A DNA stretch of 64,000 nucleotides from positions 911 through 64,910 of the forward strand of contig JBQTJX010000018.1 in the NCBI GenBank assembly GCA_052386675.1. The letters are read 5' to 3'. The notes below the pieces were generated by a model that was not told the DNA's origin, did no database searches, and saw only the letters and a list, made by a program, of their open reading frames with translations. Made by a program: the position numbers and the translations under genes. Source of the stretch: Betaproteobacteria bacterium (GTDB taxonomy: Bacteria; Pseudomonadota; Gammaproteobacteria; Burkholderiales; SG8-39). Positions 1 through 64,000 of this stretch are shown here, in pieces (position 1 is the stretch's first letter; each line of letters begins with the position of its first letter).

Positions 1-764
1 CTCTCGTTGGTCTTTTGCGTGCCGCCGATGGACTGGAACACCAGGTCCACCGGCGCGCCGCGCGCAATGGCCTCGATCTGCGAGGTCACGTGCGTGAGCA
101 CGCAGGACTGGGTGGGAATGTCAAAGCGGCGGATGAGCTCGTCCATCATGCGCCACAGCGGCAGGAAGGCGGCGAGGCCATCGCCCGCCGGGTTGATGCC
201 GATCACCGCGTCGCCGCAGCCGTAGGCAAGGCCCTCGAGCATCGAGGCGGCGATCCCCTTCACGTCGTCGGTGGGATGGTTGGGCTGGATGCGCACCGAG
301 AGGCGCCCGGGCAGGCCGAGCGTGTTGCGGAATTTGCTGATGACTCGGCACTTGCGAGCCACGGACACCAGGTCCTGGTTGCGCATGAGCTTGGACACGG
401 CGGCAGCCATCTCGGGGGTGAGGCCGCGGGCGAGTGACGAGACTGATTCGGGGGAGGCCTCGAGCAGCCACTCGCGGAACGCGCCCACGGTGAGGGAGGA
501 CACCGGCGCGAAGGCGGCGCGATCGTGGGAATCGACGATGAGCCGCGTGACGTCGTCGGCCTCGTAGGGCACCACCTGCTCGTTGAGGAAGGTGGCGAGC
601 GGCAGGTCCGCCAGCGCCATGCGGGCGGCCATGCGCTCCTCGGCGGACTGCGCGGCCACCCCGGCCAGCACGTCGCCCGAGCGCAGCGGCGAGGCGCGCG
701 CGAGCAGCGCGCGCAGGTCCGGGAACTCCCAAGTGACGCCTTCCACAGTATGCCGATAAGGCAT
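1..764 (-). CDS. eutB: ethanolamine ammonia-lyase large subunit, N-terminal ~254 codons (gene runs off the window start)
   Basis: Not in the ORF track because it is truncated by the window edge. Reverse translation from ATG 764..762 gives MPYRHTVEGVTWEFPDLRALLARASPLRSGDVLAGVAAQSAEERMAARMALADLPLATFLNEQVVPYEADDVTRLI..., which matches the conserved EutB N-terminus (LRSGDVLAGVAA..S..ER.AA). GGAG lies just upstream. Confidence 0.85.
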   Translation of the reverse strand, partial: MPYRHTVEGVTWEFPDLRALLARASPLRSGDVLAGVAAQSAEERMAARMALADLPLATFLNEQVVPYEADDVTRLIVDSHDRAAFAPVSSLTVGAFREWLLEASPESVSSLARGLTPEMAAAVSKLMRNQDLVSVARKCRVISKFRNTLGLPGRLSVRIQPNHPTDDVKGIAASMLEGLAYGCGDAVIGINPAGDGLAAFLPLWRMMDELIRRFDIPTQSCVLTHVTSQIEAIARGAPVDLVFQSIGGTQKTNE

Positions 765-792
765 TGGCTCCAATCAGTTCAGCAGGGGCCGA

Positions 793-3600
793 CTACGACA
801 ATGCGCTTTCATCACCTGGTCGCTGTGTCCGCTCGTCTACCATCCCGCTCGGAACTAGCTTCGCGGTATAGTCGCACGCCGGAAACCGGCTACAACCCCA
901 GAATGCTCCGTAGCGGCCTTCCCTACGTACCAGTGCACCTCTAGAGCACGCGGGGCACACCGACGCACTTTTCTTGGCATCGTCGCGCCGAACCTCAACC
1001 TTGTATGGCGCGGACTGAAGCTCCACAAGAAACTCCGAAATCTGATTCTCGACGGTGTACAACATGACCAACCGTCTCGCTCGCGTGAGTGCGACATAGA
1101 ACAGCCGTCTCTCCTCTGCGAACGGGAACTCCTCCACCGTCGGCATGGCAAGTGGAAGTATCGGATCGTCCTCCACTTCACTTGGAAAGCCATATCGACC
1201 ACGTGTCAATCCGACCACGCATACATAGTCCGCTTCCAACCCCTTGGAACCGTGCACGGTGAAATACTCGATTCGCAGTTGCGGCGAGTAGCGCTGCTTC
1301 CACTCTTCTAGGCTGGCAGGCCGGTTTCGCCGATAACGACCCAGTATGAACACTGAAACGCTGCCAGACGGCCCCGCTTCAACCGCACCGCTCTTGACCC
1401 GCTGCCAAAGCTGCCGGAGATGCTTCTCGATCAAAGGCTCCAGGCCATACACGTCATCAACCGAATAGCAAACCGTTGCAGCCGCCGCACGCTCTCGAGT
1501 AGCCGTTACCGTCTTGGGTATCTGCGAGGGATTGCGACCAACAAATGCACTGCTCAAATCGCATAACGACTTGGGGCATCGAAACGACGTTGACAGAAAC
1601 TTTGTTTCACCTTTTCCGAATAGCTTCTCAAATCCTGTCATCACACCAACGTCTGCGCCCGCGAATCGATTGATGCTTTGCCAATCGTCCCCAACAGCAC
1701 AGAGAAAATGTCCTGGCTCACGTACAAGTGCTTGTAAGAATCGCGCGCGAGATTGCGATGCATCCTGGAACTCGTCCGCCAACACGAGCCTGTAAGGTGA
1801 CTTCCACCTCCCAGTCTCGATATGGTCCGTGGCCAAATTCAGCATGTCTTCAAAATCAACATAGTTGCCAGCCACCAATCGCCGATCCCACTCTTCCGAG
1901 ATTTGCTCGTACAGGTCGAGAAACAGTTTGTGGCGTCCCAGCAAGCCTATGTTGGAAAGGTTGAGCAATCGTTTCCTGAGCTCGCTCATTGAAAGGCGAT
2001 TGCTCTTAGCATGGGTCTGAAACGTCCGAAAAGGCCTAACGAGTTCCCATATTGGAGGAATTGGTCGGCCGCCGACCGCTCGATTCGGATCGGGTCTCAG
2101 TTCAATTCCACGGGCGACCAGTTCTCGTGCGAGCGCCTCAATAGCGGATCCGTCTCGAAGCTGCGCCGAGGTAGTCTCAAAAAGTTTTGTCCCTTTCCCT
2201 TCGTGCAACGCGCGCTTCCAACGGACACCTCCAAGGTAGTCGCCAAAGTGAGCTGGAGCATTGCCGTCTTCATCTAGCGCGAAATGCTCGTGATAGAGCT
2301 CCGCGTCCGGATAGTAAAAGTCAGGTTGATACTGTCTGTGTGAAGCGTCCGCAGTGTCGTGTTCGTACTTTCCTTCGTAGACATAGCGAACTCCATTGAA
2401 GTGGAGCCAATCTGCAATAGTCCGCTCTTCCCTGCTCTTTACGATCTCCCCATTTCGAGTTCGAAATCCCCTGGCTCCAGATTCCCGATCCCAGTCTTCC
2501 GGTTCCTCTTTCTTGCCAAACCTCCGCACATCATCCGAGTACACGAATTGATACAGTTGCCACATCGCGTTGAACTTGATACTTCTCGCGCATAGATCTT
2601 CGATGATCGATTCGATCTCTTCGGCGCCATTTGCCTTGTCGAGCCACGGCGCGAGCGAGGGCTTGCGTCCAGTGGCGTGTCCAATGATGCTCAGCCCCAG
2701 AGAGTGAAACGTCTTCGCGGTGATTTCATCACTATTGATCTCCACCGCTGTCAGTCGCGCGCGAATGCGGTCTCGCAATTCCTCTGCTGCGGCCGCATTG
2801 AATGCAAGCATCAAGATCTGGTCGCCGGGCATAAGACCGCGTGAGAGGGCGTAGCCGGCCTTCGCCACCAATGTGGATGTCTTTCCCGATCCGGCGGCAG
2901 CGACGAGCAAGAGTCGATTCTCGAAGCACACTACGGCTTGTGCTTGCTCAGGCGTAAGTGGCTTGCTTTCGATCTTTTCGAAGAGAGGCTTGTGCTTGGT
3001 CACTTCGTTAATCAGGAAGGCTTCGTTTCTCCTTGCGACTTCGTCGGGCAAGCCCTCAGTAGCCAGATGAAGTGCCTTTAGCGTGCCATGAGGAACCCTT
3101 TTGAACGCGTTCTCCACACGAGGATGCTGCAGTAGCCTGTCCAACTGAGGCCCAATGACGCGTTGTCGACGTGCGTTGCCCAGAATCTCTTCCACCTCTT
3201 CCCGGGTAATCCAGCGATCCCCGTGCAGTTTGGAGCCAAGCTCTTCCGCCCAGCCTTGAGCTGGGACGCTCAGTCTCTGAATCTGCTTACCAAGTGACTC
3301 CTCAATCTCCTCGCATATGACCTGTTCCATCTCGACGGCGACCTCGTTTGGGAGACCGTCGACTTTGACACTCTGGGTTCTCAGTTCCAACTGCACCGAG
3401 GCCCAAGCAATGCCTTGGTCCTGCGAAATGCTCAGAACGTCGGTTAGTTCGACCGTATGAGACCGTCTGTCCAGGTCGACGGTGAGGGACTTACCATCGG
3501 TTGAGATCGACCAATCCGAGGAGAAAGTGAGCAAGCGCCCCCACGGGCTGGGGGTCCACGACCTTTTCGGGGAAGGCGGCTTTCGTCTGCGCTTACTCAT
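793..3600 (-). CDS. DNA helicase IV (HelD)-type SF1 helicase with an internal nuclease-like insert and a C-terminal topoisomerase-type C4 zinc ribbon
   Basis: The ORF runs 793..3672 (TTG), but the ATG at 3600 has AAGGA 6 nt upstream, so it is preferred. Motifs AAAGSGKTS (Walker A), LADEFQD, VGDDWQSINRF, TVHGSKGLEADYV and YVALTRAR are colinear with E. coli HelD, including its N-terminal domain. The C-terminus reads CPACSRGALVRREGRYGAFWGCSRFPACDY. The gene is about 50-52% GC versus about 70% in the flanks. Confidence 0.85.
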   Translation of the reverse strand: MSKRRRKPPSPKRSWTPSPWGRLLTFSSDWSISTDGKSLTVDLDRRSHTVELTDVLSISQDQGIAWASVQLELRTQSVKVDGLPNEVAVEMEQVICEEIEESLGKQIQRLSVPAQGWAEELGSKLHGDRWITREEVEEILGNARRQRVIGPQLDRLLQHPRVENAFKRVPHGTLKALHLATEGLPDEVARRNEAFLINEVTKHKPLFEKIESKPLTPEQAQAVVCFENRLLLVAAAGSGKTSTLVAKAGYALSRGLMPGDQILMLAFNAAAAEELRDRIRARLTAVEINSDEITAKTFHSLGLSIIGHATGRKPSLAPWLDKANGAEEIESIIEDLCARSIKFNAMWQLYQFVYSDDVRRFGKKEEPEDWDRESGARGFRTRNGEIVKSREERTIADWLHFNGVRYVYEGKYEHDTADASHRQYQPDFYYPDAELYHEHFALDEDGNAPAHFGDYLGGVRWKRALHEGKGTKLFETTSAQLRDGSAIEALARELVARGIELRPDPNRAVGGRPIPPIWELVRPFRTFQTHAKSNRLSMSELRKRLLNLSNIGLLGRHKLFLDLYEQISEEWDRRLVAGNYVDFEDMLNLATDHIETGRWKSPYRLVLADEFQDASQSRARFLQALVREPGHFLCAVGDDWQSINRFAGADVGVMTGFEKLFGKGETKFLSTSFRCPKSLCDLSSAFVGRNPSQIPKTVTATRERAAAATVCYSVDDVYGLEPLIEKHLRQLWQRVKSGAVEAGPSGSVSVFILGRYRRNRPASLEEWKQRYSPQLRIEYFTVHGSKGLEADYVCVVGLTRGRYGFPSEVEDDPILPLAMPTVEEFPFAEERRLFYVALTRARRLVMLYTVENQISEFLVELQSAPYKVEVRRDDAKKSASVCPACSRGALVRREGRYGAFWGCSRFPACDYTAKLVPSGMVDERTQRPGDESALS

Positions 3601-3681
3601 TGATCGTCCTTGCACAACAATACCAATGCGCTGCTCGCGGCAGTGAATTCGGGGGCTGTACATTGTCGGCAAAGCTTCGGG

Positions 3682-3687
3682 TATAAT
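3682..3687 (+). promoter_or_regulatory. candidate -10 hexamer TATAAT for the ahcY leader
   Basis: A perfect TATAAT, rare in this GC-rich sequence, sits about 10 nt upstream of the riboswitch P1 stem. I did not identify a convincing -35. Confidence 0.35.
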
Positions 3688-3695
3688 CCGCCCCC

Positions 3696-3768
3696 TGCTG
3701 AGGAGCGCTGCGTTCCCGAATCAAGGCATCCGGGGAATCAGGCTCAGCAAAATAAACGGCGCTCGCAT
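3696..3768 (+). promoter_or_regulatory. SAH (S-adenosylhomocysteine) riboswitch, Rfam RF01057 class
   Basis: CUGAGGAGCGCUGC ... GUUCCC/GGGGAAU hairpin ... AGGCUCAGCAA ... AACGGCGCUCGC. P1 pairs CUGAG with CUCAG, and the pseudoknot pairs GAGCGC with GCGCUC. It sits directly 5' of ahcY, the canonical betaproteobacterial context. Confidence 0.85.
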
Positions 3769-3827
3769 TGGAAACGATGCGGGCGCCTCGCTTTTGGGGC
3801 TCCGCAAAACCGACAAAGGAGCTCCAC

Positions 3828-5237
<1,410 letters not shown>

Positions 5238-5241
5238 AAAA

Positions 5242-5299
5242 CAGGGACGGACCACGATTTCCGGCAGCTGGGCGGGAAATTAATCGTGGTCCGTCCCTG
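5242..5299. repeat. REP-like palindromic element, copy 1 (also a likely ahcY terminator hairpin)
   Basis: Arms AGGGACGGACCACGATTTCCGG and AATCGTGGTCCGTCCCT, followed by GATTT. Both arms recur almost base for base at 20854..20907. Confidence 0.75.
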
Positions 5300-5319
5300 A
5301 TTTCTGATTTCCTGAGTTC

Positions 5320-6243
5320 ATGTTGACGGACAAGCTGCAGGATCCGCACCACGGGGTGCTGCTGTATGGCACCACGCCGCCGCGCGCGGGGGCGACGGAG
5401 GAGCAGGTGCGCGCCGCGGCGGACAAGCTCGCGGCGCGCCTGGCGCCGCTGCCGCTGGATGGCGTGGTGGTCTACGACATCCAGGACGAGTCCGGAAGGA
5501 CGGCCACGGCGCGTCCGTTCGCATTCACCGGAACGGTGGACCCGCGCGACTACTCCCGCCTGCTCGCGAGCGTGACCAGGCGGCCCGCGATCACCTACAA
5601 GTGCGTCGGCGACCTGGACGAGGCCGCGTGGCAGCAGTGGCTGGCTGAGGCCGCGCGCGACTACGGCGTGAAGTTCCTCTCCATCGTCGGCCGCCCCACT
5701 TCCGGCGTGACCTACCCGCTGTCCCTGTCGAAGGCGATCCGCCTCGCCGCAGCGCACCCGGCCGGGTTCGAAGTGGGCGGCGTGGTCATCGCCGAGCGCC
5801 ACACCGGCGAGCGCAGCGAATCGGCACGCATGCTCGCCAAGGGCATCGAGGGCTGCAGCTACTTCATCTCGCAGACGGTGTATTCCGCGGAGGCGACCAT
5901 CCGCCTGCTCGCGGACTACGCGCGCGACTGCCGCGGCGCCGGCGTGCCGCCGCGGCGCGTGATCCTCAGCTTCTCGCCCGTGGGGCGCGAGAAGACCCTC
6001 GCGTTCCTGAAGTGGCTGGGCGTCAGCGTGCCCGAGGCGACCGCGGGCGCCATCCTCGGCGCGGCCAATCCGCTGTCGAAGTCCATCGAAGTCTGCCGCG
6101 ACAACCTCGCCCGCATCCTGGACCAGCCCTACGCGAAGGCGATTCCGCTCGGGATCAGCGTGGAGAGCGTATCGATCAACAAGGACGAGATCGACGCCAG
6201 CGTGGACCTCGTCCACGCCCTGCGCGCCGCGCTGCCTCAGTAA
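5320..6243 (+). CDS. methylenetetrahydrofolate reductase-like protein, apparently the non-canonical (mycobacterial Rv2172c-like) type
   Basis: Occupies the metF position downstream of ahcY. LLYGTTPPRA..., YFISQTVYSAEATIRLLADYARDC and VILSFSPVGREKTLAFLKWLG resemble my recollection of Rv2172c/MSMEG_6649-type MTHFR more than E. coli MetF. Confidence 0.6.
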   Translation: MLTDKLQDPHHGVLLYGTTPPRAGATEEQVRAAADKLAARLAPLPLDGVVVYDIQDESGRTATARPFAFTGTVDPRDYSRLLASVTRRPAITYKCVGDLDEAAWQQWLAEAARDYGVKFLSIVGRPTSGVTYPLSLSKAIRLAAAHPAGFEVGGVVIAERHTGERSESARMLAKGIEGCSYFISQTVYSAEATIRLLADYARDCRGAGVPPRRVILSFSPVGREKTLAFLKWLGVSVPEATAGAILGAANPLSKSIEVCRDNLARILDQPYAKAIPLGISVESVSINKDEIDASVDLVHALRAALPQ

Positions 6244-9200
6244 TTTTCCCTGAAGTAGATGTAGTTGTTCGGCTGGCCGCCGAAGAGGCCGAAGCTGGCC
6301 CGGCCCGAAGGGTTGTCGTCGTAGGCCGTGGCGCCAATCGCGTCCGGGTCCAGGGCGTCGTTCCAGCGCCCGACCAGGTAGGGCCGCGCCGCGCTCACGA
6401 TGGCGTCCTCGCCGCTGGAGGCGTTGTCGCAGGAGAAGCCCGCGGCCGTGCCCCGCAGTTGCGGCGTGACCAGCACGCTGCCGGTGGCGCCGCCGGTGGG
6501 CGCCGCCAGCCTGAGCGTGCCCGCGCCCGAGGCGAAGACCACAGGGTCCTGCTGCACGAACGTCTTGCAATTGCCTCCGCCCGGGGCGAGCGCGCCGATG
6601 TAGGACCCCAGCGCCAGGGTGTTGCGCGCCAGGGTCGTGCAGCTGTCGGCCGTGTTCAGCGCGAACGCGGTGCCGTTCCAGTACTCCAGCCGCAGCGGCA
6701 CCGGCAGCACGAGCCTGGCCGAGCCCAGCGCGTTGTTCACCCGCAGCCGCCCGTAGCGCAGCTCCGCTGATACGCCGAGGTTCTTGCGGTCCATGATGGT
6801 GTTGTTGTCCGCGTCCAGATCCAGGGTGTTCATGGCGACGCCGTCGGAATCGGCCGGCGCGATGCCGAAGGCGGTGGCGGCGAACGGCCCGTCGGGCGCA
6901 TCCGGCGTCGCGCGCAGGACCGCTGTGGTGAGCTCGATCCCGCTCGCCACGCCGTTCGCCCAGCTCCCCGCCGGGGCGACCCCGGTGTCCAGCCGCCCGC
7001 TCAGATCGGTCGTGCCGTCGCGCGCGCCGAGCACCCAGTTGCCGAAGGTGTTGAGGCCCAGCTTGGCATAGCTGCCGGTGTAGTTCTGCGTGGTGGCGTC
7101 CTGCGCGCTCTGCGCCGTTAGCGTGAAGGCGAGGCGCAGCGGCTCGTCCAGATAGGTGAAGCTCGAGGCCGGCGTGCAGGCGGCTCCGTGCCGGGTCGTG
7201 AGCGTCGCCCCGCTCAGCGCGAAGTGCTTCGGGCGGAAACGCCCGACGTGCCCGCCGGTGAAGCCGGTTCCGTCGAAGCTCGACAGCCCGAACACGCTCA
7301 CGCCGGGCTCGATGTAGTCGGTGGCGAACACCGCGATCTTCACGTTGCCCGCCTCGGTGTAGCAGGTGTCGGCGAGGGTCGCCGCGCCGCCCGACCAGCT
7401 GCCCGCGGACACCGTGCCGCTCCCGCCCGGACAGCCCCCGCCGCGCCGGATCTCGCCCAGCGCCACCCCCGGCAGGTTGGTGAGTGCGCTCAATGATACG
7501 TTGGCCGCGAAGTTGGGCGTCAGGCCGTTGTCGGTGAGGTCCACCACGTCGGGCGCGGCGAAATCGGGCACGCCGTTGTTGTTCAGGTCCTCGGCAGCGG
7601 ACTGCCACTTGTAGGCCGCGAGCGTCATCGTGAACGGGTCGCCCGCCGCGGCGAGGAGGGTCCCGGCGTCGGTGGAACTGTGCGCGATCGCCGTGCCGGC
7701 ATTTGCTCCGCGCACCGCGATGCCAAAGGGCCGCACCACGAAGGCGTTGCTCGTGCCGCTGATCGTGGTCGCCGGCGGCGCGGGCAGCGTGTAGCGCAGG
7801 TGCAGCGTCACCTGCCCGGCGTCGCCGTAGCGGAACGCGAGCGGCGCCATGGCGTTGGCGTCGTTGCTGAAGGCGAGCGACACGGGGGTGTACGAGCCCG
7901 GCGTCGGCGTGTCGTCGTGCTTGACCACGTTTTGCGCCGTGCCGAAGCGGTCGATGAGCTGGAACTCCGTGCCGGCGGCCACGCTGCAGGCGGTGGGGTT
8001 GTTGCACACCGCGGCAAACTCCACGCTCTGGTTCTGGCCCTGGAACAGCGTGGTGCAGGCCCCCGTCGCGGGCGCGGTTGCCACCGCCTGGACAAAGAGG
8101 GCCTGCACGCCGGCGCCCTCGGTGTTGAGCTTCCCGGCGATCTGGGTGTTGATGCTCGCGCTCGCCGAACCGTCCGCCGTCACCCGCAGCACGCTGTCGG
8201 CAAAGCTCACCGAAGGGTCCTCGCCGCCGTCCTCGCCGCGCCCGTTGCTGTCGCTGAGGTTCAGGCCCAGCGCGCCCGCGCTGTTGCGCCGCAGGCGCAT
8301 TTCGATGAAGCTCTCCACGCCGTCCCAGGTGTAGGTCGCCTGTCCGTTGTCCGCGCCCGAGGGCGCCCAGCTGGCGTTGGTGCCGGAGACAATGGGCGAT
8401 TGCCACACCCCGTTCGCGGTGGTGGTGTTGATCGTCAGCACGGTGCCCGCCGCCGGCGCGGCCGCGGCGTGCGTGTCATCGTGCGCGGTAATGCGCACCA
8501 GCGCCGGCTCGCAGGTGGCGAAACTGGTTCCGTTCGGGTAGCTCACGGAATAATGGGTGTAGGGCGGCAGGCAGCGGTACAGGCCCGCGCCAAGGCCCGG
8601 CGTCGGGCCCGCCGGAATCGCGCTGAAACCGGGATCGCCCGGCGGCCGCCAGCGCAGGCGGATCTCGGATTGCCCGCCATTCTCGTAGTACTCCAGCCGG
8701 ATGGCATAGGCCTGTCCGGCCGCGAGCGCGATGTTGCCGCTGGTCTCCGTATGCGCCGCCTGGTCCACCCAGTTGTCGATCATCAGCTGGCCGTTCACCC
8801 ACAGCCGCACGCCGTCGTCGGCGACGGTCTGGAACTGGAAGTTGCCCGAGACGCCAGCGCGCAGGACGCCGTCCCAGCGCACCGAGAAATTGTCCGCGCC
8901 GATGCCCGTGACCCCGGGCGCGCCGCCCGCCCAGTTGAAGTCGACCGGCCCATCCACGCGCGTGCCTGTCGCGGACCCGGCCAGCGTCATGTTCGAGAAG
9001 TACTCGCCGTTGATCCCGCCCGCGAGGCCGGCGACGCAGGTCACCGGTTCGGGCAGCAGCGCGATGGACAGGAACGCCTTGACCGAACTGGCGACGGTCG
9101 CGGTGGTGTTTCCGGTGGCGCCCGCGTCGGTCTTCACGCCGTCCCAAACCGCGAAGCCCCCGCCATCGCCGGAGGTCGTGCCGCCATCGTCCCGCTCGGC

Positions 9201-9752
9201 GAGGTTGAGCAGGTTGGCGTTCACCTGGTTGCTGAAGGACGCCGCGGCCGAGTCGTTGTGCCGCGTCACGGCCTGCACCACGAGGGTGTCGGGAACGGTG
9301 GTGGCGATGCCCGTGACCGTCACCGAAGTACTGGCCGGCGCGCCCTGCGTGCCGCCGCCGGTGACGTTCCACGGATCGCCGGTGCTGACGACGCCGCGGT
9401 AGGTGAAGATCTGCGCGCGGACGTGATTGCCGGGATCGCCGACCGTCGGCGCGGCCATGGCCGCGGAGGTGGCTCGCCTCCAGTACACCGTCAGCCTGGT
9501 GCCGCTGACCGGGGCGTTCACGTTCTGCGGGCTGTTCGCCACCGCGGCAAAGCCCTGCGCGTTGGACAGGTTGGCCGCCTGGTTGCCCCGGCTCTCGATG
9601 ACCAGCAGCGCGACGTCGCCGGCGACATGCGCCGGCCATGGCGGGACGACCGCGCCGGTGCCGGAGACGGCCACGCCCGCCGCCTGGAAGACGGGCGCGC
9701 CGTGCGCCGCGCCGGCCAGCGCCATCAGCAGGACGAGGAGAAAAGGTCGCAC
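6237..9752 (-). CDS. giant secreted MshQ/DUF6701-like protein, paralog A (signal peptide, N-module, PA14 domain, conserved C-terminal body)
   Basis: GTG start and signal peptide MRPFLLVLLMALAGAAHG. PA14-like block GINGEYFSN...FSVRWDG...IRLEYYENGGQSEIRLRW. The C-terminal ~750 aa are colinear with paralogs B and C. It ends NNYIYFRENY, as I recall for MshQ-type proteins. Confidence 0.8.
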   Translation of the reverse strand: MRPFLLVLLMALAGAAHGAPVFQAAGVAVSGTGAVVPPWPAHVAGDVALLVIESRGNQAANLSNAQGFAAVANSPQNVNAPVSGTRLTVYWRRATSAAMAAPTVGDPGNHVRAQIFTYRGVVSTGDPWNVTGGGTQGAPASTSVTVTGIATTVPDTLVVQAVTRHNDSAAASFSNQVNANLLNLAERDDGGTTSGDGGGFAVWDGVKTDAGATGNTTATVASSVKAFLSIALLPEPVTCVAGLAGGINGEYFSNMTLAGSATGTRVDGPVDFNWAGGAPGVTGIGADNFSVRWDGVLRAGVSGNFQFQTVADDGVRLWVNGQLMIDNWVDQAAHTETSGNIALAAGQAYAIRLEYYENGGQSEIRLRWRPPGDPGFSAIPAGPTPGLGAGLYRCLPPYTHYSVSYPNGTSFATCEPALVRITAHDDTHAAAAPAAGTVLTINTTTANGVWQSPIVSGTNASWAPSGADNGQATYTWDGVESFIEMRLRRNSAGALGLNLSDSNGRGEDGGEDPSVSFADSVLRVTADGSASASINTQIAGKLNTEGAGVQALFVQAVATAPATGACTTLFQGQNQSVEFAAVCNNPTACSVAAGTEFQLIDRFGTAQNVVKHDDTPTPGSYTPVSLAFSNDANAMAPLAFRYGDAGQVTLHLRYTLPAPPATTISGTSNAFVVRPFGIAVRGANAGTAIAHSSTDAGTLLAAAGDPFTMTLAAYKWQSAAEDLNNNGVPDFAAPDVVDLTDNGLTPNFAANVSLSALTNLPGVALGEIRRGGGCPGGSGTVSAGSWSGGAATLADTCYTEAGNVKIAVFATDYIEPGVSVFGLSSFDGTGFTGGHVGRFRPKHFALSGATLTTRHGAACTPASSFTYLDEPLRLAFTLTAQSAQDATTQNYTGSYAKLGLNTFGNWVLGARDGTTDLSGRLDTGVAPAGSWANGVASGIELTTAVLRATPDAPDGPFAATAFGIAPADSDGVAMNTLDLDADNNTIMDRKNLGVSAELRYGRLRVNNALGSARLVLPVPLRLEYWNGTAFALNTADSCTTLARNTLALGSYIGALAPGGGNCKTFVQQDPVVFASGAGTLRLAAPTGGATGSVLVTPQLRGTAAGFSCDNASSGEDAIVSAARPYLVGRWNDALDPDAIGATAYDDNPSGRASFGLFGGQPNNYIYFRENY
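8637..9020 (-). other. PA14 carbohydrate-binding domain segment within paralog A (aa ~245-372)
   Basis: GEYF..., DFNW..., FSVRWDGVL, DDGVRLWVNGQLMIDNW and YAIRLEYYENGG are the classic PA14 motif order. Confidence 0.75.
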
Positions 9753-9820
9753 CGGCCGAAACTACCAAATCCGGTGCCGCAGGAAAATACCTCAGGCGGC
9801 GCGGAAAAGTTCCCGGCGAT

Positions 9821-12800
9821 TCAGTAGTTTTCCCTGAAGTAGATGTAGTTGTTGGGCTGGCTGCCGTAGACGCCGAAGCTGGCGCGGCCCGAGGGATTGT
9901 CGTCGTAGGCCGTGTTCGCGTCCGCGTCCGGGTTCGCGGCGTCGTTCCAGCGCCCGAGGAGGTACGGCCGCAGCGCGCTCGAGATGGCGTCCTCGCCGCT
10001 GGAGGCGTTGTCGCAGGAGAAGCCCGCGGCGGGGGAACGCAGCTGCGGCGTGACCAGCACGCTGCCGGAGGCGGCGCCGGTGGGCGCCGCCAGCGTGAGC
10101 GTGCCCAATCCCGCGGTGATGGTGACCGGATCCTGCTGGATGAAGGTCTTGCAGTTGCCCCCGCCCGGGTCCAGCGCGCCGGTGTAGGACCCCAGCGCGA
10201 AGGCGTCGCGCGCGAGCGTGGTGCAGCTGTCCAGCGTGTTGACGGCGAACGCGCTGCCGTTCCAGAACTCCGCGCGCACCGGCATCGGCAGCACGAGCTT
10301 GGCCGAACCGAGCGCGTTCTGCAGCCGCAGGCGGCCGAAGCGGACGGCCGAATCGGTGAGCGCGCCCAGGTTCTTGCGGTCCATGGCCGCGTTGTTGTCC
10401 ACGTCCAGGTCGAGCGTGTTCATGGCGACGCCATCGGAATCCGTGGGCGCGATGCCGTAGCTGATCGAGGTATAGGGCCCGTCGGGGACATCGGGGCTGG
10501 CGCGGTTGACCGCGGTCGTGAGCAGGATCCCGCTCGCCACGCCGTTGGACCAGCTCCCCGTCGGCGCGACCCCGGTGTCCAGCCGGCCGGTGAGGTTGGT
10601 GGTGCCGCTCCTCGCGCCCAGCGACCAGTTGCCGAAGGTGGTGAGGCCCAGCTTGGCGTAGACGCCGTCGTAGTTCGCCGTGGTGGCGTTCTGCGCGTTC
10701 TGCGCCGTGAGCGTGAAGCTGAGCCTGAGGTCCTCGTCCATGTAGCTGAAGGAAGAGGCCGGTGCGCAGGAAGCCCCGTGCCGGTTCGCCAGCGTCGCCC
10801 CGCTCACCGCGAAGTGCTTCGGGCGGAAGCGCCCGACGTGGCCTCCGGTGAAGCCCGAGCCGTCGAAGCTCGATAGCCCGAACACGCTGATGCCCCCGCC
10901 GGGCACGATATAGTCGGTGGCGAACACCGCGATCTTCACGTTGCCCGCCTCGGTGTAGCAGGCGTCGTTGATCGTCACCGCGCCCCCCGACCAGCTGCCC
11001 GCGGACACCGTCCCGGTGGCCGCAAGGCAGCCCACGCCGCGCCGGATCTCGCCCAGCGCCACCCCAGGCAGGTTGCTCAGTGCGCTCAGCGACACATCCG
11101 CGGCGAAGTTCGGCGTCAGGTCGTTGTCGGTGATGTCCACCACGTCGGGCGCGGCGAAATCGGGCACGCCGTTGGCGTTGGCGTCCTCCAGCGCCGAGGT
11201 CCACTTGTACGCCGCCAGGGTCAGGGTGAACGGATCGCCCGCAGCGGCCAGGACCGCGGCCGCTTCCGTGGTGCCATGCGCGATCGCCACCCCGGCGTTC
11301 GCCCCGCGCACCGCGATGCCGAAGGGCCGCACCACGAAGGCGTTGCTCGTGCCGCTGATGGTGGTCGCCGGCGGCGCGGGCAGCGTGTAGCGCAGGTGCA
11401 GCGTCACCTGCCCGGCGTCGCCGTAGCGGAAGACGAGCGGCGCCATGGCATTGGCGTCGTTGCTGAAGTTGAGCGACACCGAAGAATAGGACGCGGGCGT
11501 CACGGTGTTGTTGTTCTTCTGGATGTTCACCGCCGCCCCGGTGCCGTCGCCGCTGAAGATCTCGAACAGCGGCGCGTCGTTCACGTCAGGGTCAGCGCAG
11601 GTGGTCGGGTTGTTGCACACCGCGGCGAACTCGATCGCGCGGGTCTGGTTCTGGAACAGCGTGGTGCAGGCCCCCGTCGCCGGCGCCGTGGCCACCGCCT
11701 GCACGAACAGCGCCTGGATCCCGGAGCCCTCCGAATTTCGCTTGCCCGCGACCTGGGTGTCGATGTTCGCGCTCGCCGAGCCGTCCGCCGTCACCCGCAG
11801 CACGCTGTCGGCGAACACGATCGAGGGGTCCTCGCCCCCTGCGCCTTCGCTGCGTCCGGAGCCATCGGCGAGGTTGAGGTGCAGCGTCGTGGCGACATTC
11901 CGGCGCAGGTCCATCTCGATGAACGCCCCGTCGCCGTCCCAGGCATACGTGGCCGTGCCGGTGTCCGTTCCCGGGACGGTCCAGTTGGCGTTGATGCCGG
12001 TGATGAGGGGCGAGAGCCAGACGCCGTTGGCACTGGAGGTGCTGACCGAGAGCAGCGTCCCGGGCGGCGGCGCCACCGCGACGTGCGCGGCGTCGTGCGC
12101 CGTGACCCGCACCCGCCCCGGCTCGCAGGTGGCGAAATTCGTGCCGTTGGGATAGCTCACCGAGTAGTGCGTGTGGTGGATGGTGCAGGCGCGCGTCGCG
12201 CCCATCGCGGCGCCCACCTCGCCGGCGGTCAGCGCATGGCGGAACACGCGCACCTCGTCGACCTGGCCGTCGAAGAAGCGCCCGCCCAGGCCCTGGTCGG
12301 AGCCCACCTGCAGCGGGTCTGTGTTGGTCATCAGGCCGCCGGTGAAGGTGCCGCTGCCTCGCACGACGCCGTTGACGTAGATGGTCTGCGCCCCCGGCGT
12401 GTAGACCACGGCGATGTGGTACCAGCCGCCGCCGGCGGTGATGCCGGCGCCCGCGGTGAAGATCTCCTGCGCAGTGCCTCCGGCGTTCTCCCACCACCAG
12501 TTGATCTCGCCGCCGCTGGTGAGGTGGAACTCGAAGTTCTCGTCCTTGGAGACGATGGTCTTGAGCGCGTCCGGGCCCACGGCGTTCGGGTTGATCCAGG
12601 CCATGACCGTGAACCGGCCGGTCATGTTGAGCAGGGCATTGTGCGCCACCTCGACATAGCTGGTGCTGCCGTTGAAGCTGCCGTAGCGGCAGGTGCCGAC
12701 CGCGCCGGCGATGGCCGGCGTGGCGCCGGCGGTGTTGGCGCCCGCGTTCGCGGTGCCGTGCAGGCCGTTGCCGCTGGAATCCTGCGGCGGGTACGACGAC

Positions 12801-14221
12801 CAGGTGGATTCGTCCAGGCGCAGCTGCAGGACTTCCGACGAACGCAGCACCACGATGTGCGCGGCGCCGTTGTCGCCGTTGCTGCCCACCGTGGCCGACT
12901 TGTCGCCGGTGGCGCCGGCCGCGGCCTGCGCCACGTCGTTCATCTCGAGTGCCACCCCTTCGGCGTTGGTGGTGGCGATCGCGGGGACGTCCACCCGTTC
13001 CGTCATGCCGGCAGGCGGGGTCCAGGCCACGGAAGAGGCGAAGCTGTGCGCGGTGACCACCATCGTGCTCGCGACCGTGGTGGTGACACCGGTCGCGGTG
13101 TGGGTCGTGCCCGATGCCGTGGTGTTGGCCGCGGACAGGTGGATCGGCGTCAGGGTATCCACGCCCACGTAGGTCGCGATGCCGCCTGCCGCGCCGGTGG
13201 TCGCGGTTCCGCCCAGCGTCCAGGTGTAGGACGCGGGCTCGGTCGCGCCGGCCACGCGCTGGTAGGTCACCAGGCGGTTGGAGGTCCCGGCGGTGTTGTG
13301 CAATTCAGTCCAGCCCGCGGGCGCGGTGACCGTGGCGCCGCTGGGGGCGACGGCAATCGAGGCCAGCATCACGTCCTCTTCCACCGTTCCCGCCGGGACG
13401 TTGACCGCGAGCGTGGTCACCGCGGGCGCGCGCAGCGCGATGGTCAGCCAGGCGTTGCGAATGCTGGTCGGCGCGCTGGAGGCTGTGCTGGTTCCAGTGC
13501 TCCCCGGCGTGGCGAAAGTCGCGTCCCAGACGGCGAAGCCGCCGCCATTGCTCTGGTTGGTGCCGCCATCGACGCGCTCGGTGATTCCGGTCAGGTTGGC
13601 ATTGGTGAGGCTGGCGAAAAACGCGCCGTTGGCATCGTTGTCCCGGGCCACGCCGACGACGACGCGCGTGTTGCAGACCGTCGTGGTGACGGCGGTCACG
13701 GTGGAGGAGGTGGCGCCGGAGTCCCGCGCGCCGCCGGCGGTGGCGTCCCAGGGATTGCCCGTGGTGATCACCCCCCGGTAGACGAGGATTTGCGCAAAGA
13801 AGTGGTTACCGGGGTCGGCAAAAGTGGCGTTCGCCGTGCCCGCGGCGGTGGCGCGCCGCCAGAACACGCTGAGGCGGGTATCGCCCGCGGCTGACTGCGG
13901 GCTGTTGGCGACCGCCGTCCAGCCGGCGGGGGTCGCAACGTTTTCATCGTCGGTTTCGACGAACAGCAGGCCGATGTCATCGGCAACGTGGGCGGGCCAG
14001 GGTACCGAGGCGGCCCCGGTGCCTGCCTGCGCCGTTCCCGCCGCCACGAAGGCCGGCGCCGCCGCATAGCCGCAGGAACTGGCCGAGGCGGCGGATCGGA
14101 ACGCGATCTCGCCCTTGGAAGTGCCCGCGGCTACCAGCGAGAGCAAGAGCACGACGAAGCGGAGCAGCAGCATGATATCGGTCGTCAGCCTAGCACCGCC
14201 CGGCCGGAGATGCCGTGACAT
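9821..14221 (-). CDS. giant secreted MshQ/DUF6701-like protein, paralog B (signal peptide, two N-modules, LamG domain, conserved C-terminal body)
   Basis: 1466-aa ORF. The likely true start is ATG 14173 (MLLLRFVVLLLSLVAAG). It carries a LamG/Laminin_G_3-like block and the same C-terminal body, ending NNYIYFRENY. Confidence 0.8.
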   Translation of the reverse strand: MSRHLRPGGARLTTDIMLLLRFVVLLLSLVAAGTSKGEIAFRSAASASSCGYAAAPAFVAAGTAQAGTGAASVPWPAHVADDIGLLFVETDDENVATPAGWTAVANSPQSAAGDTRLSVFWRRATAAGTANATFADPGNHFFAQILVYRGVITTGNPWDATAGGARDSGATSSTVTAVTTTVCNTRVVVGVARDNDANGAFFASLTNANLTGITERVDGGTNQSNGGGFAVWDATFATPGSTGTSTASSAPTSIRNAWLTIALRAPAVTTLAVNVPAGTVEEDVMLASIAVAPSGATVTAPAGWTELHNTAGTSNRLVTYQRVAGATEPASYTWTLGGTATTGAAGGIATYVGVDTLTPIHLSAANTTASGTTHTATGVTTTVASTMVVTAHSFASSVAWTPPAGMTERVDVPAIATTNAEGVALEMNDVAQAAAGATGDKSATVGSNGDNGAAHIVVLRSSEVLQLRLDESTWSSYPPQDSSGNGLHGTANAGANTAGATPAIAGAVGTCRYGSFNGSTSYVEVAHNALLNMTGRFTVMAWINPNAVGPDALKTIVSKDENFEFHLTSGGEINWWWENAGGTAQEIFTAGAGITAGGGWYHIAVVYTPGAQTIYVNGVVRGSGTFTGGLMTNTDPLQVGSDQGLGGRFFDGQVDEVRVFRHALTAGEVGAAMGATRACTIHHTHYSVSYPNGTNFATCEPGRVRVTAHDAAHVAVAPPPGTLLSVSTSSANGVWLSPLITGINANWTVPGTDTGTATYAWDGDGAFIEMDLRRNVATTLHLNLADGSGRSEGAGGEDPSIVFADSVLRVTADGSASANIDTQVAGKRNSEGSGIQALFVQAVATAPATGACTTLFQNQTRAIEFAAVCNNPTTCADPDVNDAPLFEIFSGDGTGAAVNIQKNNNTVTPASYSSVSLNFSNDANAMAPLVFRYGDAGQVTLHLRYTLPAPPATTISGTSNAFVVRPFGIAVRGANAGVAIAHGTTEAAAVLAAAGDPFTLTLAAYKWTSALEDANANGVPDFAAPDVVDITDNDLTPNFAADVSLSALSNLPGVALGEIRRGVGCLAATGTVSAGSWSGGAVTINDACYTEAGNVKIAVFATDYIVPGGGISVFGLSSFDGSGFTGGHVGRFRPKHFAVSGATLANRHGASCAPASSFSYMDEDLRLSFTLTAQNAQNATTANYDGVYAKLGLTTFGNWSLGARSGTTNLTGRLDTGVAPTGSWSNGVASGILLTTAVNRASPDVPDGPYTSISYGIAPTDSDGVAMNTLDLDVDNNAAMDRKNLGALTDSAVRFGRLRLQNALGSAKLVLPMPVRAEFWNGSAFAVNTLDSCTTLARDAFALGSYTGALDPGGGNCKTFIQQDPVTITAGLGTLTLAAPTGAASGSVLVTPQLRSPAAGFSCDNASSGEDAISSALRPYLLGRWNDAANPDADANTAYDDNPSGRASFGVYGSQPNNYIYFRENY
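12218..12826 (-). other. LamG / concanavalin-A-like lectin domain segment within paralog B (aa ~466-668)
   Basis: LRLDESTW...DSSGNGLHGT...FNGSTSYVEV...FTVMAWINP...WYHIAVVY...IYVNGV...FDGQVDEVRVF is the typical Laminin_G_3 motif order. Confidence 0.7.
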
Positions 14222-14248
14222 CCGCCCTGCGACGGACGCACCCGTGGT

Positions 14249-17200
14249 TCAGTAATTTTCCCTGAAGTAGATGTAGTTGTTGGGCTGGCTGCCGTAGACG
14301 CCGAAGCTGGCGCGGCCCGAGGGGTTGTCGTCATGGGCCGTAGTCGCGTCCGCGTCCGGGTTCGCGGCGTCGTTCCAGCGCCCGGTGAGGTAGGGCCGCG
14401 CTGCGCTCACGACCGCATCCTCGCCGCTGGAGGCGTTGTCGCAGGAGTTGCCCGCCACGGTGGCGTGAAGCTGCGGCGTGAGCAGCACGCTGCCGCTCAC
14501 CGCACCGGTGGGCGCCGCCAGCGTGAGCGTGCCCAACCCTGCGGCGATGGCGACCGGATCCTGCTGGATGAACGTAGTGCAGTTTCCACCGCCGGGCGCG
14601 AGCGCACCGGTGTACGAGCCCAGCGCGATGGTGTTGCGCGCCAGCGTGGTGCAACTGTCGATGGTGTTCAGCTCGAAGGCGCTGCCGTTCCAGTACTCCA
14701 GGCGGATCGGCACCGGCAGCACGAGCTTCGAGGAACCCAGCGCGTTCTGCATTCGCAGCCGCCCGTAGCGCAGCAGCGCCGAGACACCGAGGTTTTTCCG
14801 GTCCATGACCGCGTTGTTGTCCACGTCCAGGTCCAGCGTGTTCATCGCGACGCTGTCCGGGTCCACAGGCGCGATGCCGAACGCGGTCGCGGTGAAGGGG
14901 CCGTCGGGGTTGTCCGGCGTGGCGCGATTGACCGCGGTGGTGAGGACGACGCCGCTCGCCACGCCGGCCGTCCAGCTGCCGGCCGGCGCGACGCCGGTGT
15001 CCAGTCGCGCGCTCAGGTTGGTCGTGCCGTCGCGCGCCCCGAGCGCCCAGTTGCCGAAGGTGGTGAGGCCCAGCTTGGCGTAGACGCCGTCGTAGTTCGC
15101 CGTGGTGGCGTTCTGCGCGTTCTGCGCCGTGAGCGTGAACGTGAGGTTCAGCGGCTCATCCAGGTAGGTGAAGGTGGAAGCCGGCGCGCAGGCGGCGCCC
15201 TGCCGGTTCGCCAGCGTCGCCCCGCTCACCGCGAAGTGCTTCGGGCGGAAGCGCCCGACGTGCCCGCCGGTGAAGCCGGTGCCGTCAAAGCTCGACAGCC
15301 CGAACACGCTGATGCCCCCGCCGGGCACGATGTAGTCGGTGGCGAACACGGCGATCTTGACGTTGCCCGCCTCGGAGTAGCAGGCGTCGTTGATCGTCAC
15401 CGACCCGCCCGACCAGCTGCCCGCCGCAACGGTCCCGGCACTTGCGCAATTGACCCCCCGCCCGATCGCCCCTGTCGCGAATACGCCGGGCGATATCTGG
15501 ACCCCAGGCAGGTTGCTCAGCGCGCTCAGCGACACATCCGCGGCGAAGTTCGGCGTCAGGCCGTTGTCGGTGATGTCCACCACGTCGGGCGCGGCGAAAT
15601 CGGGCACGCCGTTGGCGTTGGCGTCCTCCAGCGCCGAGGTCCACTTGTACGCCGCCAGGGTCAGGGTGAACGGATCGCCCGCGGCAGCCAGCACCGCGGC
15701 CGCTTCCGTGGTGCCATGCGCGATCGCCACTCCGGCGTTGGCGCCACGCACCGCGATGCCGAAGGGCCGCACCACGAAGGCGTTGCTCGTGCCCAGGATC
15801 GTGGTGGCGGGCGGCGAATCCAGCGTATGGCGCAGGAACAGCGTCATCTGCCCGGCGTCGCCGTAACGGAACGCGAGGGGCGCCATGGCGTTGGCGTCAT
15901 TGCTGAAGTTGAGGTTGATCGAGGTGTAGGTCGCGCTCAGCTGGGTGGCCGTGTTCGGATTCTTCGCCACGTCCACCGGCGAGCTGGCATTGTCCAGCAC
16001 CTGGAACTCGGTGCCCGCCACGGCGCTGCAGGTCGAGGGATTGTTGCACACGGCCGCGAACTCGATCGCCCGCGTCTGGTTCTGGAAGCGCGTGGTGCAC
16101 ACGCCGGAGCCGCCATCCTCCACCGCCTGCACGAACAGGGTCTGGATGCCCGCGCCCTCGGTGTTCAGCTTGCCCGCGATCTGCGTGGCCACCGTCGCGC
16201 TGCTGCTGCCGTTGACTGTGATCCGCAGCACGGTGCCGGCATAGGTGACCGAGGGATCCTCGCCCGCGTCTTCGCTGCGCGAACCGGCGTCGGTCAGGTT
16301 CAGATGCAGGCTGCCGGCGGTGTTGCGGCGCAGGCGCGCCTCGATGAAGGTCTCGATGCCGTTCCAGGTATAGGTCGCCTGGCCGTTGTTGGCGCCCGAG
16401 GGCGTCCAGTTGGCGCCAGTGCCGGTGACCAGGGGCGAGAGCCAGACGCCGTCGGCGGTGGAGGTGTTGATGGTGAGCACGGTCCCGGCTGGGGGCGCGA
16501 CCGCGCCGTGCGCTGTACTGTGCGCCGTGATGCGCACCAGCGCCGGCTCGCAGGTGGCGAAGCTGCTGCCACTGGGGTAGGTCACCGCGTAGTGGGAAAA
16601 ACCCGGCCGCAGCGCGAGCATGTGGGCAATGCCGCCATCGGCCGCCGGCGGCGCGGTCCAGCCAGCGCTGCGCGCGCCGGTCAGGCCGGCCGCCGCGCGC
16701 AGTTCGTGGTTCATCTCGACCGCTAGGCCCAGATCATTCGTGACCGCCAGCGAAGCGGCGTCGACCCGCTCGGTCATGCCCACGGGCGGGGTCCAGAGCG
16801 TCGAGGAGTTGGCGCTATGCGTGCTGACCAGCATCGTGTCGGTTACCGAACCAGTATCGATGCTGGGCGCGGCGTGGTTGACCGAGGAAGCCGTCGTCTG
16901 GCCGCCCTCGACCACCACGGGGTTACTGGTATCGACTCCAGAGAAGCTGATGATGCCGCCGACCGCGCCCGCATGCACCAGCGCGCCGCCGAAGGACCAG
17001 GCGTAGTTCGCCGGCTCGGACCCGGTGGCGACCCGCTGGTAGACGAACAGGCGGTTGCCGAAGCCTCCGGTGCCGCCTCCGGTGGTCTGGTCCGTCACGC
17101 TGTTGACCAGTGTCCATCCCGCAGGCGGTGTGACGCTCGTGGTGCAGGCCGCGCCGCTGGTGCCGCTGCAGGGCCGGAATGTAACGCTGGCGACCATGAC

Positions 17201-18028
17201 GTCGCCCGCCAGCGTGGCCGCCGGCACGTTGATGCTGAGCGTCGAGGCGGGCGGGCGCAGCGCGATGCTGAGCATGGCCTTGGCGGTGTTCGACGAGGTG
17301 GTCACCGTCGTCGCGCCGTAGCCCCCGGTCGTCGCCCATGCGCCGGTGGTGATCCCCAGGCCGCCGCCGTTGCCCTGGTTGGTGGAGTTGTCGGTCCGCT
17401 CGGCGAGGCCAGTCAGGTTCCCATTGGCCTGCGCGGAGAATACCGTCGTGCCGGTCAAATCGGGCAGCGCGGTCGCGATCGCGGCCACGACGAAGGTGTT
17501 GGGCACGGTCGTGGTCGCGCCCGGGATGGAACCGCTGGTATCCGTGTTGCCGGCCTCGACGCCGCCTGCGGTGACGTCCCAGGGATCGCCGGTGGTGATG
17601 ACGCCCCGCACGGCGATGATGCGTCCGAGCTGGTGATTGCCCGAATCGCTTGTCGTGGGCGCGCCCTGGACGCCGTTGTACCGCGACCAGAATACCGTCA
17701 ACCGGGCGCCATCGGCGCCAGCCGCCGTGCCGGTGCTCTGCGGGGAATTCAGGACCGCCGCCCAGACCCCGCCGTTCTGGTTGGCAATCGTGATGGCCTG
17801 GTTGGAGGTTTCCAGGAACAGCAGCAGGATGTCATTCGCCGCGAGGCCGGCGGGCAGCGCGGGCGCGATCGCGCCCGTGCCTGCGGCGACCGCGCCCGCG
17901 GCGACGAAAGTCGGCGCCGCCTGGCCGCCCGCGGAATTGGCCTGCGCGGAATCGCGATACGCGACCTGCGCCTGCGCCAGGGCGGCCGCGAACGTAAGAC
18001 ACGTTAGAAAAGCAAACCGGATCAGCAT
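14249..18028 (-). CDS. giant secreted MshQ/DUF6701-like protein, paralog C (signal peptide, two N-modules, conserved C-terminal body, no lectin cassette)
   Basis: ATG start and signal peptide MLIRFAFLTCLTFAAALAQA. The body is colinear with A and B, including a 293-nt block about 97% identical to B. It ends NNYIYFRENY. Confidence 0.8.
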   Translation of the reverse strand: MLIRFAFLTCLTFAAALAQAQVAYRDSAQANSAGGQAAPTFVAAGAVAAGTGAIAPALPAGLAANDILLLFLETSNQAITIANQNGGVWAAVLNSPQSTGTAAGADGARLTVFWSRYNGVQGAPTTSDSGNHQLGRIIAVRGVITTGDPWDVTAGGVEAGNTDTSGSIPGATTTVPNTFVVAAIATALPDLTGTTVFSAQANGNLTGLAERTDNSTNQGNGGGLGITTGAWATTGGYGATTVTTSSNTAKAMLSIALRPPASTLSINVPAATLAGDVMVASVTFRPCSGTSGAACTTSVTPPAGWTLVNSVTDQTTGGGTGGFGNRLFVYQRVATGSEPANYAWSFGGALVHAGAVGGIISFSGVDTSNPVVVEGGQTTASSVNHAAPSIDTGSVTDTMLVSTHSANSSTLWTPPVGMTERVDAASLAVTNDLGLAVEMNHELRAAAGLTGARSAGWTAPPAADGGIAHMLALRPGFSHYAVTYPSGSSFATCEPALVRITAHSTAHGAVAPPAGTVLTINTSTADGVWLSPLVTGTGANWTPSGANNGQATYTWNGIETFIEARLRRNTAGSLHLNLTDAGSRSEDAGEDPSVTYAGTVLRITVNGSSSATVATQIAGKLNTEGAGIQTLFVQAVEDGGSGVCTTRFQNQTRAIEFAAVCNNPSTCSAVAGTEFQVLDNASSPVDVAKNPNTATQLSATYTSINLNFSNDANAMAPLAFRYGDAGQMTLFLRHTLDSPPATTILGTSNAFVVRPFGIAVRGANAGVAIAHGTTEAAAVLAAAGDPFTLTLAAYKWTSALEDANANGVPDFAAPDVVDITDNGLTPNFAADVSLSALSNLPGVQISPGVFATGAIGRGVNCASAGTVAAGSWSGGSVTINDACYSEAGNVKIAVFATDYIVPGGGISVFGLSSFDGTGFTGGHVGRFRPKHFAVSGATLANRQGAACAPASTFTYLDEPLNLTFTLTAQNAQNATTANYDGVYAKLGLTTFGNWALGARDGTTNLSARLDTGVAPAGSWTAGVASGVVLTTAVNRATPDNPDGPFTATAFGIAPVDPDSVAMNTLDLDVDNNAVMDRKNLGVSALLRYGRLRMQNALGSSKLVLPVPIRLEYWNGSAFELNTIDSCTTLARNTIALGSYTGALAPGGGNCTTFIQQDPVAIAAGLGTLTLAAPTGAVSGSVLLTPQLHATVAGNSCDNASSGEDAVVSAARPYLTGRWNDAANPDADATTAHDDNPSGRASFGVYGSQPNNYIYFRENY

Positions 18029-18090
18029 TTTGGCAGGCAGGAGCCTAACCTAGCATCGGACAACGGGACAAACCGTTAAAAAGTGCCTGC

Positions 18091-19134
18091 TCAGTCCACT
18101 GCCCGACGGCCGGACTCCCCGTCCCGCTCGAAGGCGCGCCAGCGCGCGTCAGGCGCCGCCCTGCAGGCGCCGAAGCGGAACGGCGTCCGGTCCATGCCCG
18201 GGTTGGCGAAGCGCAGGTCGCGGAACCAGAAGCACTCGCCCCCGTGCGTGCTGCCATCGAAGGCGGGTGTCTCGGCGAACCAGCGGAAGAAGCCGAGCGC
18301 CGGAGAATCGAAGGCCTCGCGCGCGAGCGCGCCCTCGGCGCCCTCGCCGAAGCGCGGCCGGCTGTCCCAGCGCGCCTGAGCGAGGGGCCGGTAAGGCGCG
18401 TCCAGCATGGCGACGAAGCCATCGCCCTTCTCGTAGAGCTTCACCGCGTCGCGGCGCAGGTTGACGTGGCTGAAGTGGTGGTCGCGCGCGTCGCTCGCGA
18501 ACACAGTCCAGTTGTAGGGGGACACCGGCCGCGGGTAAGCGAGGACGCGCGCCTCCTGCAGGCCGCGCGAGGCGGCGTAGCGCTCGCCGTGCTCCAGCGC
18601 TTCCTGCTTCAGCGTCCACTGCCAGCCGACATAGCCCGCGAGGGCCGCCGAGGCGAGCACCGCGGGAAGGCGCGACCGGTACAGGACCGCCGAGGCCGCG
18701 AGCCCGGCGACGATGATGCCGCTGAACCACAGGTCGATGATGAACGTGGTGCCGATGCCGGCGCGCCAGTCCGACAGCGGGCTCAGCACCATGGTGCCGA
18801 AGCTGGTGATCCAGTCCCCGGCGATGTGCAGGCACAGGCAGCTCAGGCTGACCGCGTACAGCGCGCGCCAGCCGCCCGGTTCACGCAGGAGCTTCGCGAG
18901 CAGCCACGCGACCGGGAAAGCCCACAGCGGCGCGAGCAGGAGCGAATGCGTCGGGCCGCGATGGTGCAGCAGGTATTCCACCGGCCCGAGGAAGCCGATG
19001 ACGAAATCCAGGTCCGGCGCGGCGCAGGCGAAGAACCCGGCGGCGACGCGGCGCGGCGTGGATCGGGGCTGCCCGGCGGGCGCGGTCGCGCGGGCGAGGA
19101 GCGCCCCCGAGAGGGCATGGGTCAGCGTGTCCAC
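18091..19134 (-). CDS. membrane-bound metal-dependent hydrolase, DUF457 / YdjM-like
   Basis: GTG start. (M)DTLTHALSGALLA...HRGPTHSLL... plus several hydrophobic helices, the typical YdjM/YbcI family N-terminus. Confidence 0.75.
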   Translation of the reverse strand: MDTLTHALSGALLARATAPAGQPRSTPRRVAAGFFACAAPDLDFVIGFLGPVEYLLHHRGPTHSLLLAPLWAFPVAWLLAKLLREPGGWRALYAVSLSCLCLHIAGDWITSFGTMVLSPLSDWRAGIGTTFIIDLWFSGIIVAGLAASAVLYRSRLPAVLASAALAGYVGWQWTLKQEALEHGERYAASRGLQEARVLAYPRPVSPYNWTVFASDARDHHFSHVNLRRDAVKLYEKGDGFVAMLDAPYRPLAQARWDSRPRFGEGAEGALAREAFDSPALGFFRWFAETPAFDGSTHGGECFWFRDLRFANPGMDRTPFRFGACRAAPDARWRAFERDGESGRRAVD

Positions 19135-19181
19135 GGGGCCGCAGGGTAGCAGTCCGCGCCAGCTTGCGTGAGAATGGCCGG

Positions 19182-20855
19182 ATGGCGGTCTTCAACCTCG
19201 GCAAGTTCCGCGACCTGGCCTTCGGCCGGGAACCGTTGCCGGACCATCCCCTGAGCGACGCGGCGGAAGCGAAGAAACTGCTGGCGCTCCTGCCAGAGGA
19301 CGACCCCGATACCGCGCTGGCCGACCTGACCCACTGGGCGGCAACCATGAACGCCACCGAATCCTTCACGCCCGGCCGGCGCGCGCAGGTGCTGATGGAA
19401 CTGGATGCGGCGGCGCGGCCGCTGTGGCGCGCGCAGTCCACCCGCTACCTGCGCCCCGGCGGCAAGCTGAGCGAAAGCCGCGACGGCGAGCCCGGGCTGC
19501 TGCGCGCGCTGAACGACTGCGCCGCCGAGATCGCCAACGGCTTCGCCATCGCGCTGGACGCGGACGGCGAGGACAAGGGCTGGATGAAGAAGAACCGGCC
19601 GCTGGTGACGCTGCGCAACCTGCGCTGGCTGAACCGGCGCCTGGCCATCTCGCACATGTTGCAGCTGTCGGCGACGGGTGCGATCTGGGAGCGCCTGCAC
19701 CGACTGCACGCCATCGCGGAGGAAGGCAAGTACGCGCGGACCGCCATTGCGGTGCCCGACAGCGGAGGCAGGACGAGTTCGGCTCGCGCCGAGTACTCGC
19801 ACGCGCTGCTGCTGGAGCTCGCCGCGCCCGACAGCCTGCGCGGCCGCGAGGTGGAACTGGTGTTCCGAATCGCGCAGCGCGTGGCAGCCACTGTGCAGGT
19901 CGAGGCGGCCGCCTCGCCCGAGGCAACGTTCGCCATCGTGCCCATGGGCGATGAGCGGCCGATGCAGGTGCGCCGGCTCGGCAAGGGCGCGCTGCCCGGA
20001 CTCCTGTACATCAACACCGCGAACACCCTGCCGCGCCTGCGCGCGGCGCTGGAGCGCGACCAGGGTCGCGATCCCGGCGAGGAGGACACGCAGTTCGGCA
20101 ACGAGTACACACTGCGCGAACGCAACGCCATCCTCAACCGCCTGCTGGAGCACTGGGGGCCGAACCCGCCGCAGCGGCGCCTGAAGCGCGTCGCCATGGC
20201 GACGCCGGTGCGGCTGCTGGCGGGCTTCGATGCCGTCATGGGTGTGGTGCCGCCGCTGGAGAAGGAACGCGTGCCCGACGCCGACGTGTCGCGGCGCGAA
20301 CTGCAGCTGAAGCTGGACGCGACCAGCAAGTCCATCCAGCGCAAACAGGTGAAGGCGGCGCGCCAGAGCCCGGCGCGGCTGGTGGACGCAAGCTCCGGAG
20401 GCATGGGAATCGCGGTGCGCCGGGCCGACGCGCCCTGGGCGACGCTGGGTACGCTGGTAGCAATCCTCATCGAGCCCGGCAAGGACTGGATCCTCGCGGT
20501 GCTGCGCCGCGTCTACTCGGTCGAGGACGAACTGCGCCTCGGCCTTCAGCTGCTCTCGGCGAAGCCGCGGCTGATCACGCTGAAGGCCGATCCGCACGCG
20601 GGCTCGTCGAACGCCTGGGAAGAGGCCACCATGTTCGAGGACAGCTTCAAGGAGCACTTCCGCAGCGCCATCCTGCTCGAGCCTCAGCCCACGCCGCTCG
20701 CGGCCGCGGAATTCCTGCTGGCGCCAAAGACCGCCACTCGCGGCACGCAGTTCGACCTGCAACTGGCGCGCGGCACGCAGCGCCTGCGCATCACGCGCCT
20801 GCACGTGGACAGCGAACACTTCCAGCGCGCCGCCTTCGAACCCCTGATTAAGTAG
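19182..20855 (+). CDS. conserved hypothetical protein with a possible degenerate PilZ-like motif in the C-terminal third
   Basis: The track ORF starts at TTG 19164; the first ATG is 19182 (MAVFNLGKFRDLAFG). Motifs QRRLKRV (RxxxR) and LVDASSGGMGI (DxSxxG) are present but about 65 aa apart, so this is not canonical PilZ spacing. Confidence 0.55.
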   Translation: MAVFNLGKFRDLAFGREPLPDHPLSDAAEAKKLLALLPEDDPDTALADLTHWAATMNATESFTPGRRAQVLMELDAAARPLWRAQSTRYLRPGGKLSESRDGEPGLLRALNDCAAEIANGFAIALDADGEDKGWMKKNRPLVTLRNLRWLNRRLAISHMLQLSATGAIWERLHRLHAIAEEGKYARTAIAVPDSGGRTSSARAEYSHALLLELAAPDSLRGREVELVFRIAQRVAATVQVEAAASPEATFAIVPMGDERPMQVRRLGKGALPGLLYINTANTLPRLRAALERDQGRDPGEEDTQFGNEYTLRERNAILNRLLEHWGPNPPQRRLKRVAMATPVRLLAGFDAVMGVVPPLEKERVPDADVSRRELQLKLDATSKSIQRKQVKAARQSPARLVDASSGGMGIAVRRADAPWATLGTLVAILIEPGKDWILAVLRRVYSVEDELRLGLQLLSAKPRLITLKADPHAGSSNAWEEATMFEDSFKEHFRSAILLEPQPTPLAAAEFLLAPKTATRGTQFDLQLARGTQRLRITRLHVDSEHFQRAAFEPLIK

Positions 20856-20907
20856 GGACGGACCACGATTTCCGGCGACGTCCCGCCGGAAATCGTGGTC
20901 CGTCCCT
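20854..20907. repeat. REP-like palindromic element, copy 2 (likely terminator between convergent genes)
   Basis: AGGGACGGACCACGATTTCCGG, a 10-nt loop, then CCGGAAATCGTGGTCCGTCCCT followed by GATTTT. Same arms as 5242..5299. Confidence 0.75.
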
Positions 20908-20914
20908 GATTTTC

Positions 20915-22153
20915 CTAGGCGGCCTTTTTCTTGCGCTGCGCGTCCTTGACGTGCATCTGCGCGTAGGCGCCATGGGCGGCGGCTTCGGCATCGCCGACGT
21001 GCACCGGCTGGCCCATGTCGTCCAGCACCGAACCCAGCGCGGACAGGCACAGCATCACGTTGTCCGGGCGGCAGGAGTAGCCCATCAGGCCGATGCGCCA
21101 GATCTTGCCGGCGAGGGGCCCCAGGCCGGCGCCGATCTCGATGCCGAACTCGTTCAGCAGGCGCTTGCGCACCTCGGCTTCGTTCACGCCTTCCGGGCAA
21201 CGCACCGCATTCATCTGCGGCAGCTGATATTTCTCGGCCACCAGCATCTTCATGCCCATGGCTTCCAGCCCGGCCTTGAGCGCGACATGGTGGCGCGTGG
21301 CGCGCGCCCAGGCGTTCTCCAGCCCTTCCTCGCGGATGAGCAGCAGCGCCTCGTGAAGGGCGAAGAGCGAATTGGTGGGCGCGGTGTGGTGGTAGGTGCG
21401 GGCCCCGGCGTTCCAGTACCCGAGCAGCAGGTTCATGTCCATGAACCAGCTGTGGATCTTGTCCTTCCTCGCCTTGACGCGCTCGACCACGCGCTCGGAG
21501 AAGGACACCGGCGACAGGCCCGGCGTGCACGACAGGCATTTCTGGCTTGCCGAGTAGATGGCGTCGATTTCCCACTCGTCCACCTTGACCGGCGTGCCGG
21601 CCAGCGACGTCACCGCGTCCACGATCACCAGGGCGCCGTGCTTGTGCGCGATCTGCGTCAGCAGCTTCGCGTCCGACTGGCAGCCGGTTGAGGTCTCGGC
21701 GTGCACGAAGGCGACCACCTTCACGTCCTTGTGCTTCTTCAGCGCGTCTTCCACCTTCTGCGGGTCGACCGGTTCGCCCCACTTGTCCTCGATGAGGACG
21801 GGCACGCCGCCGCAGCGGATCACGTTCTCCAGCATGCGGCCGCCGAACACGCCGTTCTGGCACACGATCACCTTGTCCCCCGGTGCCACCATGTTGACGA
21901 AGCAGAACTCCATGCCGACCGAGCCCGGCCCGGAGATGGGAAACGTCAACGCGTTCTTCGTCTGGTAGGCGTAGCGCAGCAGCGATTTCAGTTCCTCCAT
22001 CATCTCGACGAAGACGGGGTCCAGGTAGCCGATCGCCGGCTGGCTCATGGTGGTGAGCACGCGCGGGTGGATCTCCGTCGGGCCGGGGCCCATGAGGGTG
22101 CGCTGCGGCGGGTGGAAGGAGTGGATGCGCTTGGCGGGGGCGTACTGGGTCAT
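20915..22153 (-). CDS. class V aminotransferase (serine-glyoxylate / alanine-glyoxylate aminotransferase type)
   Basis: MTQYAPAKRIHSFHPPQRTLMGPGPTEIHPRVL...AFVHAETSTGCQSD... GGAG lies 9 nt upstream of ATG 22153. The reading frame stays open upstream to 22423 (see next feature). Confidence 0.85.
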   Translation of the reverse strand: MTQYAPAKRIHSFHPPQRTLMGPGPTEIHPRVLTTMSQPAIGYLDPVFVEMMEELKSLLRYAYQTKNALTFPISGPGSVGMEFCFVNMVAPGDKVIVCQNGVFGGRMLENVIRCGGVPVLIEDKWGEPVDPQKVEDALKKHKDVKVVAFVHAETSTGCQSDAKLLTQIAHKHGALVIVDAVTSLAGTPVKVDEWEIDAIYSASQKCLSCTPGLSPVSFSERVVERVKARKDKIHSWFMDMNLLLGYWNAGARTYHHTAPTNSLFALHEALLLIREEGLENAWARATRHHVALKAGLEAMGMKMLVAEKYQLPQMNAVRCPEGVNEAEVRKRLLNEFGIEIGAGLGPLAGKIWRIGLMGYSCRPDNVMLCLSALGSVLDDMGQPVHVGDAEAAAHGAYAQMHVKDAQRKKKAA

Positions 22154-22423
22154 GGGATCGTTCTCCGGCATTCCGAAAGGGGCGTGCTCCGGGCGCGATT
22201 TCACGCGCACGGGGTTCTTGGTGCTGGCTTCGTTGATGACTTCGGCCGAGTTGATGCGGCCCTGCGTGACCCGCTCCACCTCGCCCGCCCAGCGGGCGGG
22301 GACGTAGCCGGTCTTCACCCAGTTGTGCACCACCGCGCGGTCGAGCTGGAAGGCGCGGGCCACATCGGCCTGGCTGCCGAACAGCTCGACGAGGCGGGTC
22401 GCACAGTTGGCATCGCTCGACAT
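22154..22423 (-). other. in-frame 90-codon upstream extension encoding a Cro/YdaS-like helix-turn-helix segment
   Basis: MSSDANCATRLVELFGSQADVARAFQLDRAVVHNWVKTGYVPARWAGEVERVTQGRI resembles small YdaS/Cro-type HTH proteins. There is no stop codon before the aminotransferase ATG. Confidence 0.45.
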
Positions 22424-22439
22424 CGGGTGAATTCTAGGC

Positions 22440-22458
22440 TGTCAAACTGAATTTGACA
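22440..22458. promoter_or_regulatory. inverted repeat TGTCAAA-N5-TTTGACA, a candidate operator
   Basis: Perfect 7-bp arms 17 nt upstream of the 22423 ATG, in the 43-nt gap after the hxlR stop. It is AT-rich in a GC-rich genome. Confidence 0.35.
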
Positions 22459-22466
22459 AGGCCCTG

Positions 22467-22820
22467 TTATGCACCCCGAAACTCCGGCGGCACCCTGGTG
22501 CCGCGGATGTACTTTGTCCCCCAGCGCGCCACGGCCGCGAGCACGTGGCCCAGGTCCCGCCCCTTGGCCGTGAGGGAGTAGCGCCAGCGCACCGGCCGGT
22601 CCTGATAGGGCTCGGCTTCGACGAGGCCTGCCGCCTCCATCTTCTTCAGGCGGTCGGCGAGGATGTTGGTCGGGATCGCCTCATCGCAGGCGAGCAGCGC
22701 CTTGAAGGTGTCCCGTCCGCGCAGCAGGTCACGCACCACGAGCAGCGTCCACCTGTCGCCCGCGAGGTCGAGGGCGCAGGCAACGGGGCAGCTGGAGCGG
22801 CGCTTGCCAGTCACTTGCAT
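22467..22820 (-). CDS. HxlR-family winged-helix transcriptional regulator
   Basis: MQVTGKRRSSCPVACALDLAGDRWTLLVVRDLLRGRDTFKALL...IPTNILADRLKKMEAAGLV...RWRYSLTAKG is the HxlR signature. Confidence 0.85.
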   Translation of the reverse strand: MQVTGKRRSSCPVACALDLAGDRWTLLVVRDLLRGRDTFKALLACDEAIPTNILADRLKKMEAAGLVEAEPYQDRPVRWRYSLTAKGRDLGHVLAAVARWGTKYIRGTRVPPEFRGA

Positions 22821-22829
22821 TATGCAAGT
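22813..22829. promoter_or_regulatory. perfect palindrome ACTTGCAT-T-ATGCAAGT, a candidate HxlR operator
   Basis: It overlaps the hxlR start codon in the 56-nt divergent region shared with the MFS gene. Confidence 0.4.
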
Positions 22830-22876
22830 ATATGGGCTAGCCTGCGCTCCCCGCAACCAGCAAGCCACCCGCATCC

Positions 22877-24088
22877 ATGTCCGGGAATTCCCGCGCCGCC
22901 CTCGTCGTCACCCTCGCCGCCGCTACCTTCCTCATGGTCACCATGGGCGTTCGCCAGTCCTTCGGCCTGTTCGTCTCGCCGCTCAACTCCTCCACCGGCC
23001 TTGGGATCGCGACCATCAGCTTCGCCCTCGCCATCGGGCAGTTCACCTGGGGCGCGATCCAGCCCATTGCGGGCGCGCTCGCCGACCGCCACGGCCCGGC
23101 GCCGGTGCTCACCGGCGGCATCCTGCTGCTCGCCGCCGGCACCGCGCTGACGCCGTTCATGGATTCGGGCCTGGGGCTCATCGTCGCGCTGGGCCTGCTC
23201 GCCTCCATCGGCTCGGGCGCGGGCAGCTTCTCGGTGCTGATCGGCGCCGCGGCGCAGCGCCTGCCCGCGGAGGCGCGCGGCAAGGCCTCGGGCGTGATCA
23301 ATGCCGGCGGCTCCATGGGACAGTTCGTGTTCGCGCCCATCGCGCAGGCGCTGATCCAGGCGCTGGGCTGGATGGCCGCGCTCTGGACGCTCGCCGCGAC
23401 GACGCTGCTCGCGCTGCCGCTGGTGCGCAAGGTGGCCGGCGGCTCCACCGCCGCGCCAGCGCCCGCTGCCGGCGGCGCCTCGCCCTGGAGCGCGCTGCGC
23501 GACGCCTTCGGCGACCGCAGCTACCTGCTGCTCAACGCAGGCTTCTTCACCTGCGGCTTCCACATCGCGTTCCTGGTGACGCACCTGCCGCAGGAAGTGG
23601 ACCTGTGCGGCCTGCCGCCGACGGTAGCGAGCTGGTCCCTCGCCATCATTGGCCTGGCCAACATCGCGGGAAGTCTCATTGCGGGCTACGCCACCGCGAA
23701 ATACCGCAGCAAGCACATCCTCGCGCTGATGTACGGTTCGCGCGCGCTGCTGATCGCGGTGTACCTGGTGTCGCCGAAGACCGAGCTCACCTTCTACCTC
23801 TTCGCCGCGGGGCTCGGGCTGACGTGGCTGGCGACGGTGCCGCCTACCGCGGCCATCGTGGGCAAGCTCTTCGGCGTGCGCTTCCTGGGGACCCTCTTCG
23901 GCATGACGCTGCTGTCGCACCAGATCGGCGGCTTCCTGGGCGCCTGGCTGGGCGGCCTCGCCATCGAGGCCACCGGAAGCTACGCCTGGATGTGGTACGC
24001 GGACATGGTGCTCGCGGCCGCGGCCGCGCTGGTCAATCTGCCGATTCGCGAGGCGCGGCCGGTCAAACCTCAAGCTGTCCCGGCATAG
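22877..24088 (+). CDS. MFS transporter
   Basis: 403 aa with about 12 hydrophobic segments (MSGNSRAALVVTLAAATFLMVTMGVRQSFGLF...). It is divergent from hxlR. Confidence 0.85.
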   Translation: MSGNSRAALVVTLAAATFLMVTMGVRQSFGLFVSPLNSSTGLGIATISFALAIGQFTWGAIQPIAGALADRHGPAPVLTGGILLLAAGTALTPFMDSGLGLIVALGLLASIGSGAGSFSVLIGAAAQRLPAEARGKASGVINAGGSMGQFVFAPIAQALIQALGWMAALWTLAATTLLALPLVRKVAGGSTAAPAPAAGGASPWSALRDAFGDRSYLLLNAGFFTCGFHIAFLVTHLPQEVDLCGLPPTVASWSLAIIGLANIAGSLIAGYATAKYRSKHILALMYGSRALLIAVYLVSPKTELTFYLFAAGLGLTWLATVPPTAAIVGKLFGVRFLGTLFGMTLLSHQIGGFLGAWLGGLAIEATGSYAWMWYADMVLAAAAALVNLPIREARPVKPQAVPA

Positions 24089-24146
24089 GGAATCGAAGTA
24101 CCCTCGGAGAAACGCACGCCATCCAGTGCCCGATAGCGGAGGATCG

Positions 24147-25868
24147 ATGACCACTCGCACCAGATACGCTGCGGCCCTTGCCGCGCTCGCGGCGCTTTCT
24201 TCCTGCGGCACCGGCCCGCAGAAGGACGACCCGGGCACCCGGTCGCTCGGAGTGGCGCGCGGCTCCGCGTTGATGGCGTGCACGGCGCTCCCTACCGCAT
24301 TCCGCTTCGAGCAAACGATCCTGGACTCGGCGGCGACCGTCGCAGTGGGCGGCCTCGCGCTCTCGGGCAAGCCGGCGCCCGCGCACTGCCTCGTCAAGGG
24401 CCGCATGTACCCGCGCAAGGGCGCGGACGGGCGCGACTACGCCATCGGTTTCGAGATGCGCCTGCCAAAGGACTGGAACGGCCGCTTCTACTACCAGGGC
24501 AACGGGGGGCTGGATGGAAACGTACAGCCGGCGCAAGGCGCGCTGGGCGGCGGTCCGCTCACGGGCGCCCTCCTGCAGGGATTCGCGGTCATCAGTTCCG
24601 ACGCGGGCCACAGCGGCGCGCAGACGCCCTACTTCGGTCTGGAGCCGCAGGCGCGCCTGGACTACGGCTACCAAGCGGTGATGAAACTGACGCCGATGGC
24701 CAAGGCGCTCATCGCCGCCGCCTATGGCCGGCCCGCGGACCGCTCGTATATCGGCGGCTGCTCGAACGGCGGCCGCCACGTCATGGTGGCCGCGGCGCGC
24801 CTGGGCAACCAGTACGACGGCTTCCTCGCCGGCGCCCCCGGCTATCGCCTGCCGCTCGCCGCGCTCACGCAGCTATGGGGCGCGCAGCAGTGGGCGCCGC
24901 TCGCCACACCCGGGGCTAGCGTGCCGCACCCGATGAATCCAAAGGCAAGGATCGCGGACCTGGGCAGCGCGTTCACGCAACCGGAACGCCGCGCCGTGGC
25001 CGATGCGATCCTGGCGCGCTGCGATGCGCTGGACGGCCTGCGCGACGGTATCGTCCAGGACACCCGGGCCTGCCAGGCCGCATTCCATGTTGAGCGCGAC
25101 GTGCCCACCTGCGGCGGCACGCGCAACGGCGCCTGCCTAACTGCGGCGCAGAAGCGCGTGCTCGCGGACGTGTTCGCCGGCGCGCGCACGAAAGAAGGCC
25201 GCGCGTTCTACGCGCCTTTTGCCTTCGACCCGGGCATCGCGGGAGAGAACTGGGCGCGCTGGAAGTTCGTGAACGCGCTGGCGCTCGACCCGCTCGCAGT
25301 GGGCGCGGTGTTCAGCGTGCCGCCTGGGCGGGTCGAGCCGTTCAAGGTGGACGTCGATGCGCGCCTGCCACTCCTTGCTTCGACCAACGCCGCGTTCGCC
25401 GAGTCCGGCCTCGCGCTCATGTCCCCGCCGGGCAACGACAACCCGGTGAATCTGGAGCCGCTGCGCGCGCGCGGCGCGAAAATCGTCCTCTACCACGGGG
25501 TGAGCGACGCGGTGTTCTCGGCCGAGGACACGCGCCAGTGGTGGGAGCGTGTGGATCGCGCCACCGGCGGCCGCGCGGCGCAGTTCGCGCGCTATTTCCC
25601 GGTGCCGGGGATGAACCACTGCAGCGCAGGTCCGGCCACCGACCAGTTTGATCTTCTCACGCCGCTCGTGCGCTGGGTCGAGGAAGGCGTCGCGCCTCAG
25701 GCCGTGACCGCGTCGGCGCGCGGTCCGGGCAATCCGGGCGGCGTCAATGTCGAGCTTCCGCAAGGCTGGTCGCCCGCGCGTAGCCGACCGCTTTGCGCCT
25801 ACCCGGCGGTGGCGCGCTACAAGGGCTCGGGCGATCCGGAGCTTGCGTCCAGCTTCGAGTGCCGTTGA
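24147..25868 (+). CDS. tannase / feruloyl esterase family alpha/beta hydrolase (lipoprotein)
   Basis: GGAGGA RBS and lipobox ALAALSSCG. WNGRFYYQGNGG and IGGCSNGGRH (nucleophile elbow) are typical of the tannase/feruloyl esterase family. Confidence 0.8.
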   Translation: MTTRTRYAAALAALAALSSCGTGPQKDDPGTRSLGVARGSALMACTALPTAFRFEQTILDSAATVAVGGLALSGKPAPAHCLVKGRMYPRKGADGRDYAIGFEMRLPKDWNGRFYYQGNGGLDGNVQPAQGALGGGPLTGALLQGFAVISSDAGHSGAQTPYFGLEPQARLDYGYQAVMKLTPMAKALIAAAYGRPADRSYIGGCSNGGRHVMVAAARLGNQYDGFLAGAPGYRLPLAALTQLWGAQQWAPLATPGASVPHPMNPKARIADLGSAFTQPERRAVADAILARCDALDGLRDGIVQDTRACQAAFHVERDVPTCGGTRNGACLTAAQKRVLADVFAGARTKEGRAFYAPFAFDPGIAGENWARWKFVNALALDPLAVGAVFSVPPGRVEPFKVDVDARLPLLASTNAAFAESGLALMSPPGNDNPVNLEPLRARGAKIVLYHGVSDAVFSAEDTRQWWERVDRATGGRAAQFARYFPVPGMNHCSAGPATDQFDLLTPLVRWVEEGVAPQAVTASARGPGNPGGVNVELPQGWSPARSRPLCAYPAVARYKGSGDPELASSFECR

Positions 25869-25878
25869 GGGCGTCCCG

Positions 25879-26349
25879 CTATCCGAGCCTGAGGCAGGCG
25901 AGCCCCTCGAATCGCGCGAAATCAGCGTCGAAGGTCACCAGCCGCAGGTGCGCGCTGCGCGCGAAGGCGGCCAGGTACGCATCGCTCCAGAGGCGCGCGG
26001 GGAATCCGGGCGTGCGTGCGTAGCCGAGAAACGCCGCCTCGCACCCCGCCGGCTCCGGTGCCAGCGCCACCTCGGGCAAGGCGCGCAACGCCTCGTAGCG
26101 GGCCGCAGCCTGCGCAGGCGAGCACGTGGCGGCGCCCATAAGCTTGGGTTGCGTGAGCAACCTCAAGAACCCCAGTACCGTCTGGCGGCAGAAGCAGATC
26201 TTGGGAACCTGCGCACCTTCTTCGCGCCAATAGCGCCGCGCGCGATCGTGATGGACGTGGTTGTCCACGGACAGCGCTATCCAGACGTTCAGGTCGGGAA
26301 GGTCGCCCGCGCGCAGGTACGCGTGTGCCGGCGCCTCGCCGGCATGCAC
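25879..26349 (-). CDS. vapC: type II toxin, PIN-domain ribonuclease VapC
   Basis: GTG start 10 nt after the vapB stop. LPDLNVWIALSVDNHVHHDRARRYW...LVTFDADFARF is the PIN-domain pattern. Confidence 0.8.
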   Translation of the reverse strand: MHAGEAPAHAYLRAGDLPDLNVWIALSVDNHVHHDRARRYWREEGAQVPKICFCRQTVLGFLRLLTQPKLMGAATCSPAQAAARYEALRALPEVALAPEPAGCEAAFLGYARTPGFPARLWSDAYLAAFARSAHLRLVTFDADFARFEGLACLRLG

Positions 26350-26359
26350 ACCTGCAGAA

Positions 26360-26608
26360 CTACGAGTCGGTGAGCGAGTCGGCAAGCGCGGTGAGTTCGG
26401 CGTTGCTGTACGCCTTGAGCTTGCGCCGCCCGCCGCGAACCGGCACGGGAAGCGCACTGGGCACCCGCTGTTCGGCGCCCCGCCCGCCCGTCGCGAGCCC
26501 GGCACGGACCAGTCTGGGCACCAGTTCCTTTAGCGTGGTGTCCTCCAGCGCCGCCTGCGCCTTCAGGGCGCGGAACAGGTCATCCGGCAGATCCAGTGTT
26601 GTGCGCAT
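26360..26608 (-). CDS. vapB: type II antitoxin VapB family
   Basis: MRTTLDLPDDLFRALKAQAALEDTTLKELV... is a typical VapB-type N-terminus. It lies directly upstream of the PIN toxin. Confidence 0.8.
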   Translation of the reverse strand: MRTTLDLPDDLFRALKAQAALEDTTLKELVPRLVRAGLATGGRGAEQRVPSALPVPVRGGRRKLKAYSNAELTALADSLTDS

Positions 26609-26631
26609 AAACGCATATTAGCACATCTCGC

Positions 26632-27372
26632 CTAGTAGGGCGCCACCCCGATGCGCCCGACCATCGGCAGCTTCAGCGCCGGGCGCAGCGGGTCGATCCC
26701 GAAGGTGAGCCCCAGCAGGTTCAGTTCGAGCCCTTCGACACCGCTGAGCGTCAGTGCCAGCACGCCGCCCAGCGACAGTTGCCCGCCGCGTCCGCTGGGC
26801 GCCGAGCCGACGATGCTGTCGCCCAGGTAGTCCTTGCCGATCGCGGTCGGCGGCAGGTGCGCGCCGAGTTCCGGCACCGCGCGCGTGATCCACGCCACGA
26901 AGGTGTTGGAGTTCGGCCCAGGCCAGGCGCTGTACTCGCTTGCATGGGGGTAGGACTTCGCCGCCGCGTCGATGCGCGGGATGAGCGCCGCAGCCTCGGC
27001 GCCGCGCTTGTCGGCATAGAGCTCGGGCTCGGCGCCGAACCAGCGCGCGTCGGCGTGGCGCTGGCTCACCACCACCGCCGATCCGGACCAGCGCAGGCGC
27101 CAGCCGATGACTTCGTACACCGTATAGGCGTCGGCGTTCTCGGGCTTCACCGCGACCCAGGTGTGCACGCCGAACAGGCCGCGCATGCCGACAGTGCGCG
27201 CGCCGTAGACCTGGACCACCGCTTCGGGCGTCGTCGCCGCGCTCGGCGCCAGGCCCACCGGCTCGCGGCTGGCGGTACGCCAGTCCTGCGCCACCACGGC
27301 GCGGCCGACCACGAGGGCAAGGAGGACGGCGAGGATGGAAACGGAAAGGACCACTTTGCGCGTGCGCTTCAT
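26632..27372 (-). CDS. DUF3750 domain-containing membrane-anchored protein
   Basis: MKRTRKVVLSVSILAVLLALVVG (anchor) ... GLFGVHTWVAVKPENADAYTVYEVIGWR... The upstream part of track ORF 26632..27624 is Arg/Gly-rich junk. Confidence 0.7.
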   Translation of the reverse strand: MKRTRKVVLSVSILAVLLALVVGRAVVAQDWRTASREPVGLAPSAATTPEAVVQVYGARTVGMRGLFGVHTWVAVKPENADAYTVYEVIGWRLRWSGSAVVVSQRHADARWFGAEPELYADKRGAEAAALIPRIDAAAKSYPHASEYSAWPGPNSNTFVAWITRAVPELGAHLPPTAIGKDYLGDSIVGSAPSGRGGQLSLGGVLALTLSGVEGLELNLLGLTFGIDPLRPALKLPMVGRIGVAPY

Positions 27373-27374
27373 CG

Positions 27375-28247
27375 CTATTCGGCAAACAACGGCTGCCCGA
27401 GTTCCCTGAACTGCACGACCTTTACATCTTCCCCGGCGCCTTCGGGAATTTTCACGCCCGGCCTGAGGCCCGCGAAGTCGAACAGCTTCCGGTCCAGCAG
27501 CTGCGAGGGCCGCACATCCGTCAATGCCCGCAGGATGGACTGGATGCGCCCCGGTTCGGTGCGTTCCCATTCCTTCAGCATCCGCCCGATCACCTTGCGC
27601 TGCAGGTTCTCCTGCGAACCGCACAGGGTGCAGGGAATGATGGGAAAGGCCTTATGTTCGGCGTAGGCGGCCAGGTCCTCCTCCGCCACGTACACCAGCG
27701 GCCGGATCACCACGTGCCTGCCGTCGTCCGAGCGCAGCTTGGCCGGCATCGCCTTCAGCGTCCCGGCATGGAAGAGATTCAGGAAAAAGGTCGCCAGCAC
27801 GTCATCGCGGTGGTGGCCGAGCGCGATCTTGGTCGCGCCCAGTTCGCCGGCGACGCGGTAGAGCACGCCGCGGCGCAGGCGCGAGCACAGCGCGCACATG
27901 GTCTTTCCCTCGGGCACCACGCGCTTGACGATGGAATAGGTGTCCTGCTCGACGATGCGGAACGGCACGCCGCGCGCTTCCAGGTATTCCGGCAGCACGC
28001 GCTCCGGAAACCCGGGCTGCTTCTGGTCCAGGTTCACCGCGACGAGGTCGAAGTTCACCGGCGCCTTTTCGCGCAACGCCAGCAGCACTTCCAGCATGCC
28101 GTAGCTGTCCTTGCCGCCCGAGAGGCACACCATCACCTTGTCGCCGTCTTCGATCATGCCGAAATCCACGATCGCGTCGCCCACCTGGTGGCGCAGCCGC
28201 TTGGCTAGCTTGTTCTGCTCGTAGTGGTCCTTGCGGGCGTCGGTCAT
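27375..28247 (-). CDS. ttcA: tRNA 2-thiocytidine(32) synthetase
   Basis: [11 protein letters not shown] (PP-loop), [19 protein letters not shown]. Confidence 0.93.
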
Positions 28248-28266
28248 GAGGGAACCTGCGCGGCGC

Positions 28267-28587
28267 TCATTTCGGCGACACGATTTTCAGTCCGGCGATG
28301 CCGGCGACGATGAGCAGGATGCAGCCGATGCGCGCGAGGGTGCGCGGCTCGCCGAACAGCGCCATGCCCAGGATCGCCACGCCCACCGCGCCGATGCCGG
28401 TCCACACCGCGTAACCGGTGCCGATCGGGATGGTGCGCACCGCGAGCGCGAGGAAGTACACGCTCGCGACCATCGCCGCGATCGTGGCCGCGGAAGGCAG
28501 CGGCCGCGTGAAGCCGTCGGTGTACTTCAGGCCGATCGCCCACACCACCTCGAGCGCGCCTGCGAGCAGCAGCCAGGTCCAGGCCAT
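28267..28587 (-). CDS. sugE: SMR-family efflux protein SugE/Gdx (guanidinium / quaternary ammonium exporter)
   Basis: 106 aa: [26 protein letters not shown]...[11 protein letters not shown]... These are the only real codons in the 809-aa track ORF 28267..30696. Confidence 0.9.
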
Positions 28588-28607
28588 GGCCTCTCCGTTC
28601 GTGGATA

Positions 28608-29354
28608 TCACAGGAACACGGACCGGCCGCCGTCCACCGCCAGCACCTGGCCGGTGACGAAGGGCGCGGTGGCGAGAAAGTGTACCGCCTGGGCGATCGT
28701 GTCCGGTTCGCCGATGCGCGCGAGCGGCGTGGTGGCGACGATGCGCGCTCGCTCGGCCGGCTCGAACTGCCCGTCCTCGGGCCAGGCGATGGCGCCGGGG
28801 GCAACCGCGTTCACGCGCACCGCGGGCGCGAGCTCCAGCGCGAGCGAGCGCGTCAGCGCCGCCAGGCCCGCCTTGGCGACCGAGTACACCGCGTAGCCCT
28901 TCAGCGGGCGTTCGGCGTGGATGTCCACGAGGTTCACGATGCACCCGGATTGCTTCGCCAGGTGCGGCGCCGCTTCCTGCGCGAGGAACAGCGGCGCGCG
29001 CAGATTCGAGCCCATGAGCTCGTCCCAATGCGTCGATTCGATGCCGCCCACCGCGGTGGGATAGAAGGTGGAAGCGTTGTTCACGAGGATGTCGAGGCGC
29101 GTGAAGTGCGACAGCGCGGCGTCCACCAGGGCGCGCGGCGCGATCGGCGCCAGCAGGTCGGCCTTCACGCGGTGCGCGCTGCGCGGCCGCAATGCATTCA
29201 GTTCCTCTTCCAGCTTCGCCGCGTCGCTTTCCGACCCGCGGTAGTGGATCACCAAGTCCGCCCCGGCCGCGTGCAGCCGGCGCGCGATCACGGCGCCGAC
29301 CCGGCGCGCGGCGCCGGTGACGAGGGCAACCTTCCCCTGGAGATCCGGATTCAT
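28608..29354 (-). CDS. pteridine reductase (SDR family)
   Basis: [34 protein letters not shown]...YSVAKAGL has a TGxxxRxG Rossmann motif and a YxxxK catalytic motif. Confidence 0.8.
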
Positions 29355-29388
29355 CGTAACTATCGAATTCTAGGGTAAATTCCCCCGC

Positions 29389-30528
29389 ATGAAGGCATCC
29401 AGGACGACGGCCCAGGCACTTCCGCTCCCGGATGATGCTGCGCTCGCCGCCAGCCGCCGGCTGCTGGACCGTCTCGCCACGGAACTTGCCGCCAGCGACA
29501 ACTGGATTTCCTTTGCGCGCTACATGGAACTGGTCCTGCACGAGCCGGGCCTGGGCTACTACGCCGCGGGCGCGCGCAAGTTCGGCGCGGGCGGCGATTT
29601 CGTCACCGCGCCGGAGCTCTCGCCGCTGTTCGGCCGTGCGCTGGCGCGGCAGGTCGCGCAGGTCCTGCAGCCGGGCGAGGCGGTGCTCGAGTTCGGCGCC
29701 GGCAGCGGCGCGCTCGCCGGACAGCTGCTGGGCGAACTGGATTGCCCCTACTTCATCCTGGAGACGAGCGCAGACCTGCGCGAGCGGCAGCGGCAGCGCC
29801 TTGGCGAGCGCGTGCAGTGGCTCGATCGCATGCCACAGCGCTTCCGCGGCGTGATGCTCGCCAACGAAGTCGTGGACGCGATGCCGGTACATGCGGTGAC
29901 GTGGCGCGATGACGGGATATTCGAGCGCGGCGTGTGCGCCGACGAAGGCCAGCTCGCCTGGTCGCTGCGGCCGGCCGAAGGCGCCGTACTCGACGCCGCT
30001 CGATCGCTGCCGATCGAACTGCCGGCCTCCGGCGCCTATGAAAGCGAGATCGGCCTCATCGGGCCGACCTGGATCCGGCTGCTGGCGCGCGCGCTGCAGC
30101 GCGGCGCGATCATCATCGCCGACTACGGCTTCCCGTCGCGCGAGTACTACCACCCGCAGCGCTCGACTGGAACGCTGGCCTGCCACTACCGCCATCGCAT
30201 GCACGGCGACCCGTTCTACCTGCCGGGCCTGCAGGACATCACCGCGCACGTGGACTTCGGCGCGCTCGCGCGCGCGGCCGGCGCGGGCGGGCTCGAAGTC
30301 CTCGGCTACGCCAGCCAGGCGCAGTTCCTGGTCAACTGCGGCATCACCGGACTGCTGGAGAAGGAGGATCCGGCGGACACGAAACGCTACCTGCCCGCCG
30401 CCTCCGCGGTGCAGAAGCTCCTCGCGCCCTCCGAGATGGGAGAGCTGTTCAAGTTCCTCGCGCTGGGGCGCGGCATCGCCGCGCCGCTGCTGGGCTTCGC
30501 CAGCGGAGACCGGGCCCATGCGCTTTAG
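29389..30528 (+). CDS. class I SAM-dependent methyltransferase, MidA / NDUFAF7 (DUF185) family
   Basis: [43 protein letters not shown]... is the hallmark of the MidA family. Confidence 0.8.
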
Positions 30529-31168
30529 CCTGCTGCTCGTACTGCTTGCCTCCTTCGCTGCGACCGCCGGCGAGATGCAGGCGGTGCGCAAGCGCTGGGC
30601 CGACAGCCCGCACGGGCCGATGCTGGAGCGCATCCTGCCGCCGGGATTCGAGCCCGCGGACCTGCCCGAGCCGAAGTCGCGCGGCGCGCAGCTCACGGCG
30701 CGCTACTGCGTGCAGTGCCACAACCTCGCCAACCCGGCGATGCACCATGCCGAGAAGTGGCCCGCGGTGGTCGAACGCATGGTGCTGCGCATGCAGGGCA
30801 AGGGCAACCTGGGACGGCTGATGGCCGAGATGATGGCGGGCGTCGAAGCGCCTTCGGCGGAAGATGCGAAGGTCCTTGTCGCCTATCTGCAGCGACGGGC
30901 GCAGAAGCCACTCGACCCGAAGAGATACCCCGAGGCATACCGGGCCGAAGGCGACGCGTTCCGCCTTGCCTGCAACCAGTGCCACGTGCTGCCGGACCCG
31001 GCGCGCTACACCGCGCGCGAATGGCCAGCGGTGGTGGCGCGCATGGAGAAGAACATGGAGTGGATGAACCGGGTGGTGGGCACGAAACCGGTCCCGGGCG
31101 AGCCGCAGCTGAAGATCGAGGACATCAACGCGTTCCTCGCGCGGCACGCGCGAAGGCCGCGCGAGTGA
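30518..31168 (+). CDS. exported di-haem c-type cytochrome
   Basis: Signal peptide [18 protein letters not shown] and two CxxCH sites (CVQCH, CNQCH), each followed by a W-P-A-V-V-x-R-M repeat. It overlaps the upstream gene by 11 nt. Confidence 0.75.
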
Positions 31169-31174
31169 ATCTTC

Positions 31175-32017
31175 CTAGAACGCTTTTTCCTCCAGCCACT
31201 CCAGGAGCGGCCGCGCCGCGGCTTCCCAGCGCGTCTCCAGCATCACCGCGTGGCCGAGGCCCTGCAGTTCCCGGTACTCCGCGCCCAGCATGCGCGCGCT
31301 CGCCTGCACGCTCGAGGCGGGGATGAGGATGTCCTTCTCCGCGCCGAGGCACAGCATGGGCACGCGCAGCAGGCTCCACAACTGCGGCAGCCCCCAGCCC
31401 GACATGTCCATGAGCGCGCGCCGTGACTCGGGCTGCATGCGGCGATGGATGCCCGCCAGGCGCGCCTGCTCCATTGGCCCGGCGAACATCGCCTCGGCGA
31501 GCACCTGCGGCGAGGCGTTGCCGCCGCTGGCCATGCTCTGGATCCCGGCGAACAGCGCCGGCCGGGTCCAGGCGAGCGAGAACGTGGAGGCCAGCAGGCC
31601 GAAGCTGGGCACCGGGCATGCGAACACCGCCGCGGCGCAATCGCCTTCAGCCGCGATCCCAAGGTACTTCTGCGCGACCATGCCGCCCATGGAATGGCCC
31701 ACCAGCACCGGCGGACGCCCGATCGCCGCCACGGCGGCGGCGAGGTCGCGCGCGTAGTCGGCAAGGCCGGACTGGTTCAGCTGTTCGCGCCCGCCGCTTG
31801 CACCGTGGCCGCGCAGCGAGACCGCGTAGGCCGGGAACCCGCGCGAGGCGAACCAGGGCAGGAAGTGCTCTTCCCAGCACCAGGCGCCGACGTGCGCGCC
31901 GTGCACGAAGAGGAGCGGCGCGCGCCTGGCATCCGCAGTCTCCGGGCACCAGAGCAACTCGAGCGGCACATCGCCTTGAACCAGCCGCCGCTCCAGGACG
32001 GCGTTCGCCGCTCCCAT
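31175..32017 (-). CDS. alpha/beta-fold hydrolase
   Basis: LLFVHGAHVGAWCWE..., GHSMGG nucleophile elbow, 280 aa. Its start overlaps the GST stop (TGATG). Confidence 0.8.
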   Translation of the reverse strand: MGAANAVLERRLVQGDVPLELLWCPETADARRAPLLFVHGAHVGAWCWEEHFLPWFASRGFPAYAVSLRGHGASGGREQLNQSGLADYARDLAAAVAAIGRPPVLVGHSMGGMVAQKYLGIAAEGDCAAAVFACPVPSFGLLASTFSLAWTRPALFAGIQSMASGGNASPQVLAEAMFAGPMEQARLAGIHRRMQPESRRALMDMSGWGLPQLWSLLRVPMLCLGAEKDILIPASSVQASARMLGAEYRELQGLGHAVMLETRWEAAARPLLEWLEEKAF

Positions 32018-32643
32018 CAAGCGACGGGCGGGACGGCCATGCCGCGCTGCACCGCCGGACGCAGCGAAATGGCGTCGTACCAGCGCTTCACCGCCGGAAA
32101 GGCGGCCAGGTCCACGCGATGCCATTCGTGGCGCGCGACCCACGGATAGGTGGCGATGTCGGCGATGGAATACTCGTCGGCCAGGTAAGCCGCCTGCTGC
32201 AGGCGCTTGTCCAGGACGCCGTAGAGCCGCTTGGCCTCGGTGCCGTAGCGCTCGCTGCCGTAGGCAATTTCGTCCTTCTTGGCGCGCATGAAATGGTGCG
32301 CCTGGCCGAACATCGGGCCGACGCCGCCCATCTGGAACATCAGCCACTGCAGCGCGATGTACTTGCCGCGGTCGGTCTGCGGCAGGAAACGGCCGCCGGT
32401 CTTGCCCGACAGGTAAACGAGGATGGCGCCGGATTCGAACAGCGGCAGCGGCTTGCCGTCCGGACCCTCGGAATCGACGATCGCCGGGATCCGGTTGTTG
32501 GGATTGATGGCGAGGAACGCGGGCTTGAACTGGTCGCCCTTGCTGATGTCGATGGAATGCACGCGGTAGGGCAGGCCGCATTCCTCCAGCATGATGGAAA
32601 CCTTGCGGCCGTTGGGCGTGGTCCAGGTGTACAGGTCGATCAT
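32017..32643 (-). CDS. glutathione S-transferase (Nu-class, YfcG/YghU-like)
   Basis: MIDLYTWTTPNGRKVSIMLEE...INPNNRIPAIVD...ESGAILVYL. Confidence 0.85.
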   Translation of the reverse strand: MIDLYTWTTPNGRKVSIMLEECGLPYRVHSIDISKGDQFKPAFLAINPNNRIPAIVDSEGPDGKPLPLFESGAILVYLSGKTGGRFLPQTDRGKYIALQWLMFQMGGVGPMFGQAHHFMRAKKDEIAYGSERYGTEAKRLYGVLDKRLQQAAYLADEYSIADIATYPWVARHEWHRVDLAAFPAVKRWYDAISLRPAVQRGMAVPPVA

Positions 32644-32673
32644 CGGGGCTCCAGGGCAGGTGGGCGGCGCAGT

Positions 32674-33777
32674 CTATAGCGCAGCGAGGGCATCCGCTAT
32701 GGCCTTTTCACGCGCCACATCGATGAGGACCGGGATTTGCGACGGGTCGGGCGCGGCCTGCGCCACCGCGCCGCCGTCCACGTCCAGCGCCGCGGCCAGC
32801 GCGCGCTCCAGGCGCAGCGCGATGCGCTGCATCTTCTCCGAGGGATCGGCCGCCTGCGCCACCGACAGCAGCTGCAGGAAGCGGTCGCCGCGGCGCAGCG
32901 CGTCGGAGGATTTCAGGATGCCGAGCAGCGCCCTTGGCTCCGCTTCGGCGGCAGCCTCGATCCGCGCGCGCAGCCGGCAGGCGAGCAGCGCAAGATCGCG
33001 CGCGTCGTTGGGCACGCGGACGCGCTCGCACAGCGCCCGGAGGGCACTTTCCGCCTCGCCACCGCGCATCCAGGCGAGCAGCGCAAAGCGCACGGTCGAG
33101 GAGTAGCGCGCCGCGGCGGCGCGGTGCAGTGCCGCGAGCGCTTCGGGCCCGGGGTCAAGCTCCGGGATCAGCCGCGCGGCGGCGCCGCAGGCGGCGAGCG
33201 CCTCGAACATGCGCTCCGGGTGCGGCTCCGAGAGCCCGCGCTCCAGCTCCTGCCACACGCGCTCGGCCACGAGGTGTTCGACTTCGCCCAGCTCCACCAT
33301 GCGGCGCATCAGCGCCAGGGTCTCGTCGGCGATGCGGAACGGGTAGCGCGCGGAGAATCGCGCCACGCGCAGGATCCGTACCGGGTCTTCCTCGAAGGCG
33401 GCGCTGACGTGGCGCAGGATCCCGGCGCGCAGGTCGCGCTCGCCGCCGTAGGGGTCGACCAGGCGCCCGTCCTCGCCGCGCGCCATGGCATTGATGGTGA
33501 GGTCGCGCCGCGACAGGTCGTCCTCGAGGGTGACGTCGGGCGCGCAATAGACGGTGAAGCCCCTGTAGCCGCGGCCGCTCTTTCGCTCGGTGCGCGCGAG
33601 CGCGTATTCCTCGTGCGTGTCCGGATGCAGGAACACCGGGAAGTCCTTGCCGACCGGGCGGTAGCCCGCGGCGGTCATGTCCTCCGGGGTGGCGCCGACC
33701 ACGACCCAGTCGCGGTCGACCACCGCCTCGCCCAGCAGCTCGTCGCGTACCGCGCCGCCGACGACGTAGGCCTTCAC
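32674..33777 (-). CDS. cca: CCA tRNA nucleotidyltransferase
   Basis: GTG start: (M)[15 protein letters not shown]...RDLTINAMA. The upstream part of the track ORF is Arg-rich junk. Confidence 0.88.
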
Positions 33778-33784
33778 CGCGGGG

Positions 33785-34747
33785 TCAGCGACGCGCGCGC
33801 CAGCGCAGGACCGGGTAGCGCTCGCGCGGCCCGGTGGGCGCGAGCCAGCCCGGCGCCGCCGCCTCCAGCGCGGTGGGCGCGATACCAAAGGGCAGCGGAC
33901 TGGCCGTGACGCTGGGTACCCGCATGGAACGCAGGTTGTCGCGCGTGATGAGCGGCCCCGGCAGGCGTTCCATCATCGCCGCCTGCAGCCAGGCCGCGGC
34001 GTCGGGCAGGCCTAGCACCAGGCGCGTGCGACCGGTGACCCGGCACACGTACTTCACGAGATCACTTAGCGCGTATTCCTTCGGCCCGCCGAGGTCGTAG
34101 CGTCCACGCGCTTCCCGGCCCCCGAGCGCGGCGAGGAACGCCGCCACGACATCGCCCACGTACACCGGCTGGAAGCGCGCCTCCGGACAGGCGAGCGGCA
34201 AAACCGGCGACACGGCCGACAGCATCGAGAACAGGTTCAGGAAATGGTCGTCCGGGCCGAAGATCACCGAGGGCCGGAACACGCAGGCAGAGAGATCGTC
34301 GGCGTCCAGCACCGCGCGCTCGCCCACGCCCTTGGAGCGCAGGTACTCCGAGGGCGCCGAGGGCGAGGCGCCCAGCGCGCTCATATGCAGCAGGCGGTGC
34401 ACGCCGGCGTCGCGGCAAGCCGAGACCAGCGCCAGCGGCAGTTCGACGTGCGCGGCGGCGAAATCCGGGCCGTAGTCGTTCGGGCCGCGCTCTCGGCCAC
34501 GGCGGCTGTGCAGCACGCCGGCAAGGTTGACGACGGCGTCGCGCCCGCGCGCGAGGCGCGCCAGGGTGTGCCCGTCGCCCGCGTCGCACTCCAGCACCTC
34601 CACCGTGGGCAGCAGGATCAGGTGCCTGGCGCGCTCGCGCCGCCGCGTGGGAACGGTGACGCGCGCGCCGCGCGTGGCGAGCGCCGCGACCAGGTGGCGG
34701 CCGACGAAGCCGCTGCCGCCGACGACCAGGACATTCGCGTTCTTCAT
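33785..34747 (-). CDS. NAD(P)-binding epimerase-like protein, complex I NDUFA9-subunit family
   Basis: [20 protein letters not shown]... Rossmann N-terminus, 320 aa, with the typical NDUFA9-like layout. Confidence 0.7.
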
Positions 34748-34780
34748 CCGGACTCCGTTCTATCGAGCCGGAATTATGGA

Positions 34781-36748
34781 CTAGGGCAGGTCTTCATTGA
34801 AGCGGTCCGCGGCGGCCCTGGCCGGGATCATTCCGAGGCGGTCCTTGAGCGGCACGGGCTGGCCGCCGTAGAGCTGGGCGTAGTACATGGTGTTCGCCAT
34901 CACCCGCTTGACGTAGTCCCGGGTCTCGTTGAACGGGATGGACTCGGCGTAGATCGCGCCCTCGAGCGGCTTGGCATCGCGCCAGCGCCGCGCGCGGCCG
35001 GGACCGGCGTTATAGGCGGCCGAGGCGAGCACCGGATGGCCGAGATCCTCCAGCACCATTTTCAGGTAGCGCGTGCCGAGGACCACGTTGGTATCCACCT
35101 CGACGACTCGCGCCGCGCTGTAGTTGAGCCCGATGCGGCTGGCGACCCACCTCGCGGTGGCGGGCATGAGCTGCATCAGGCCCTGCGCCCCGGCGGAGGA
35201 TTTCGCGTTGACGATGAAGCGGCTCTCCTGGCGCACCAGCCCCAGCACCCAGGCCTCCTCGATATCGAACGCGCGCGCTTGCTCGCGGAACACGTCGCGG
35301 TACGGCGCCAGGTAGCGGAAGCGGAAGTTGTGCCGCAGCGCGGTGCGGTCCGCGGTGTTGATGACGCGGTCGTGGATGTCGTTGCGCCGCGCCAGCTCCG
35401 CGGCCGCCAGCAACTGCGAGTCGTCCATGGCGCGGATGGTGAAGAACCACTCGCGCGTGCCTTCGGTGCGCAGTCCCAGGCGATACAGTTCCAGCGCGCG
35501 CACGAGGCCCGGGTTGCGCGCCGCCAGCGCCACTTCGTCCGCGGAGGCGACATGGAACGGCTCCGGCGGGGCCGGGATGAAGCCCAATTCCTCGGCGGCG
35601 AGCAGGCCGTAGAAAACCGGCTGTCCGGAAATGCGCGTGTAATACGCGCGCGCACCCTCGGCGTTGCCCTGCGCGCCGAGGGCGCGGCCGTACCAGTAGC
35701 TCCAGGCCGGATCCTGCCGCGCCGCCACCGACATCGGGTCGATGGCGTCGCGCACCGCCTGCCAGTCCGCTGCGCGCAGCGCGGCGCGCGCCTTCCACGC
35801 GAGTTGCTCGTCGGACATCCCGGCATCGCCCGCCTGCTTGAACCAGGCGAGGCCCTCGGGCTGGAGGCGGCGCGACGCCTCGTAGCCGATGCGGCCCCAC
35901 AGGTAGCGCCGGTCGGCATCCGGCAAGCGTGCGCCGCTTCGCCCCCGCAGCGCCTCCGCCGCAGCCTGCGGGTCGTTGCGCGCGAGGCGCGCGAAGGCGA
36001 ACAGCACCATCTCGCGCACCGCGCGGCGCTCCAGCGCCCGAGGCGGGCTGGCGAGGAACTTCTGCGGCGCGCTGGCCGCCTGCGACAGCAGCCGCTCGTC
36101 GGGCGCCTCGCCAGCGGGCAGGTGCGCGAACGCGCGCCGGGCCGCGCCCATCTGCCCGTTCTCCAGCAGCAATCGCAGGCGCTCCCAGACCACGTCGGGG
36201 CCGGCCTCGCCGGCGTCCACCTTGCGGCCAGCGAGCGCCGCGCAGCCTTCGGGCAGGTCCTTTGGCTCGCGCCAGATTACGCGCGCTTCCTCGAATGCGC
36301 TGGTGTCGCCGCGCTCCAGCCTGGCGATCCAGCCGTAGCAGCGGATCTCGAGGTCGTCGTTCACGAGGGGCCCCCGCTCGCGCTCGAACGTCTGCCAGTC
36401 GCCGCTTCGACCGAGCAACTTCAGCCAGTCCGCGCGCAGGCGGTCGGCGAGGTAGCTGCCCTCCTGCGCGCGCAGGTAGGACTGGATGTCGGCCTGCGAC
36501 ATGTCCTCGAGCCGCAGCTTCAGGCGCCAATACTCGAGGTACGGCGCCAGCACGTGCCGCTCCATTCCGGCCGAGGCTCGCGCCAGTTTCACCGCGTCGC
36601 CGGCGCGGAACGCGGCGTGCGCGGCTAACATGGCGTCATCCGGCGAGGCGGTTTTCGCCGCGCGCTTGGCTTGCGCGAAGCCCGACGCGGCAAAGCCGGC
36701 GAGCAGCGCCAGAGTCAGCATGCGAACCAGTAAACGCCTAAAAATCAT
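34781..36748 (-). CDS. slt: soluble lytic murein transglycosylase (Slt70-type)
   Basis: Signal peptide MIFRRLLVRMLTLALLAGFAASGFAQA (ATG 36748; the track ORF begins at GTG 36763). Superhelical N-domain and catalytic GLVRQESRF...GLMQLMPATA...YNAGPG. Confidence 0.88.
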   Translation of the reverse strand: MIFRRLLVRMLTLALLAGFAASGFAQAKRAAKTASPDDAMLAAHAAFRAGDAVKLARASAGMERHVLAPYLEYWRLKLRLEDMSQADIQSYLRAQEGSYLADRLRADWLKLLGRSGDWQTFERERGPLVNDDLEIRCYGWIARLERGDTSAFEEARVIWREPKDLPEGCAALAGRKVDAGEAGPDVVWERLRLLLENGQMGAARRAFAHLPAGEAPDERLLSQAASAPQKFLASPPRALERRAVREMVLFAFARLARNDPQAAAEALRGRSGARLPDADRRYLWGRIGYEASRRLQPEGLAWFKQAGDAGMSDEQLAWKARAALRAADWQAVRDAIDPMSVAARQDPAWSYWYGRALGAQGNAEGARAYYTRISGQPVFYGLLAAEELGFIPAPPEPFHVASADEVALAARNPGLVRALELYRLGLRTEGTREWFFTIRAMDDSQLLAAAELARRNDIHDRVINTADRTALRHNFRFRYLAPYRDVFREQARAFDIEEAWVLGLVRQESRFIVNAKSSAGAQGLMQLMPATARWVASRIGLNYSAARVVEVDTNVVLGTRYLKMVLEDLGHPVLASAAYNAGPGRARRWRDAKPLEGAIYAESIPFNETRDYVKRVMANTMYYAQLYGGQPVPLKDRLGMIPARAAADRFNEDLP

Positions 36749-36768
36749 GGAGTAAGCATACACCCCGC

Positions 36769-37458
36769 ATGCATGGAAAAGAACTGATCGAGTGGCGCAA
36801 GTCGGAGCGGCGGCGCCTCATCGCGGCGCGCGAAGCGCTCGATGCGTCGACGCTGGAGCACTTGCGTCAGAGGATAGACGCGGCACTGGAGCGATCGTTC
36901 CCCGGGCTCGCCGCCGCCAAGCTCGCCTTCTGCTGGCCGATCCGGGGTGAATACGATCCAAGGCACCTTGCAAGAACGCTTCGCGCGCGTGGTGCGTTGA
37001 CCGCGCTGCCGGTCGTGGTCGCACCCAGGCAGCCGCTTGTTTTCCGCGAATGGCATCCGGGCGTTGAACTGGCCATGGGCCCTCTTGACATCCCCTATCC
37101 GAAGTCATCGCCTGAACTCGTGCCCAACGCCGTGCTGCTGCCCATGAACGGCTGGGACCAGGCCGGCTTTCGCCTGGGCTACGGCGGCGGCTTCTTCGAC
37201 CGGACGCTGGCAGGCTTGAAGAAGAGGCCGGCGGTGATCGGCATCAGCTACGAGCTCGGACGCATGGACACCATCCATCCCCAGGCATGGGACATCCCCG
37301 TGGACTGGGTGGTGACCGAGCGCGGCGTGTACCGCCGCGATCCGGAGGGACTGGCGTTCCTCGGCGCGCCGATCGAAGGCGAACCGAGTGCGCTCGCCTC
37401 CCCGGTCTGCTACGCAGGCGAGATGGCGCCCGGGTATTTTGGCGAAATCCGGCGGTGA
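36769..37458 (+). CDS. 5-formyltetrahydrofolate cyclo-ligase
   Basis: [25 protein letters not shown] is the MTHFS signature. 229 aa. Confidence 0.8.
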
Positions 37459-39257
37459 ACGATCGAACTGGGGACCGGGCCCTCGGGCTCCTGAACACGG
37501 TCTTCGGCTTTCCCGCCTTCCGCGGCGCCCAGGAGGAGATCGTGCGCCACGTCGCCGGCGGCGGCGATGCGCTGGTGCTCATGCCCACCGGCGGCGGCAA
37601 GTCGCTGTGCTACCAGCTGCCCGCGCTGCTGCGCCCGGGCACGGCGGTGGTGATCTCGCCGCTCATCGCCCTCATGCAGGACCAGGTGGCGGCGCTCCGT
37701 CAGCTGGGCGTGCGCGCCGCGTTCCTGAATTCCACGCTGGACGGACGCGAGGCGAACGCCGTCGAGCGCGCGCTGCGCGCAGGCGAACTGGACCTGGTCT
37801 ACGTCGCCCCCGAGCGCCTCACCATGCCGCGCATGCTGGAGCTGCTGGACGAATCGCAACTGGCGCTGTTTGCCATCGACGAGGCGCACTGCGTTTCGCA
37901 ATGGGGCCACGACTTCCGCCCGGAGTACCTGCAGCTGTCGCTGCTGCACGAGCGCTTCCCGGCGGTGCCTCGCATCGCGCTCACGGCCACTGCCGACCCG
38001 CAGACGCGCGCCGAGATCGTGCGCCGCCTGGCGCTGGCGGATGCGCGCGTCTTCCTCTCCAGCTTCGACCGGCCCAACATCCGCTACACCATCGTGGACA
38101 AGCAGGACGCGCGCGCGCAACTGCTCGCCTTCGTGCGCGAGGAGCATCCGGGCGAGGCAGGCATCGTGTACTGCCTGTCGCGGAAGAAGGTGGACGAGAC
38201 CGCGGCCTGGCTCGCCGGCCAGGGCTTGCACGCGCTGCCTTACCACGCCGGCATGGACGCGGCGGCGCGCTCCGCCAACCAGGAGCGCTTCCAGCGCGAG
38301 GACAGCGTGGTCATGGTCGCCACCATCGCTTTCGGCATGGGCATCGACAAGCCCGACGTGCGCTTCGTCGCGCACCTGGACCTGCCCAAGAGCATCGAGG
38401 GCTACTACCAGGAGACTGGCCGCGCCGGCCGCGACGGCCTGCCCGCGAACGCCTGGATGGCCTACGGCCTGGCGGACGTTGTGCAGTTGCGCCGCATGAT
38501 CGAGCAGGGCGAGGGAAACGAGGATTTCCGGCGCGTTTCGTTCGCCAAGCTGGATGCGCTGCTGGGCCTGTGCGAGACCGCGGGCTGCAGGCGCGTGCGC
38601 CTGCTCTCCTATTTCGGCGAGGCGAGCGAGCCTTGCGGAAATTGCGACACCTGCCTCGAGCCGCCGCAGACCTGGGACGCGACCGAGGCCGCGAGGAAGG
38701 CCTTGTCGTGCATCTACCGCACCGGGCAGCGCTTCGGCGCGGTGCACCTGATGGACGTGCTGCGCGGCAGGGCCACCGACCGCGTCACGCAGTGGAACCA
38801 CGACCAGTTGAACGTGTTCGGCGCCGGGGCGGACCTCGACGAGGCGACCTGGCGCACGGTGTTCCGCCAGCTGGTGGCGCTGGGCTATGCGCAGCCGGAC
38901 CATGATGCCTACGGCGGACTGCGCCTGACCGAGGCCGCGCGCGCTGTGCTCAAGGGCGAGCAGGCGGTGGAAATGCGGCGCGCCATGCCCGGGAAAGTCC
39001 GCAAGGCGAGAATGCGCGCGACGGTGACAGCGCTCCCGGGCGCGGACGCGGACCTGCTCGCGCGCCTGAAAGCGTGGCGCAGCGGCGAAGCGCGCGCGCA
39101 AGGCGTGCCGCCCTACGTGGTGTTCCACGACCGCACGCTGGCCGAGATTGCCGCGGCGCGGCCCGTGAGCCTGGATGCGCTGGCCGGGATCGCCGGCATC
39201 GGCGCGAAGAAACTGGAGCGCTACGGGCCGGCGCTGCTGGACCTGCTGCGCGGCTGA
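37455..39257 (+). CDS. recQ: ATP-dependent DNA helicase RecQ
   Basis: GTG start overlapping the upstream stop (GTGA). [41 protein letters not shown], Zn-binding CGNCDTC, HRDC tail. Confidence 0.95.
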
Positions 39258-39336
39258 CGGCCTGGCGCGGCGGCGATTGACCTGCATCAAGACGCGCCCT
39301 CCCAACGGCACGACACTTCGCTTCGTGGATACCTTG

Positions 39337-40596
39337 GTGAATGACGGGGTGGAAGACGGGCTCTCGCTGCCCTCGGTGCGGGAGTTGCTGCAGCAGTTCC
39401 CGCTCGCGATCGCGCTGGTGGCGGACGATGGCCGCCTGCGCTGGGTGAACCGCCGCTTCGAGTCCCTGTTCGACCCCGCGGCCCTGGCCGCCGCCGACCT
39501 GCGCGGCCTGCGCCGCCTGCGCTCCCGCGACGGCGCCGAACTGCAGGTCGAGGTGCATCGCCTGGCGGTAGCCGGCGGCAACCTGCTGGTCCTCGACGAG
39601 ACCCCCGCGACAGCCAGCGCCAGCGAACTGCGCGCGCTGCGCGAGCGCGTCGACGCGCTCGAGCAGGAGAGCCTGACCGATCGCCTGACCGGCCTGTGGA
39701 ACCGGCGCTTCCTGGAGCGCACCGCAACCGCGGAACTCTCGCGCTCCAGGCGCCACCGCCAGCCGCTCGCGGCGGTGCTGCTGGACATCGACCATTTCAA
39801 GAACGTCAACGACACGCACGGCCACCTCGCCGGCGACGCGGTGCTGCGCGAACTGGCCTCCCTGGCGCGGGCAACCTTGCGCACCTCGGACGCGCTGGTG
39901 CGCTGGGGCGGAGAGGAGTTCCTGGTCCTGATGCCGCACACGACGCACGCGGCGGCTGCGGTGGCGGCGGAGAACCTGCGCCGGATCGTGGAGGCGCACG
40001 CGTTCCCGGCCGTCGGCCGCCTCACCATCAGCCTCGGCGTCGCGGAGGCGCTGCCGGGCGAGGACATGGACCGGTTCTTCGCGCGAGCCGATGCAGCGCT
40101 GTACCGCGCCAAGGACGCGGGCCGCAATCGCGTCGTTTCCGACCCGTCGGGCGCCTCCGACGCATGGTCGGCCATCGGCGACGCGGTCGTGGAACTGGTC
40201 TGGCGCGACAGCTATGCGTGCGGCGAGCCGACCATCGATGCCGAGCACGAGGAACTGTTCCGGCTCGCGAACCGGCTCATCGGCGCGAGCCTGCGCCAGG
40301 CGACGGACCGGGCCGCGTTCCTGGACGCGCTCGACCGGCTCATCGACCATATCGCGCGCCATTTCGCCGACGAGGAACGGATCCTCGCCGAGCGCGGCTA
40401 CGCAAAGCTGGCGCAGCACGGCGCGGCGCACCGGCGCCTGGTCTCGAGGGCCGGCGAACTGAGGGCGGCCGCGCTTCGCGGTGGCGCGACCACCGGCGCG
40501 CTGGTGGAGTTCCTCGCGCATGAAGTGGTGGCGCGGCACCTGCTCGTCGCCGATCGGGACTTCTACCCGCTGTTTCGCACCGCCACCCAGGGATAG
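39337..40596 (+). CDS. diguanylate cyclase (GGDEF) with a C-terminal bacteriohemerythrin domain
   Basis: RWGGEEFLVLM (GGEEF), then WRDSYACGEPTIDAEHEELF...HFADEERIL...HGAAH... metal-ligand pattern. The start is uncertain (TTG 39334 or GTG 39337); the track ORF start at 39175 lies inside recQ. Confidence 0.8.
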   Translation: MNDGVEDGLSLPSVRELLQQFPLAIALVADDGRLRWVNRRFESLFDPAALAAADLRGLRRLRSRDGAELQVEVHRLAVAGGNLLVLDETPATASASELRALRERVDALEQESLTDRLTGLWNRRFLERTATAELSRSRRHRQPLAAVLLDIDHFKNVNDTHGHLAGDAVLRELASLARATLRTSDALVRWGGEEFLVLMPHTTHAAAAVAAENLRRIVEAHAFPAVGRLTISLGVAEALPGEDMDRFFARADAALYRAKDAGRNRVVSDPSGASDAWSAIGDAVVELVWRDSYACGEPTIDAEHEELFRLANRLIGASLRQATDRAAFLDALDRLIDHIARHFADEERILAERGYAKLAQHGAAHRRLVSRAGELRAAALRGGATTGALVEFLAHEVVARHLLVADRDFYPLFRTATQG

Positions 40597-41435
40597 GTCC
40601 GCGTCTCGTTGCCGTCGCTGGCGCGCAACTCCCCCGCGATGCGGTCGCCGAGGACTGTGCCGGTGAAGACGTTCCGCCACGCGCGCCGGCCGACGATGCC
40701 GTTGGTCACCAGCGACAGTTGCGCGCCTCGCAGGCGCACGCCCGGCACGACGAAATCGCGCCCGCCCGTGGCCGAGACATCCACCTCCAGCAGCTGGTAG
40801 CGCTGCGCGATGCCAAGCGTCCAGCGTCCGCCGTGCTCCGGCAGCTCGAGGCTCCAGCGGCCTGCCGCGAGCGCCGGCACCACCCAAAGCTCGACACGCG
40901 AGAAGCCGTTGCCCACCGGCTTGTCCGGTACGCGCAGTTCCAGCCGCTCGTCGAACGGCCAGTCGCCGAGGCCGGCGTCGTGCGAGACGATTCGGGTCCC
41001 GGGCCTGAGCGCGAGCAGCTTGGGCAAGAGCTTCGCATTCAGCCCCGGCAGCAGGTAGATGGTCACCACGGTCGCGGCCGAGAAGTCGGCCGTGAACAGG
41101 TCCATGGCCTCGAAGCGAGCGCGCTCGGCGACGCCCGCAGCGCGGGCATTCTCCACGGCTGCGGCGACCAGCGACTTGTCCAGCTCGATGCCCAGTCCGC
41201 GCGCGCCGCGCCTGGCGGCCTCAATGACGATGCGCCCGTCGCCCGATCCAAGGTCGATGACCGTATCCCCTGGCCCGACCTCCGCCAGCTGCAGCATGCG
41301 CGAGACGACTTCCATCGGCGTCACCACGAAAGGCACGCTGCCGTCGTCCCAGGTGTAGGCGGGCATCTGCGCCCGTGCCGCGACGGGCCCGAGCAGGGCC
41401 GCGAGGCCCGCGCCCAGCAGCCGCCGGCGGTTCAT
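40563..41435 (-). CDS. class I SAM-dependent methyltransferase with an N-terminal Tat-like signal and a C-terminal beta-rich extension
   Basis: MNRRRLLGAGLAALLGPVAARAQ, VIDLGSGDGRIV (motif I), 290 aa. ATGA overlap with the ilvA stop. Confidence 0.7.
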   Translation of the reverse strand: MNRRRLLGAGLAALLGPVAARAQMPAYTWDDGSVPFVVTPMEVVSRMLQLAEVGPGDTVIDLGSGDGRIVIEAARRGARGLGIELDKSLVAAAVENARAAGVAERARFEAMDLFTADFSAATVVTIYLLPGLNAKLLPKLLALRPGTRIVSHDAGLGDWPFDERLELRVPDKPVGNGFSRVELWVVPALAAGRWSLELPEHGGRWTLGIAQRYQLLEVDVSATGGRDFVVPGVRLRGAQLSLVTNGIVGRRAWRNVFTGTVLGDRIAGELRASDGNETRTYPWVAVRNSG

Positions 41436-42946
41436 CGCAGGAAGAGTCGGTAGGCCGCGTTGCGCGACTCGTCGGCCCAGGGATAGCCCAGGCGCGCGAG
41501 GAACCTGCGGAAGTCCCCCATTTCGCTGCGCGGCACCTGCATGCCGACCAGCACGCTGCCGTAGTCGGCGCCGTGGTTGCGGTAGTGGAACAGGCTGATG
41601 TTCCAGGACGGGTTCATGGCGCGCAGGAATCGCATCAGCGCCCCCTGGCGCTCCGGAAACTCGAAGCGGTACAGGATCTCGTTGCGGACAAGCGCCGACG
41701 GCCCCCCGACCATGTGGCGCACATGCGCCTTGGCGATGTCGTTGTCCGAGAGGTCGAGCGTCCGGCAGCCGGCGCGCGCCAGGCGTCGCGCCAGGCGCGC
41801 CGTTTCCTCGCGCCCGCCGACGCTGACCCCGACGAAAATATGCGCCTCGCTTTCGCCGGACATGCGGTAGTTGAACTCGGTGACGTTGCGGTTGCCCAGC
41901 GCCTCCAGGAAACGGCGGAAGCTGCCGCGCTTCTCCGGCACCGTCACCGCCAGCACCGCCTCGCGGTGCTCTCCCAGTTCGGCCTGCTCGGCGACGAAAC
42001 GCAGGCGGTCGAAATTGGTGTTGGCGCCCGAGGCGATGGCGACCAGGGTCTTGCCTTTGGCGCCACGCTTGGCCACCCAGGCCTTGGCGCCGGCGATCGC
42101 CAGCGCCCCGGCGGGCTCCAGCACCACGCGGGTATCCTCGAACACGTCCTTGATCGCGGCGCACATCCCGTCGGTGTCCACCAGCACGACCTCGTCCACG
42201 TACTTCTTCGCCAGCCGGAAGGTTTCCCTGCCGACCTCCTTCACCGCGACGCCGTCGGCGAACAGGCCGACGTGCTCCAGCTTCACGCGCCGCCCGGCCT
42301 TCAGGGAACGCGCCATGGCGTCGGCGTCGGAGGGCTCGACGCCGATCACCTTCACCGACGGGCGCAGGCGCTTGATGTAAGCCGCGATGCCGCCGATCAG
42401 CCCGCCGCCGCCGACGGGAACGAACACCGCGTCGACCGGGCGCGCGCTCTGGCGCAGGATCTCCATGCCGATGGTGCCCTGTCCGGCGATCACGTCCGGG
42501 TCGTCGAACGGATGGACGAAGGTGAGGCCGAGGCGCCGGCGCATGCGATTCGCCTGCTGGAACGCCTCGGCGACAGTGTCCCCGTGCAGCACCACCGTGG
42601 CGCCGCGCTGCGCCACGGCGTCCACCTTGATCCTTGGCGTGGTCACCGGCATCACGATAGTGGCGCGGCAACCCAGCTTCTGCGCTGCGAGCGCCACGCC
42701 CTGGGCATGGTTGCCGGCGCTGGCGGCGATGACGCCGCGCTTGAGCTTCGCCGCCGGCAGCTTCGCCATCTTGTTGTAGGCGCCGCGCAGCTTGAACGAG
42801 AACACCGGCTGGAGGTCCTCTCGCTTGAGCAGCAGCCGGTTGCCAAGGCGGCGCGAGAGGCCGGGCGCCAGCTCGAGCGGCGTCTGCTGCGCGACGTCGT
42901 AAACTCGCGCGGCAAGTATGCGCTCAAGATAGTCTTTGCCCTTCAC
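41432..42946 (-). CDS. ilvA: biosynthetic threonine ammonia-lyase (threonine dehydratase)
   Basis: GTG start. LLLKREDLQPVFSFKLRGAYN (PLP lysine) and two C-terminal ACT-like regulatory repeats. Confidence 0.93.
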   Translation of the reverse strand: MKGKDYLERILAARVYDVAQQTPLELAPGLSRRLGNRLLLKREDLQPVFSFKLRGAYNKMAKLPAAKLKRGVIAASAGNHAQGVALAAQKLGCRATIVMPVTTPRIKVDAVAQRGATVVLHGDTVAEAFQQANRMRRRLGLTFVHPFDDPDVIAGQGTIGMEILRQSARPVDAVFVPVGGGGLIGGIAAYIKRLRPSVKVIGVEPSDADAMARSLKAGRRVKLEHVGLFADGVAVKEVGRETFRLAKKYVDEVVLVDTDGMCAAIKDVFEDTRVVLEPAGALAIAGAKAWVAKRGAKGKTLVAIASGANTNFDRLRFVAEQAELGEHREAVLAVTVPEKRGSFRRFLEALGNRNVTEFNYRMSGESEAHIFVGVSVGGREETARLARRLARAGCRTLDLSDNDIAKAHVRHMVGGPSALVRNEILYRFEFPERQGALMRFLRAMNPSWNISLFHYRNHGADYGSVLVGMQVPRSEMGDFRRFLARLGYPWADESRNAAYRLFLR

Positions 42947-42972
42947 CGAAAAAGCCTAACACACTGAACGCA

Positions 42973-43377
42973 TTGCTTACTCCCGAGGGCGGGCTCGCCG
43001 GCGTGCTGCTGTCGGCGTTCCTCGCCGCGACAGTGGTGCCGTTCTCCTCGGAGGCGGTGCTGTACGCCTTTCTGCTCCTGCATCCGGAGCAATCGGTCGC
43101 CGCGATCGCGCTCGCGACAGTGGGCAACACCGCGGGCGGCATGACCAGCTACGCCATCGGGCGCTTCCTGCCCGCGAAAGTGCAGGAGAAGCTGGAGCCC
43201 AGGGCGCTCGGCTGGCTGAAACGCTACGGCGCGCCGGCGACGCTGCTCGCCTGGCTGCCTGTGATCGGGGACGCGCTGTGCGTCGCCGCCGGCTGGCTGC
43301 GGATCGGATGGCTCCCGGCACTTGCGTTCATGGCCGCGGGGCGCCTCGCCCGCTACCTCGTGGTCGCCGCAATCTAG
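42973..43377 (+). CDS. yqaA: YqaA-family (DedA/SNARE-associated) inner membrane protein
   Basis: TTG start (GTG 43003 is an alternative). LSAFLAATVVPFSSEAVL...GNTAGGMTSY. Confidence 0.7.
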   Translation: MLTPEGGLAGVLLSAFLAATVVPFSSEAVLYAFLLLHPEQSVAAIALATVGNTAGGMTSYAIGRFLPAKVQEKLEPRALGWLKRYGAPATLLAWLPVIGDALCVAAGWLRIGWLPALAFMAAGRLARYLVVAAI

Positions 43378-45554
43378 GCCGCCTGCAGCTTCGCCACCGC
43401 CACCGCGAGCCACTTGATGCCGCCGCGGCCGAAATTCACCTGCACCCGGGCGTCCCCGCCCATGCCCTCGGCATCCAGGATGACGCCGGGGCCGAACTTG
43501 GCGTGGATCACGTTCTGGCCGATGCGGAAGCCGCCCACTTCCTTCGATCGGGCGAAGGTCGGCTCCTTCCTCGGCGCCGCGCCGAAGACCATCGGCGCCG
43601 GCCGGGCGAAGCGCGGCGTGAGCCACTTCTTCAGTCCCTCCGGAATCTCATCCAGGAACCGCGAGGCGACGTTATATCGCGTCTGCCCGTGCAGCATGCG
43701 GGTCTGCGCGTGGCACAGGTACAGGCGATGGCGCGCGCGCGTGATCGCCACGTAGGCGAGGCGCCGCTCCTCTTCCAGGCCGTCCTTCTCCACCAGCGCC
43801 TGCTCGTGCGGGAACAGGCCCTCCTCCAGGCCGGAGATGAACACCGCCTCGAACTCCAGGCCCTTGGCCGAGTGCACCGTCATCATCTGCAGCGCGTCCT
43901 GGCCTTCGCCCGCCTGGTGCTCGCCCGCCTCCAGCGCCGCGTGGGTCAGGAAGGCGGTGAGCGGATCCATCACCACGCCGTCCTCGTCACCCTCGCCGCT
44001 GATCAAGCCGGTGCTGCGGTCCTCCATGGTGAATGCCGCGGCGGCGTTCACCAGTTCGCCCAGGTTCTCGATCCGGTCGGCGCCCTCGCGCTCGTTCTTG
44101 TAGTGCTCGATCAAGCCGCTCCTGCCAACCACGTGCTCCACCTTCTCCGGCAGCGGCAGCGTCGCTGTTTCCTCCTGCAGGTTGCGGATCAGGTCGCGGA
44201 AAGCCGCCACCGACTGGCCGGCGCGGCCGGTGAGGCCGTCCAGCGCCGCCCACAGGCTGCAGCCGCGCGCCTTGGCCGCATCCTGCAGGCCTTCGACGGA
44301 GCGCGCGCCGATTCCCCGCGGCGGAAAGTTGATGACGCGCAGCAGTGAATTGTCGTCCTCCGGCGTGACCACCAGGCGCAGGTAGGCGAGAGCGTGCTTC
44401 ACCTCGGCGCGTTCGAAGAAGCGCAGGCCGCCGTAGACGCGGTAGGCGATGCCGGCGCCGAAGAGGGCATGCTCGATCACCCGGGACTGCGCATTGGAAC
44501 GGTACAGTACCGCCACCGAGGCGAGCTTGCGCCCCTCGCGCTGCAGCGCCTTCGCTTCGTCCGCGATGAAGCGCGCCTCTTCGGAATCGCTCTCGCCTTC
44601 AAATACCCGCAACGGCTCGCCATGGCCGTCCGCGGTCCACAGGTTCTTGCCCAGGCGGTTGGTGTTGTTGGCGATCAGCGCGTTGGCGGCGTCCAGGATG
44701 TTGCCCTGCGAGCGGTAGTTCTGCTCCAGCCGCACCACCCTGGCGATCCTGAACTCGCGCTCGAAGTCGGCCATGTTGCCGACATTGGCGCCGCGAAAGG
44801 AATAGATGCTCTGGTCGTCGTCGCCCACGGCGAAAATGCGGCTCGCCTCGCCCGCCAGCAGCTTCAGCCAGCGGTACTGCAGGCGGTTGGTGTCCTGGAA
44901 CTCGTCCACCAGGATGTGGCGGAAGCGCGCGCGGTAGTGCTCGCGCAGCGGCTCGTTGCGCAGCAGCAGCTCGTAGCTGCGCAGCAGGAGCTCCGGGAAA
45001 TCCACCACGCCCTCGCGCCGGCACTGCTCGTCGTAGGCGGCGTACAGCTCCACTTGCCGGCGTGTCACCTCGTCCGGGGCGTGGATGTCCCCTGCGCGCA
45101 GGCCCTCTTCCTTGCGGCCATTGATGAAGTACTGCAGCTCGCGCGGCGGAAAACGGTCCTCGTCCACGTTCATCGAGCGCGCCAGGCGCTTCACCGCCGC
45201 CAGCTGGTCCTGCGTGTCCAGGATCTGGAATTCGCGCGGCAAGCCGGCGTCCTGGTGGTGCGCCCGCAGCATGCGGTTGCACAGGCCGTGGAAGGTGCCG
45301 ACCCACATGCCGCGCGGGTTTACCGGCAGCATCGCACTCAGGCGGGTAAACATCTCCCGCGCCGCCTTGTTGGTGAAGGTGACCGCGAGCAGGCCGCCGG
45401 GGGAAACCTTGCCCGACTTGATCAGCCAGGCGATGCGCGTGGTGAGCACGCGCGTCTTGCCGCTGCCGGCGCCGGCGAGCACGAGCATGTGCTCGTCATC
45501 GGCGGTGACGGCGGCGAGCTGTTCCGGGTTTAGGTGTTCGAGGTGCAGCGACAA
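43374..45554 (-). CDS. uvrD: DNA helicase II
   Basis: TTG start. LNPEQLAAV..., LAGAGSGKTRVL, DEFQDTN, VGDDDQSIYSFRGA, VHSAKGLEF, YVAITRA. Confidence 0.93.
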   Translation of the reverse strand: MSLHLEHLNPEQLAAVTADDEHMLVLAGAGSGKTRVLTTRIAWLIKSGKVSPGGLLAVTFTNKAAREMFTRLSAMLPVNPRGMWVGTFHGLCNRMLRAHHQDAGLPREFQILDTQDQLAAVKRLARSMNVDEDRFPPRELQYFINGRKEEGLRAGDIHAPDEVTRRQVELYAAYDEQCRREGVVDFPELLLRSYELLLRNEPLREHYRARFRHILVDEFQDTNRLQYRWLKLLAGEASRIFAVGDDDQSIYSFRGANVGNMADFEREFRIARVVRLEQNYRSQGNILDAANALIANNTNRLGKNLWTADGHGEPLRVFEGESDSEEARFIADEAKALQREGRKLASVAVLYRSNAQSRVIEHALFGAGIAYRVYGGLRFFERAEVKHALAYLRLVVTPEDDNSLLRVINFPPRGIGARSVEGLQDAAKARGCSLWAALDGLTGRAGQSVAAFRDLIRNLQEETATLPLPEKVEHVVGRSGLIEHYKNEREGADRIENLGELVNAAAAFTMEDRSTGLISGEGDEDGVVMDPLTAFLTHAALEAGEHQAGEGQDALQMMTVHSAKGLEFEAVFISGLEEGLFPHEQALVEKDGLEEERRLAYVAITRARHRLYLCHAQTRMLHGQTRYNVASRFLDEIPEGLKKWLTPRFARPAPMVFGAAPRKEPTFARSKEVGGFRIGQNVIHAKFGPGVILDAEGMGGDARVQVNFGRGGIKWLAVAVAKLQAA

Positions 45555-45592
45555 GGTGCGGATTTTACCGCGCCCGTCACTTAAGCACGTGG

Positions 45593-46546
45593 CTAATCCA
45601 CGCGCAGCTTCAGTTCCTTCGTCAGCCGGCCGAATTTCTCGAAGTCGCGCTTTAGCACCGCGCCCAGCTGCTCCGGCGTGCCGCCGACCGCTTCGAGCGC
45701 AGCGGTCGCGTAGCGCGCCTGTACCGCCGGCGTCGCCAGCGCCCTGGCCATCTCCGCGTTAAGCCGCACCACCGCCTCGCGCGGCGTGCCGGCGGGCGCG
45801 AATACCGCCAGCCACTGGTCGATCTCGAGGTCCACGCCCTGCTCGCGGTAGGTCGGCACGTCCGGCAGCGACGCGGCGCGCTTCGCGGTGGACTGGGCCA
45901 GGATCTTCAGCTTGCCCGCCTTATGGTGCGGGATCACGGGCGTGGAGCCGAGCGACCCCATTTTCACCTGCCCGCCGACGAGATCGCCGATCGCCTGGCC
46001 GCCGCCCTTGTAGGGGATGTGGTTCAGCGTCACGCCCGTGACCTTCGCGAACCACTCTGCGGTGAAATGCTGCTGCGAACCGGCTCCCGAAGTCGCATAG
46101 CTGGTGCCGGGCGACTTCTTCAGCAGCGCGATCAGCTCCGCCAGGGTGCCGGCGCCCAGCGACGGATGCACCGCGAGGACCACGGGCTGCAGCGTGAGCT
46201 GGATGACCGGCACGAAATCCTTCAGGGGATCGAAGCTGAGCTTGAACAGGTGCGGGGTCGAGGCCATCACGTCTGCGGTGGCGAGCAGCGTGTAGCCGTC
46301 GGCCCCGGCGCGCAGCACTGCGTCGGCGGCCACCGCGCCCGAGGCGCCGGCACGGTTCTCTATCACCACCGGCTGGCCGATGGCCTGGGACACCGGATCG
46401 GCGACCGAGCGCACGGCGACGTCGGTGGCGCCACCAGGAGCGAACGCAATGACGATGCGCACCGGCTTCGAGGGCCAGGCCTGGGCCAGCGCCAGAGAGG
46501 GAAGAAGTGCTGCGACGAGGGCTGCGGCGAACCTGTTGACCGGCAT
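45593..46546 (-). CDS. tctC: Bug-family tripartite tricarboxylate transporter substrate-binding protein
   Basis: AGGAGG RBS before ATG 46546. Signal peptide, then AWPSKPVRIVIAFAPGGATD, the typical Bug N-terminus. Confidence 0.85.
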   Translation of the reverse strand: MPVNRFAAALVAALLPSLALAQAWPSKPVRIVIAFAPGGATDVAVRSVADPVSQAIGQPVVIENRAGASGAVAADAVLRAGADGYTLLATADVMASTPHLFKLSFDPLKDFVPVIQLTLQPVVLAVHPSLGAGTLAELIALLKKSPGTSYATSGAGSQQHFTAEWFAKVTGVTLNHIPYKGGGQAIGDLVGGQVKMGSLGSTPVIPHHKAGKLKILAQSTAKRAASLPDVPTYREQGVDLEIDQWLAVFAPAGTPREAVVRLNAEMARALATPAVQARYATAALEAVGGTPEQLGAVLKRDFEKFGRLTKELKLRVD

Positions 46547-46591
46547 GGGGCCTCCTGTAGCCCCGTACCGTAGCAAAGATTCCCCCGCCCG

Positions 46592-46597
46592 TATAAT
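46592..46597 (+). promoter_or_regulatory. candidate -10 hexamer TATAAT upstream of leuS
   Basis: Perfect TATAAT within the 11-mer GTATAATCCGC, which is also present at 3681..3691. It lies 15 nt before the first leuS ATG. Confidence 0.3.
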
Positions 46598-46611
46598 CCG
46601 CGCCTTCCATC

Positions 46612-49185
46612 ATGCCATCCACGCCCATGCGGGAGCAGTACCAGCCCACGGAGATCGAGCGCGCCGCCCAGTCCTTCTGGGAGGCGCAGGGCTCGTTCCG
46701 CGCCCTCGAGGACCCGGCCCGGCAGAAGTTCTATTGCCTGTCGATGTTCCCCTACCCCTCCGGCAAGCTGCACATGGGGCATGTGCGCAACTACACCATC
46801 GGCGACGTGCTGACGCGCCACCACCGCATGAAGGGCCTGAACGTGCTGCAGCCCATGGGCTGGGATGCCTTCGGCCTGCCGGCGGAGAACGCCGCCATGG
46901 CCAACAAGGTGCCGCCGGCGAAGTGGACGCGCGACAACATCGCGTACATGAAGCAACAGCTGAAAAGCCTCGGCTTCGCGCTCGACTGGGAGCGGGAGCT
47001 CGCCACCTGCGACCCCGGCTACTACAAGTGGAACCAGTGGTTGTTCACGCGACTGTTCCGCAAGGGCCTCGCCTACAAGAAGACCGGGGTCGTCAACTGG
47101 GACCCGGTGGACCAGACCGTGCTCGCGAACGAGCAGGTGATCGAGGGCCGCGGCTGGCGCACCGGCGCGGTGGTCGAGAAGCGCGAGATCCCGATGTACT
47201 TCTTCCGCATCACCGCCTACGCCGAGGAATTGCTCTCGGCGCTGGACGGGCTGCCGGGCTGGCCCGAGCAGGTGAAGCTGATGCAGAAGAACTGGATCGG
47301 CCGCTCCGAGGGCGTGCGCATCGGTTTCCCCTACGAACTGGCGGGCGACAAGAGGACGCTGTGGGTGTTCACCACCCGCGCCGACACGCTGATGGGCGCC
47401 ACCTTCTGCGCGGTGGCCGCCGAGCACCCGATCGCGGCGCACGCGGCGAAGTCGAACCCGAACCTGGCCGCCTTCGTCGAGGAATGCAAACAGGGCGCGG
47501 TGATGGAAGCCGAGCTGGCGCAGATCGAGAAGAAGGGCATGCCCACCGGGATCTTCGTCACCCACCCCTTGTCGGGCGAGAAGCTGGAGGTCTGGGTCGG
47601 CAACTACGTGCTCATGGGCTACGGCGAAGGCGCGGTGATGGGCGTGCCTGCGCACGACGAGCGCGACTACGCCTTCGCGCACAAGTACGGCCTCGCCATC
47701 CCCTGCGTCATCCGCCACCCCGCGGGGGAAGGGGTGCCTTTGCCCTGGATTCCGGCCTACGCGGAGCACGGGACCTGCATCAACTCGGGCAAGTACGACG
47801 GCCTGGATTTCCAGCAGGGGGTCGATGCGATAGCCGCCGACCTGCAGGCGAAGCAGCTGGGCGAGAAGCAGGTGCAATGGCGCCTGCGCGACTGGGGGAT
47901 ATCCCGCCAGCGCTACTGGGGCTGTCCGATCCCGATCATCCACTGTCCGTCCTGCGGCGACGTGCCGGTGCCGGACCGGGACCTGCCGGTGGTGCTGCCC
48001 GACGACCTGGTTCCCGACGGCACCGGCAACCCGCTCAACAAGCTGACCTCCTTCACCCGGTGCGCCTGCCCCTCATGCGGCCAGCCGGCGAAGCGCGAAA
48101 CCGACACCATGGATACCTTCGTGGATTCGTCCTGGTACTTCGCGCGCTTCGCCAGCGCCGGTTCCGCGGAAGCCATGGTGGACGCGCGCGCGCGCTACTG
48201 GATGGCGGTGGACCAGTACATCGGCGGCATCGAGCACGCCATCCTGCATCTGCTGTATTCGCGCTTCTTCCAGCGCGCCATGCGCGACGAAGGCCTGATC
48301 CCGGACATCGCCGAGCCCTTCACCAACCTGCTCACCCAGGGCATGGTGCTCGCCGAGTCCTATCACCTGGAGAACCGCGAGGGCCGGCGCGAGTGGGTGC
48401 ATCCATCCGAAGTGGACGTCGAGCGCGACGCCAGGGGCCGCATCATCGCGGCGAAGCGCATCGCCGACGGCGCCGAGGTGACCTACGGCGGCATCGGCAC
48501 CATGTCCAAGTCCAAGAACAACGGCGTCGACCCGCAGGCCCTGATCGAGAAGTATGGCGCCGACACCGCGCGTTTCTTCATCATCTTCGCCTCGCCGCCC
48601 ACGCACACGCTGGAATGGAGCGACGAGGGCGTCGAGGGTTCGTACCGGTTCCTCAAGCGGCTCTGGGCCTTTGCGCTGAAGTTTTCCGGCAGGGGGCCGC
48701 AGTCCGCGGAGGCTGACCGCGCCGCGCGACACGAGGTCCACGCCATCCTGAAGCAGGCCAACTACGACATGCAGCGCCACCAGTTCAACACCGTGGCCTC
48801 GGCCTGCATGAAGATCCTGAACACCCTGGAGCGACTGCCGGACCCGGCCAACCCCGTGGCGGCCGAGGGCTTCTCCATCCTGCTGCGGCTGCTCTCGCCC
48901 ATCACCCCGCACGTATGCCATCATCTGTGGGCCGAGGCCGGGTTCGGGGCCGACGTGATGCAGGCGGCCTGGCCGGAACCCGATCCCGCGGCCCTGGAGC
49001 AGGACGAGGTCGAGTACGTGGTGCAGGTGAACGGCAAGACGCGCGGCGCCGTCCGGGTGCCGAAGTCGGCCGACCGAAAGGCGATCGAGGTGAGCGCAGC
49101 CGACAGCGTGAAGAAGTACATCGCGGAGCAGCCTGTCCGGAAGGTGATCGTCGTCCCCGGCCGCCTGGTCAACCTCGTCCTGTGA
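46612..49185 (+). CDS. leuS: leucine--tRNA ligase
   Basis: [16 protein letters not shown] (HIGH) and KMSKSKNN (KMSKS). ATG 46627 (MREQYQP) is an alternative start. Confidence 0.97.
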
Positions 49186-49670
49186 TGCGCGCGATCGCCG
49201 TCCTCCTTGCGCTCAGCCTTGCCGGCTGCGGATTCCAGCTGCGCGGCACCGCCGACCTGCCGTTCGAGACCATCTTCGTCCCCTCCGCTACATCGGGCGT
49301 GGCGCTCGATATCAAGCGCAACATCCAGTCGGGGACCCGCACCCGGGTGGTGGACGACGCCAAGTCCGCGCAGGCGGTGCTGCAGTTCATCCAGGAAGTG
49401 CGCGAGAAGCACATCTTGTCGCTCACGGGCACCGGGCGGGTGCGCGAGTTCCAGCTGCGCTATCGCGTCGGCTTCCGCCTGCACGACGGCAAGGGCGGCG
49501 AATTCCTGCCGGCCAACACCATCGAGCTGACGCGGGACGTGACCTACAACGACGCCGAGGTCCTCGCCAAGGAGACCGAGGAGCAGCTGCTGTACCGCGA
49601 CATGCAGTTCGACATGGTGCAGCTGGTCATGCGGCGCCTCGCCGCCTCGCAGCGGCCGAAGCCGCAGTAG
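49185..49670 (+). CDS. lptE: LPS-assembly lipoprotein LptE
   Basis: ATG overlaps the leuS TGA. Lipobox LSLAGCGFQLRG. Conserved leuS-lptE-holA order. Confidence 0.85.
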   Translation: MRAIAVLLALSLAGCGFQLRGTADLPFETIFVPSATSGVALDIKRNIQSGTRTRVVDDAKSAQAVLQFIQEVREKHILSLTGTGRVREFQLRYRVGFRLHDGKGGEFLPANTIELTRDVTYNDAEVLAKETEEQLLYRDMQFDMVQLVMRRLAASQRPKPQ

Positions 49671-49676
49671 CAGTCG

Positions 49677-50705
49677 ATGCGCCTGCGGGCCGAACAGCTC
49701 GACGCCCAACTCCAGAAGTCGCTGGCACCGGCCTACCTGATCCAAGGCGACGAGCCCCTGCTCGCGCTGGAGGCGGCCGACGCCATCCGCGCCGCGGCCC
49801 GGAAGAAAGGCTTCGCCGAGCGCGAGGTGATGTTCGCCGAGAAGGGCTTCGACTGGGGCGCGCTGGTGCACGCCGGCGCCAGCCAGTCGCTGTTCGGCGA
49901 CCGCAAGCTGGTCGAGTTGCGCCTCGCCACGGGCCGCGTGCCTGCCGCCGGTGCGCAGGCGATCGAGGCCTGCCTGGCCAGGCCCAGTCCCGACATGCTG
50001 CTGATGATGAGCATGCCCAAGCCCGAGGGCGGCAACTGGTGGAAGGCGGGCTGGTTCACCGCTTTCGAATCGAAGGGCGCCGTCGTCGAGGCGCAGCCGC
50101 TCGCGCGCGCCGCGCTGCCGCAGTGGATCGCGGGCCGCCTCGCTCGCCAGCGCCAGAAGGTCCCGGCCGAGGCGCTCGCGTTCCTGGCCGAGCACGTCGA
50201 GGGCAACCTGCTCGCCGCGCAACAGGAGATCGCCAAGCTCTCTCTGCTCGCGCCCGAAGGCGAGATCGGCCTGGACGAGGTGCGCGCCGCGGTGTCCAAC
50301 GTCGCGCGCTACGATTTCGAGGCGCTCGCCGAGGCGCTGCACGGCGGCGACTTCCCGCAGTTCGCCCGCGCCCTCGCCGGGCTGCGCGGCGAGGGCGAGA
50401 GCATCGCCGGCATCGCCTGGCGCCTGGGCGAGGAGATGGCGGCGGTGGCGCGGGTGAAGGCTGGCGTCGCCCAGGGGCGCCGCCAGGAGCAGCTTTTCAT
50501 GGAGAACCGGATCTTCCGCGCCGCGCAGCCGCGCTGCGAGAAGGCGCTGCGCCGGCATTCGGTGGTGCGCCTGCGCGAAGCGGTGGTGCGGATGTCGCGC
50601 ATCGAGCGCGCAAGCAAGGGCGTTGCGCAGGGTAGCAACATGGCCGAGCCCTGGGATGAACTGCTGCGCCTGGGTTTAGAATTCGCCCATGGATCAGGGC
50701 GATAA
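49677..50705 (+). CDS. holA: DNA polymerase III delta subunit
   Basis: [29 protein letters not shown]..., 342 aa, in conserved synteny. Confidence 0.88.
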
Positions 50706-51972
50706 GAGCGTCACGGCGGATGTCGCGAGCTACATGCGCGAACTGGGCCGGTCGGCCCGGGAAGCCGCGCGCGCGCTTGCCCGCGCCGACACCGCCGCCA
50801 AGGACCGGGCGCTCCGAGCCATGGCGGTGGAGATCCGCGCTCGCGCAGGCGAACTGCAGGAGGCGAACCGGGCGGACCTCGAGACCGCGCGCAGGAACGG
50901 GCAGGACGCGGCGTTCATCGACCGCCTGACGCTGAAGGACGCCACCATCGAGCAGATGGCCGAGGGCCTGGAGCAGATCGCGGCGCTCGAGGACCCGGTG
51001 GGCCGGATCACCGAGATGCGCCGCCGCCCGACCGGCATCGAGGTCGGCCGCATGCGGGTGCCCATCGGGGTCATCGGCATCATCTACGAATCGCGCCCGA
51101 ACGTGACCGCGGACGCGGCCGGCCTGTGCCTGAAGGCGGGCAACGCCTGCATCCTGCGCGGCGGCTCGGAGGCGCTGCATTCCAACCAGGCGATTGCCGC
51201 GTGCGTTCGCGCCGGACTGAAGGCCGCGGGCCTGCCCGAGGCCGCGGTGCAGGTGGTGGCCACCGCCGATCGCGCTGCCGTCGGTGCGCTGATCACGATG
51301 AACGAATACGTGGACATCATCGTGCCGCGCGGCGGCAAGGAACTGATCGAGCGCCTGGCGCGCGAATCGCGCATCCCGATGATCAAGCACCTGGACGGCG
51401 TCTGCCACGTCTACATCGACGATGCCGCCGACCCGGAGATGGCGGTGCGCATCGCCGACAACGCCAAGACGCAGCGCTACGGCACCTGCAACACCATGGA
51501 GACGCTGCTGGTGGCCGAGGCCATCGCGCCGAAGGTGCTGCCGCGCATCGCGGACATTTTCAGGGCCAAGGGCGTGGAGATGCGCGCCGACGAGGCGGCC
51601 CGGAAGCTCGCGCCGGATGCGAACACCGCCACCGAGGACGACTACTACACCGAATGGCTGGCGCCGGTGGTGTCGATCCGTGTCGTCAAGGGGCTGGACG
51701 AGGCCATGGCGCACATCGCCAGGTACGGCTCGCAGCACACCGACGCCATCGTCACCGCGGACAAGGGACGCGCCGATCGCTTCCTGCGCGAAGTGGATTC
51801 CAGCTCCGTGATGGTGAACGCCTCCACGCGATTCGCGGATGGCTTCGAGTACGGACTGGGCGCCGAGATCGGCATCTCGACCGACAAGCTGCACGCGCGC
51901 GGGCCGGTGGGGCTGGAGGGCCTGACCACGCAGAAGTACGTGGTGCTCGGGCACGGAGAAGTCCGTCAGTAG
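50689..51972 (+). CDS. proA: glutamate-5-semialdehyde dehydrogenase
   Basis: [13 protein letters not shown]..., [21 protein letters not shown]. Confidence 0.93.
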
Positions 51973-52565
51973 TGGCCTCTACCACGACCGGCCCGGTCGC
52001 CGTCCTCGGCGGCACCTTTGACCCGGTCCACAATGCCCATCTCGTCATCGCGGCGCGAGCACTCGAGGCGCTCGGCGCCCGGCGCGTGCTGTGGATGCCG
52101 ACGGGCGCGCCCGGCTACCGAAACGCGCCGGTCGCCTCCGCGCCGCACCGCCTCGCGATGCTGCGGCTCGCGATCGCGGGCGAGCCGCGCTACGCCATCG
52201 ACGAGCGCGAGCTCGCGCCCGCGCATTCCGGCTACTCCTACGACACGCTCGCGGCGTTGCGCGCCGAACTCGGGCCTGGTGCGGGCCTGGTGATGCTCAT
52301 CGGCGGCGACCAGTACGCAAAACTCGCCGGCTGGCACCGCTGGAAGGAGCTGTTCGCGCTGTGTCGCTTCGGCGTCTTCGCGCGGCCGGGAGAGAACGCG
52401 CCGGCCATCGAAGTGCCCGCGGGCGCGGTGGTCCGGATCCCGATGGACCCGATGCCGGTCTCGGGAAGCGACATCCGCGCGCGCCTTGCGCGCGGCGAAA
52501 GCGTCGCCGGCATGGTGCCGGCGACGGTCCTGGAATACATCAAACTGCACAGGCTCTATCACTGA
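51972..52565 (+). CDS. nadD: nicotinate-nucleotide adenylyltransferase
   Basis: GTG start overlapping the proA stop. LGGTFDPVHNAHL (HxGH-type motif) and SGSDIR. Confidence 0.88.
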   Translation: MASTTTGPVAVLGGTFDPVHNAHLVIAARALEALGARRVLWMPTGAPGYRNAPVASAPHRLAMLRLAIAGEPRYAIDERELAPAHSGYSYDTLAALRAELGPGAGLVMLIGGDQYAKLAGWHRWKELFALCRFGVFARPGENAPAIEVPAGAVVRIPMDPMPVSGSDIRARLARGESVAGMVPATVLEYIKLHRLYH

Positions 52566-52578
52566 TGGAAAACCGTTG

Positions 52579-53031
52579 ATGGACATCCGCAAGAAGCAGC
52601 GCGCCGTGGTCGAGGCGCTCGAGGACGTGAAGGGCCGCGACATCGTCGTGTTCAACGTCGCGCAGCAGACCGCCGAGTTCGAGCGCGTGGTCATCGCCAG
52701 CGGCGATTCCAACCGGCAGGTGAACGCGCTCGCCAACAGCGTGCAGGAAAAGTTGAAGGCGCTGGGCGCGAAGGTGAAGAGCGTCGAGGGCCGGCGCAAT
52801 GGCGAATGGGCGCTGGTGGACCTCGGCGACATCGTGGTGCACGTCATGCATCCGGCGGTGCGCAGCCACTACAACCTCGAGGAACTCTGGGGCGGGAAGG
52901 AAGTGAAGCTGAAGAAGGACGCGCCCGCGCGCAAGCCCCGGGCAAAGCCCGCGCCGAAGGCGCGCCGCAAGCCCGCGCGCGCGAAGGCACCCATCCGTGC
53001 CAAGGCTGCACCTCGCCGCCGTCGCAAATAG
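52579..53031 (+). CDS. rsfS: ribosome silencing factor RsfS with a long Lys/Arg/Pro/Ala-rich C-terminal tail
   Basis: ALEDVKGRDIVVFNV...WALVDLGDIVVHVM...YNLEELW core, then KKDAPARKPRAKPAPKARRKPARAKAPIRAKAAPRRRRK. Confidence 0.85.
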   Translation: MDIRKKQRAVVEALEDVKGRDIVVFNVAQQTAEFERVVIASGDSNRQVNALANSVQEKLKALGAKVKSVEGRRNGEWALVDLGDIVVHVMHPAVRSHYNLEELWGGKEVKLKKDAPARKPRAKPAPKARRKPARAKAPIRAKAAPRRRRK

Positions 53032-53410
53032 GCTTCCGCGCTGGGCGGAAGCGGCGCGCGACGAGTATCTGTCGCGCATGCCACGCGGCTACGAAGTCAC
53101 GGTGATCCAGGTAAGACCTTCCGCGGCGGCGCGGCTGCGCGACCGGCTGCCCGCGGGCGCGCGCATCGTGGCCATGGACGAACGCGGCCGGGACCTCGCC
53201 ACGCCGCAGTTCGCGAAGCTGCTTGCCGAGCCCACGGTGTTCGTCATCGGCGCCGCCGATGGCCTGGACCCGGAGATCAGGAAGCGCGCGGCGATGCTCA
53301 TCAAGCTGTCCTCGCTCACCCTGCCGCACGCGCTCGCGCAGGTGATGCTGTGCGAGCAGTTGTACCGCGCCGCGACGCTGCTGACCGGGCACCCGTACCA
53401 CCGCGAATGA
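52997..53410 (+). CDS. rlmH: 23S rRNA (pseudouridine1915-N3)-methyltransferase
   Basis: GTG start. RLHLAAVANRLPRWAEAARDEYLSRMP aligns with E. coli KLQLVAVGTKMPDW..TEYLRRFP, and it ends GHPYHRE. It overlaps the rsfS tail by 35 nt. Confidence 0.85.
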   Translation: MPRLHLAAVANRLPRWAEAARDEYLSRMPRGYEVTVIQVRPSAAARLRDRLPAGARIVAMDERGRDLATPQFAKLLAEPTVFVIGAADGLDPEIRKRAAMLIKLSSLTLPHALAQVMLCEQLYRAATLLTGHPYHRE

Positions 53411-53440
53411 CGCCGCGGCGCCGAGGCGCCGCGGCGGCTT
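53411..53440 (+). terminator. GC-rich hairpin (11-bp perfect stem, 4-nt loop) followed by a short T-run
   Basis: CGCCGCGGCGC-CGAG-GCGCCGCGGCG, then GCTTTGC, immediately after the rlmH stop. Confidence 0.35.
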
Positions 53441-53459
53441 TGCTACACTCGCCGGCGAC

Positions 53460-54098
53460 ATGACGAGGCCTGCCGAGCGCTCCATCTATCTCGCATCGCG
53501 AAGCCCGCGCCGGCGCGACCTGCTGACGCAGATCGGCGTGCGTTTCCACCTGCTGCTGTTCCGCGCCGATCCGGAGCCGGATCCCGACCTGGACGAGACC
53601 GTGCTCCGCGGCGAGACGCCCGCGGTGTACGTGACGCGCGTGGCGCGCGCCAAGGCCGAGGCCGGCTGGGCGCGCCTGGTGACGCGCAACCTGCCGCGCG
53701 CGCCGGTGCTTTCCGCCGACACCACGGTCGCGCTGCAGGGCCGCATCCTCGGCAAGCCCGCGGACCGCAAAGAGGCCGCCGAGATGCTGGCGGCGCTGTC
53801 GGGCAAGCGCCACGAGGTGCTCACCGCGGTGGCGCTGAAGTACGACACGCACCTCGAGGTCGCGCTGTCGGAATCCGAGGTGCAGTTCTGCGAACTGCGC
53901 GAGGCGGACATCCGCGAGTATCTCGCCACCGGCGAGGCCGACGACAAGGCCGGCGCCTACGCCATCCAGGGCTGCGCGGCGCGCTACGTCACCGGGATCC
54001 GCGGCAGCCATTCCGGGATCGTCGGCCTGCCGCTGTACGAAACCGCGCAGTTGATCGAGCGGCTGTCCGGACACCGTGAACGAAGAAATACTCGTTAA
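53460..54098 (+). CDS. maf: Maf-family nucleoside triphosphate pyrophosphatase
   Basis: IYLASRSPRRRDLL..., SADTTV, DKAGAYAIQG. Confidence 0.9.
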   Translation: MTRPAERSIYLASRSPRRRDLLTQIGVRFHLLLFRADPEPDPDLDETVLRGETPAVYVTRVARAKAEAGWARLVTRNLPRAPVLSADTTVALQGRILGKPADRKEAAEMLAALSGKRHEVLTAVALKYDTHLEVALSESEVQFCELREADIREYLATGEADDKAGAYAIQGCAARYVTGIRGSHSGIVGLPLYETAQLIERLSGHRERRNTR

Positions 54099-55551
54099 CG
54101 TCACCCCGCAGGAAACGCGGGTGGCGGTGCTGGGCTCCGGGCAGGTGCAGGAGCTGGTGGTCGAGCGCGCCGCGAGCCGCGGCCTGGTGGGCAACATCTA
54201 CATGGGCAAGGTGGCGCGGGTGCTGCCCGGGATGCAGTCCGCGTTCGTCGAGATCGGGCTAGAGCGCGCGGCCTTCCTGCATGTGGCCGACCTGTTCGAG
54301 CACCGCCGCCAGGCGCAGGAGCGCGCCGCGGGCGGACCCGCGCCCAGGCCGATCGAGAAGATGCTGGCCGAGGGCCAGCCGCTGCTGGTGCAGGTGGTGA
54401 AGGATCCCATCGGCAGCAAGGGCGCGCGCCTGTCCACGCAGGTTTCGCTCGCCGGGCGGATGCTGGTGCATCTGCCGCAGGACGGCCACATCGGCATCTC
54501 GCAGCGCATCGAGGACGAGGCCGGACGCCAGCAGTTGCGCGACCGGCTGAGGGAACTGCTGCCGGCGGAGGAGAAGGGCGGCTTCATCCTGCGCACGCTC
54601 GCCGAAGGCGCGAGCGACGAGGACCTGCGCGGCGACATCGCCTACCTGCGCAGCCTCTGGCGCGACATCCGGTCGCGTTCGCTGGGTGCGGCGCCGCCCG
54701 CGCTGCTCTACCAGGACCTGTCGCTGGCGCAGCGCGTGCTGCGCGACATGGCCACCGGCGGGGTCACGGTGGTGCGCGTGGATTCGCGCGAGAACTTCCA
54801 GAAGCTGTCCGCCTTTGCCGAGGCCTACATGCCGGCGCTGCGCGCCAGGCTGGAGCACTACACCGGCGAGCGGCCGCTGTTCGAGCTCTACAACGTCGAG
54901 CCGGAGATCGAGAAGGCCCTGTCGCGGCGCGTCGACCTAAAGTCGGGCGGAACGCTGGTCATCGACCAGACCGAGGCGATGACCACGATCGACGTCAACA
55001 CCGGCGGCTTCGTCGGCAACCGCACCTTTGACGACACCGTGTTCAAGACCAACCTGGAAGCGGCGCAGTCGATCGCGCGCCAGCTTCGCCTGCGCAACCT
55101 GGGGGGCATCATCATCGTCGATTTCATCGACATGGAGTCGATGGATCACCGCGCCTCGGTGCTGGAGGAATTCAAGCGGGCGCTGGCCCGCGACCGCACC
55201 CGGATGACGGTAAGCGGCTTCACCGCGCTCGGGCTGGTGGAGATGACCCGCAAGCGCACGCGCGAATCGCTCGCCCATGTGCTGTGCGAGCCCTGCCCGG
55301 TGTGCGACGGGCGCGGCGAGGTGAAGACCGCGCGCACGGTGTGCTACGAGATCCTGCGCGAGGTGCTGCGCGAGGCGCGCGCCTTCCCCGCCAAGGAACT
55401 GCGCGTGCTCGCCTCGCAGCAGGTCTGCGACCTGTTCCTGGAGGAGGAATCCGGGGCGCTCGCCATGCTGACCGACTTCATCGGCCGGCCGGTTTCCATG
55501 CAGGTGGAAACCTCCTACACCCAGGAGCAGTACGACATCGTGCTGATGTAG
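54076..55551 (+). CDS. rng: ribonuclease G
   Basis: GTG start. (M)NEEILVNVTPQETRVAV..., S1 domain GNIYMGKVARVLPGMQSAFVEIG, IIVDFIDM. Confidence 0.93.
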   Translation: MNEEILVNVTPQETRVAVLGSGQVQELVVERAASRGLVGNIYMGKVARVLPGMQSAFVEIGLERAAFLHVADLFEHRRQAQERAAGGPAPRPIEKMLAEGQPLLVQVVKDPIGSKGARLSTQVSLAGRMLVHLPQDGHIGISQRIEDEAGRQQLRDRLRELLPAEEKGGFILRTLAEGASDEDLRGDIAYLRSLWRDIRSRSLGAAPPALLYQDLSLAQRVLRDMATGGVTVVRVDSRENFQKLSAFAEAYMPALRARLEHYTGERPLFELYNVEPEIEKALSRRVDLKSGGTLVIDQTEAMTTIDVNTGGFVGNRTFDDTVFKTNLEAAQSIARQLRLRNLGGIIIVDFIDMESMDHRASVLEEFKRALARDRTRMTVSGFTALGLVEMTRKRTRESLAHVLCEPCPVCDGRGEVKTARTVCYEILREVLREARAFPAKELRVLASQQVCDLFLEEESGALAMLTDFIGRPVSMQVETSYTQEQYDIVLM

Positions 55552-55566
55552 CGCCGCGCGCGGCGC
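55551..55566. terminator. 16-bp perfect GC palindrome between convergent rng and the metE-like gene
   Basis: GCGCCGCGCGCGGCGC starts right after the rng stop. There is no clear T-run, so terminator function is uncertain. Confidence 0.25.
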
Positions 55567-55574
55567 GCGGCGGG

Positions 55575-56717
55575 TCAGCGCCAGAGCCGTTCGCTCGCGA
55601 TCGCGGCGCCCTCGGCGAGCGCGCGCAGTTTCTTCCAGGCGATGGCCCCGTCCACCCTGGCATAGCCAGCGAAAGTGCCAAAGCCGCAATCGCTGCCGGC
55701 AAGGACACGCTCGCGGCCGACGATGCCGGCGTAGCGCTCGATCCGCTGCGCCACCAGCTCCGGATGCTCGACGTAGTTCGAGCAGGAGTCCAGCACGCCC
55801 GGGATCAGGACCCGGTCCTCCGGCAGGCGGGCGTCGCGCCACACCGTCCATTCGTGCTCGTGGCGCGGGTTGGCGCCTTCGAAGGAAATGCCCTGCGCGC
55901 GGATGCCCAGCACCACCGGCAGCACGCGCTCGAGCGCGATGTCGTGGTCGTGAGGGCCCTCGTAGTTTCCCCAGCACAGGTGGATGCGAATGCGGTCCTC
56001 GGGCAGGCCGCGCAGCGCGTGGTTGAGCGCCTCTGCGTGCAGCCCCGCGCGCGCGACGAAGGCCTCTTCGCTGAGTTCCTGGAATCCGGTGTGGCGCCCC
56101 ATCGCCAGGTCCGGACAGTCCACCTGCAGGATGAAGCCGGCAGCGACGATCGCCTCGTACTCGATGCGCAGGGCCCCGGCCAGCGCCTCGATGTAGGCCT
56201 CGTGGCTGGGGTAGTAGGCGTTGGGCATGAAGAGGGCCACCACACCCGGCGAGGCGGCGTTGAGAAAGCCCTCGGCGACCGGCGTCGTCGCCAGCGCGGC
56301 GCGGAAGTTGGCGATGTCCTGCTCCAGGAGGCTGCGGTCGCGCAGTTCGACCGGCGCCACGCACTTCATGCGCTTCTCGTGGCGCGGCCCGAGGAAGGCT
56401 TTCATGCGCTCGCGGAATTCCGGGTGGTCCCGCATGTCGAGGTGCGTGCGCGGGACATGCTCGCCGCCGTAGCCCGAGTAGCGGTCCTTGATGTAGGTGG
56501 AGTAGCTGATTTTGCTGGTCTCGCCGTCGCTGACGATGTCGATGCCGGTCCCGGCCTGGCGCTGCACGACCTCGGCCACGCCCTCGCGCATGGTCCGCTC
56601 GAATTCGGCGCCGGCGCCCCCGCCGCGCTCCTTGCGGACCAGGCTATCGACCACGGCCGGCGTCCGCGGCAGGCTGCCGACGTGGGTGACGAGGATGCGG
56701 TCCTGGCTGCGCTGCAT
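55575..56717 (-). CDS. cobalamin-independent methionine synthase II (MetE C-terminal domain-like) family protein
   Basis: ILVTHVGSLPR..., GIDIVSDGE, HLCWGNYEGPH, GSDCGFG. Confidence 0.8.
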   Translation of the reverse strand: MQRSQDRILVTHVGSLPRTPAVVDSLVRKERGGGAGAEFERTMREGVAEVVQRQAGTGIDIVSDGETSKISYSTYIKDRYSGYGGEHVPRTHLDMRDHPEFRERMKAFLGPRHEKRMKCVAPVELRDRSLLEQDIANFRAALATTPVAEGFLNAASPGVVALFMPNAYYPSHEAYIEALAGALRIEYEAIVAAGFILQVDCPDLAMGRHTGFQELSEEAFVARAGLHAEALNHALRGLPEDRIRIHLCWGNYEGPHDHDIALERVLPVVLGIRAQGISFEGANPRHEHEWTVWRDARLPEDRVLIPGVLDSCSNYVEHPELVAQRIERYAGIVGRERVLAGSDCGFGTFAGYARVDGAIAWKKLRALAEGAAIASERLWR

Positions 56718-56752
56718 GGTTCGCGCATGGTACCTCGGGATAAACTCGCGCC

Positions 56753-58177
56753 ATGGACATCCCTTTCTTCCCGGCGCGCAAGCTCGCCGCCCTGATCCGC
56801 ACCCGCAAACTCTCCGCCACCGAGGTGATGCGCGCCTTCATCGCCCAGGTCGAGCGCCTCAATCCGAAGGTGAATGCGATCGTCACCTTCCTGCCCGAGC
56901 AGGCGCTCGAGGAGGCGAAGAAGCTCGACCGGAAGCGCGGAAAGAAAGAGGGGGTGGCTTTTCCTCCTTTCATGGGCCTGCCCATCGCCTACAAGGACAA
57001 TGTCCCCACCAAGGGCATCCGCACCACATCGGGGTCGCCTGTCTACCGGGAAAACGTGCCCAGGGAAAACCACGTCCTCGTCGACCGGCTGACGGCCGCC
57101 GGCGCGATCACGCTGGGAAAGACCAACCTGCCGGAGTTTGCCGCCGGGAGCCACACCTACAACGCGGTGTTCGGCGCCACGCTGAATCCCTACGACCTCA
57201 CGAAGAGCGCGGGCGGCTCCTCGGGCGGCGCCGCCGCTGCCGTGGCCTGCGGGATGCTGCCCTTCGCCGATGGCGGCGACCTCGCCGCGTCGCTGCGCAA
57301 CCCTGGCAACTACTGCAACGTGGTCGGCTTCCGCCCGTCGCCGGGACGCGTTCCCCACTGGCCGGCGCCGAACAGCTGGAGCTCGCTCGCCACGCTGGGG
57401 CCGATTGCGCGCACGGTGTCCGATGCCGCGTTCCTGCTCTCGGCGATGGCTGGCCCCGACCTGCGCGCCCCGACTTCGATCAGCGAGCCGGGCGCGCGGT
57501 TCAACCGCCCGCTGAAACGTGATTTCCGCAAAGTGCGCGTCGCCTGGAGCCGCGACATGGGCGGCCTGCCGATGGATCCACGCGTCACGGCGGTGCTGGA
57601 GAAGCAGAAGGCGGTGTTCAAGTCCCTGGGCTGCATCGTCGAGGAAGCCTGCCCGGACTTCACCGGCGCCACCGAGGCCTTCGAGACCCTGCGCGGCGTT
57701 TCATTCGTCCAAAGCTATGGCGCGCTGGTGAAGTCGCGCCGCGCCGACGTGAAGGACACCGTGATCTGGAACGTCGAGCAGGGCTGGAAGCTGACGCCCG
57801 AGCAGATCGCGCGCGCCGAGAGCCTCAGGAGCGCGCTGTACCACCGCATGCGTGTGTTCCTGGAAACCTACGAGTTCTTCCTCTGCCCGGTGAACCAGCT
57901 GCCGCCCTTCGCCACCGAGCTGGACTACCCGCTGGAGATTGCGGGAACGAGGATGACGAACTACCTCGACTGGATGAAGAGCTGCTACTTCATCACCATC
58001 ACCAGCCATCCGGCGATCTCCGTGCCCGCCGGCTTCACCGCCGACGCGGCGCCGCTGCCGGTAGGCCTGCAGATCGTCGGACGCTACCGCGACGATTTCG
58101 GCGTGCTGCAACTCGCGCACGCCTTCGAGCAGGAGACCGGGGCATGGCGGCAACGCCCGCCCATCGCGACCGCCTAG
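56753..58177 (+). CDS. amidase (amidase-signature family)
   Basis: KDNVPTKGIRTTSGS and GGSSGGAAAAVA are amidase-signature motifs. Confidence 0.85.
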   Translation: MDIPFFPARKLAALIRTRKLSATEVMRAFIAQVERLNPKVNAIVTFLPEQALEEAKKLDRKRGKKEGVAFPPFMGLPIAYKDNVPTKGIRTTSGSPVYRENVPRENHVLVDRLTAAGAITLGKTNLPEFAAGSHTYNAVFGATLNPYDLTKSAGGSSGGAAAAVACGMLPFADGGDLAASLRNPGNYCNVVGFRPSPGRVPHWPAPNSWSSLATLGPIARTVSDAAFLLSAMAGPDLRAPTSISEPGARFNRPLKRDFRKVRVAWSRDMGGLPMDPRVTAVLEKQKAVFKSLGCIVEEACPDFTGATEAFETLRGVSFVQSYGALVKSRRADVKDTVIWNVEQGWKLTPEQIARAESLRSALYHRMRVFLETYEFFLCPVNQLPPFATELDYPLEIAGTRMTNYLDWMKSCYFITITSHPAISVPAGFTADAAPLPVGLQIVGRYRDDFGVLQLAHAFEQETGAWRQRPPIATA

Positions 58178-59418
58178 GCCTCCCGCTCACCGCCGCCAGC
58201 GGCGAGGCGGCGCGCGCCTTCGACGACACGGTCTGGGCTTACGTCGGCTTCTCGCGCGAGCCGGGCGTGCCGCTCAAGCGCGCGCTGCAGGCCGATCCCG
58301 GGATGCCGATGGCGAACATCCTGCAGGGGTACTTCATGCACCTCATGGGCCAGCCGCACCTGCTGCCTGCGGCGCGCGCGGCGCACGCGACCGTGGCGAA
58401 GTCCGCGATGACGTCGAGGGAAAGTGCGCACCTTGCCGCGCTGGGCGCCTGGTGCGAGGGCGAACTGGAGCACGCCGCGGCGTTGCTGGATGCCATTGTC
58501 GCCGCGCACCCGCATGACTACCTCGCGCTCAAGCTCGCCAACTACCTTTACTTCTACCTCGGCGACGCGACGAACGTGCGCGACGGGCCGGCGCGCGCAC
58601 TCCCACACTGGGACGAAGGCATGCCGGGCTACAGCCACCTGCTCGCGCTGCACGCCTTCGGGCTGGAGGAGTCCGGCGACTACGCCGCGGCCGAGCGCCA
58701 GGGGCGCCGCGCCACCGAACTCAACCCCGCCGATCCCTGGGCGGTGCACGCAGTGGCGCATGTGATGGAGATGCAGGACCGTGCCGCTGAAGGCGTCGCC
58801 TGGATCGAGGCCCTGGCGCCGCACTGGGACACGGTGAACTTCTTCCGCTTTCACCTGTGGTGGCACCTCGCGCTGATGCACTGGGACGAGGGCCGGGTGG
58901 ACGAGGCCCTGCGCCTCTACGACGAGCGTGTGTGGGCGGACGGCTCCAGCGAGAACCTGTCCCTGTGCAACGACATCTCCATGCTGGCGCGCCTGGAAAT
59001 GGCTGGCGCGGACGTGGGCGCGCGCTGGGACGCCGCCGCGGAGGTTGTTCGCGAACGATCGGGCGGATCGGTGCTCGCGTTCGTCGACGCGCACTACGCG
59101 CTTGCCACCGGCGAAATTCCGACGGGCGAGGCGCGTGGCAGCACGGCGCGAGTCAACGATGCGATCGGTCGCGCGCTGTGCGAGGCGATGGTGGCCCGGC
59201 GCGCGAAAGACTCGGCGGCCGTCGTGCGCAAGCTGGAAACCGCGTTTCCGCATCTCTGGCGCATCGGCGGCAGCCATGCGCAACGCGACCTGTTCACGCT
59301 GCTGCTCGCGGACGCCGCGCGGCGCTCGGGGAACGAATCGCTCGCGCGCGGCCTGCTTGCCGCGCGCACTCGCGCGATCCCGCCCTACTTCGCCTTCGGC
59401 ACCCGCCCCATCAGGTAG
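58144..59418 (+). CDS. tetratricopeptide repeat protein (TTC38-like family)
   Basis: 424 aa, helical-repeat composition. ...ANILQGYFMHLMG..., NPADPWAVHAVAHVMEMQ. Confidence 0.65.
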   Translation: MAATPAHRDRLGLPLTAASGEAARAFDDTVWAYVGFSREPGVPLKRALQADPGMPMANILQGYFMHLMGQPHLLPAARAAHATVAKSAMTSRESAHLAALGAWCEGELEHAAALLDAIVAAHPHDYLALKLANYLYFYLGDATNVRDGPARALPHWDEGMPGYSHLLALHAFGLEESGDYAAAERQGRRATELNPADPWAVHAVAHVMEMQDRAAEGVAWIEALAPHWDTVNFFRFHLWWHLALMHWDEGRVDEALRLYDERVWADGSSENLSLCNDISMLARLEMAGADVGARWDAAAEVVRERSGGSVLAFVDAHYALATGEIPTGEARGSTARVNDAIGRALCEAMVARRAKDSAAVVRKLETAFPHLWRIGGSHAQRDLFTLLLADAARRSGNESLARGLLAARTRAIPPYFAFGTRPIR

Positions 59419-59981
59419 AACTCGTCGTTCGGGCGCATGCTCGCGGCGTTGGCGAGCCGGTTGGACAGGGCGAAGAACGCGGCGATGGAGGCGATGTCCC
59501 AGGCGTCGTCGGGCGTGAAGCCTTGCGCCTGGAGGACGCGCAGGGAATCCTCGTCGACGGTGTGGGATTCGAGCGCCACCCGCATCGCGAAATCGAGCAT
59601 CGCGCGCCACCGCGGCGTGAGGTCCGCCTTGCGGTAGTTGATGGCCACCTGGTCGGCGATGAGCGGGTCCCTGGCCCAGATGCGCAGGATGGCGCCATGC
59701 GCCACCACGCAGTACTGGCACTGGTTGGCGCCGGAGGTGGCGACCACGATCATTTCCCGCTCTGCACGGGTGAGCGTGATGCCGGGCCCGGGATCCTTTT
59801 CCATCAGGGCATCGTGATAGGCGACGAACGCCCGCCATTCGGCCGGGCGGTGCGCCAGCGCGAGGAAAACGTTTGGGACGAAGCCAGCCTTCTGCTGCAC
59901 CGCTTCGATGCGCTCGCGGATGTCCGCCGGCAGGTCCTTCAGTTCCGGAACAGGGAAACGGCTGACGGCTTTTGCGCTCAT
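59385..59981 (-). CDS. carboxymuconolactone decarboxylase / AhpD-like peroxidase-related protein
   Basis: ATSGANQCQYCVVAHG is the CxxC AhpD-like motif. 198 aa. Confidence 0.8.
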   Translation of the reverse strand: MSAKAVSRFPVPELKDLPADIRERIEAVQQKAGFVPNVFLALAHRPAEWRAFVAYHDALMEKDPGPGITLTRAEREMIVVATSGANQCQYCVVAHGAILRIWARDPLIADQVAINYRKADLTPRWRAMLDFAMRVALESHTVDEDSLRVLQAQGFTPDDAWDIASIAAFFALSNRLANAASMRPNDEFYLMGRVPKAK

Positions 59982-60079
59982 AATTTTTGGTGGCCCCGGC
60001 GGAATCCGCGGAATATTTGCCCGCGAATTGCGTATTCTAACGAGCGCTCGAACAACCCCAGAGAACCCCAGAGGAGACC

Positions 60080-60964
60080 ATGCTTAAAGATTCCCCCCCG
60101 CAAGGGCTGTGGCAGGACGACCATTTCAACAGCCTCGTTCCCGAGACCCCGATCAACCGGCGCGGCTTCATCGCGGCGGCCATCGCCGCGGGCTTCGCCG
60201 TCACGGCCGAGCCGGTGCTCGGCCAGGCGATCAAGACGCCCATGGACGGGCTGGAAGGCGGAGATACAAAGGTCGGCGACATCCCGGCCTACTACGCGGT
60301 GAAAAAGGGCGGCGGCAAGCGGCCCGTGGTGCTCGTGATTCCGGAAATCTTCGGCATGCACGAGTACCAGAAGGACATCTGCCGGCGGCTGGCGAAGGCG
60401 GGCTATTTCGGCGTCTCGCTCGATCCGTTCTTCCGCTTCGGCGACCTGTCGAAAATGACCGAGATCAAACAGCTGGTCGGGCTGGCCAACCAGCTCACCG
60501 ACCAGCAGGCCTTCGCCGATCTCGACTCGGTGGTGGCCTGGACGGAGAAGCACAAGCGCGCCAACGCCGGCAAACTGGGCCTCACCGGCATGTGTCGCGG
60601 CGGCCGCATGGTGTGGATGTATACCGCGCACCAGAAGAAGATCAAGGCCGCGGTGTCCTGGTACGGCTCGTTGATGCCGATTCCGCCGGCCATGCCAACC
60701 GGACCGCTGGATGTCACCGACAAGATCCACGCGCCGGTGCTGGGCCTGTACGCCGGGGCCGACCAGGGCATCCCGCAGGAACACGTGGACCGCATGGTCG
60801 CGGGACTGCGCGCCTTCGAGCTGGACAAGCGCAACCCGATCCACGTCTACCCCGGCATGCCGCACGCCTTCCACGCCGACTACCGGCCGACCTACCGCAA
60901 GGAAGCGGCGGACGACGGCTGGAAGCGGATGCTGGCGTGGTTCAAGAAGCACGGGGTGGCCTAG
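60080..60964 (+). CDS. dienelactone hydrolase family protein with a Tat signal
   Basis: GAGGAG RBS. INRRGFIAAAIAAGFAVTA (twin-arginine), VVLVIPEIFGMHEY, GMCRGG. Confidence 0.85.
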   Translation: MLKDSPPQGLWQDDHFNSLVPETPINRRGFIAAAIAAGFAVTAEPVLGQAIKTPMDGLEGGDTKVGDIPAYYAVKKGGGKRPVVLVIPEIFGMHEYQKDICRRLAKAGYFGVSLDPFFRFGDLSKMTEIKQLVGLANQLTDQQAFADLDSVVAWTEKHKRANAGKLGLTGMCRGGRMVWMYTAHQKKIKAAVSWYGSLMPIPPAMPTGPLDVTDKIHAPVLGLYAGADQGIPQEHVDRMVAGLRAFELDKRNPIHVYPGMPHAFHADYRPTYRKEAADDGWKRMLAWFKKHGVA

Positions 60965-60976
60965 CCAGCAGGCCAG

Positions 60977-60998
60977 GATGTAACCGATCGGTTACATC
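60977..60998. promoter_or_regulatory. 22-bp perfect palindrome GATGTAACCGA/TCGGTTACATC
   Basis: Read directly. It lies 13 nt after the hydrolase stop and just before the terminator hairpin. Function unknown (protein-binding site or extra hairpin). Confidence 0.3.
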
Positions 60999-61000
60999 GG

Positions 61001-61034
61001 AAAAAGAAAAGGCCGCCCGCGGGCGGCCTTTTTC
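61001..61034. terminator. bidirectional intrinsic terminator
   Basis: AAAAAGAAAA-GGCCGCCCGCGGGCGGCC-TTTTT between convergent genes, with an A-run and a T-run flanking the GC stem. Confidence 0.85.
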
Positions 61035-61051
61035 ATGGCGCCGGACCCGGC

Positions 61052-62020
61052 TCAGTCGGCGTAGATGCCTGCCTTCCTGATGATCGGCCCCCACTTGTCG
61101 ATCTCCGACTTGACGTGCGCGGCGAGCGCCGCCGGATTGACCCGCTCCACCGGATAGGCGGTCGCGCCCAGGTCGGCGAAGCGCTGGTTCACGGTCGGGT
61201 CCTTCACCGCTTCCTGCAGCGCCGCGACCAACCTGTCAATCACCGGCTTGGGCGTGCCCTTGGGCGCATACAGCGCGTGCCAGATGCCGACCTCGAAGCC
61301 CCTGAGCCCCAGTTCCTGCAGCGTCGGGACCTCGGGCAGCGAAGGCACCCGCTTGGCCGAAGTCACCGCATAGACCTTTACCTTCCCCGCCTTGATCTGG
61401 TTGGTGGTGTTGGTGGTCTGGTCGCACATGAAGTCCACCGTCCCGCCCAGCAGGTCGTTCATCGCCGGCGCGGTTCCCTTGTACGGCACGGTCAGCACGT
61501 CGGTCTCGATGGCGCTCATGAACAGCATCCCGCACAGGTGCGAGGCGGCGCCAATGCCGGCATTGGCGTAGCTCACCTTGGCCTTGTTGGCTTTTATGTA
61601 GGCGAGGAACTCCTTGAAATCCCTGGCCGGGAAGTTCTGCCGCGCGATGAGCGTCATCGGCACGTCGTTGATCAGCCCGATGTACTCGTAGTCGGTGAGC
61701 GGGTTGAAGCGCAGCTGGCGGTACAACGCCGGCGTGGTCGCCATGCCGATGTGGTGGATCAGGATGGTGTAGCCGTCGGGCTTGGCGTTCTTCACCGCCT
61801 CGGGCGCGAGGATGCCGCCGGCGCTGGGACGATTCTCCACCACCACCGTCTGGCCCAGGGGCTTGGACATGGCCTGGGCGGTGACACGGGCGACGGTGTC
61901 GGTGGGTCCGCCAGCTGCGAACGGCACCAGCATGGAAACGTTGCGGGTCGGGTACTGCTGCGCCAGGGCGGCGCCGGATGCGAGCGCCAACAGCGCTGCG
62001 GCGAACAACTGCCTTTTCAT
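61052..62020 (-). CDS. tctC: Bug-family tripartite tricarboxylate transporter substrate-binding protein
   Basis: MKRQLFAAALLALASGAALAQQYPTRNVSMLVPFAAGGPTD..., 322 aa. The upstream part of track ORF 61052..62440 is unrelated read-through. Confidence 0.88.
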   Translation of the reverse strand: MKRQLFAAALLALASGAALAQQYPTRNVSMLVPFAAGGPTDTVARVTAQAMSKPLGQTVVVENRPSAGGILAPEAVKNAKPDGYTILIHHIGMATTPALYRQLRFNPLTDYEYIGLINDVPMTLIARQNFPARDFKEFLAYIKANKAKVSYANAGIGAASHLCGMLFMSAIETDVLTVPYKGTAPAMNDLLGGTVDFMCDQTTNTTNQIKAGKVKVYAVTSAKRVPSLPEVPTLQELGLRGFEVGIWHALYAPKGTPKPVIDRLVAALQEAVKDPTVNQRFADLGATAYPVERVNPAALAAHVKSEIDKWGPIIRKAGIYAD

Positions 62021-62185
62021 GATCAACTGCACTCCTGGTTGGATGGATGAAGGAATGGGACGGTGGCGCGCCCGGCGGGATGAATCTGGGCACTGGTGCG
62101 AGATTCTATCAGTCGAGTAGCCGATTGAAACGCTAGGAGAAATCATCCACCCCGCGCGCGTCCGTGGCCGCCGTGCGCTGCGGGG

Positions 62186-62302
62186 CAGGCGCGCGAGGAT
62201 TGCTCGCACCAACGCGGGGTCCTCGATCAGCGCAATCACCCTCATCAGGCCATGGCACTTGGGACACATGAGCGGGTCAGCTTCGTAGACTTTGCGGATC
62301 AG
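62186..62302 (-). pseudogene. remnant of an IS91-family transposase C-terminus (~39 codons)
   Basis: LIRKVYEADPLMCPKCHGLMRVIALIEDPALVRAILARL aligns with LIRKVYEVDPLECPKCGAQMRVIALIEDPAVIERILTWL of the intact copy at 62556..63827. Nothing N-terminal to it is conserved. Confidence 0.75.
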
Positions 62303-62555
62303 CCGCGTCCCGGGGAAGGGAGTGGCCCTGTCTTCCCTCCTGGCGCCGATTCGGCGTTCGCCCGCATCCTGGCGCTGGATTACGCGCGCGTCGCAGGCGA
62401 CACGGCGCTTGCCGCCGCGATCGAGAGCACGCTGGTTCACGTAGCCCTCGTTGCTTTAACGCGGGTGCCGCTCATCGCGTTGACTGCGGGACCGCCATGT
62501 CATCTGGCAAGGGCCGGCATTCGTCCACGGCAATGGGCCCGGCGTTGGTCGGTGG

Positions 62556-63827
62556 ATGCAAGCCGATCGCCCGGCGATCTATCGTCCGCGCAGGCCGCAC
62601 GCAAGCCCGCTGTGGCAGTGCGTGCGCCGGCACCTGCCGGAGCTGCGCGCCTGCGGCCGCGTGCGGCGCGCCGTCGAGAAGAACGTGCTCGAGCGCTTTC
62701 TCGATTGCGGCGACCCGCACCGGGGCTTCGCGCGCATCCGCTGCGCGGGGTGCGGCCACGACCTGCTGCTCGCTTTTTCCTGCAAGACGCGCTACTTCTG
62801 CCCGAGCTGCCACCAGAAGCGCGTCCTCGCCTGGGGCGACTGGGTCGAGCAGTTCGTGCTGCGGCCCGTGGCGCACCGGCAGTACGTCTTCACCGTGCCG
62901 AAACTGATCCGGCCGTTCTTCGCCTACCGGCGGTCACTGCTTGGCGAGCTCTGCCGCATCGTGGCGCGCTCGCTCACCGAGGCCTACCGTGTCGCCTATC
63001 CGCGCGGGTGCCCGGGATTCATCCTGTTCGTGCAGACCTTCGGCGACCTGGTCAACTTCAACCCCCACGTCCATGCGCTCGTCGCGGACGGCGTCTTCGA
63101 ACCTTCCGGTCGGTTCCTGCCGCTGCCGCCGGTGCCCGAGGCGCTGCTCGCCGAGCGGCTGCGCCGAGATGTGCTCGGCCTCCTCGTTCGAAGGGAAGCG
63201 ATTCCTGCGCCTCTCGCCGCGCAGATGCTCAACTGGCGCCACAGCGGCTTCAGCGTCCACAACCGCGTTCGCGTCGCAGCGGGCGACGCCGAGGGCCGAA
63301 AGAGCCTCGCGGGCTACATGCTTCGGGCGCCGTTCTCCCTGGAGAAGATGTCCTACGACGCGGCCAGGGGCGCCGTGATCTACCGCAGCGGGCTGCACGC
63401 GACTCTGAAGCGCAACTTCCAGGCAATGCCCGGCGTGCAGTGGCTGGAGCTGCTCTGCAAGCACATCCCGGACAGGAACGAGCACATGGTGCGCTACTAC
63501 GGGCGCTATTCCAGCCGCACGCGAGGCGCGGAGCGCGAGCCCCCCGAACTGGAGGCCTCCGACACTGAAGTTCAAAGCCCGGCGCGCCAGGCCGCCAAAG
63601 CTGCCTGGGCCAAGCTGATCCGCAAGGTCTACGAGGTCGACCCGCTCGAGTGCCCCAAGTGCGGCGCGCAGATGCGCGTCATCGCCCTCATCGAGGACCC
63701 GGCCGTCATCGAGCGCATCCTCACTTGGCTTGGCCTCTGGGAGCCGCGACAGCCCGGCGGGCCTTCACCGCCGACCGATCCCCCGAGCCTCCCGTTCAGC
63801 TATCACCCCGTCCCCGACATCGCCTGA
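62556..63827 (+). CDS. tnpA: IS91-family (Y2 HUH, rolling-circle) transposase
   Basis: N-terminal Zn-finger region RCAGCGHDLLLAFSCKTRYFCPSCHQKR, FNPHVHALVADGVF (HUH-like), YYGRYSSRTRG, C-terminal CPKCGAQMRVIALIED. Confidence 0.88.
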   Translation: MQADRPAIYRPRRPHASPLWQCVRRHLPELRACGRVRRAVEKNVLERFLDCGDPHRGFARIRCAGCGHDLLLAFSCKTRYFCPSCHQKRVLAWGDWVEQFVLRPVAHRQYVFTVPKLIRPFFAYRRSLLGELCRIVARSLTEAYRVAYPRGCPGFILFVQTFGDLVNFNPHVHALVADGVFEPSGRFLPLPPVPEALLAERLRRDVLGLLVRREAIPAPLAAQMLNWRHSGFSVHNRVRVAAGDAEGRKSLAGYMLRAPFSLEKMSYDAARGAVIYRSGLHATLKRNFQAMPGVQWLELLCKHIPDRNEHMVRYYGRYSSRTRGAEREPPELEASDTEVQSPARQAAKAAWAKLIRKVYEVDPLECPKCGAQMRVIALIEDPAVIERILTWLGLWEPRQPGGPSPPTDPPSLPFSYHPVPDIA

Positions 63828-63860
63828 GCCCGCTCCAACCGGCGCTCGCTGTCTACGCTT

Positions 63861-63921
63861 TCTCTGAACTTGCCGAAACGCGCCGAAGGGGCGCAGTATT
63901 TGCCATAACGCCCCTTGCGCG
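63861..63921 (+). other. possible oriIS-like end region of the IS91-family element
   Basis: TCTCTGAACTTGCC resembles my recollection of the GTTTGAACTTCC oriIS core of IS91/ISCR elements. It is followed by the imperfect hairpin CGCGCCGAAGGGGCG ... CGCCCCTTGCGCG, about 35-95 nt after the tnpA stop. Confidence 0.25.
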
Positions 63922-64000
63922 AGCACCTTGGCGCCGAACGCATGACCGATTGTGGCACCCAACCGCTGCCTACCCGCCCGGATCCCGCCCCAGACGCTCG

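Follow-up and report, generated by a model that had tools for sequence, protein, structure and literature searches.

Three tandem genes, here called A, B and C, lie in a 64,000-nucleotide stretch (the window) of a contig from a betaproteobacterial metagenome-assembled genome (MAG), and on balance they probably encode alternative tip adhesins of an MSHA-type type IV pilus that is itself encoded elsewhere in the genome. The proteins would be exported by Sec, as the Sec-type signal peptides visible in all three sequences suggest, and would share a stalk, modelled as a string of Ig-like domains, that ends in an unstructured tail of 14 residues. The tail would dock by contributing a beta-strand to a minor pilin of the MshP/PilK type in the minor-pilin initiation complex, a step proposed because of the published model for MshQ and PilC/PilY1. 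The predicted distal heads differ, comprising two N-modules in C, two N-modules plus a LamG domain in B, and one N-module plus a PA14 domain in A; therefore, whichever paralogue primed a pilus would set what that pilus sticks to.

The array consists of three minus-strand open reading frames, with C first and A last. Gene C (MGQ0510092.1; 14249..18028) encodes a protein of 1259 aa made up of a signal peptide, two N-modules, an Ig-like stalk (DUF6701) and a C-terminal tail. Gene B (MGQ0510091.1; 9821..14221; 1466 aa, or 1450 aa from the NCBI start at 14173) has the same parts with LamG between the second N-module and the stalk, and gene A (MGQ0510090.1; 6237..9752; 1171 aa) carries a signal peptide, a single N-module, PA14, stalk and tail. 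Three large neighbouring same-strand genes with operon-like spacing had been described in an earlier sequence-only reading, and both points hold: C and B are separated by 27 nt (75 nt if B starts where NCBI places it), and B and A by 68 nt. A terminator scan found no terminator-like sites between the array genes, and a sigma-70 scan, uninformative at 70% GC, found no promoter-like sites in 5.2-21 kb. The GC content of the array, claimed to be native, is 0.70, like that of the remaining window.

Membership of all three proteins in the MshQ/DUF6701 family, originally recognised by eye, is borne out by Pfam E-values in the range 1e-83 to 1e-87 (PF20419; C 2.8e-83, 281.4 bits; B 3.1e-84, 284.6 bits; A 2.5e-87, 294.8 bits; cut-off 27), and the ending QPNNYIYFRENY does close A, B and C alike. 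Many homologues are named MshQ by JGI, and an alignment of the body of A with the mshQ region of the canonical mshBACDOPQ-mreB locus of Aeromonas covers 222 aa at 34% identity. Among themselves the A, B and C bodies are 74-76% identical in protein sequence and only 76-78% in DNA. The array is not an artefact, because the bodies have diverged this far in DNA and the N-terminal architectures differ. Spurious triplication or decaying pseudogene copies are scarcely credible, even though the source is a MAG contig, repeats are prone to mis-assembly and a related contig (L009) resembles an inverted-duplication artefact. Another species (L011) has two copies in the same slot, and the three reading frames are intact with dN/dS well below 1 (0.2-0.45 in the stalk, 0.5-0.76 in the heads), contrary to pseudogene decay.

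The predicted structure of the MshQ-like body is that of a stalk made of Ig-like domains. The body occupies aa 396-1171 of A (6240..8567, minus strand), aa 682-1466 of B (9824..12178, minus strand; Pfam DUF6701) and aa 479-1259 of C (14252..16594, minus strand; DUF6701_2nd/3rd/4th plus DUF6701). Precomputed Pfam annotations place the companion domains PF28243, PF28247 and PF28238 beside PF20419 in B (P0001) and C (P0003); A is absent from the precomputed list, and its body is 74-75% identical to those of B and C. An AlphaFold2 model of the last 776 aa of A (pLDDT 90.7, pTM 0.79) consists of soluble Ig-like beta-sandwiches with conserved cysteine pairs. Foldseek matched it at 1e-11 to 1e-6 to the Ig-like domains of PrgB, invasin, InvE, AgI/II, SdrG, SbsB and alpha-2-macroglobulin, and neither model nor matches contained a beta-barrel or propeller. 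The proteins end in ...YIYFRENY, with alternating hydrophobics and a terminal aromatic residue as in the beta-signals recognised by BAM, which could be taken to mean that they are adhesins of the autotransporter or intimin kind anchored in the outer membrane. A modelled C-terminal region of soluble sandwiches with an unstructured tail, in proteins that match no autotransporter or intimin Pfam domain, makes that reading very improbable.

The tail itself is more in keeping with docking on a pilus. The proposed docking strand of A, GGQPNNYIYFRENY (6240..6281, minus strand; 14 residues), has equivalents in B (9824-9865) and C (14252-14293). In the monomer model of A it is disordered, with pLDDT below 50 at model residues 763-765 and 767-776. 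An RE.[YF] ending is present in 109 of the 122 homologues, and the motif ...ARAxFG...[FI]I[YF]xRExY-COOH is common to A, B and C, to MshQs encoded within MSHA loci and to the bona fide mshQ of Aeromonas; the variant carried by the array, QPxN[FY]I[YF]xRExY, is that of the MshQs that follow mshN. The claim that no other segment of the protein is as conserved as the tail was rejected: the last 25 aa of the protein rank 19th of 752 windows, above average and not at the top. The MshQ C-terminus is predicted to add a beta-strand to the minor pilin MshP, and addition of a terminal strand in this manner has been proposed as general across type IV filaments (PMC13533445); deletion of mshQ in V. cholerae lowers the number of surface MSHA pili (PMC7096442). 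A conserved tail that is disordered in the model of A fits what would be expected of a docking strand dependent on a partner. The proposed role of MshQ as a tip adhesin rests on a mutant phenotype and AlphaFold modelling in Vibrio.

Both lectin cassettes named in the sequence-only reading are present. The PA14 domain of A (aa 246-375; 8628..9017, minus strand), predicted to bind carbohydrate, matches PF07691 at 7.8e-29 (100.8 bits against a cut-off of 24), with a further GLEYA match at 3.9e-7 and PDB sequence matches to the PA14 domains 6qe7 (1e-49) and 6qdi (2e-43). B carries a Laminin_G_3 domain with a concanavalin-A-like lectin/glucanase fold (aa 517-669; 12215..12673, minus strand; PF13385 1.2e-33, 116.8 bits against a cut-off of 27.6). 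Assignment of B to the TafC family fimbrial proteins (NF052521) was rejected: the match reaches 37.9 bits against an equivalog threshold of 410 and is confined to the LamG region. TafC, a subunit of haloarchaeal Tat fimbriae, has only the LamG fold in common with B. The single array holds three MshQ-type genes with different predicted sugar-binding heads and a shared stalk.

The N-terminal module, described at first as uncharacterised, indeed has no solved homologue and no model in the Pfam copy searched, and it proves to be one widespread all-beta repeat of about 215 aa, present in 1-4 copies per protein. A has one copy (aa 17-236; 9045..9704, minus strand), and HMM mapping places two in B (ORF aa 53-471; 12809..14065, minus strand). 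C also has two, N1 (aa 36-262; 17243..17923, minus strand), modelled by AlphaFold2 with pLDDT 93.2 and pTM 0.92, and N2 (aa 263-478; 16595..17242, minus strand), of a different ancient type. The extra N-module reported in B and C is therefore really there, although it is a second copy from the family of the first and not a separate kind, and the N1 and N2 HMMs cross-match. No fold is assigned to the module because its Foldseek matches, jelly-roll or cupin-like PDB entries, were weak (best E 8e-3, TM at most 0.3). Its profile matches 32,163 representative proteins; RHS proteins and a TadG-like Tad+VWA protein also contain the module.

Judged by sequence comparison, the modules are mosaic, with old head types apparently shuffled onto a locally homogenised stalk. 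The N-module of A is 70-71% identical to N1 of the homologues P0011 and P0021 and of the second gene of the L006 locus, whose bodies are 35-45% identical to that of A, and only 47-53% identical to N1 of B and C. Similarly, N2 of C is 79% identical to N2 of P0034, the body of which is 48% identical. Compared with the single gene of a relative (P0002), B is 79% identical in N2, 90% in LamG and 80% in the body, and only 49% between N1 and the N-terminal region. The claim of swapped cassettes is upheld by this module-by-module comparison. That of a diversifying repertoire survives in the sense of old, well-conserved heads being shuffled and not in that of rapid divergence, given an N-module conserved at 70-71% beside bodies at 35-45%. 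Rapid diversification of the heads was rejected, since the paralogues differ in carrying modules of different old types and dN/dS does not reach 1. The array may have arisen by duplication and recombination in a conserved chromosomal slot, with old head modules being shuffled onto a stalk kept homogeneous within the lineage, presumably because the stalk must keep fitting the resident docking partner.

On one side of that slot, ahcY (3768-5237) with its SAH riboswitch (3694-3771) forms the boundary together with a convergent plus-strand gene for a protein of 307 aa (5320..6243), whose stop overlaps that of A by 7 nt (TCAGTAA, 6237-6243), as had been noticed. The label MTHFR-like given to this gene is unverified because the protein matches nothing in Pfam or NCBIfam, and its best PDB match, 3ijd, is an 'uncharacterized protein'. 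On the other side, 62 nt upstream of C and on the same strand, is the gene (18091..19134, minus strand) that had been called a DUF457 hydrolase; the gene is present, and the profile it matches is PF04307 (3e-34), that of the YdjM/DUF457 inner-membrane protein. In E. coli, ydjM is SOS-regulated. A LexA box for the gene in the window was rejected, the sole match being at chance level and inside gene C, with none upstream of ydjM. Divergent from ydjM lies a FimW_N-like gene (19164..20855, plus strand), given here as context whose membership of the system is not established; it has no match in the Pfam copy searched, NCBIfam or the PDB, and its orthologue in L001, 87% identical, carries PF27104 FimW_N. 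Window neighbours with Pfam matches are housekeeping genes.

The claim that the window lacks pilus genes is likewise sustained, and together with the lack of any tied to the MAG it counts against the tip-adhesin reading. None of the six reading frames of the 64 kb contains a prepilin motif, no homologue of MshE, MshG or MshL was found there, and Pfam searches of most remaining sizeable ORFs (all but a few, at about 1-773, at 26360-26617 and in the final ~5.8 kb) detected no pilin, secretin or pilus ATPase. None of A, B and C has the placement found in MSHA loci, downstream of mshD/O/P or mshN. The closest relative in the genome collection is a 73% match, and at least 12 species have kept the slot order of aminotransferase, YdjM, MshQ-like gene and AhcY. 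The interval contains 1, 2 (L011) or, in the window, 3 MshQ-like copies; YdjM followed directly by DUF6701 was seen in L001, L009, L011, L012, L016, L019, L024, L027, L035 and L037, and the ydjM-array adjacency is kept in most slot-bearing species. Orphan MshQ-like genes also occur at other sites, in L048 and apparently on chromosome 2 of Vibrio campbellii. The arrangement is not singular, given the slot with 1-3 copies, these other orphans and the tandem MshQ pairs within MSHA loci described below.

Homologues at 38-47% identity are encoded in complete MSHA loci, where mshP and mshI flank them, and others follow mshN directly (L022, L014); P0013 and P0025, counted with the post-mshN MshQs, each apparently share a contig with an MshL match. 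The in-locus form is also present in a cultured relative, Pelomicrobium sp. G1 (L026). The five MSHA loci to which MshE or in-locus MshQ matches led each have an in-locus mshQ of their own. Three of the five come from further MshE-seeded look-ups for MSHA loci without mshQ, which were rejected on this result; a corresponding 'mshQ-less' locus was encountered only for the arrangement in which mshQ follows mshN. Among the MshE homologues listed (the best 120, none below 79% identity to the query) and the MshL homologues listed, none ties an MSHA locus to the MAG of the window or to any slot-bearing genome, and a further search, starting from the MshL of L022, gave no protein encoded on an orphan-bearing contig. 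MGQ0578447.1, the one MshE homologue from the same submission batch, was considered as a pilus protein of the same MAG and dismissed; its accession is about 68,000 away and it is therefore from another MAG, and its contig ends right after mshE. By accession proximity, no MSHA locus could be tied to the orphan P0007.

These observations bear on whether the proteins serve a pilus at all. A first alternative, that of the sequence-only reading, is of lectins, secreted or on the surface, that have become independent of any pilus; the MshQ scaffold would have been co-opted, with some other route of export or anchoring. We regard it as unlikely but credible. It draws on the detachment of the A, B and C genes from all pilus genes, on the age and conservation of the detached slot, on the orphans in unrelated contexts, on a genome scan that found no slot-bearing genome with a second copy in a pilus locus, and on the MshE and MshL homologues listed, which tie no MSHA locus to these genomes. 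It has more difficulty with the tail, which is intact, strictly terminal as in pilus-linked MshQs and disordered when modelled without a partner, and whose closest type is that of MshQs at the end of MSHA operons. Nor do the proteins have another anchor or secretion signal, there being no beta-barrel, lipobox or T1SS or T5SS domain. Of the earlier statement that the array is decoupled from the pilus machinery, the positional part stands, whereas functional decoupling does not agree with retention of the family-wide tail.

Alternatively, A, B and C may be the tips of a different type IV filament, a PilA-type T4aP or a T2SS pseudopilus, docked on a minor pilin of the PilX or GspK type; we regard this as quite unlikely. 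Beta-addition by a terminal strand has been put forward for type IV filaments in general (PMC13533445), detachment from the MSHA locus would ease retargeting, and the closest relatives have the FimW_N-like gene at a distance of 1 kb, FimW of Pseudomonas being a c-di-GMP effector with a stimulating effect on the assembly of T4aP (PMC10212136). However, the FimW-like gene is missing in most slot-bearing species, and all pilus-linked relatives found are in MSHA-type loci, with an MshEN ATPase and a Secretin_N_2 secretin, and none in a PilY1-type or T2SS locus. A broader proposal, a minority possibility in our estimation, is that MshQ-type proteins form an adhesin system independent of the pilus locus in a Burkholderiales lineage, in which ancient N-modules and lectin cassettes are carried on a lineage-specific stalk in detached arrays, and that the tail docks to a non-MSHA partner or the lineage lacks MSHA pili.

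For the preferred reading, as alternative MSHA tip adhesins, the nearest comparison is MshQ itself (V. cholerae VC0414; mshQ of Aeromonas and Shewanella), with which A, B and C share Pfam family, size class, Sec signal peptide and the ...FG...IYxRE.. tail, and whose position after mshD/O/P is filled by their relatives in complete MSHA loci. They differ from it in lying in a housekeeping slot away from pilus genes, in being three tandem paralogues and not one gene, and in having heads of repeated N-modules with PA14 or LamG; MshQ itself is described only as a 'putative adhesin'. Tandem MshQ pairs are common inside the MSHA loci of Burkholderiales (JAIEPF010000002.1, L006/L040; L025, L029, L034, L036, L038, L039), with the same family and tail class, and there N-N-body precedes N-PA14-body in the order seen in the array. 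Those pairs lie between mshP and mshI, whereas the array is detached and has a third, LamG-type gene intercalated; their two bodies, which are old paralogues, share about 39% and 30% identity with the A body, in contrast to the 74-76% within the array.

PilC1/PilC2 of Neisseria and the PilY1 paralogues of Pseudomonas, Xylella and Kingella, type IVa tip adhesins, are a possible analogue with the same proposed action. They occur as alternative paralogues with different binding N-termini, and Neisseria PilC is encoded apart from the pilin and minor-pilin genes. They are proposed to prime and cap the pilus via the C-terminus, by beta-strand addition to PilK/PilX (PMC13533445). The likeness does not extend to sequence, fold or pilus subtype, in that PilC/PilY1 have a C-terminal beta-propeller (PF05567) and A, B and C an Ig-like stalk with no such Pfam match. 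Adhesins of the PA14/GLEYA, LapA, PrgB, invasin and AgI/II types also place a lectin head on an Ig-like rod, with homology to A, B and C limited to generic folds; they are anchored by cell wall, T1SS or outer-membrane barrel, unlike the pilus-tip docking proposed here.

The MSHA pilus is one of the main organelles with which Vibrio, Shewanella, Aeromonas and many environmental Betaproteobacteria attach to surfaces, and MshQ is among the least understood parts of this pilus. The array extends current ideas about this protein and overturns none, being a variant of known MshQ proteins and not a new system. It presents the MshQ family as modular, with heads for binding, a stalk of Ig-like domains and, at the terminus, a docking tail; heads are exchanged between MshQ-type genes while the stalk follows the host lineage. 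It also indicates that an MshQ-type gene can leave the pilus locus and multiply. The N-module, a large family with no solved structure, is a good target for structural and glycan-binding work. If the tip-adhesin model is true, arrays of this kind would be natural chimeras with which to map which part binds what, and they would give one pilus machine several binding specificities, much as PilC1 and PilC2 do in Neisseria.

The three MshQ-like genes lie on the minus strand and are transcribed in the order C (14249-18028, 1259 aa), B (9821-14221, 1466 aa as an ORF, or 1450 aa from the internal ATG taken as start by NCBI) and A (6237-9752, 1171 aa), exactly where a sequence-only reading had placed them. 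Only 27 nt separate C from B (75 nt by the NCBI start) and 68 nt B from A, and no terminator-like hairpin was found in either gap. The proteins are deposited as MGQ0510090-92, from a 64,948-bp contig of a ‘Betaproteobacteria bacterium’ MAG. Pfam confirmed the family and cassettes recognized earlier: DUF6701 in A (E 2.5e-87), B (3.1e-84) and C (2.8e-83), PA14 in A (E 7.8e-29, with a GLEYA match too) and Laminin_G_3 in B (E 1.2e-33). Each protein begins with a Sec-type signal peptide, and all share the C-terminal end ...QPNNYIYFRENY. The GC content of the array, described as native, is indeed 0.70, as in the remainder of the window, and the stop codon of A does overlap that of a convergent 307-aa gene by 7 nt. 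The triplication does not appear to be an assembly artefact, because the bodies of A, B and C are only 76-78% identical at the DNA level and their N-terminal halves are unlike in architecture.

The reported lack of pilus genes in the window also held. Prepilin motifs are absent from all six frames of the 64 kb, and no pilin, secretin or pilus ATPase was found by a Pfam scan of most remaining sizeable ORFs (all but those at about 1-773, at 26360-26617 and in the last ~5.8 kb). Pfam-matched neighbors are all housekeeping and include a helicase IV-like protein, ahcY with its SAH riboswitch, YdjM, an aminotransferase, HxlR, an MFS protein, tannase, RecQ, a GGDEF protein, IlvA, UvrD, LeuS, HolA, RsfS, Maf, and RNase G.

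The body shared by the three proteins is subdivided by Pfam into DUF6701_2nd, DUF6701_3rd, DUF6701_4th, and DUF6701. An AlphaFold2 model of the last 776 aa of A (pLDDT 90.7) is a chain of beta-sandwich domains, a stalk whose closest structural matches are the Ig-like rods of the adhesins PrgB, invasin, InvE, AgI/II, and SdrG; an S-layer protein and alpha-2-macroglobulins are also among the top matches. Neither a beta-propeller nor a membrane barrel is present in this model, and explanations of the array by artefact, pseudogenes or an outer-membrane barrel are disfavored. A pLDDT below 50 is confined to the last ~14 residues, GGQPNNYIYFRENY, a tail that is nevertheless well conserved: the terminal 25 aa take rank 19 among 752 windows, and an exact C-terminal RE.[YF] is found in 109 of 122 homologues.

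Toward the N-terminus, the ‘uncharacterized’ and ‘extra’ modules distinguished by the sequence-only reading belong to a single repeat family of ~215 aa, as HMMs of either detect the other. These N-modules lie at 17243-17923 and 16595-17242 in C, 12809-14065 in B and 9045-9704 in A (minus strand), and homologues carry one to four copies. The first N-module of C is predicted by AlphaFold2 to be an all-beta domain (pLDDT 93.2, pTM 0.92) for which Foldseek returned no solved structural relative, the best match reaching E 8e-3 with TM <=0.3 and the weak matches being jelly-roll or cupin-like; the Pfam copy searched has no model for it. A profile of the module matched 32,163 representative proteins (E <= 1e-3) among 1.84 billion, including RHS-repeat proteins and one TadG-like Tad+VWA protein; the N-module is therefore widespread, extracellular and not private to this locus, and looks like a large, uncharacterized family of extracellular domains.

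The heads (N-modules and lectin cassettes) and stalks have different histories. The stalks of A, B, and C share 74-76% mutual identity but contain patches at 95-99% DNA identity. Between B and C there is a stretch of 121 identical nt (about 15150-15350 in C and 10750-10950 in B, in windows at 95-99% against a background of about 77%), which looks like recent gene conversion. The N-module of A shares only 47-53% identity with its counterparts in B and C but 70-71% with N-modules borne on stalks 35-45% identical to that of A, including that of an N-PA14 gene within a pilus locus; likewise, the second N-module of C is 76-79% identical to modules whose stalks are 47-48% identical. The single gene of the closest relative (P0002) is a mosaic of a C-type first N-module (84%), a B-type second N-module (79%), a B-type LamG (90%), and a B-type stalk (80%). 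Synonymous divergence is greater in heads (dS 0.75-0.86) than in stalks (0.26-0.68), with dN/dS <1 everywhere. The simplest reading is that recombination shuffles old head types onto a stalk in concerted evolution within the lineage. The ‘diversifying repertoire’ with swapped cassettes proposed earlier is thus supported as a shuffling of old heads, but not as fast diversification.

Context look-ups and a scan of species-representative genomes (34 loci), annotated by tblastn, revealed three gene positions among relatives, many of whose proteins JGI names ‘MSHA biogenesis protein MshQ’. The canonical order, found in about 20 species, the isolate Pelomicrobium sp. G1 among them, is MshE (MshEN+T2SSE), MshG, four or five prepilins, MshD/O/P, the DUF6701 gene, MshI to MshL (Secretin_N_2), and MshM/N. 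At least seven canonical loci hold a tandem pair or triplet, in which an N-PA14-body gene recurrently follows an N-N-body gene. Two complete MSHA-type loci, each with several MshQ paralogues, stand side by side on one Burkholderiales MAG contig (JAHCAI010000002.1; L028, 73.7-98.5 kb, and L034, 99.3-123.1 kb). The canonical locus of Aeromonas caviae (mshBACDOP, mshQ, mreBCD) confirms the link of the window proteins to bona fide MshQ, with 34% identity to the A body over 222 aa and the tail ...AIFGSSRGNDRVIYRREVLH. In this A. caviae locus (L049; NZ_AP026896.1, a 4.9-Mb chromosome recorded as a plasmid), the mshQ region at 3424-9960 is broken into several ORFs, which points to frameshifts from sequencing errors or a pseudogene.

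A second position is directly 3′ of mshN at the locus end, in L022 (9722-14140), where mshP abuts mshI, and in L014 (6451-10239), a locus that contains no pilin genes. A contig each for P0013 (10,714 bp) and P0025 (30,553 bp), apparently also bearing an MshL match, suggests the same arrangement. With mshQ closing the MSHA operon, as in these Betaproteobacteria, this position looks transitional between the canonical and detached ones; the window proteins share their tail variant, QPxN[FY]I[YF]xRExY, with these MshQs, whereas canonical proteins mostly end in xADEFIYLRExY instead. The third, detached position is a conserved slot reading aminotransferase, (FimW_N-like gene), YdjM, DUF6701 gene, (307-aa gene), AhcY, in at least 12 species. 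Copy number there is one in the closest relative (L001; N-N-LamG-body, 73-80% identical), one in L009 (N-N-body), two in L011 and three in the window, and the heads vary, e.g., PA14-LamG-body in L027. The whole 15-kb L009 contig (JGI Ga0439221_255998) is a near-perfect inverted duplication, its halves (307-aa gene, MshQ-like, YdjM, FimW) mirrored FimW/FimW, most likely an assembly artefact. A further orphan (L048) has metabolic-gene surroundings. On chromosome 2 of Vibrio campbellii (L050, 5405-8374; NZ_CP050465.1, a 2.06-Mb replicon recorded as a plasmid), a weakly similar DUF6701-like protein of 989 aa (22% over 524 aa) carries a signal peptide and a tail resembling that of MshQ, FGIHRGNDRIIYRGEPNFIGMN. 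No pilin-like ORF was found within about 5 kb either side, so a detached MshQ-like gene may exist in Vibrio too.

Several flanking elements accompany the slot. The YdjM/DUF457 membrane protein gene (18091-19134, minus strand), directly upstream of C, keeps this place in most slot-bearing species, even at 40-47% MshQ-like identity (the L004 slot lacks it), and may be either an operon partner or simply syntenic. Divergent from it lies a 563-aa gene (19164-20855, plus strand) without a match in local Pfam, NCBIfam or PDB, but with an 87%-identical orthologue carrying PF27104 FimW_N. In Pseudomonas, assembly of type IV pili is stimulated by the c-di-GMP effector FimW (PMC10212136), which makes the gene a weak hint of a pilus connection. 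Within the slot it occurs only in L001 and L009, the closest relatives, and it is missing from most slot-bearing species. A hairpin with a perfect 20-bp stem (20857-20904), probably a bidirectional terminator, separates it from the convergent class-V aminotransferase (20915-22423, minus strand), an unusual fusion to an N-terminal YdaS/Cro-type helix-turn-helix that is 87-95% identical in all slot-bearing relatives. On the other side, the SAH riboswitch (RF01057, 3694-3771, plus strand, 45.5 bits) lies immediately 5′ of ahcY. The 307-aa gene downstream of ahcY (5320-6243, plus strand), kept in the slot and previously labeled MTHFR-like, matches nothing in Pfam or NCBIfam; in the PDB, the best sequence match is 3ijd, an ‘uncharacterized protein’ (1e-51). 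The helicase IV/UvrD-like gene (793-3672, minus strand), whose product has a Top1-type zinc ribbon at its C-terminus, is possibly of horizontal origin; GC within about 1-4000 is 0.57-0.61 vs. 0.70 for the window.

MshQ is a putative MSHA adhesin whose deletion in V. cholerae leaves fewer surface pili (PMC7096442), and a published prediction, in which the MshQ C-terminus adds a beta-strand to the minor pilin MshP, would make it functionally analogous to the PilC/PilY1 tip adhesins (PMC13533445). The window proteins fit this scheme at every testable point: Sec export, an adhesin-like Ig stalk, lectin-type heads, a conserved, strictly terminal tail modeled as unstructured without a partner, and close relatives in MSHA operons. 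On this fit, we propose that A, B, and C would be alternative tip adhesins with a common stalk and docking tail and three different heads; the tail would dock to MshP, placing at the pilus tip heads that may bind carbohydrate, and the paralogues might alternate in function. Their working mode is plausibly like that of PilC/PilY1, but they are not members of that family, having a different fold and no propeller.

Each of the five MSHA loci reached by way of MshE or in-locus MshQ matches has an mshQ of its own inside the locus. The MshE and MshL homologue lists yielded no MSHA locus traceable to the source genome or to orphan-bearing contigs, the source MAG not being among the genomes of the collection scanned. 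As no MSHA or type IV pilus locus is tied to slot genomes, two other explanations keep some weight: that the detached proteins are truly independent of pili, which we consider unlikely, and that they have been retargeted to another type IV filament, which seems quite improbable. The earlier description of the array as decoupled from the pilus machinery holds for gene position; by sequence, stalk domains and tail, however, the proteins remain members of the MshQ/DUF6701 family and depart from it only in lying outside an MSHA locus.

Among the papers listed on MshQ and pili, titles and abstracts show no apparent treatment of detached or multi-copy mshQ, and in the literature searched DUF6701 is mentioned in one unrelated paper. 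In that sense, the arrangement is undescribed, as had been supposed; even so, Burkholderiales from metagenomes carry it commonly, and it is a variation on the tandem mshQ paralogy present inside pilus loci. The array is no new kind of system, but can help to explain how MSHA pili come by their binding specificity and to define a large uncharacterized domain family.
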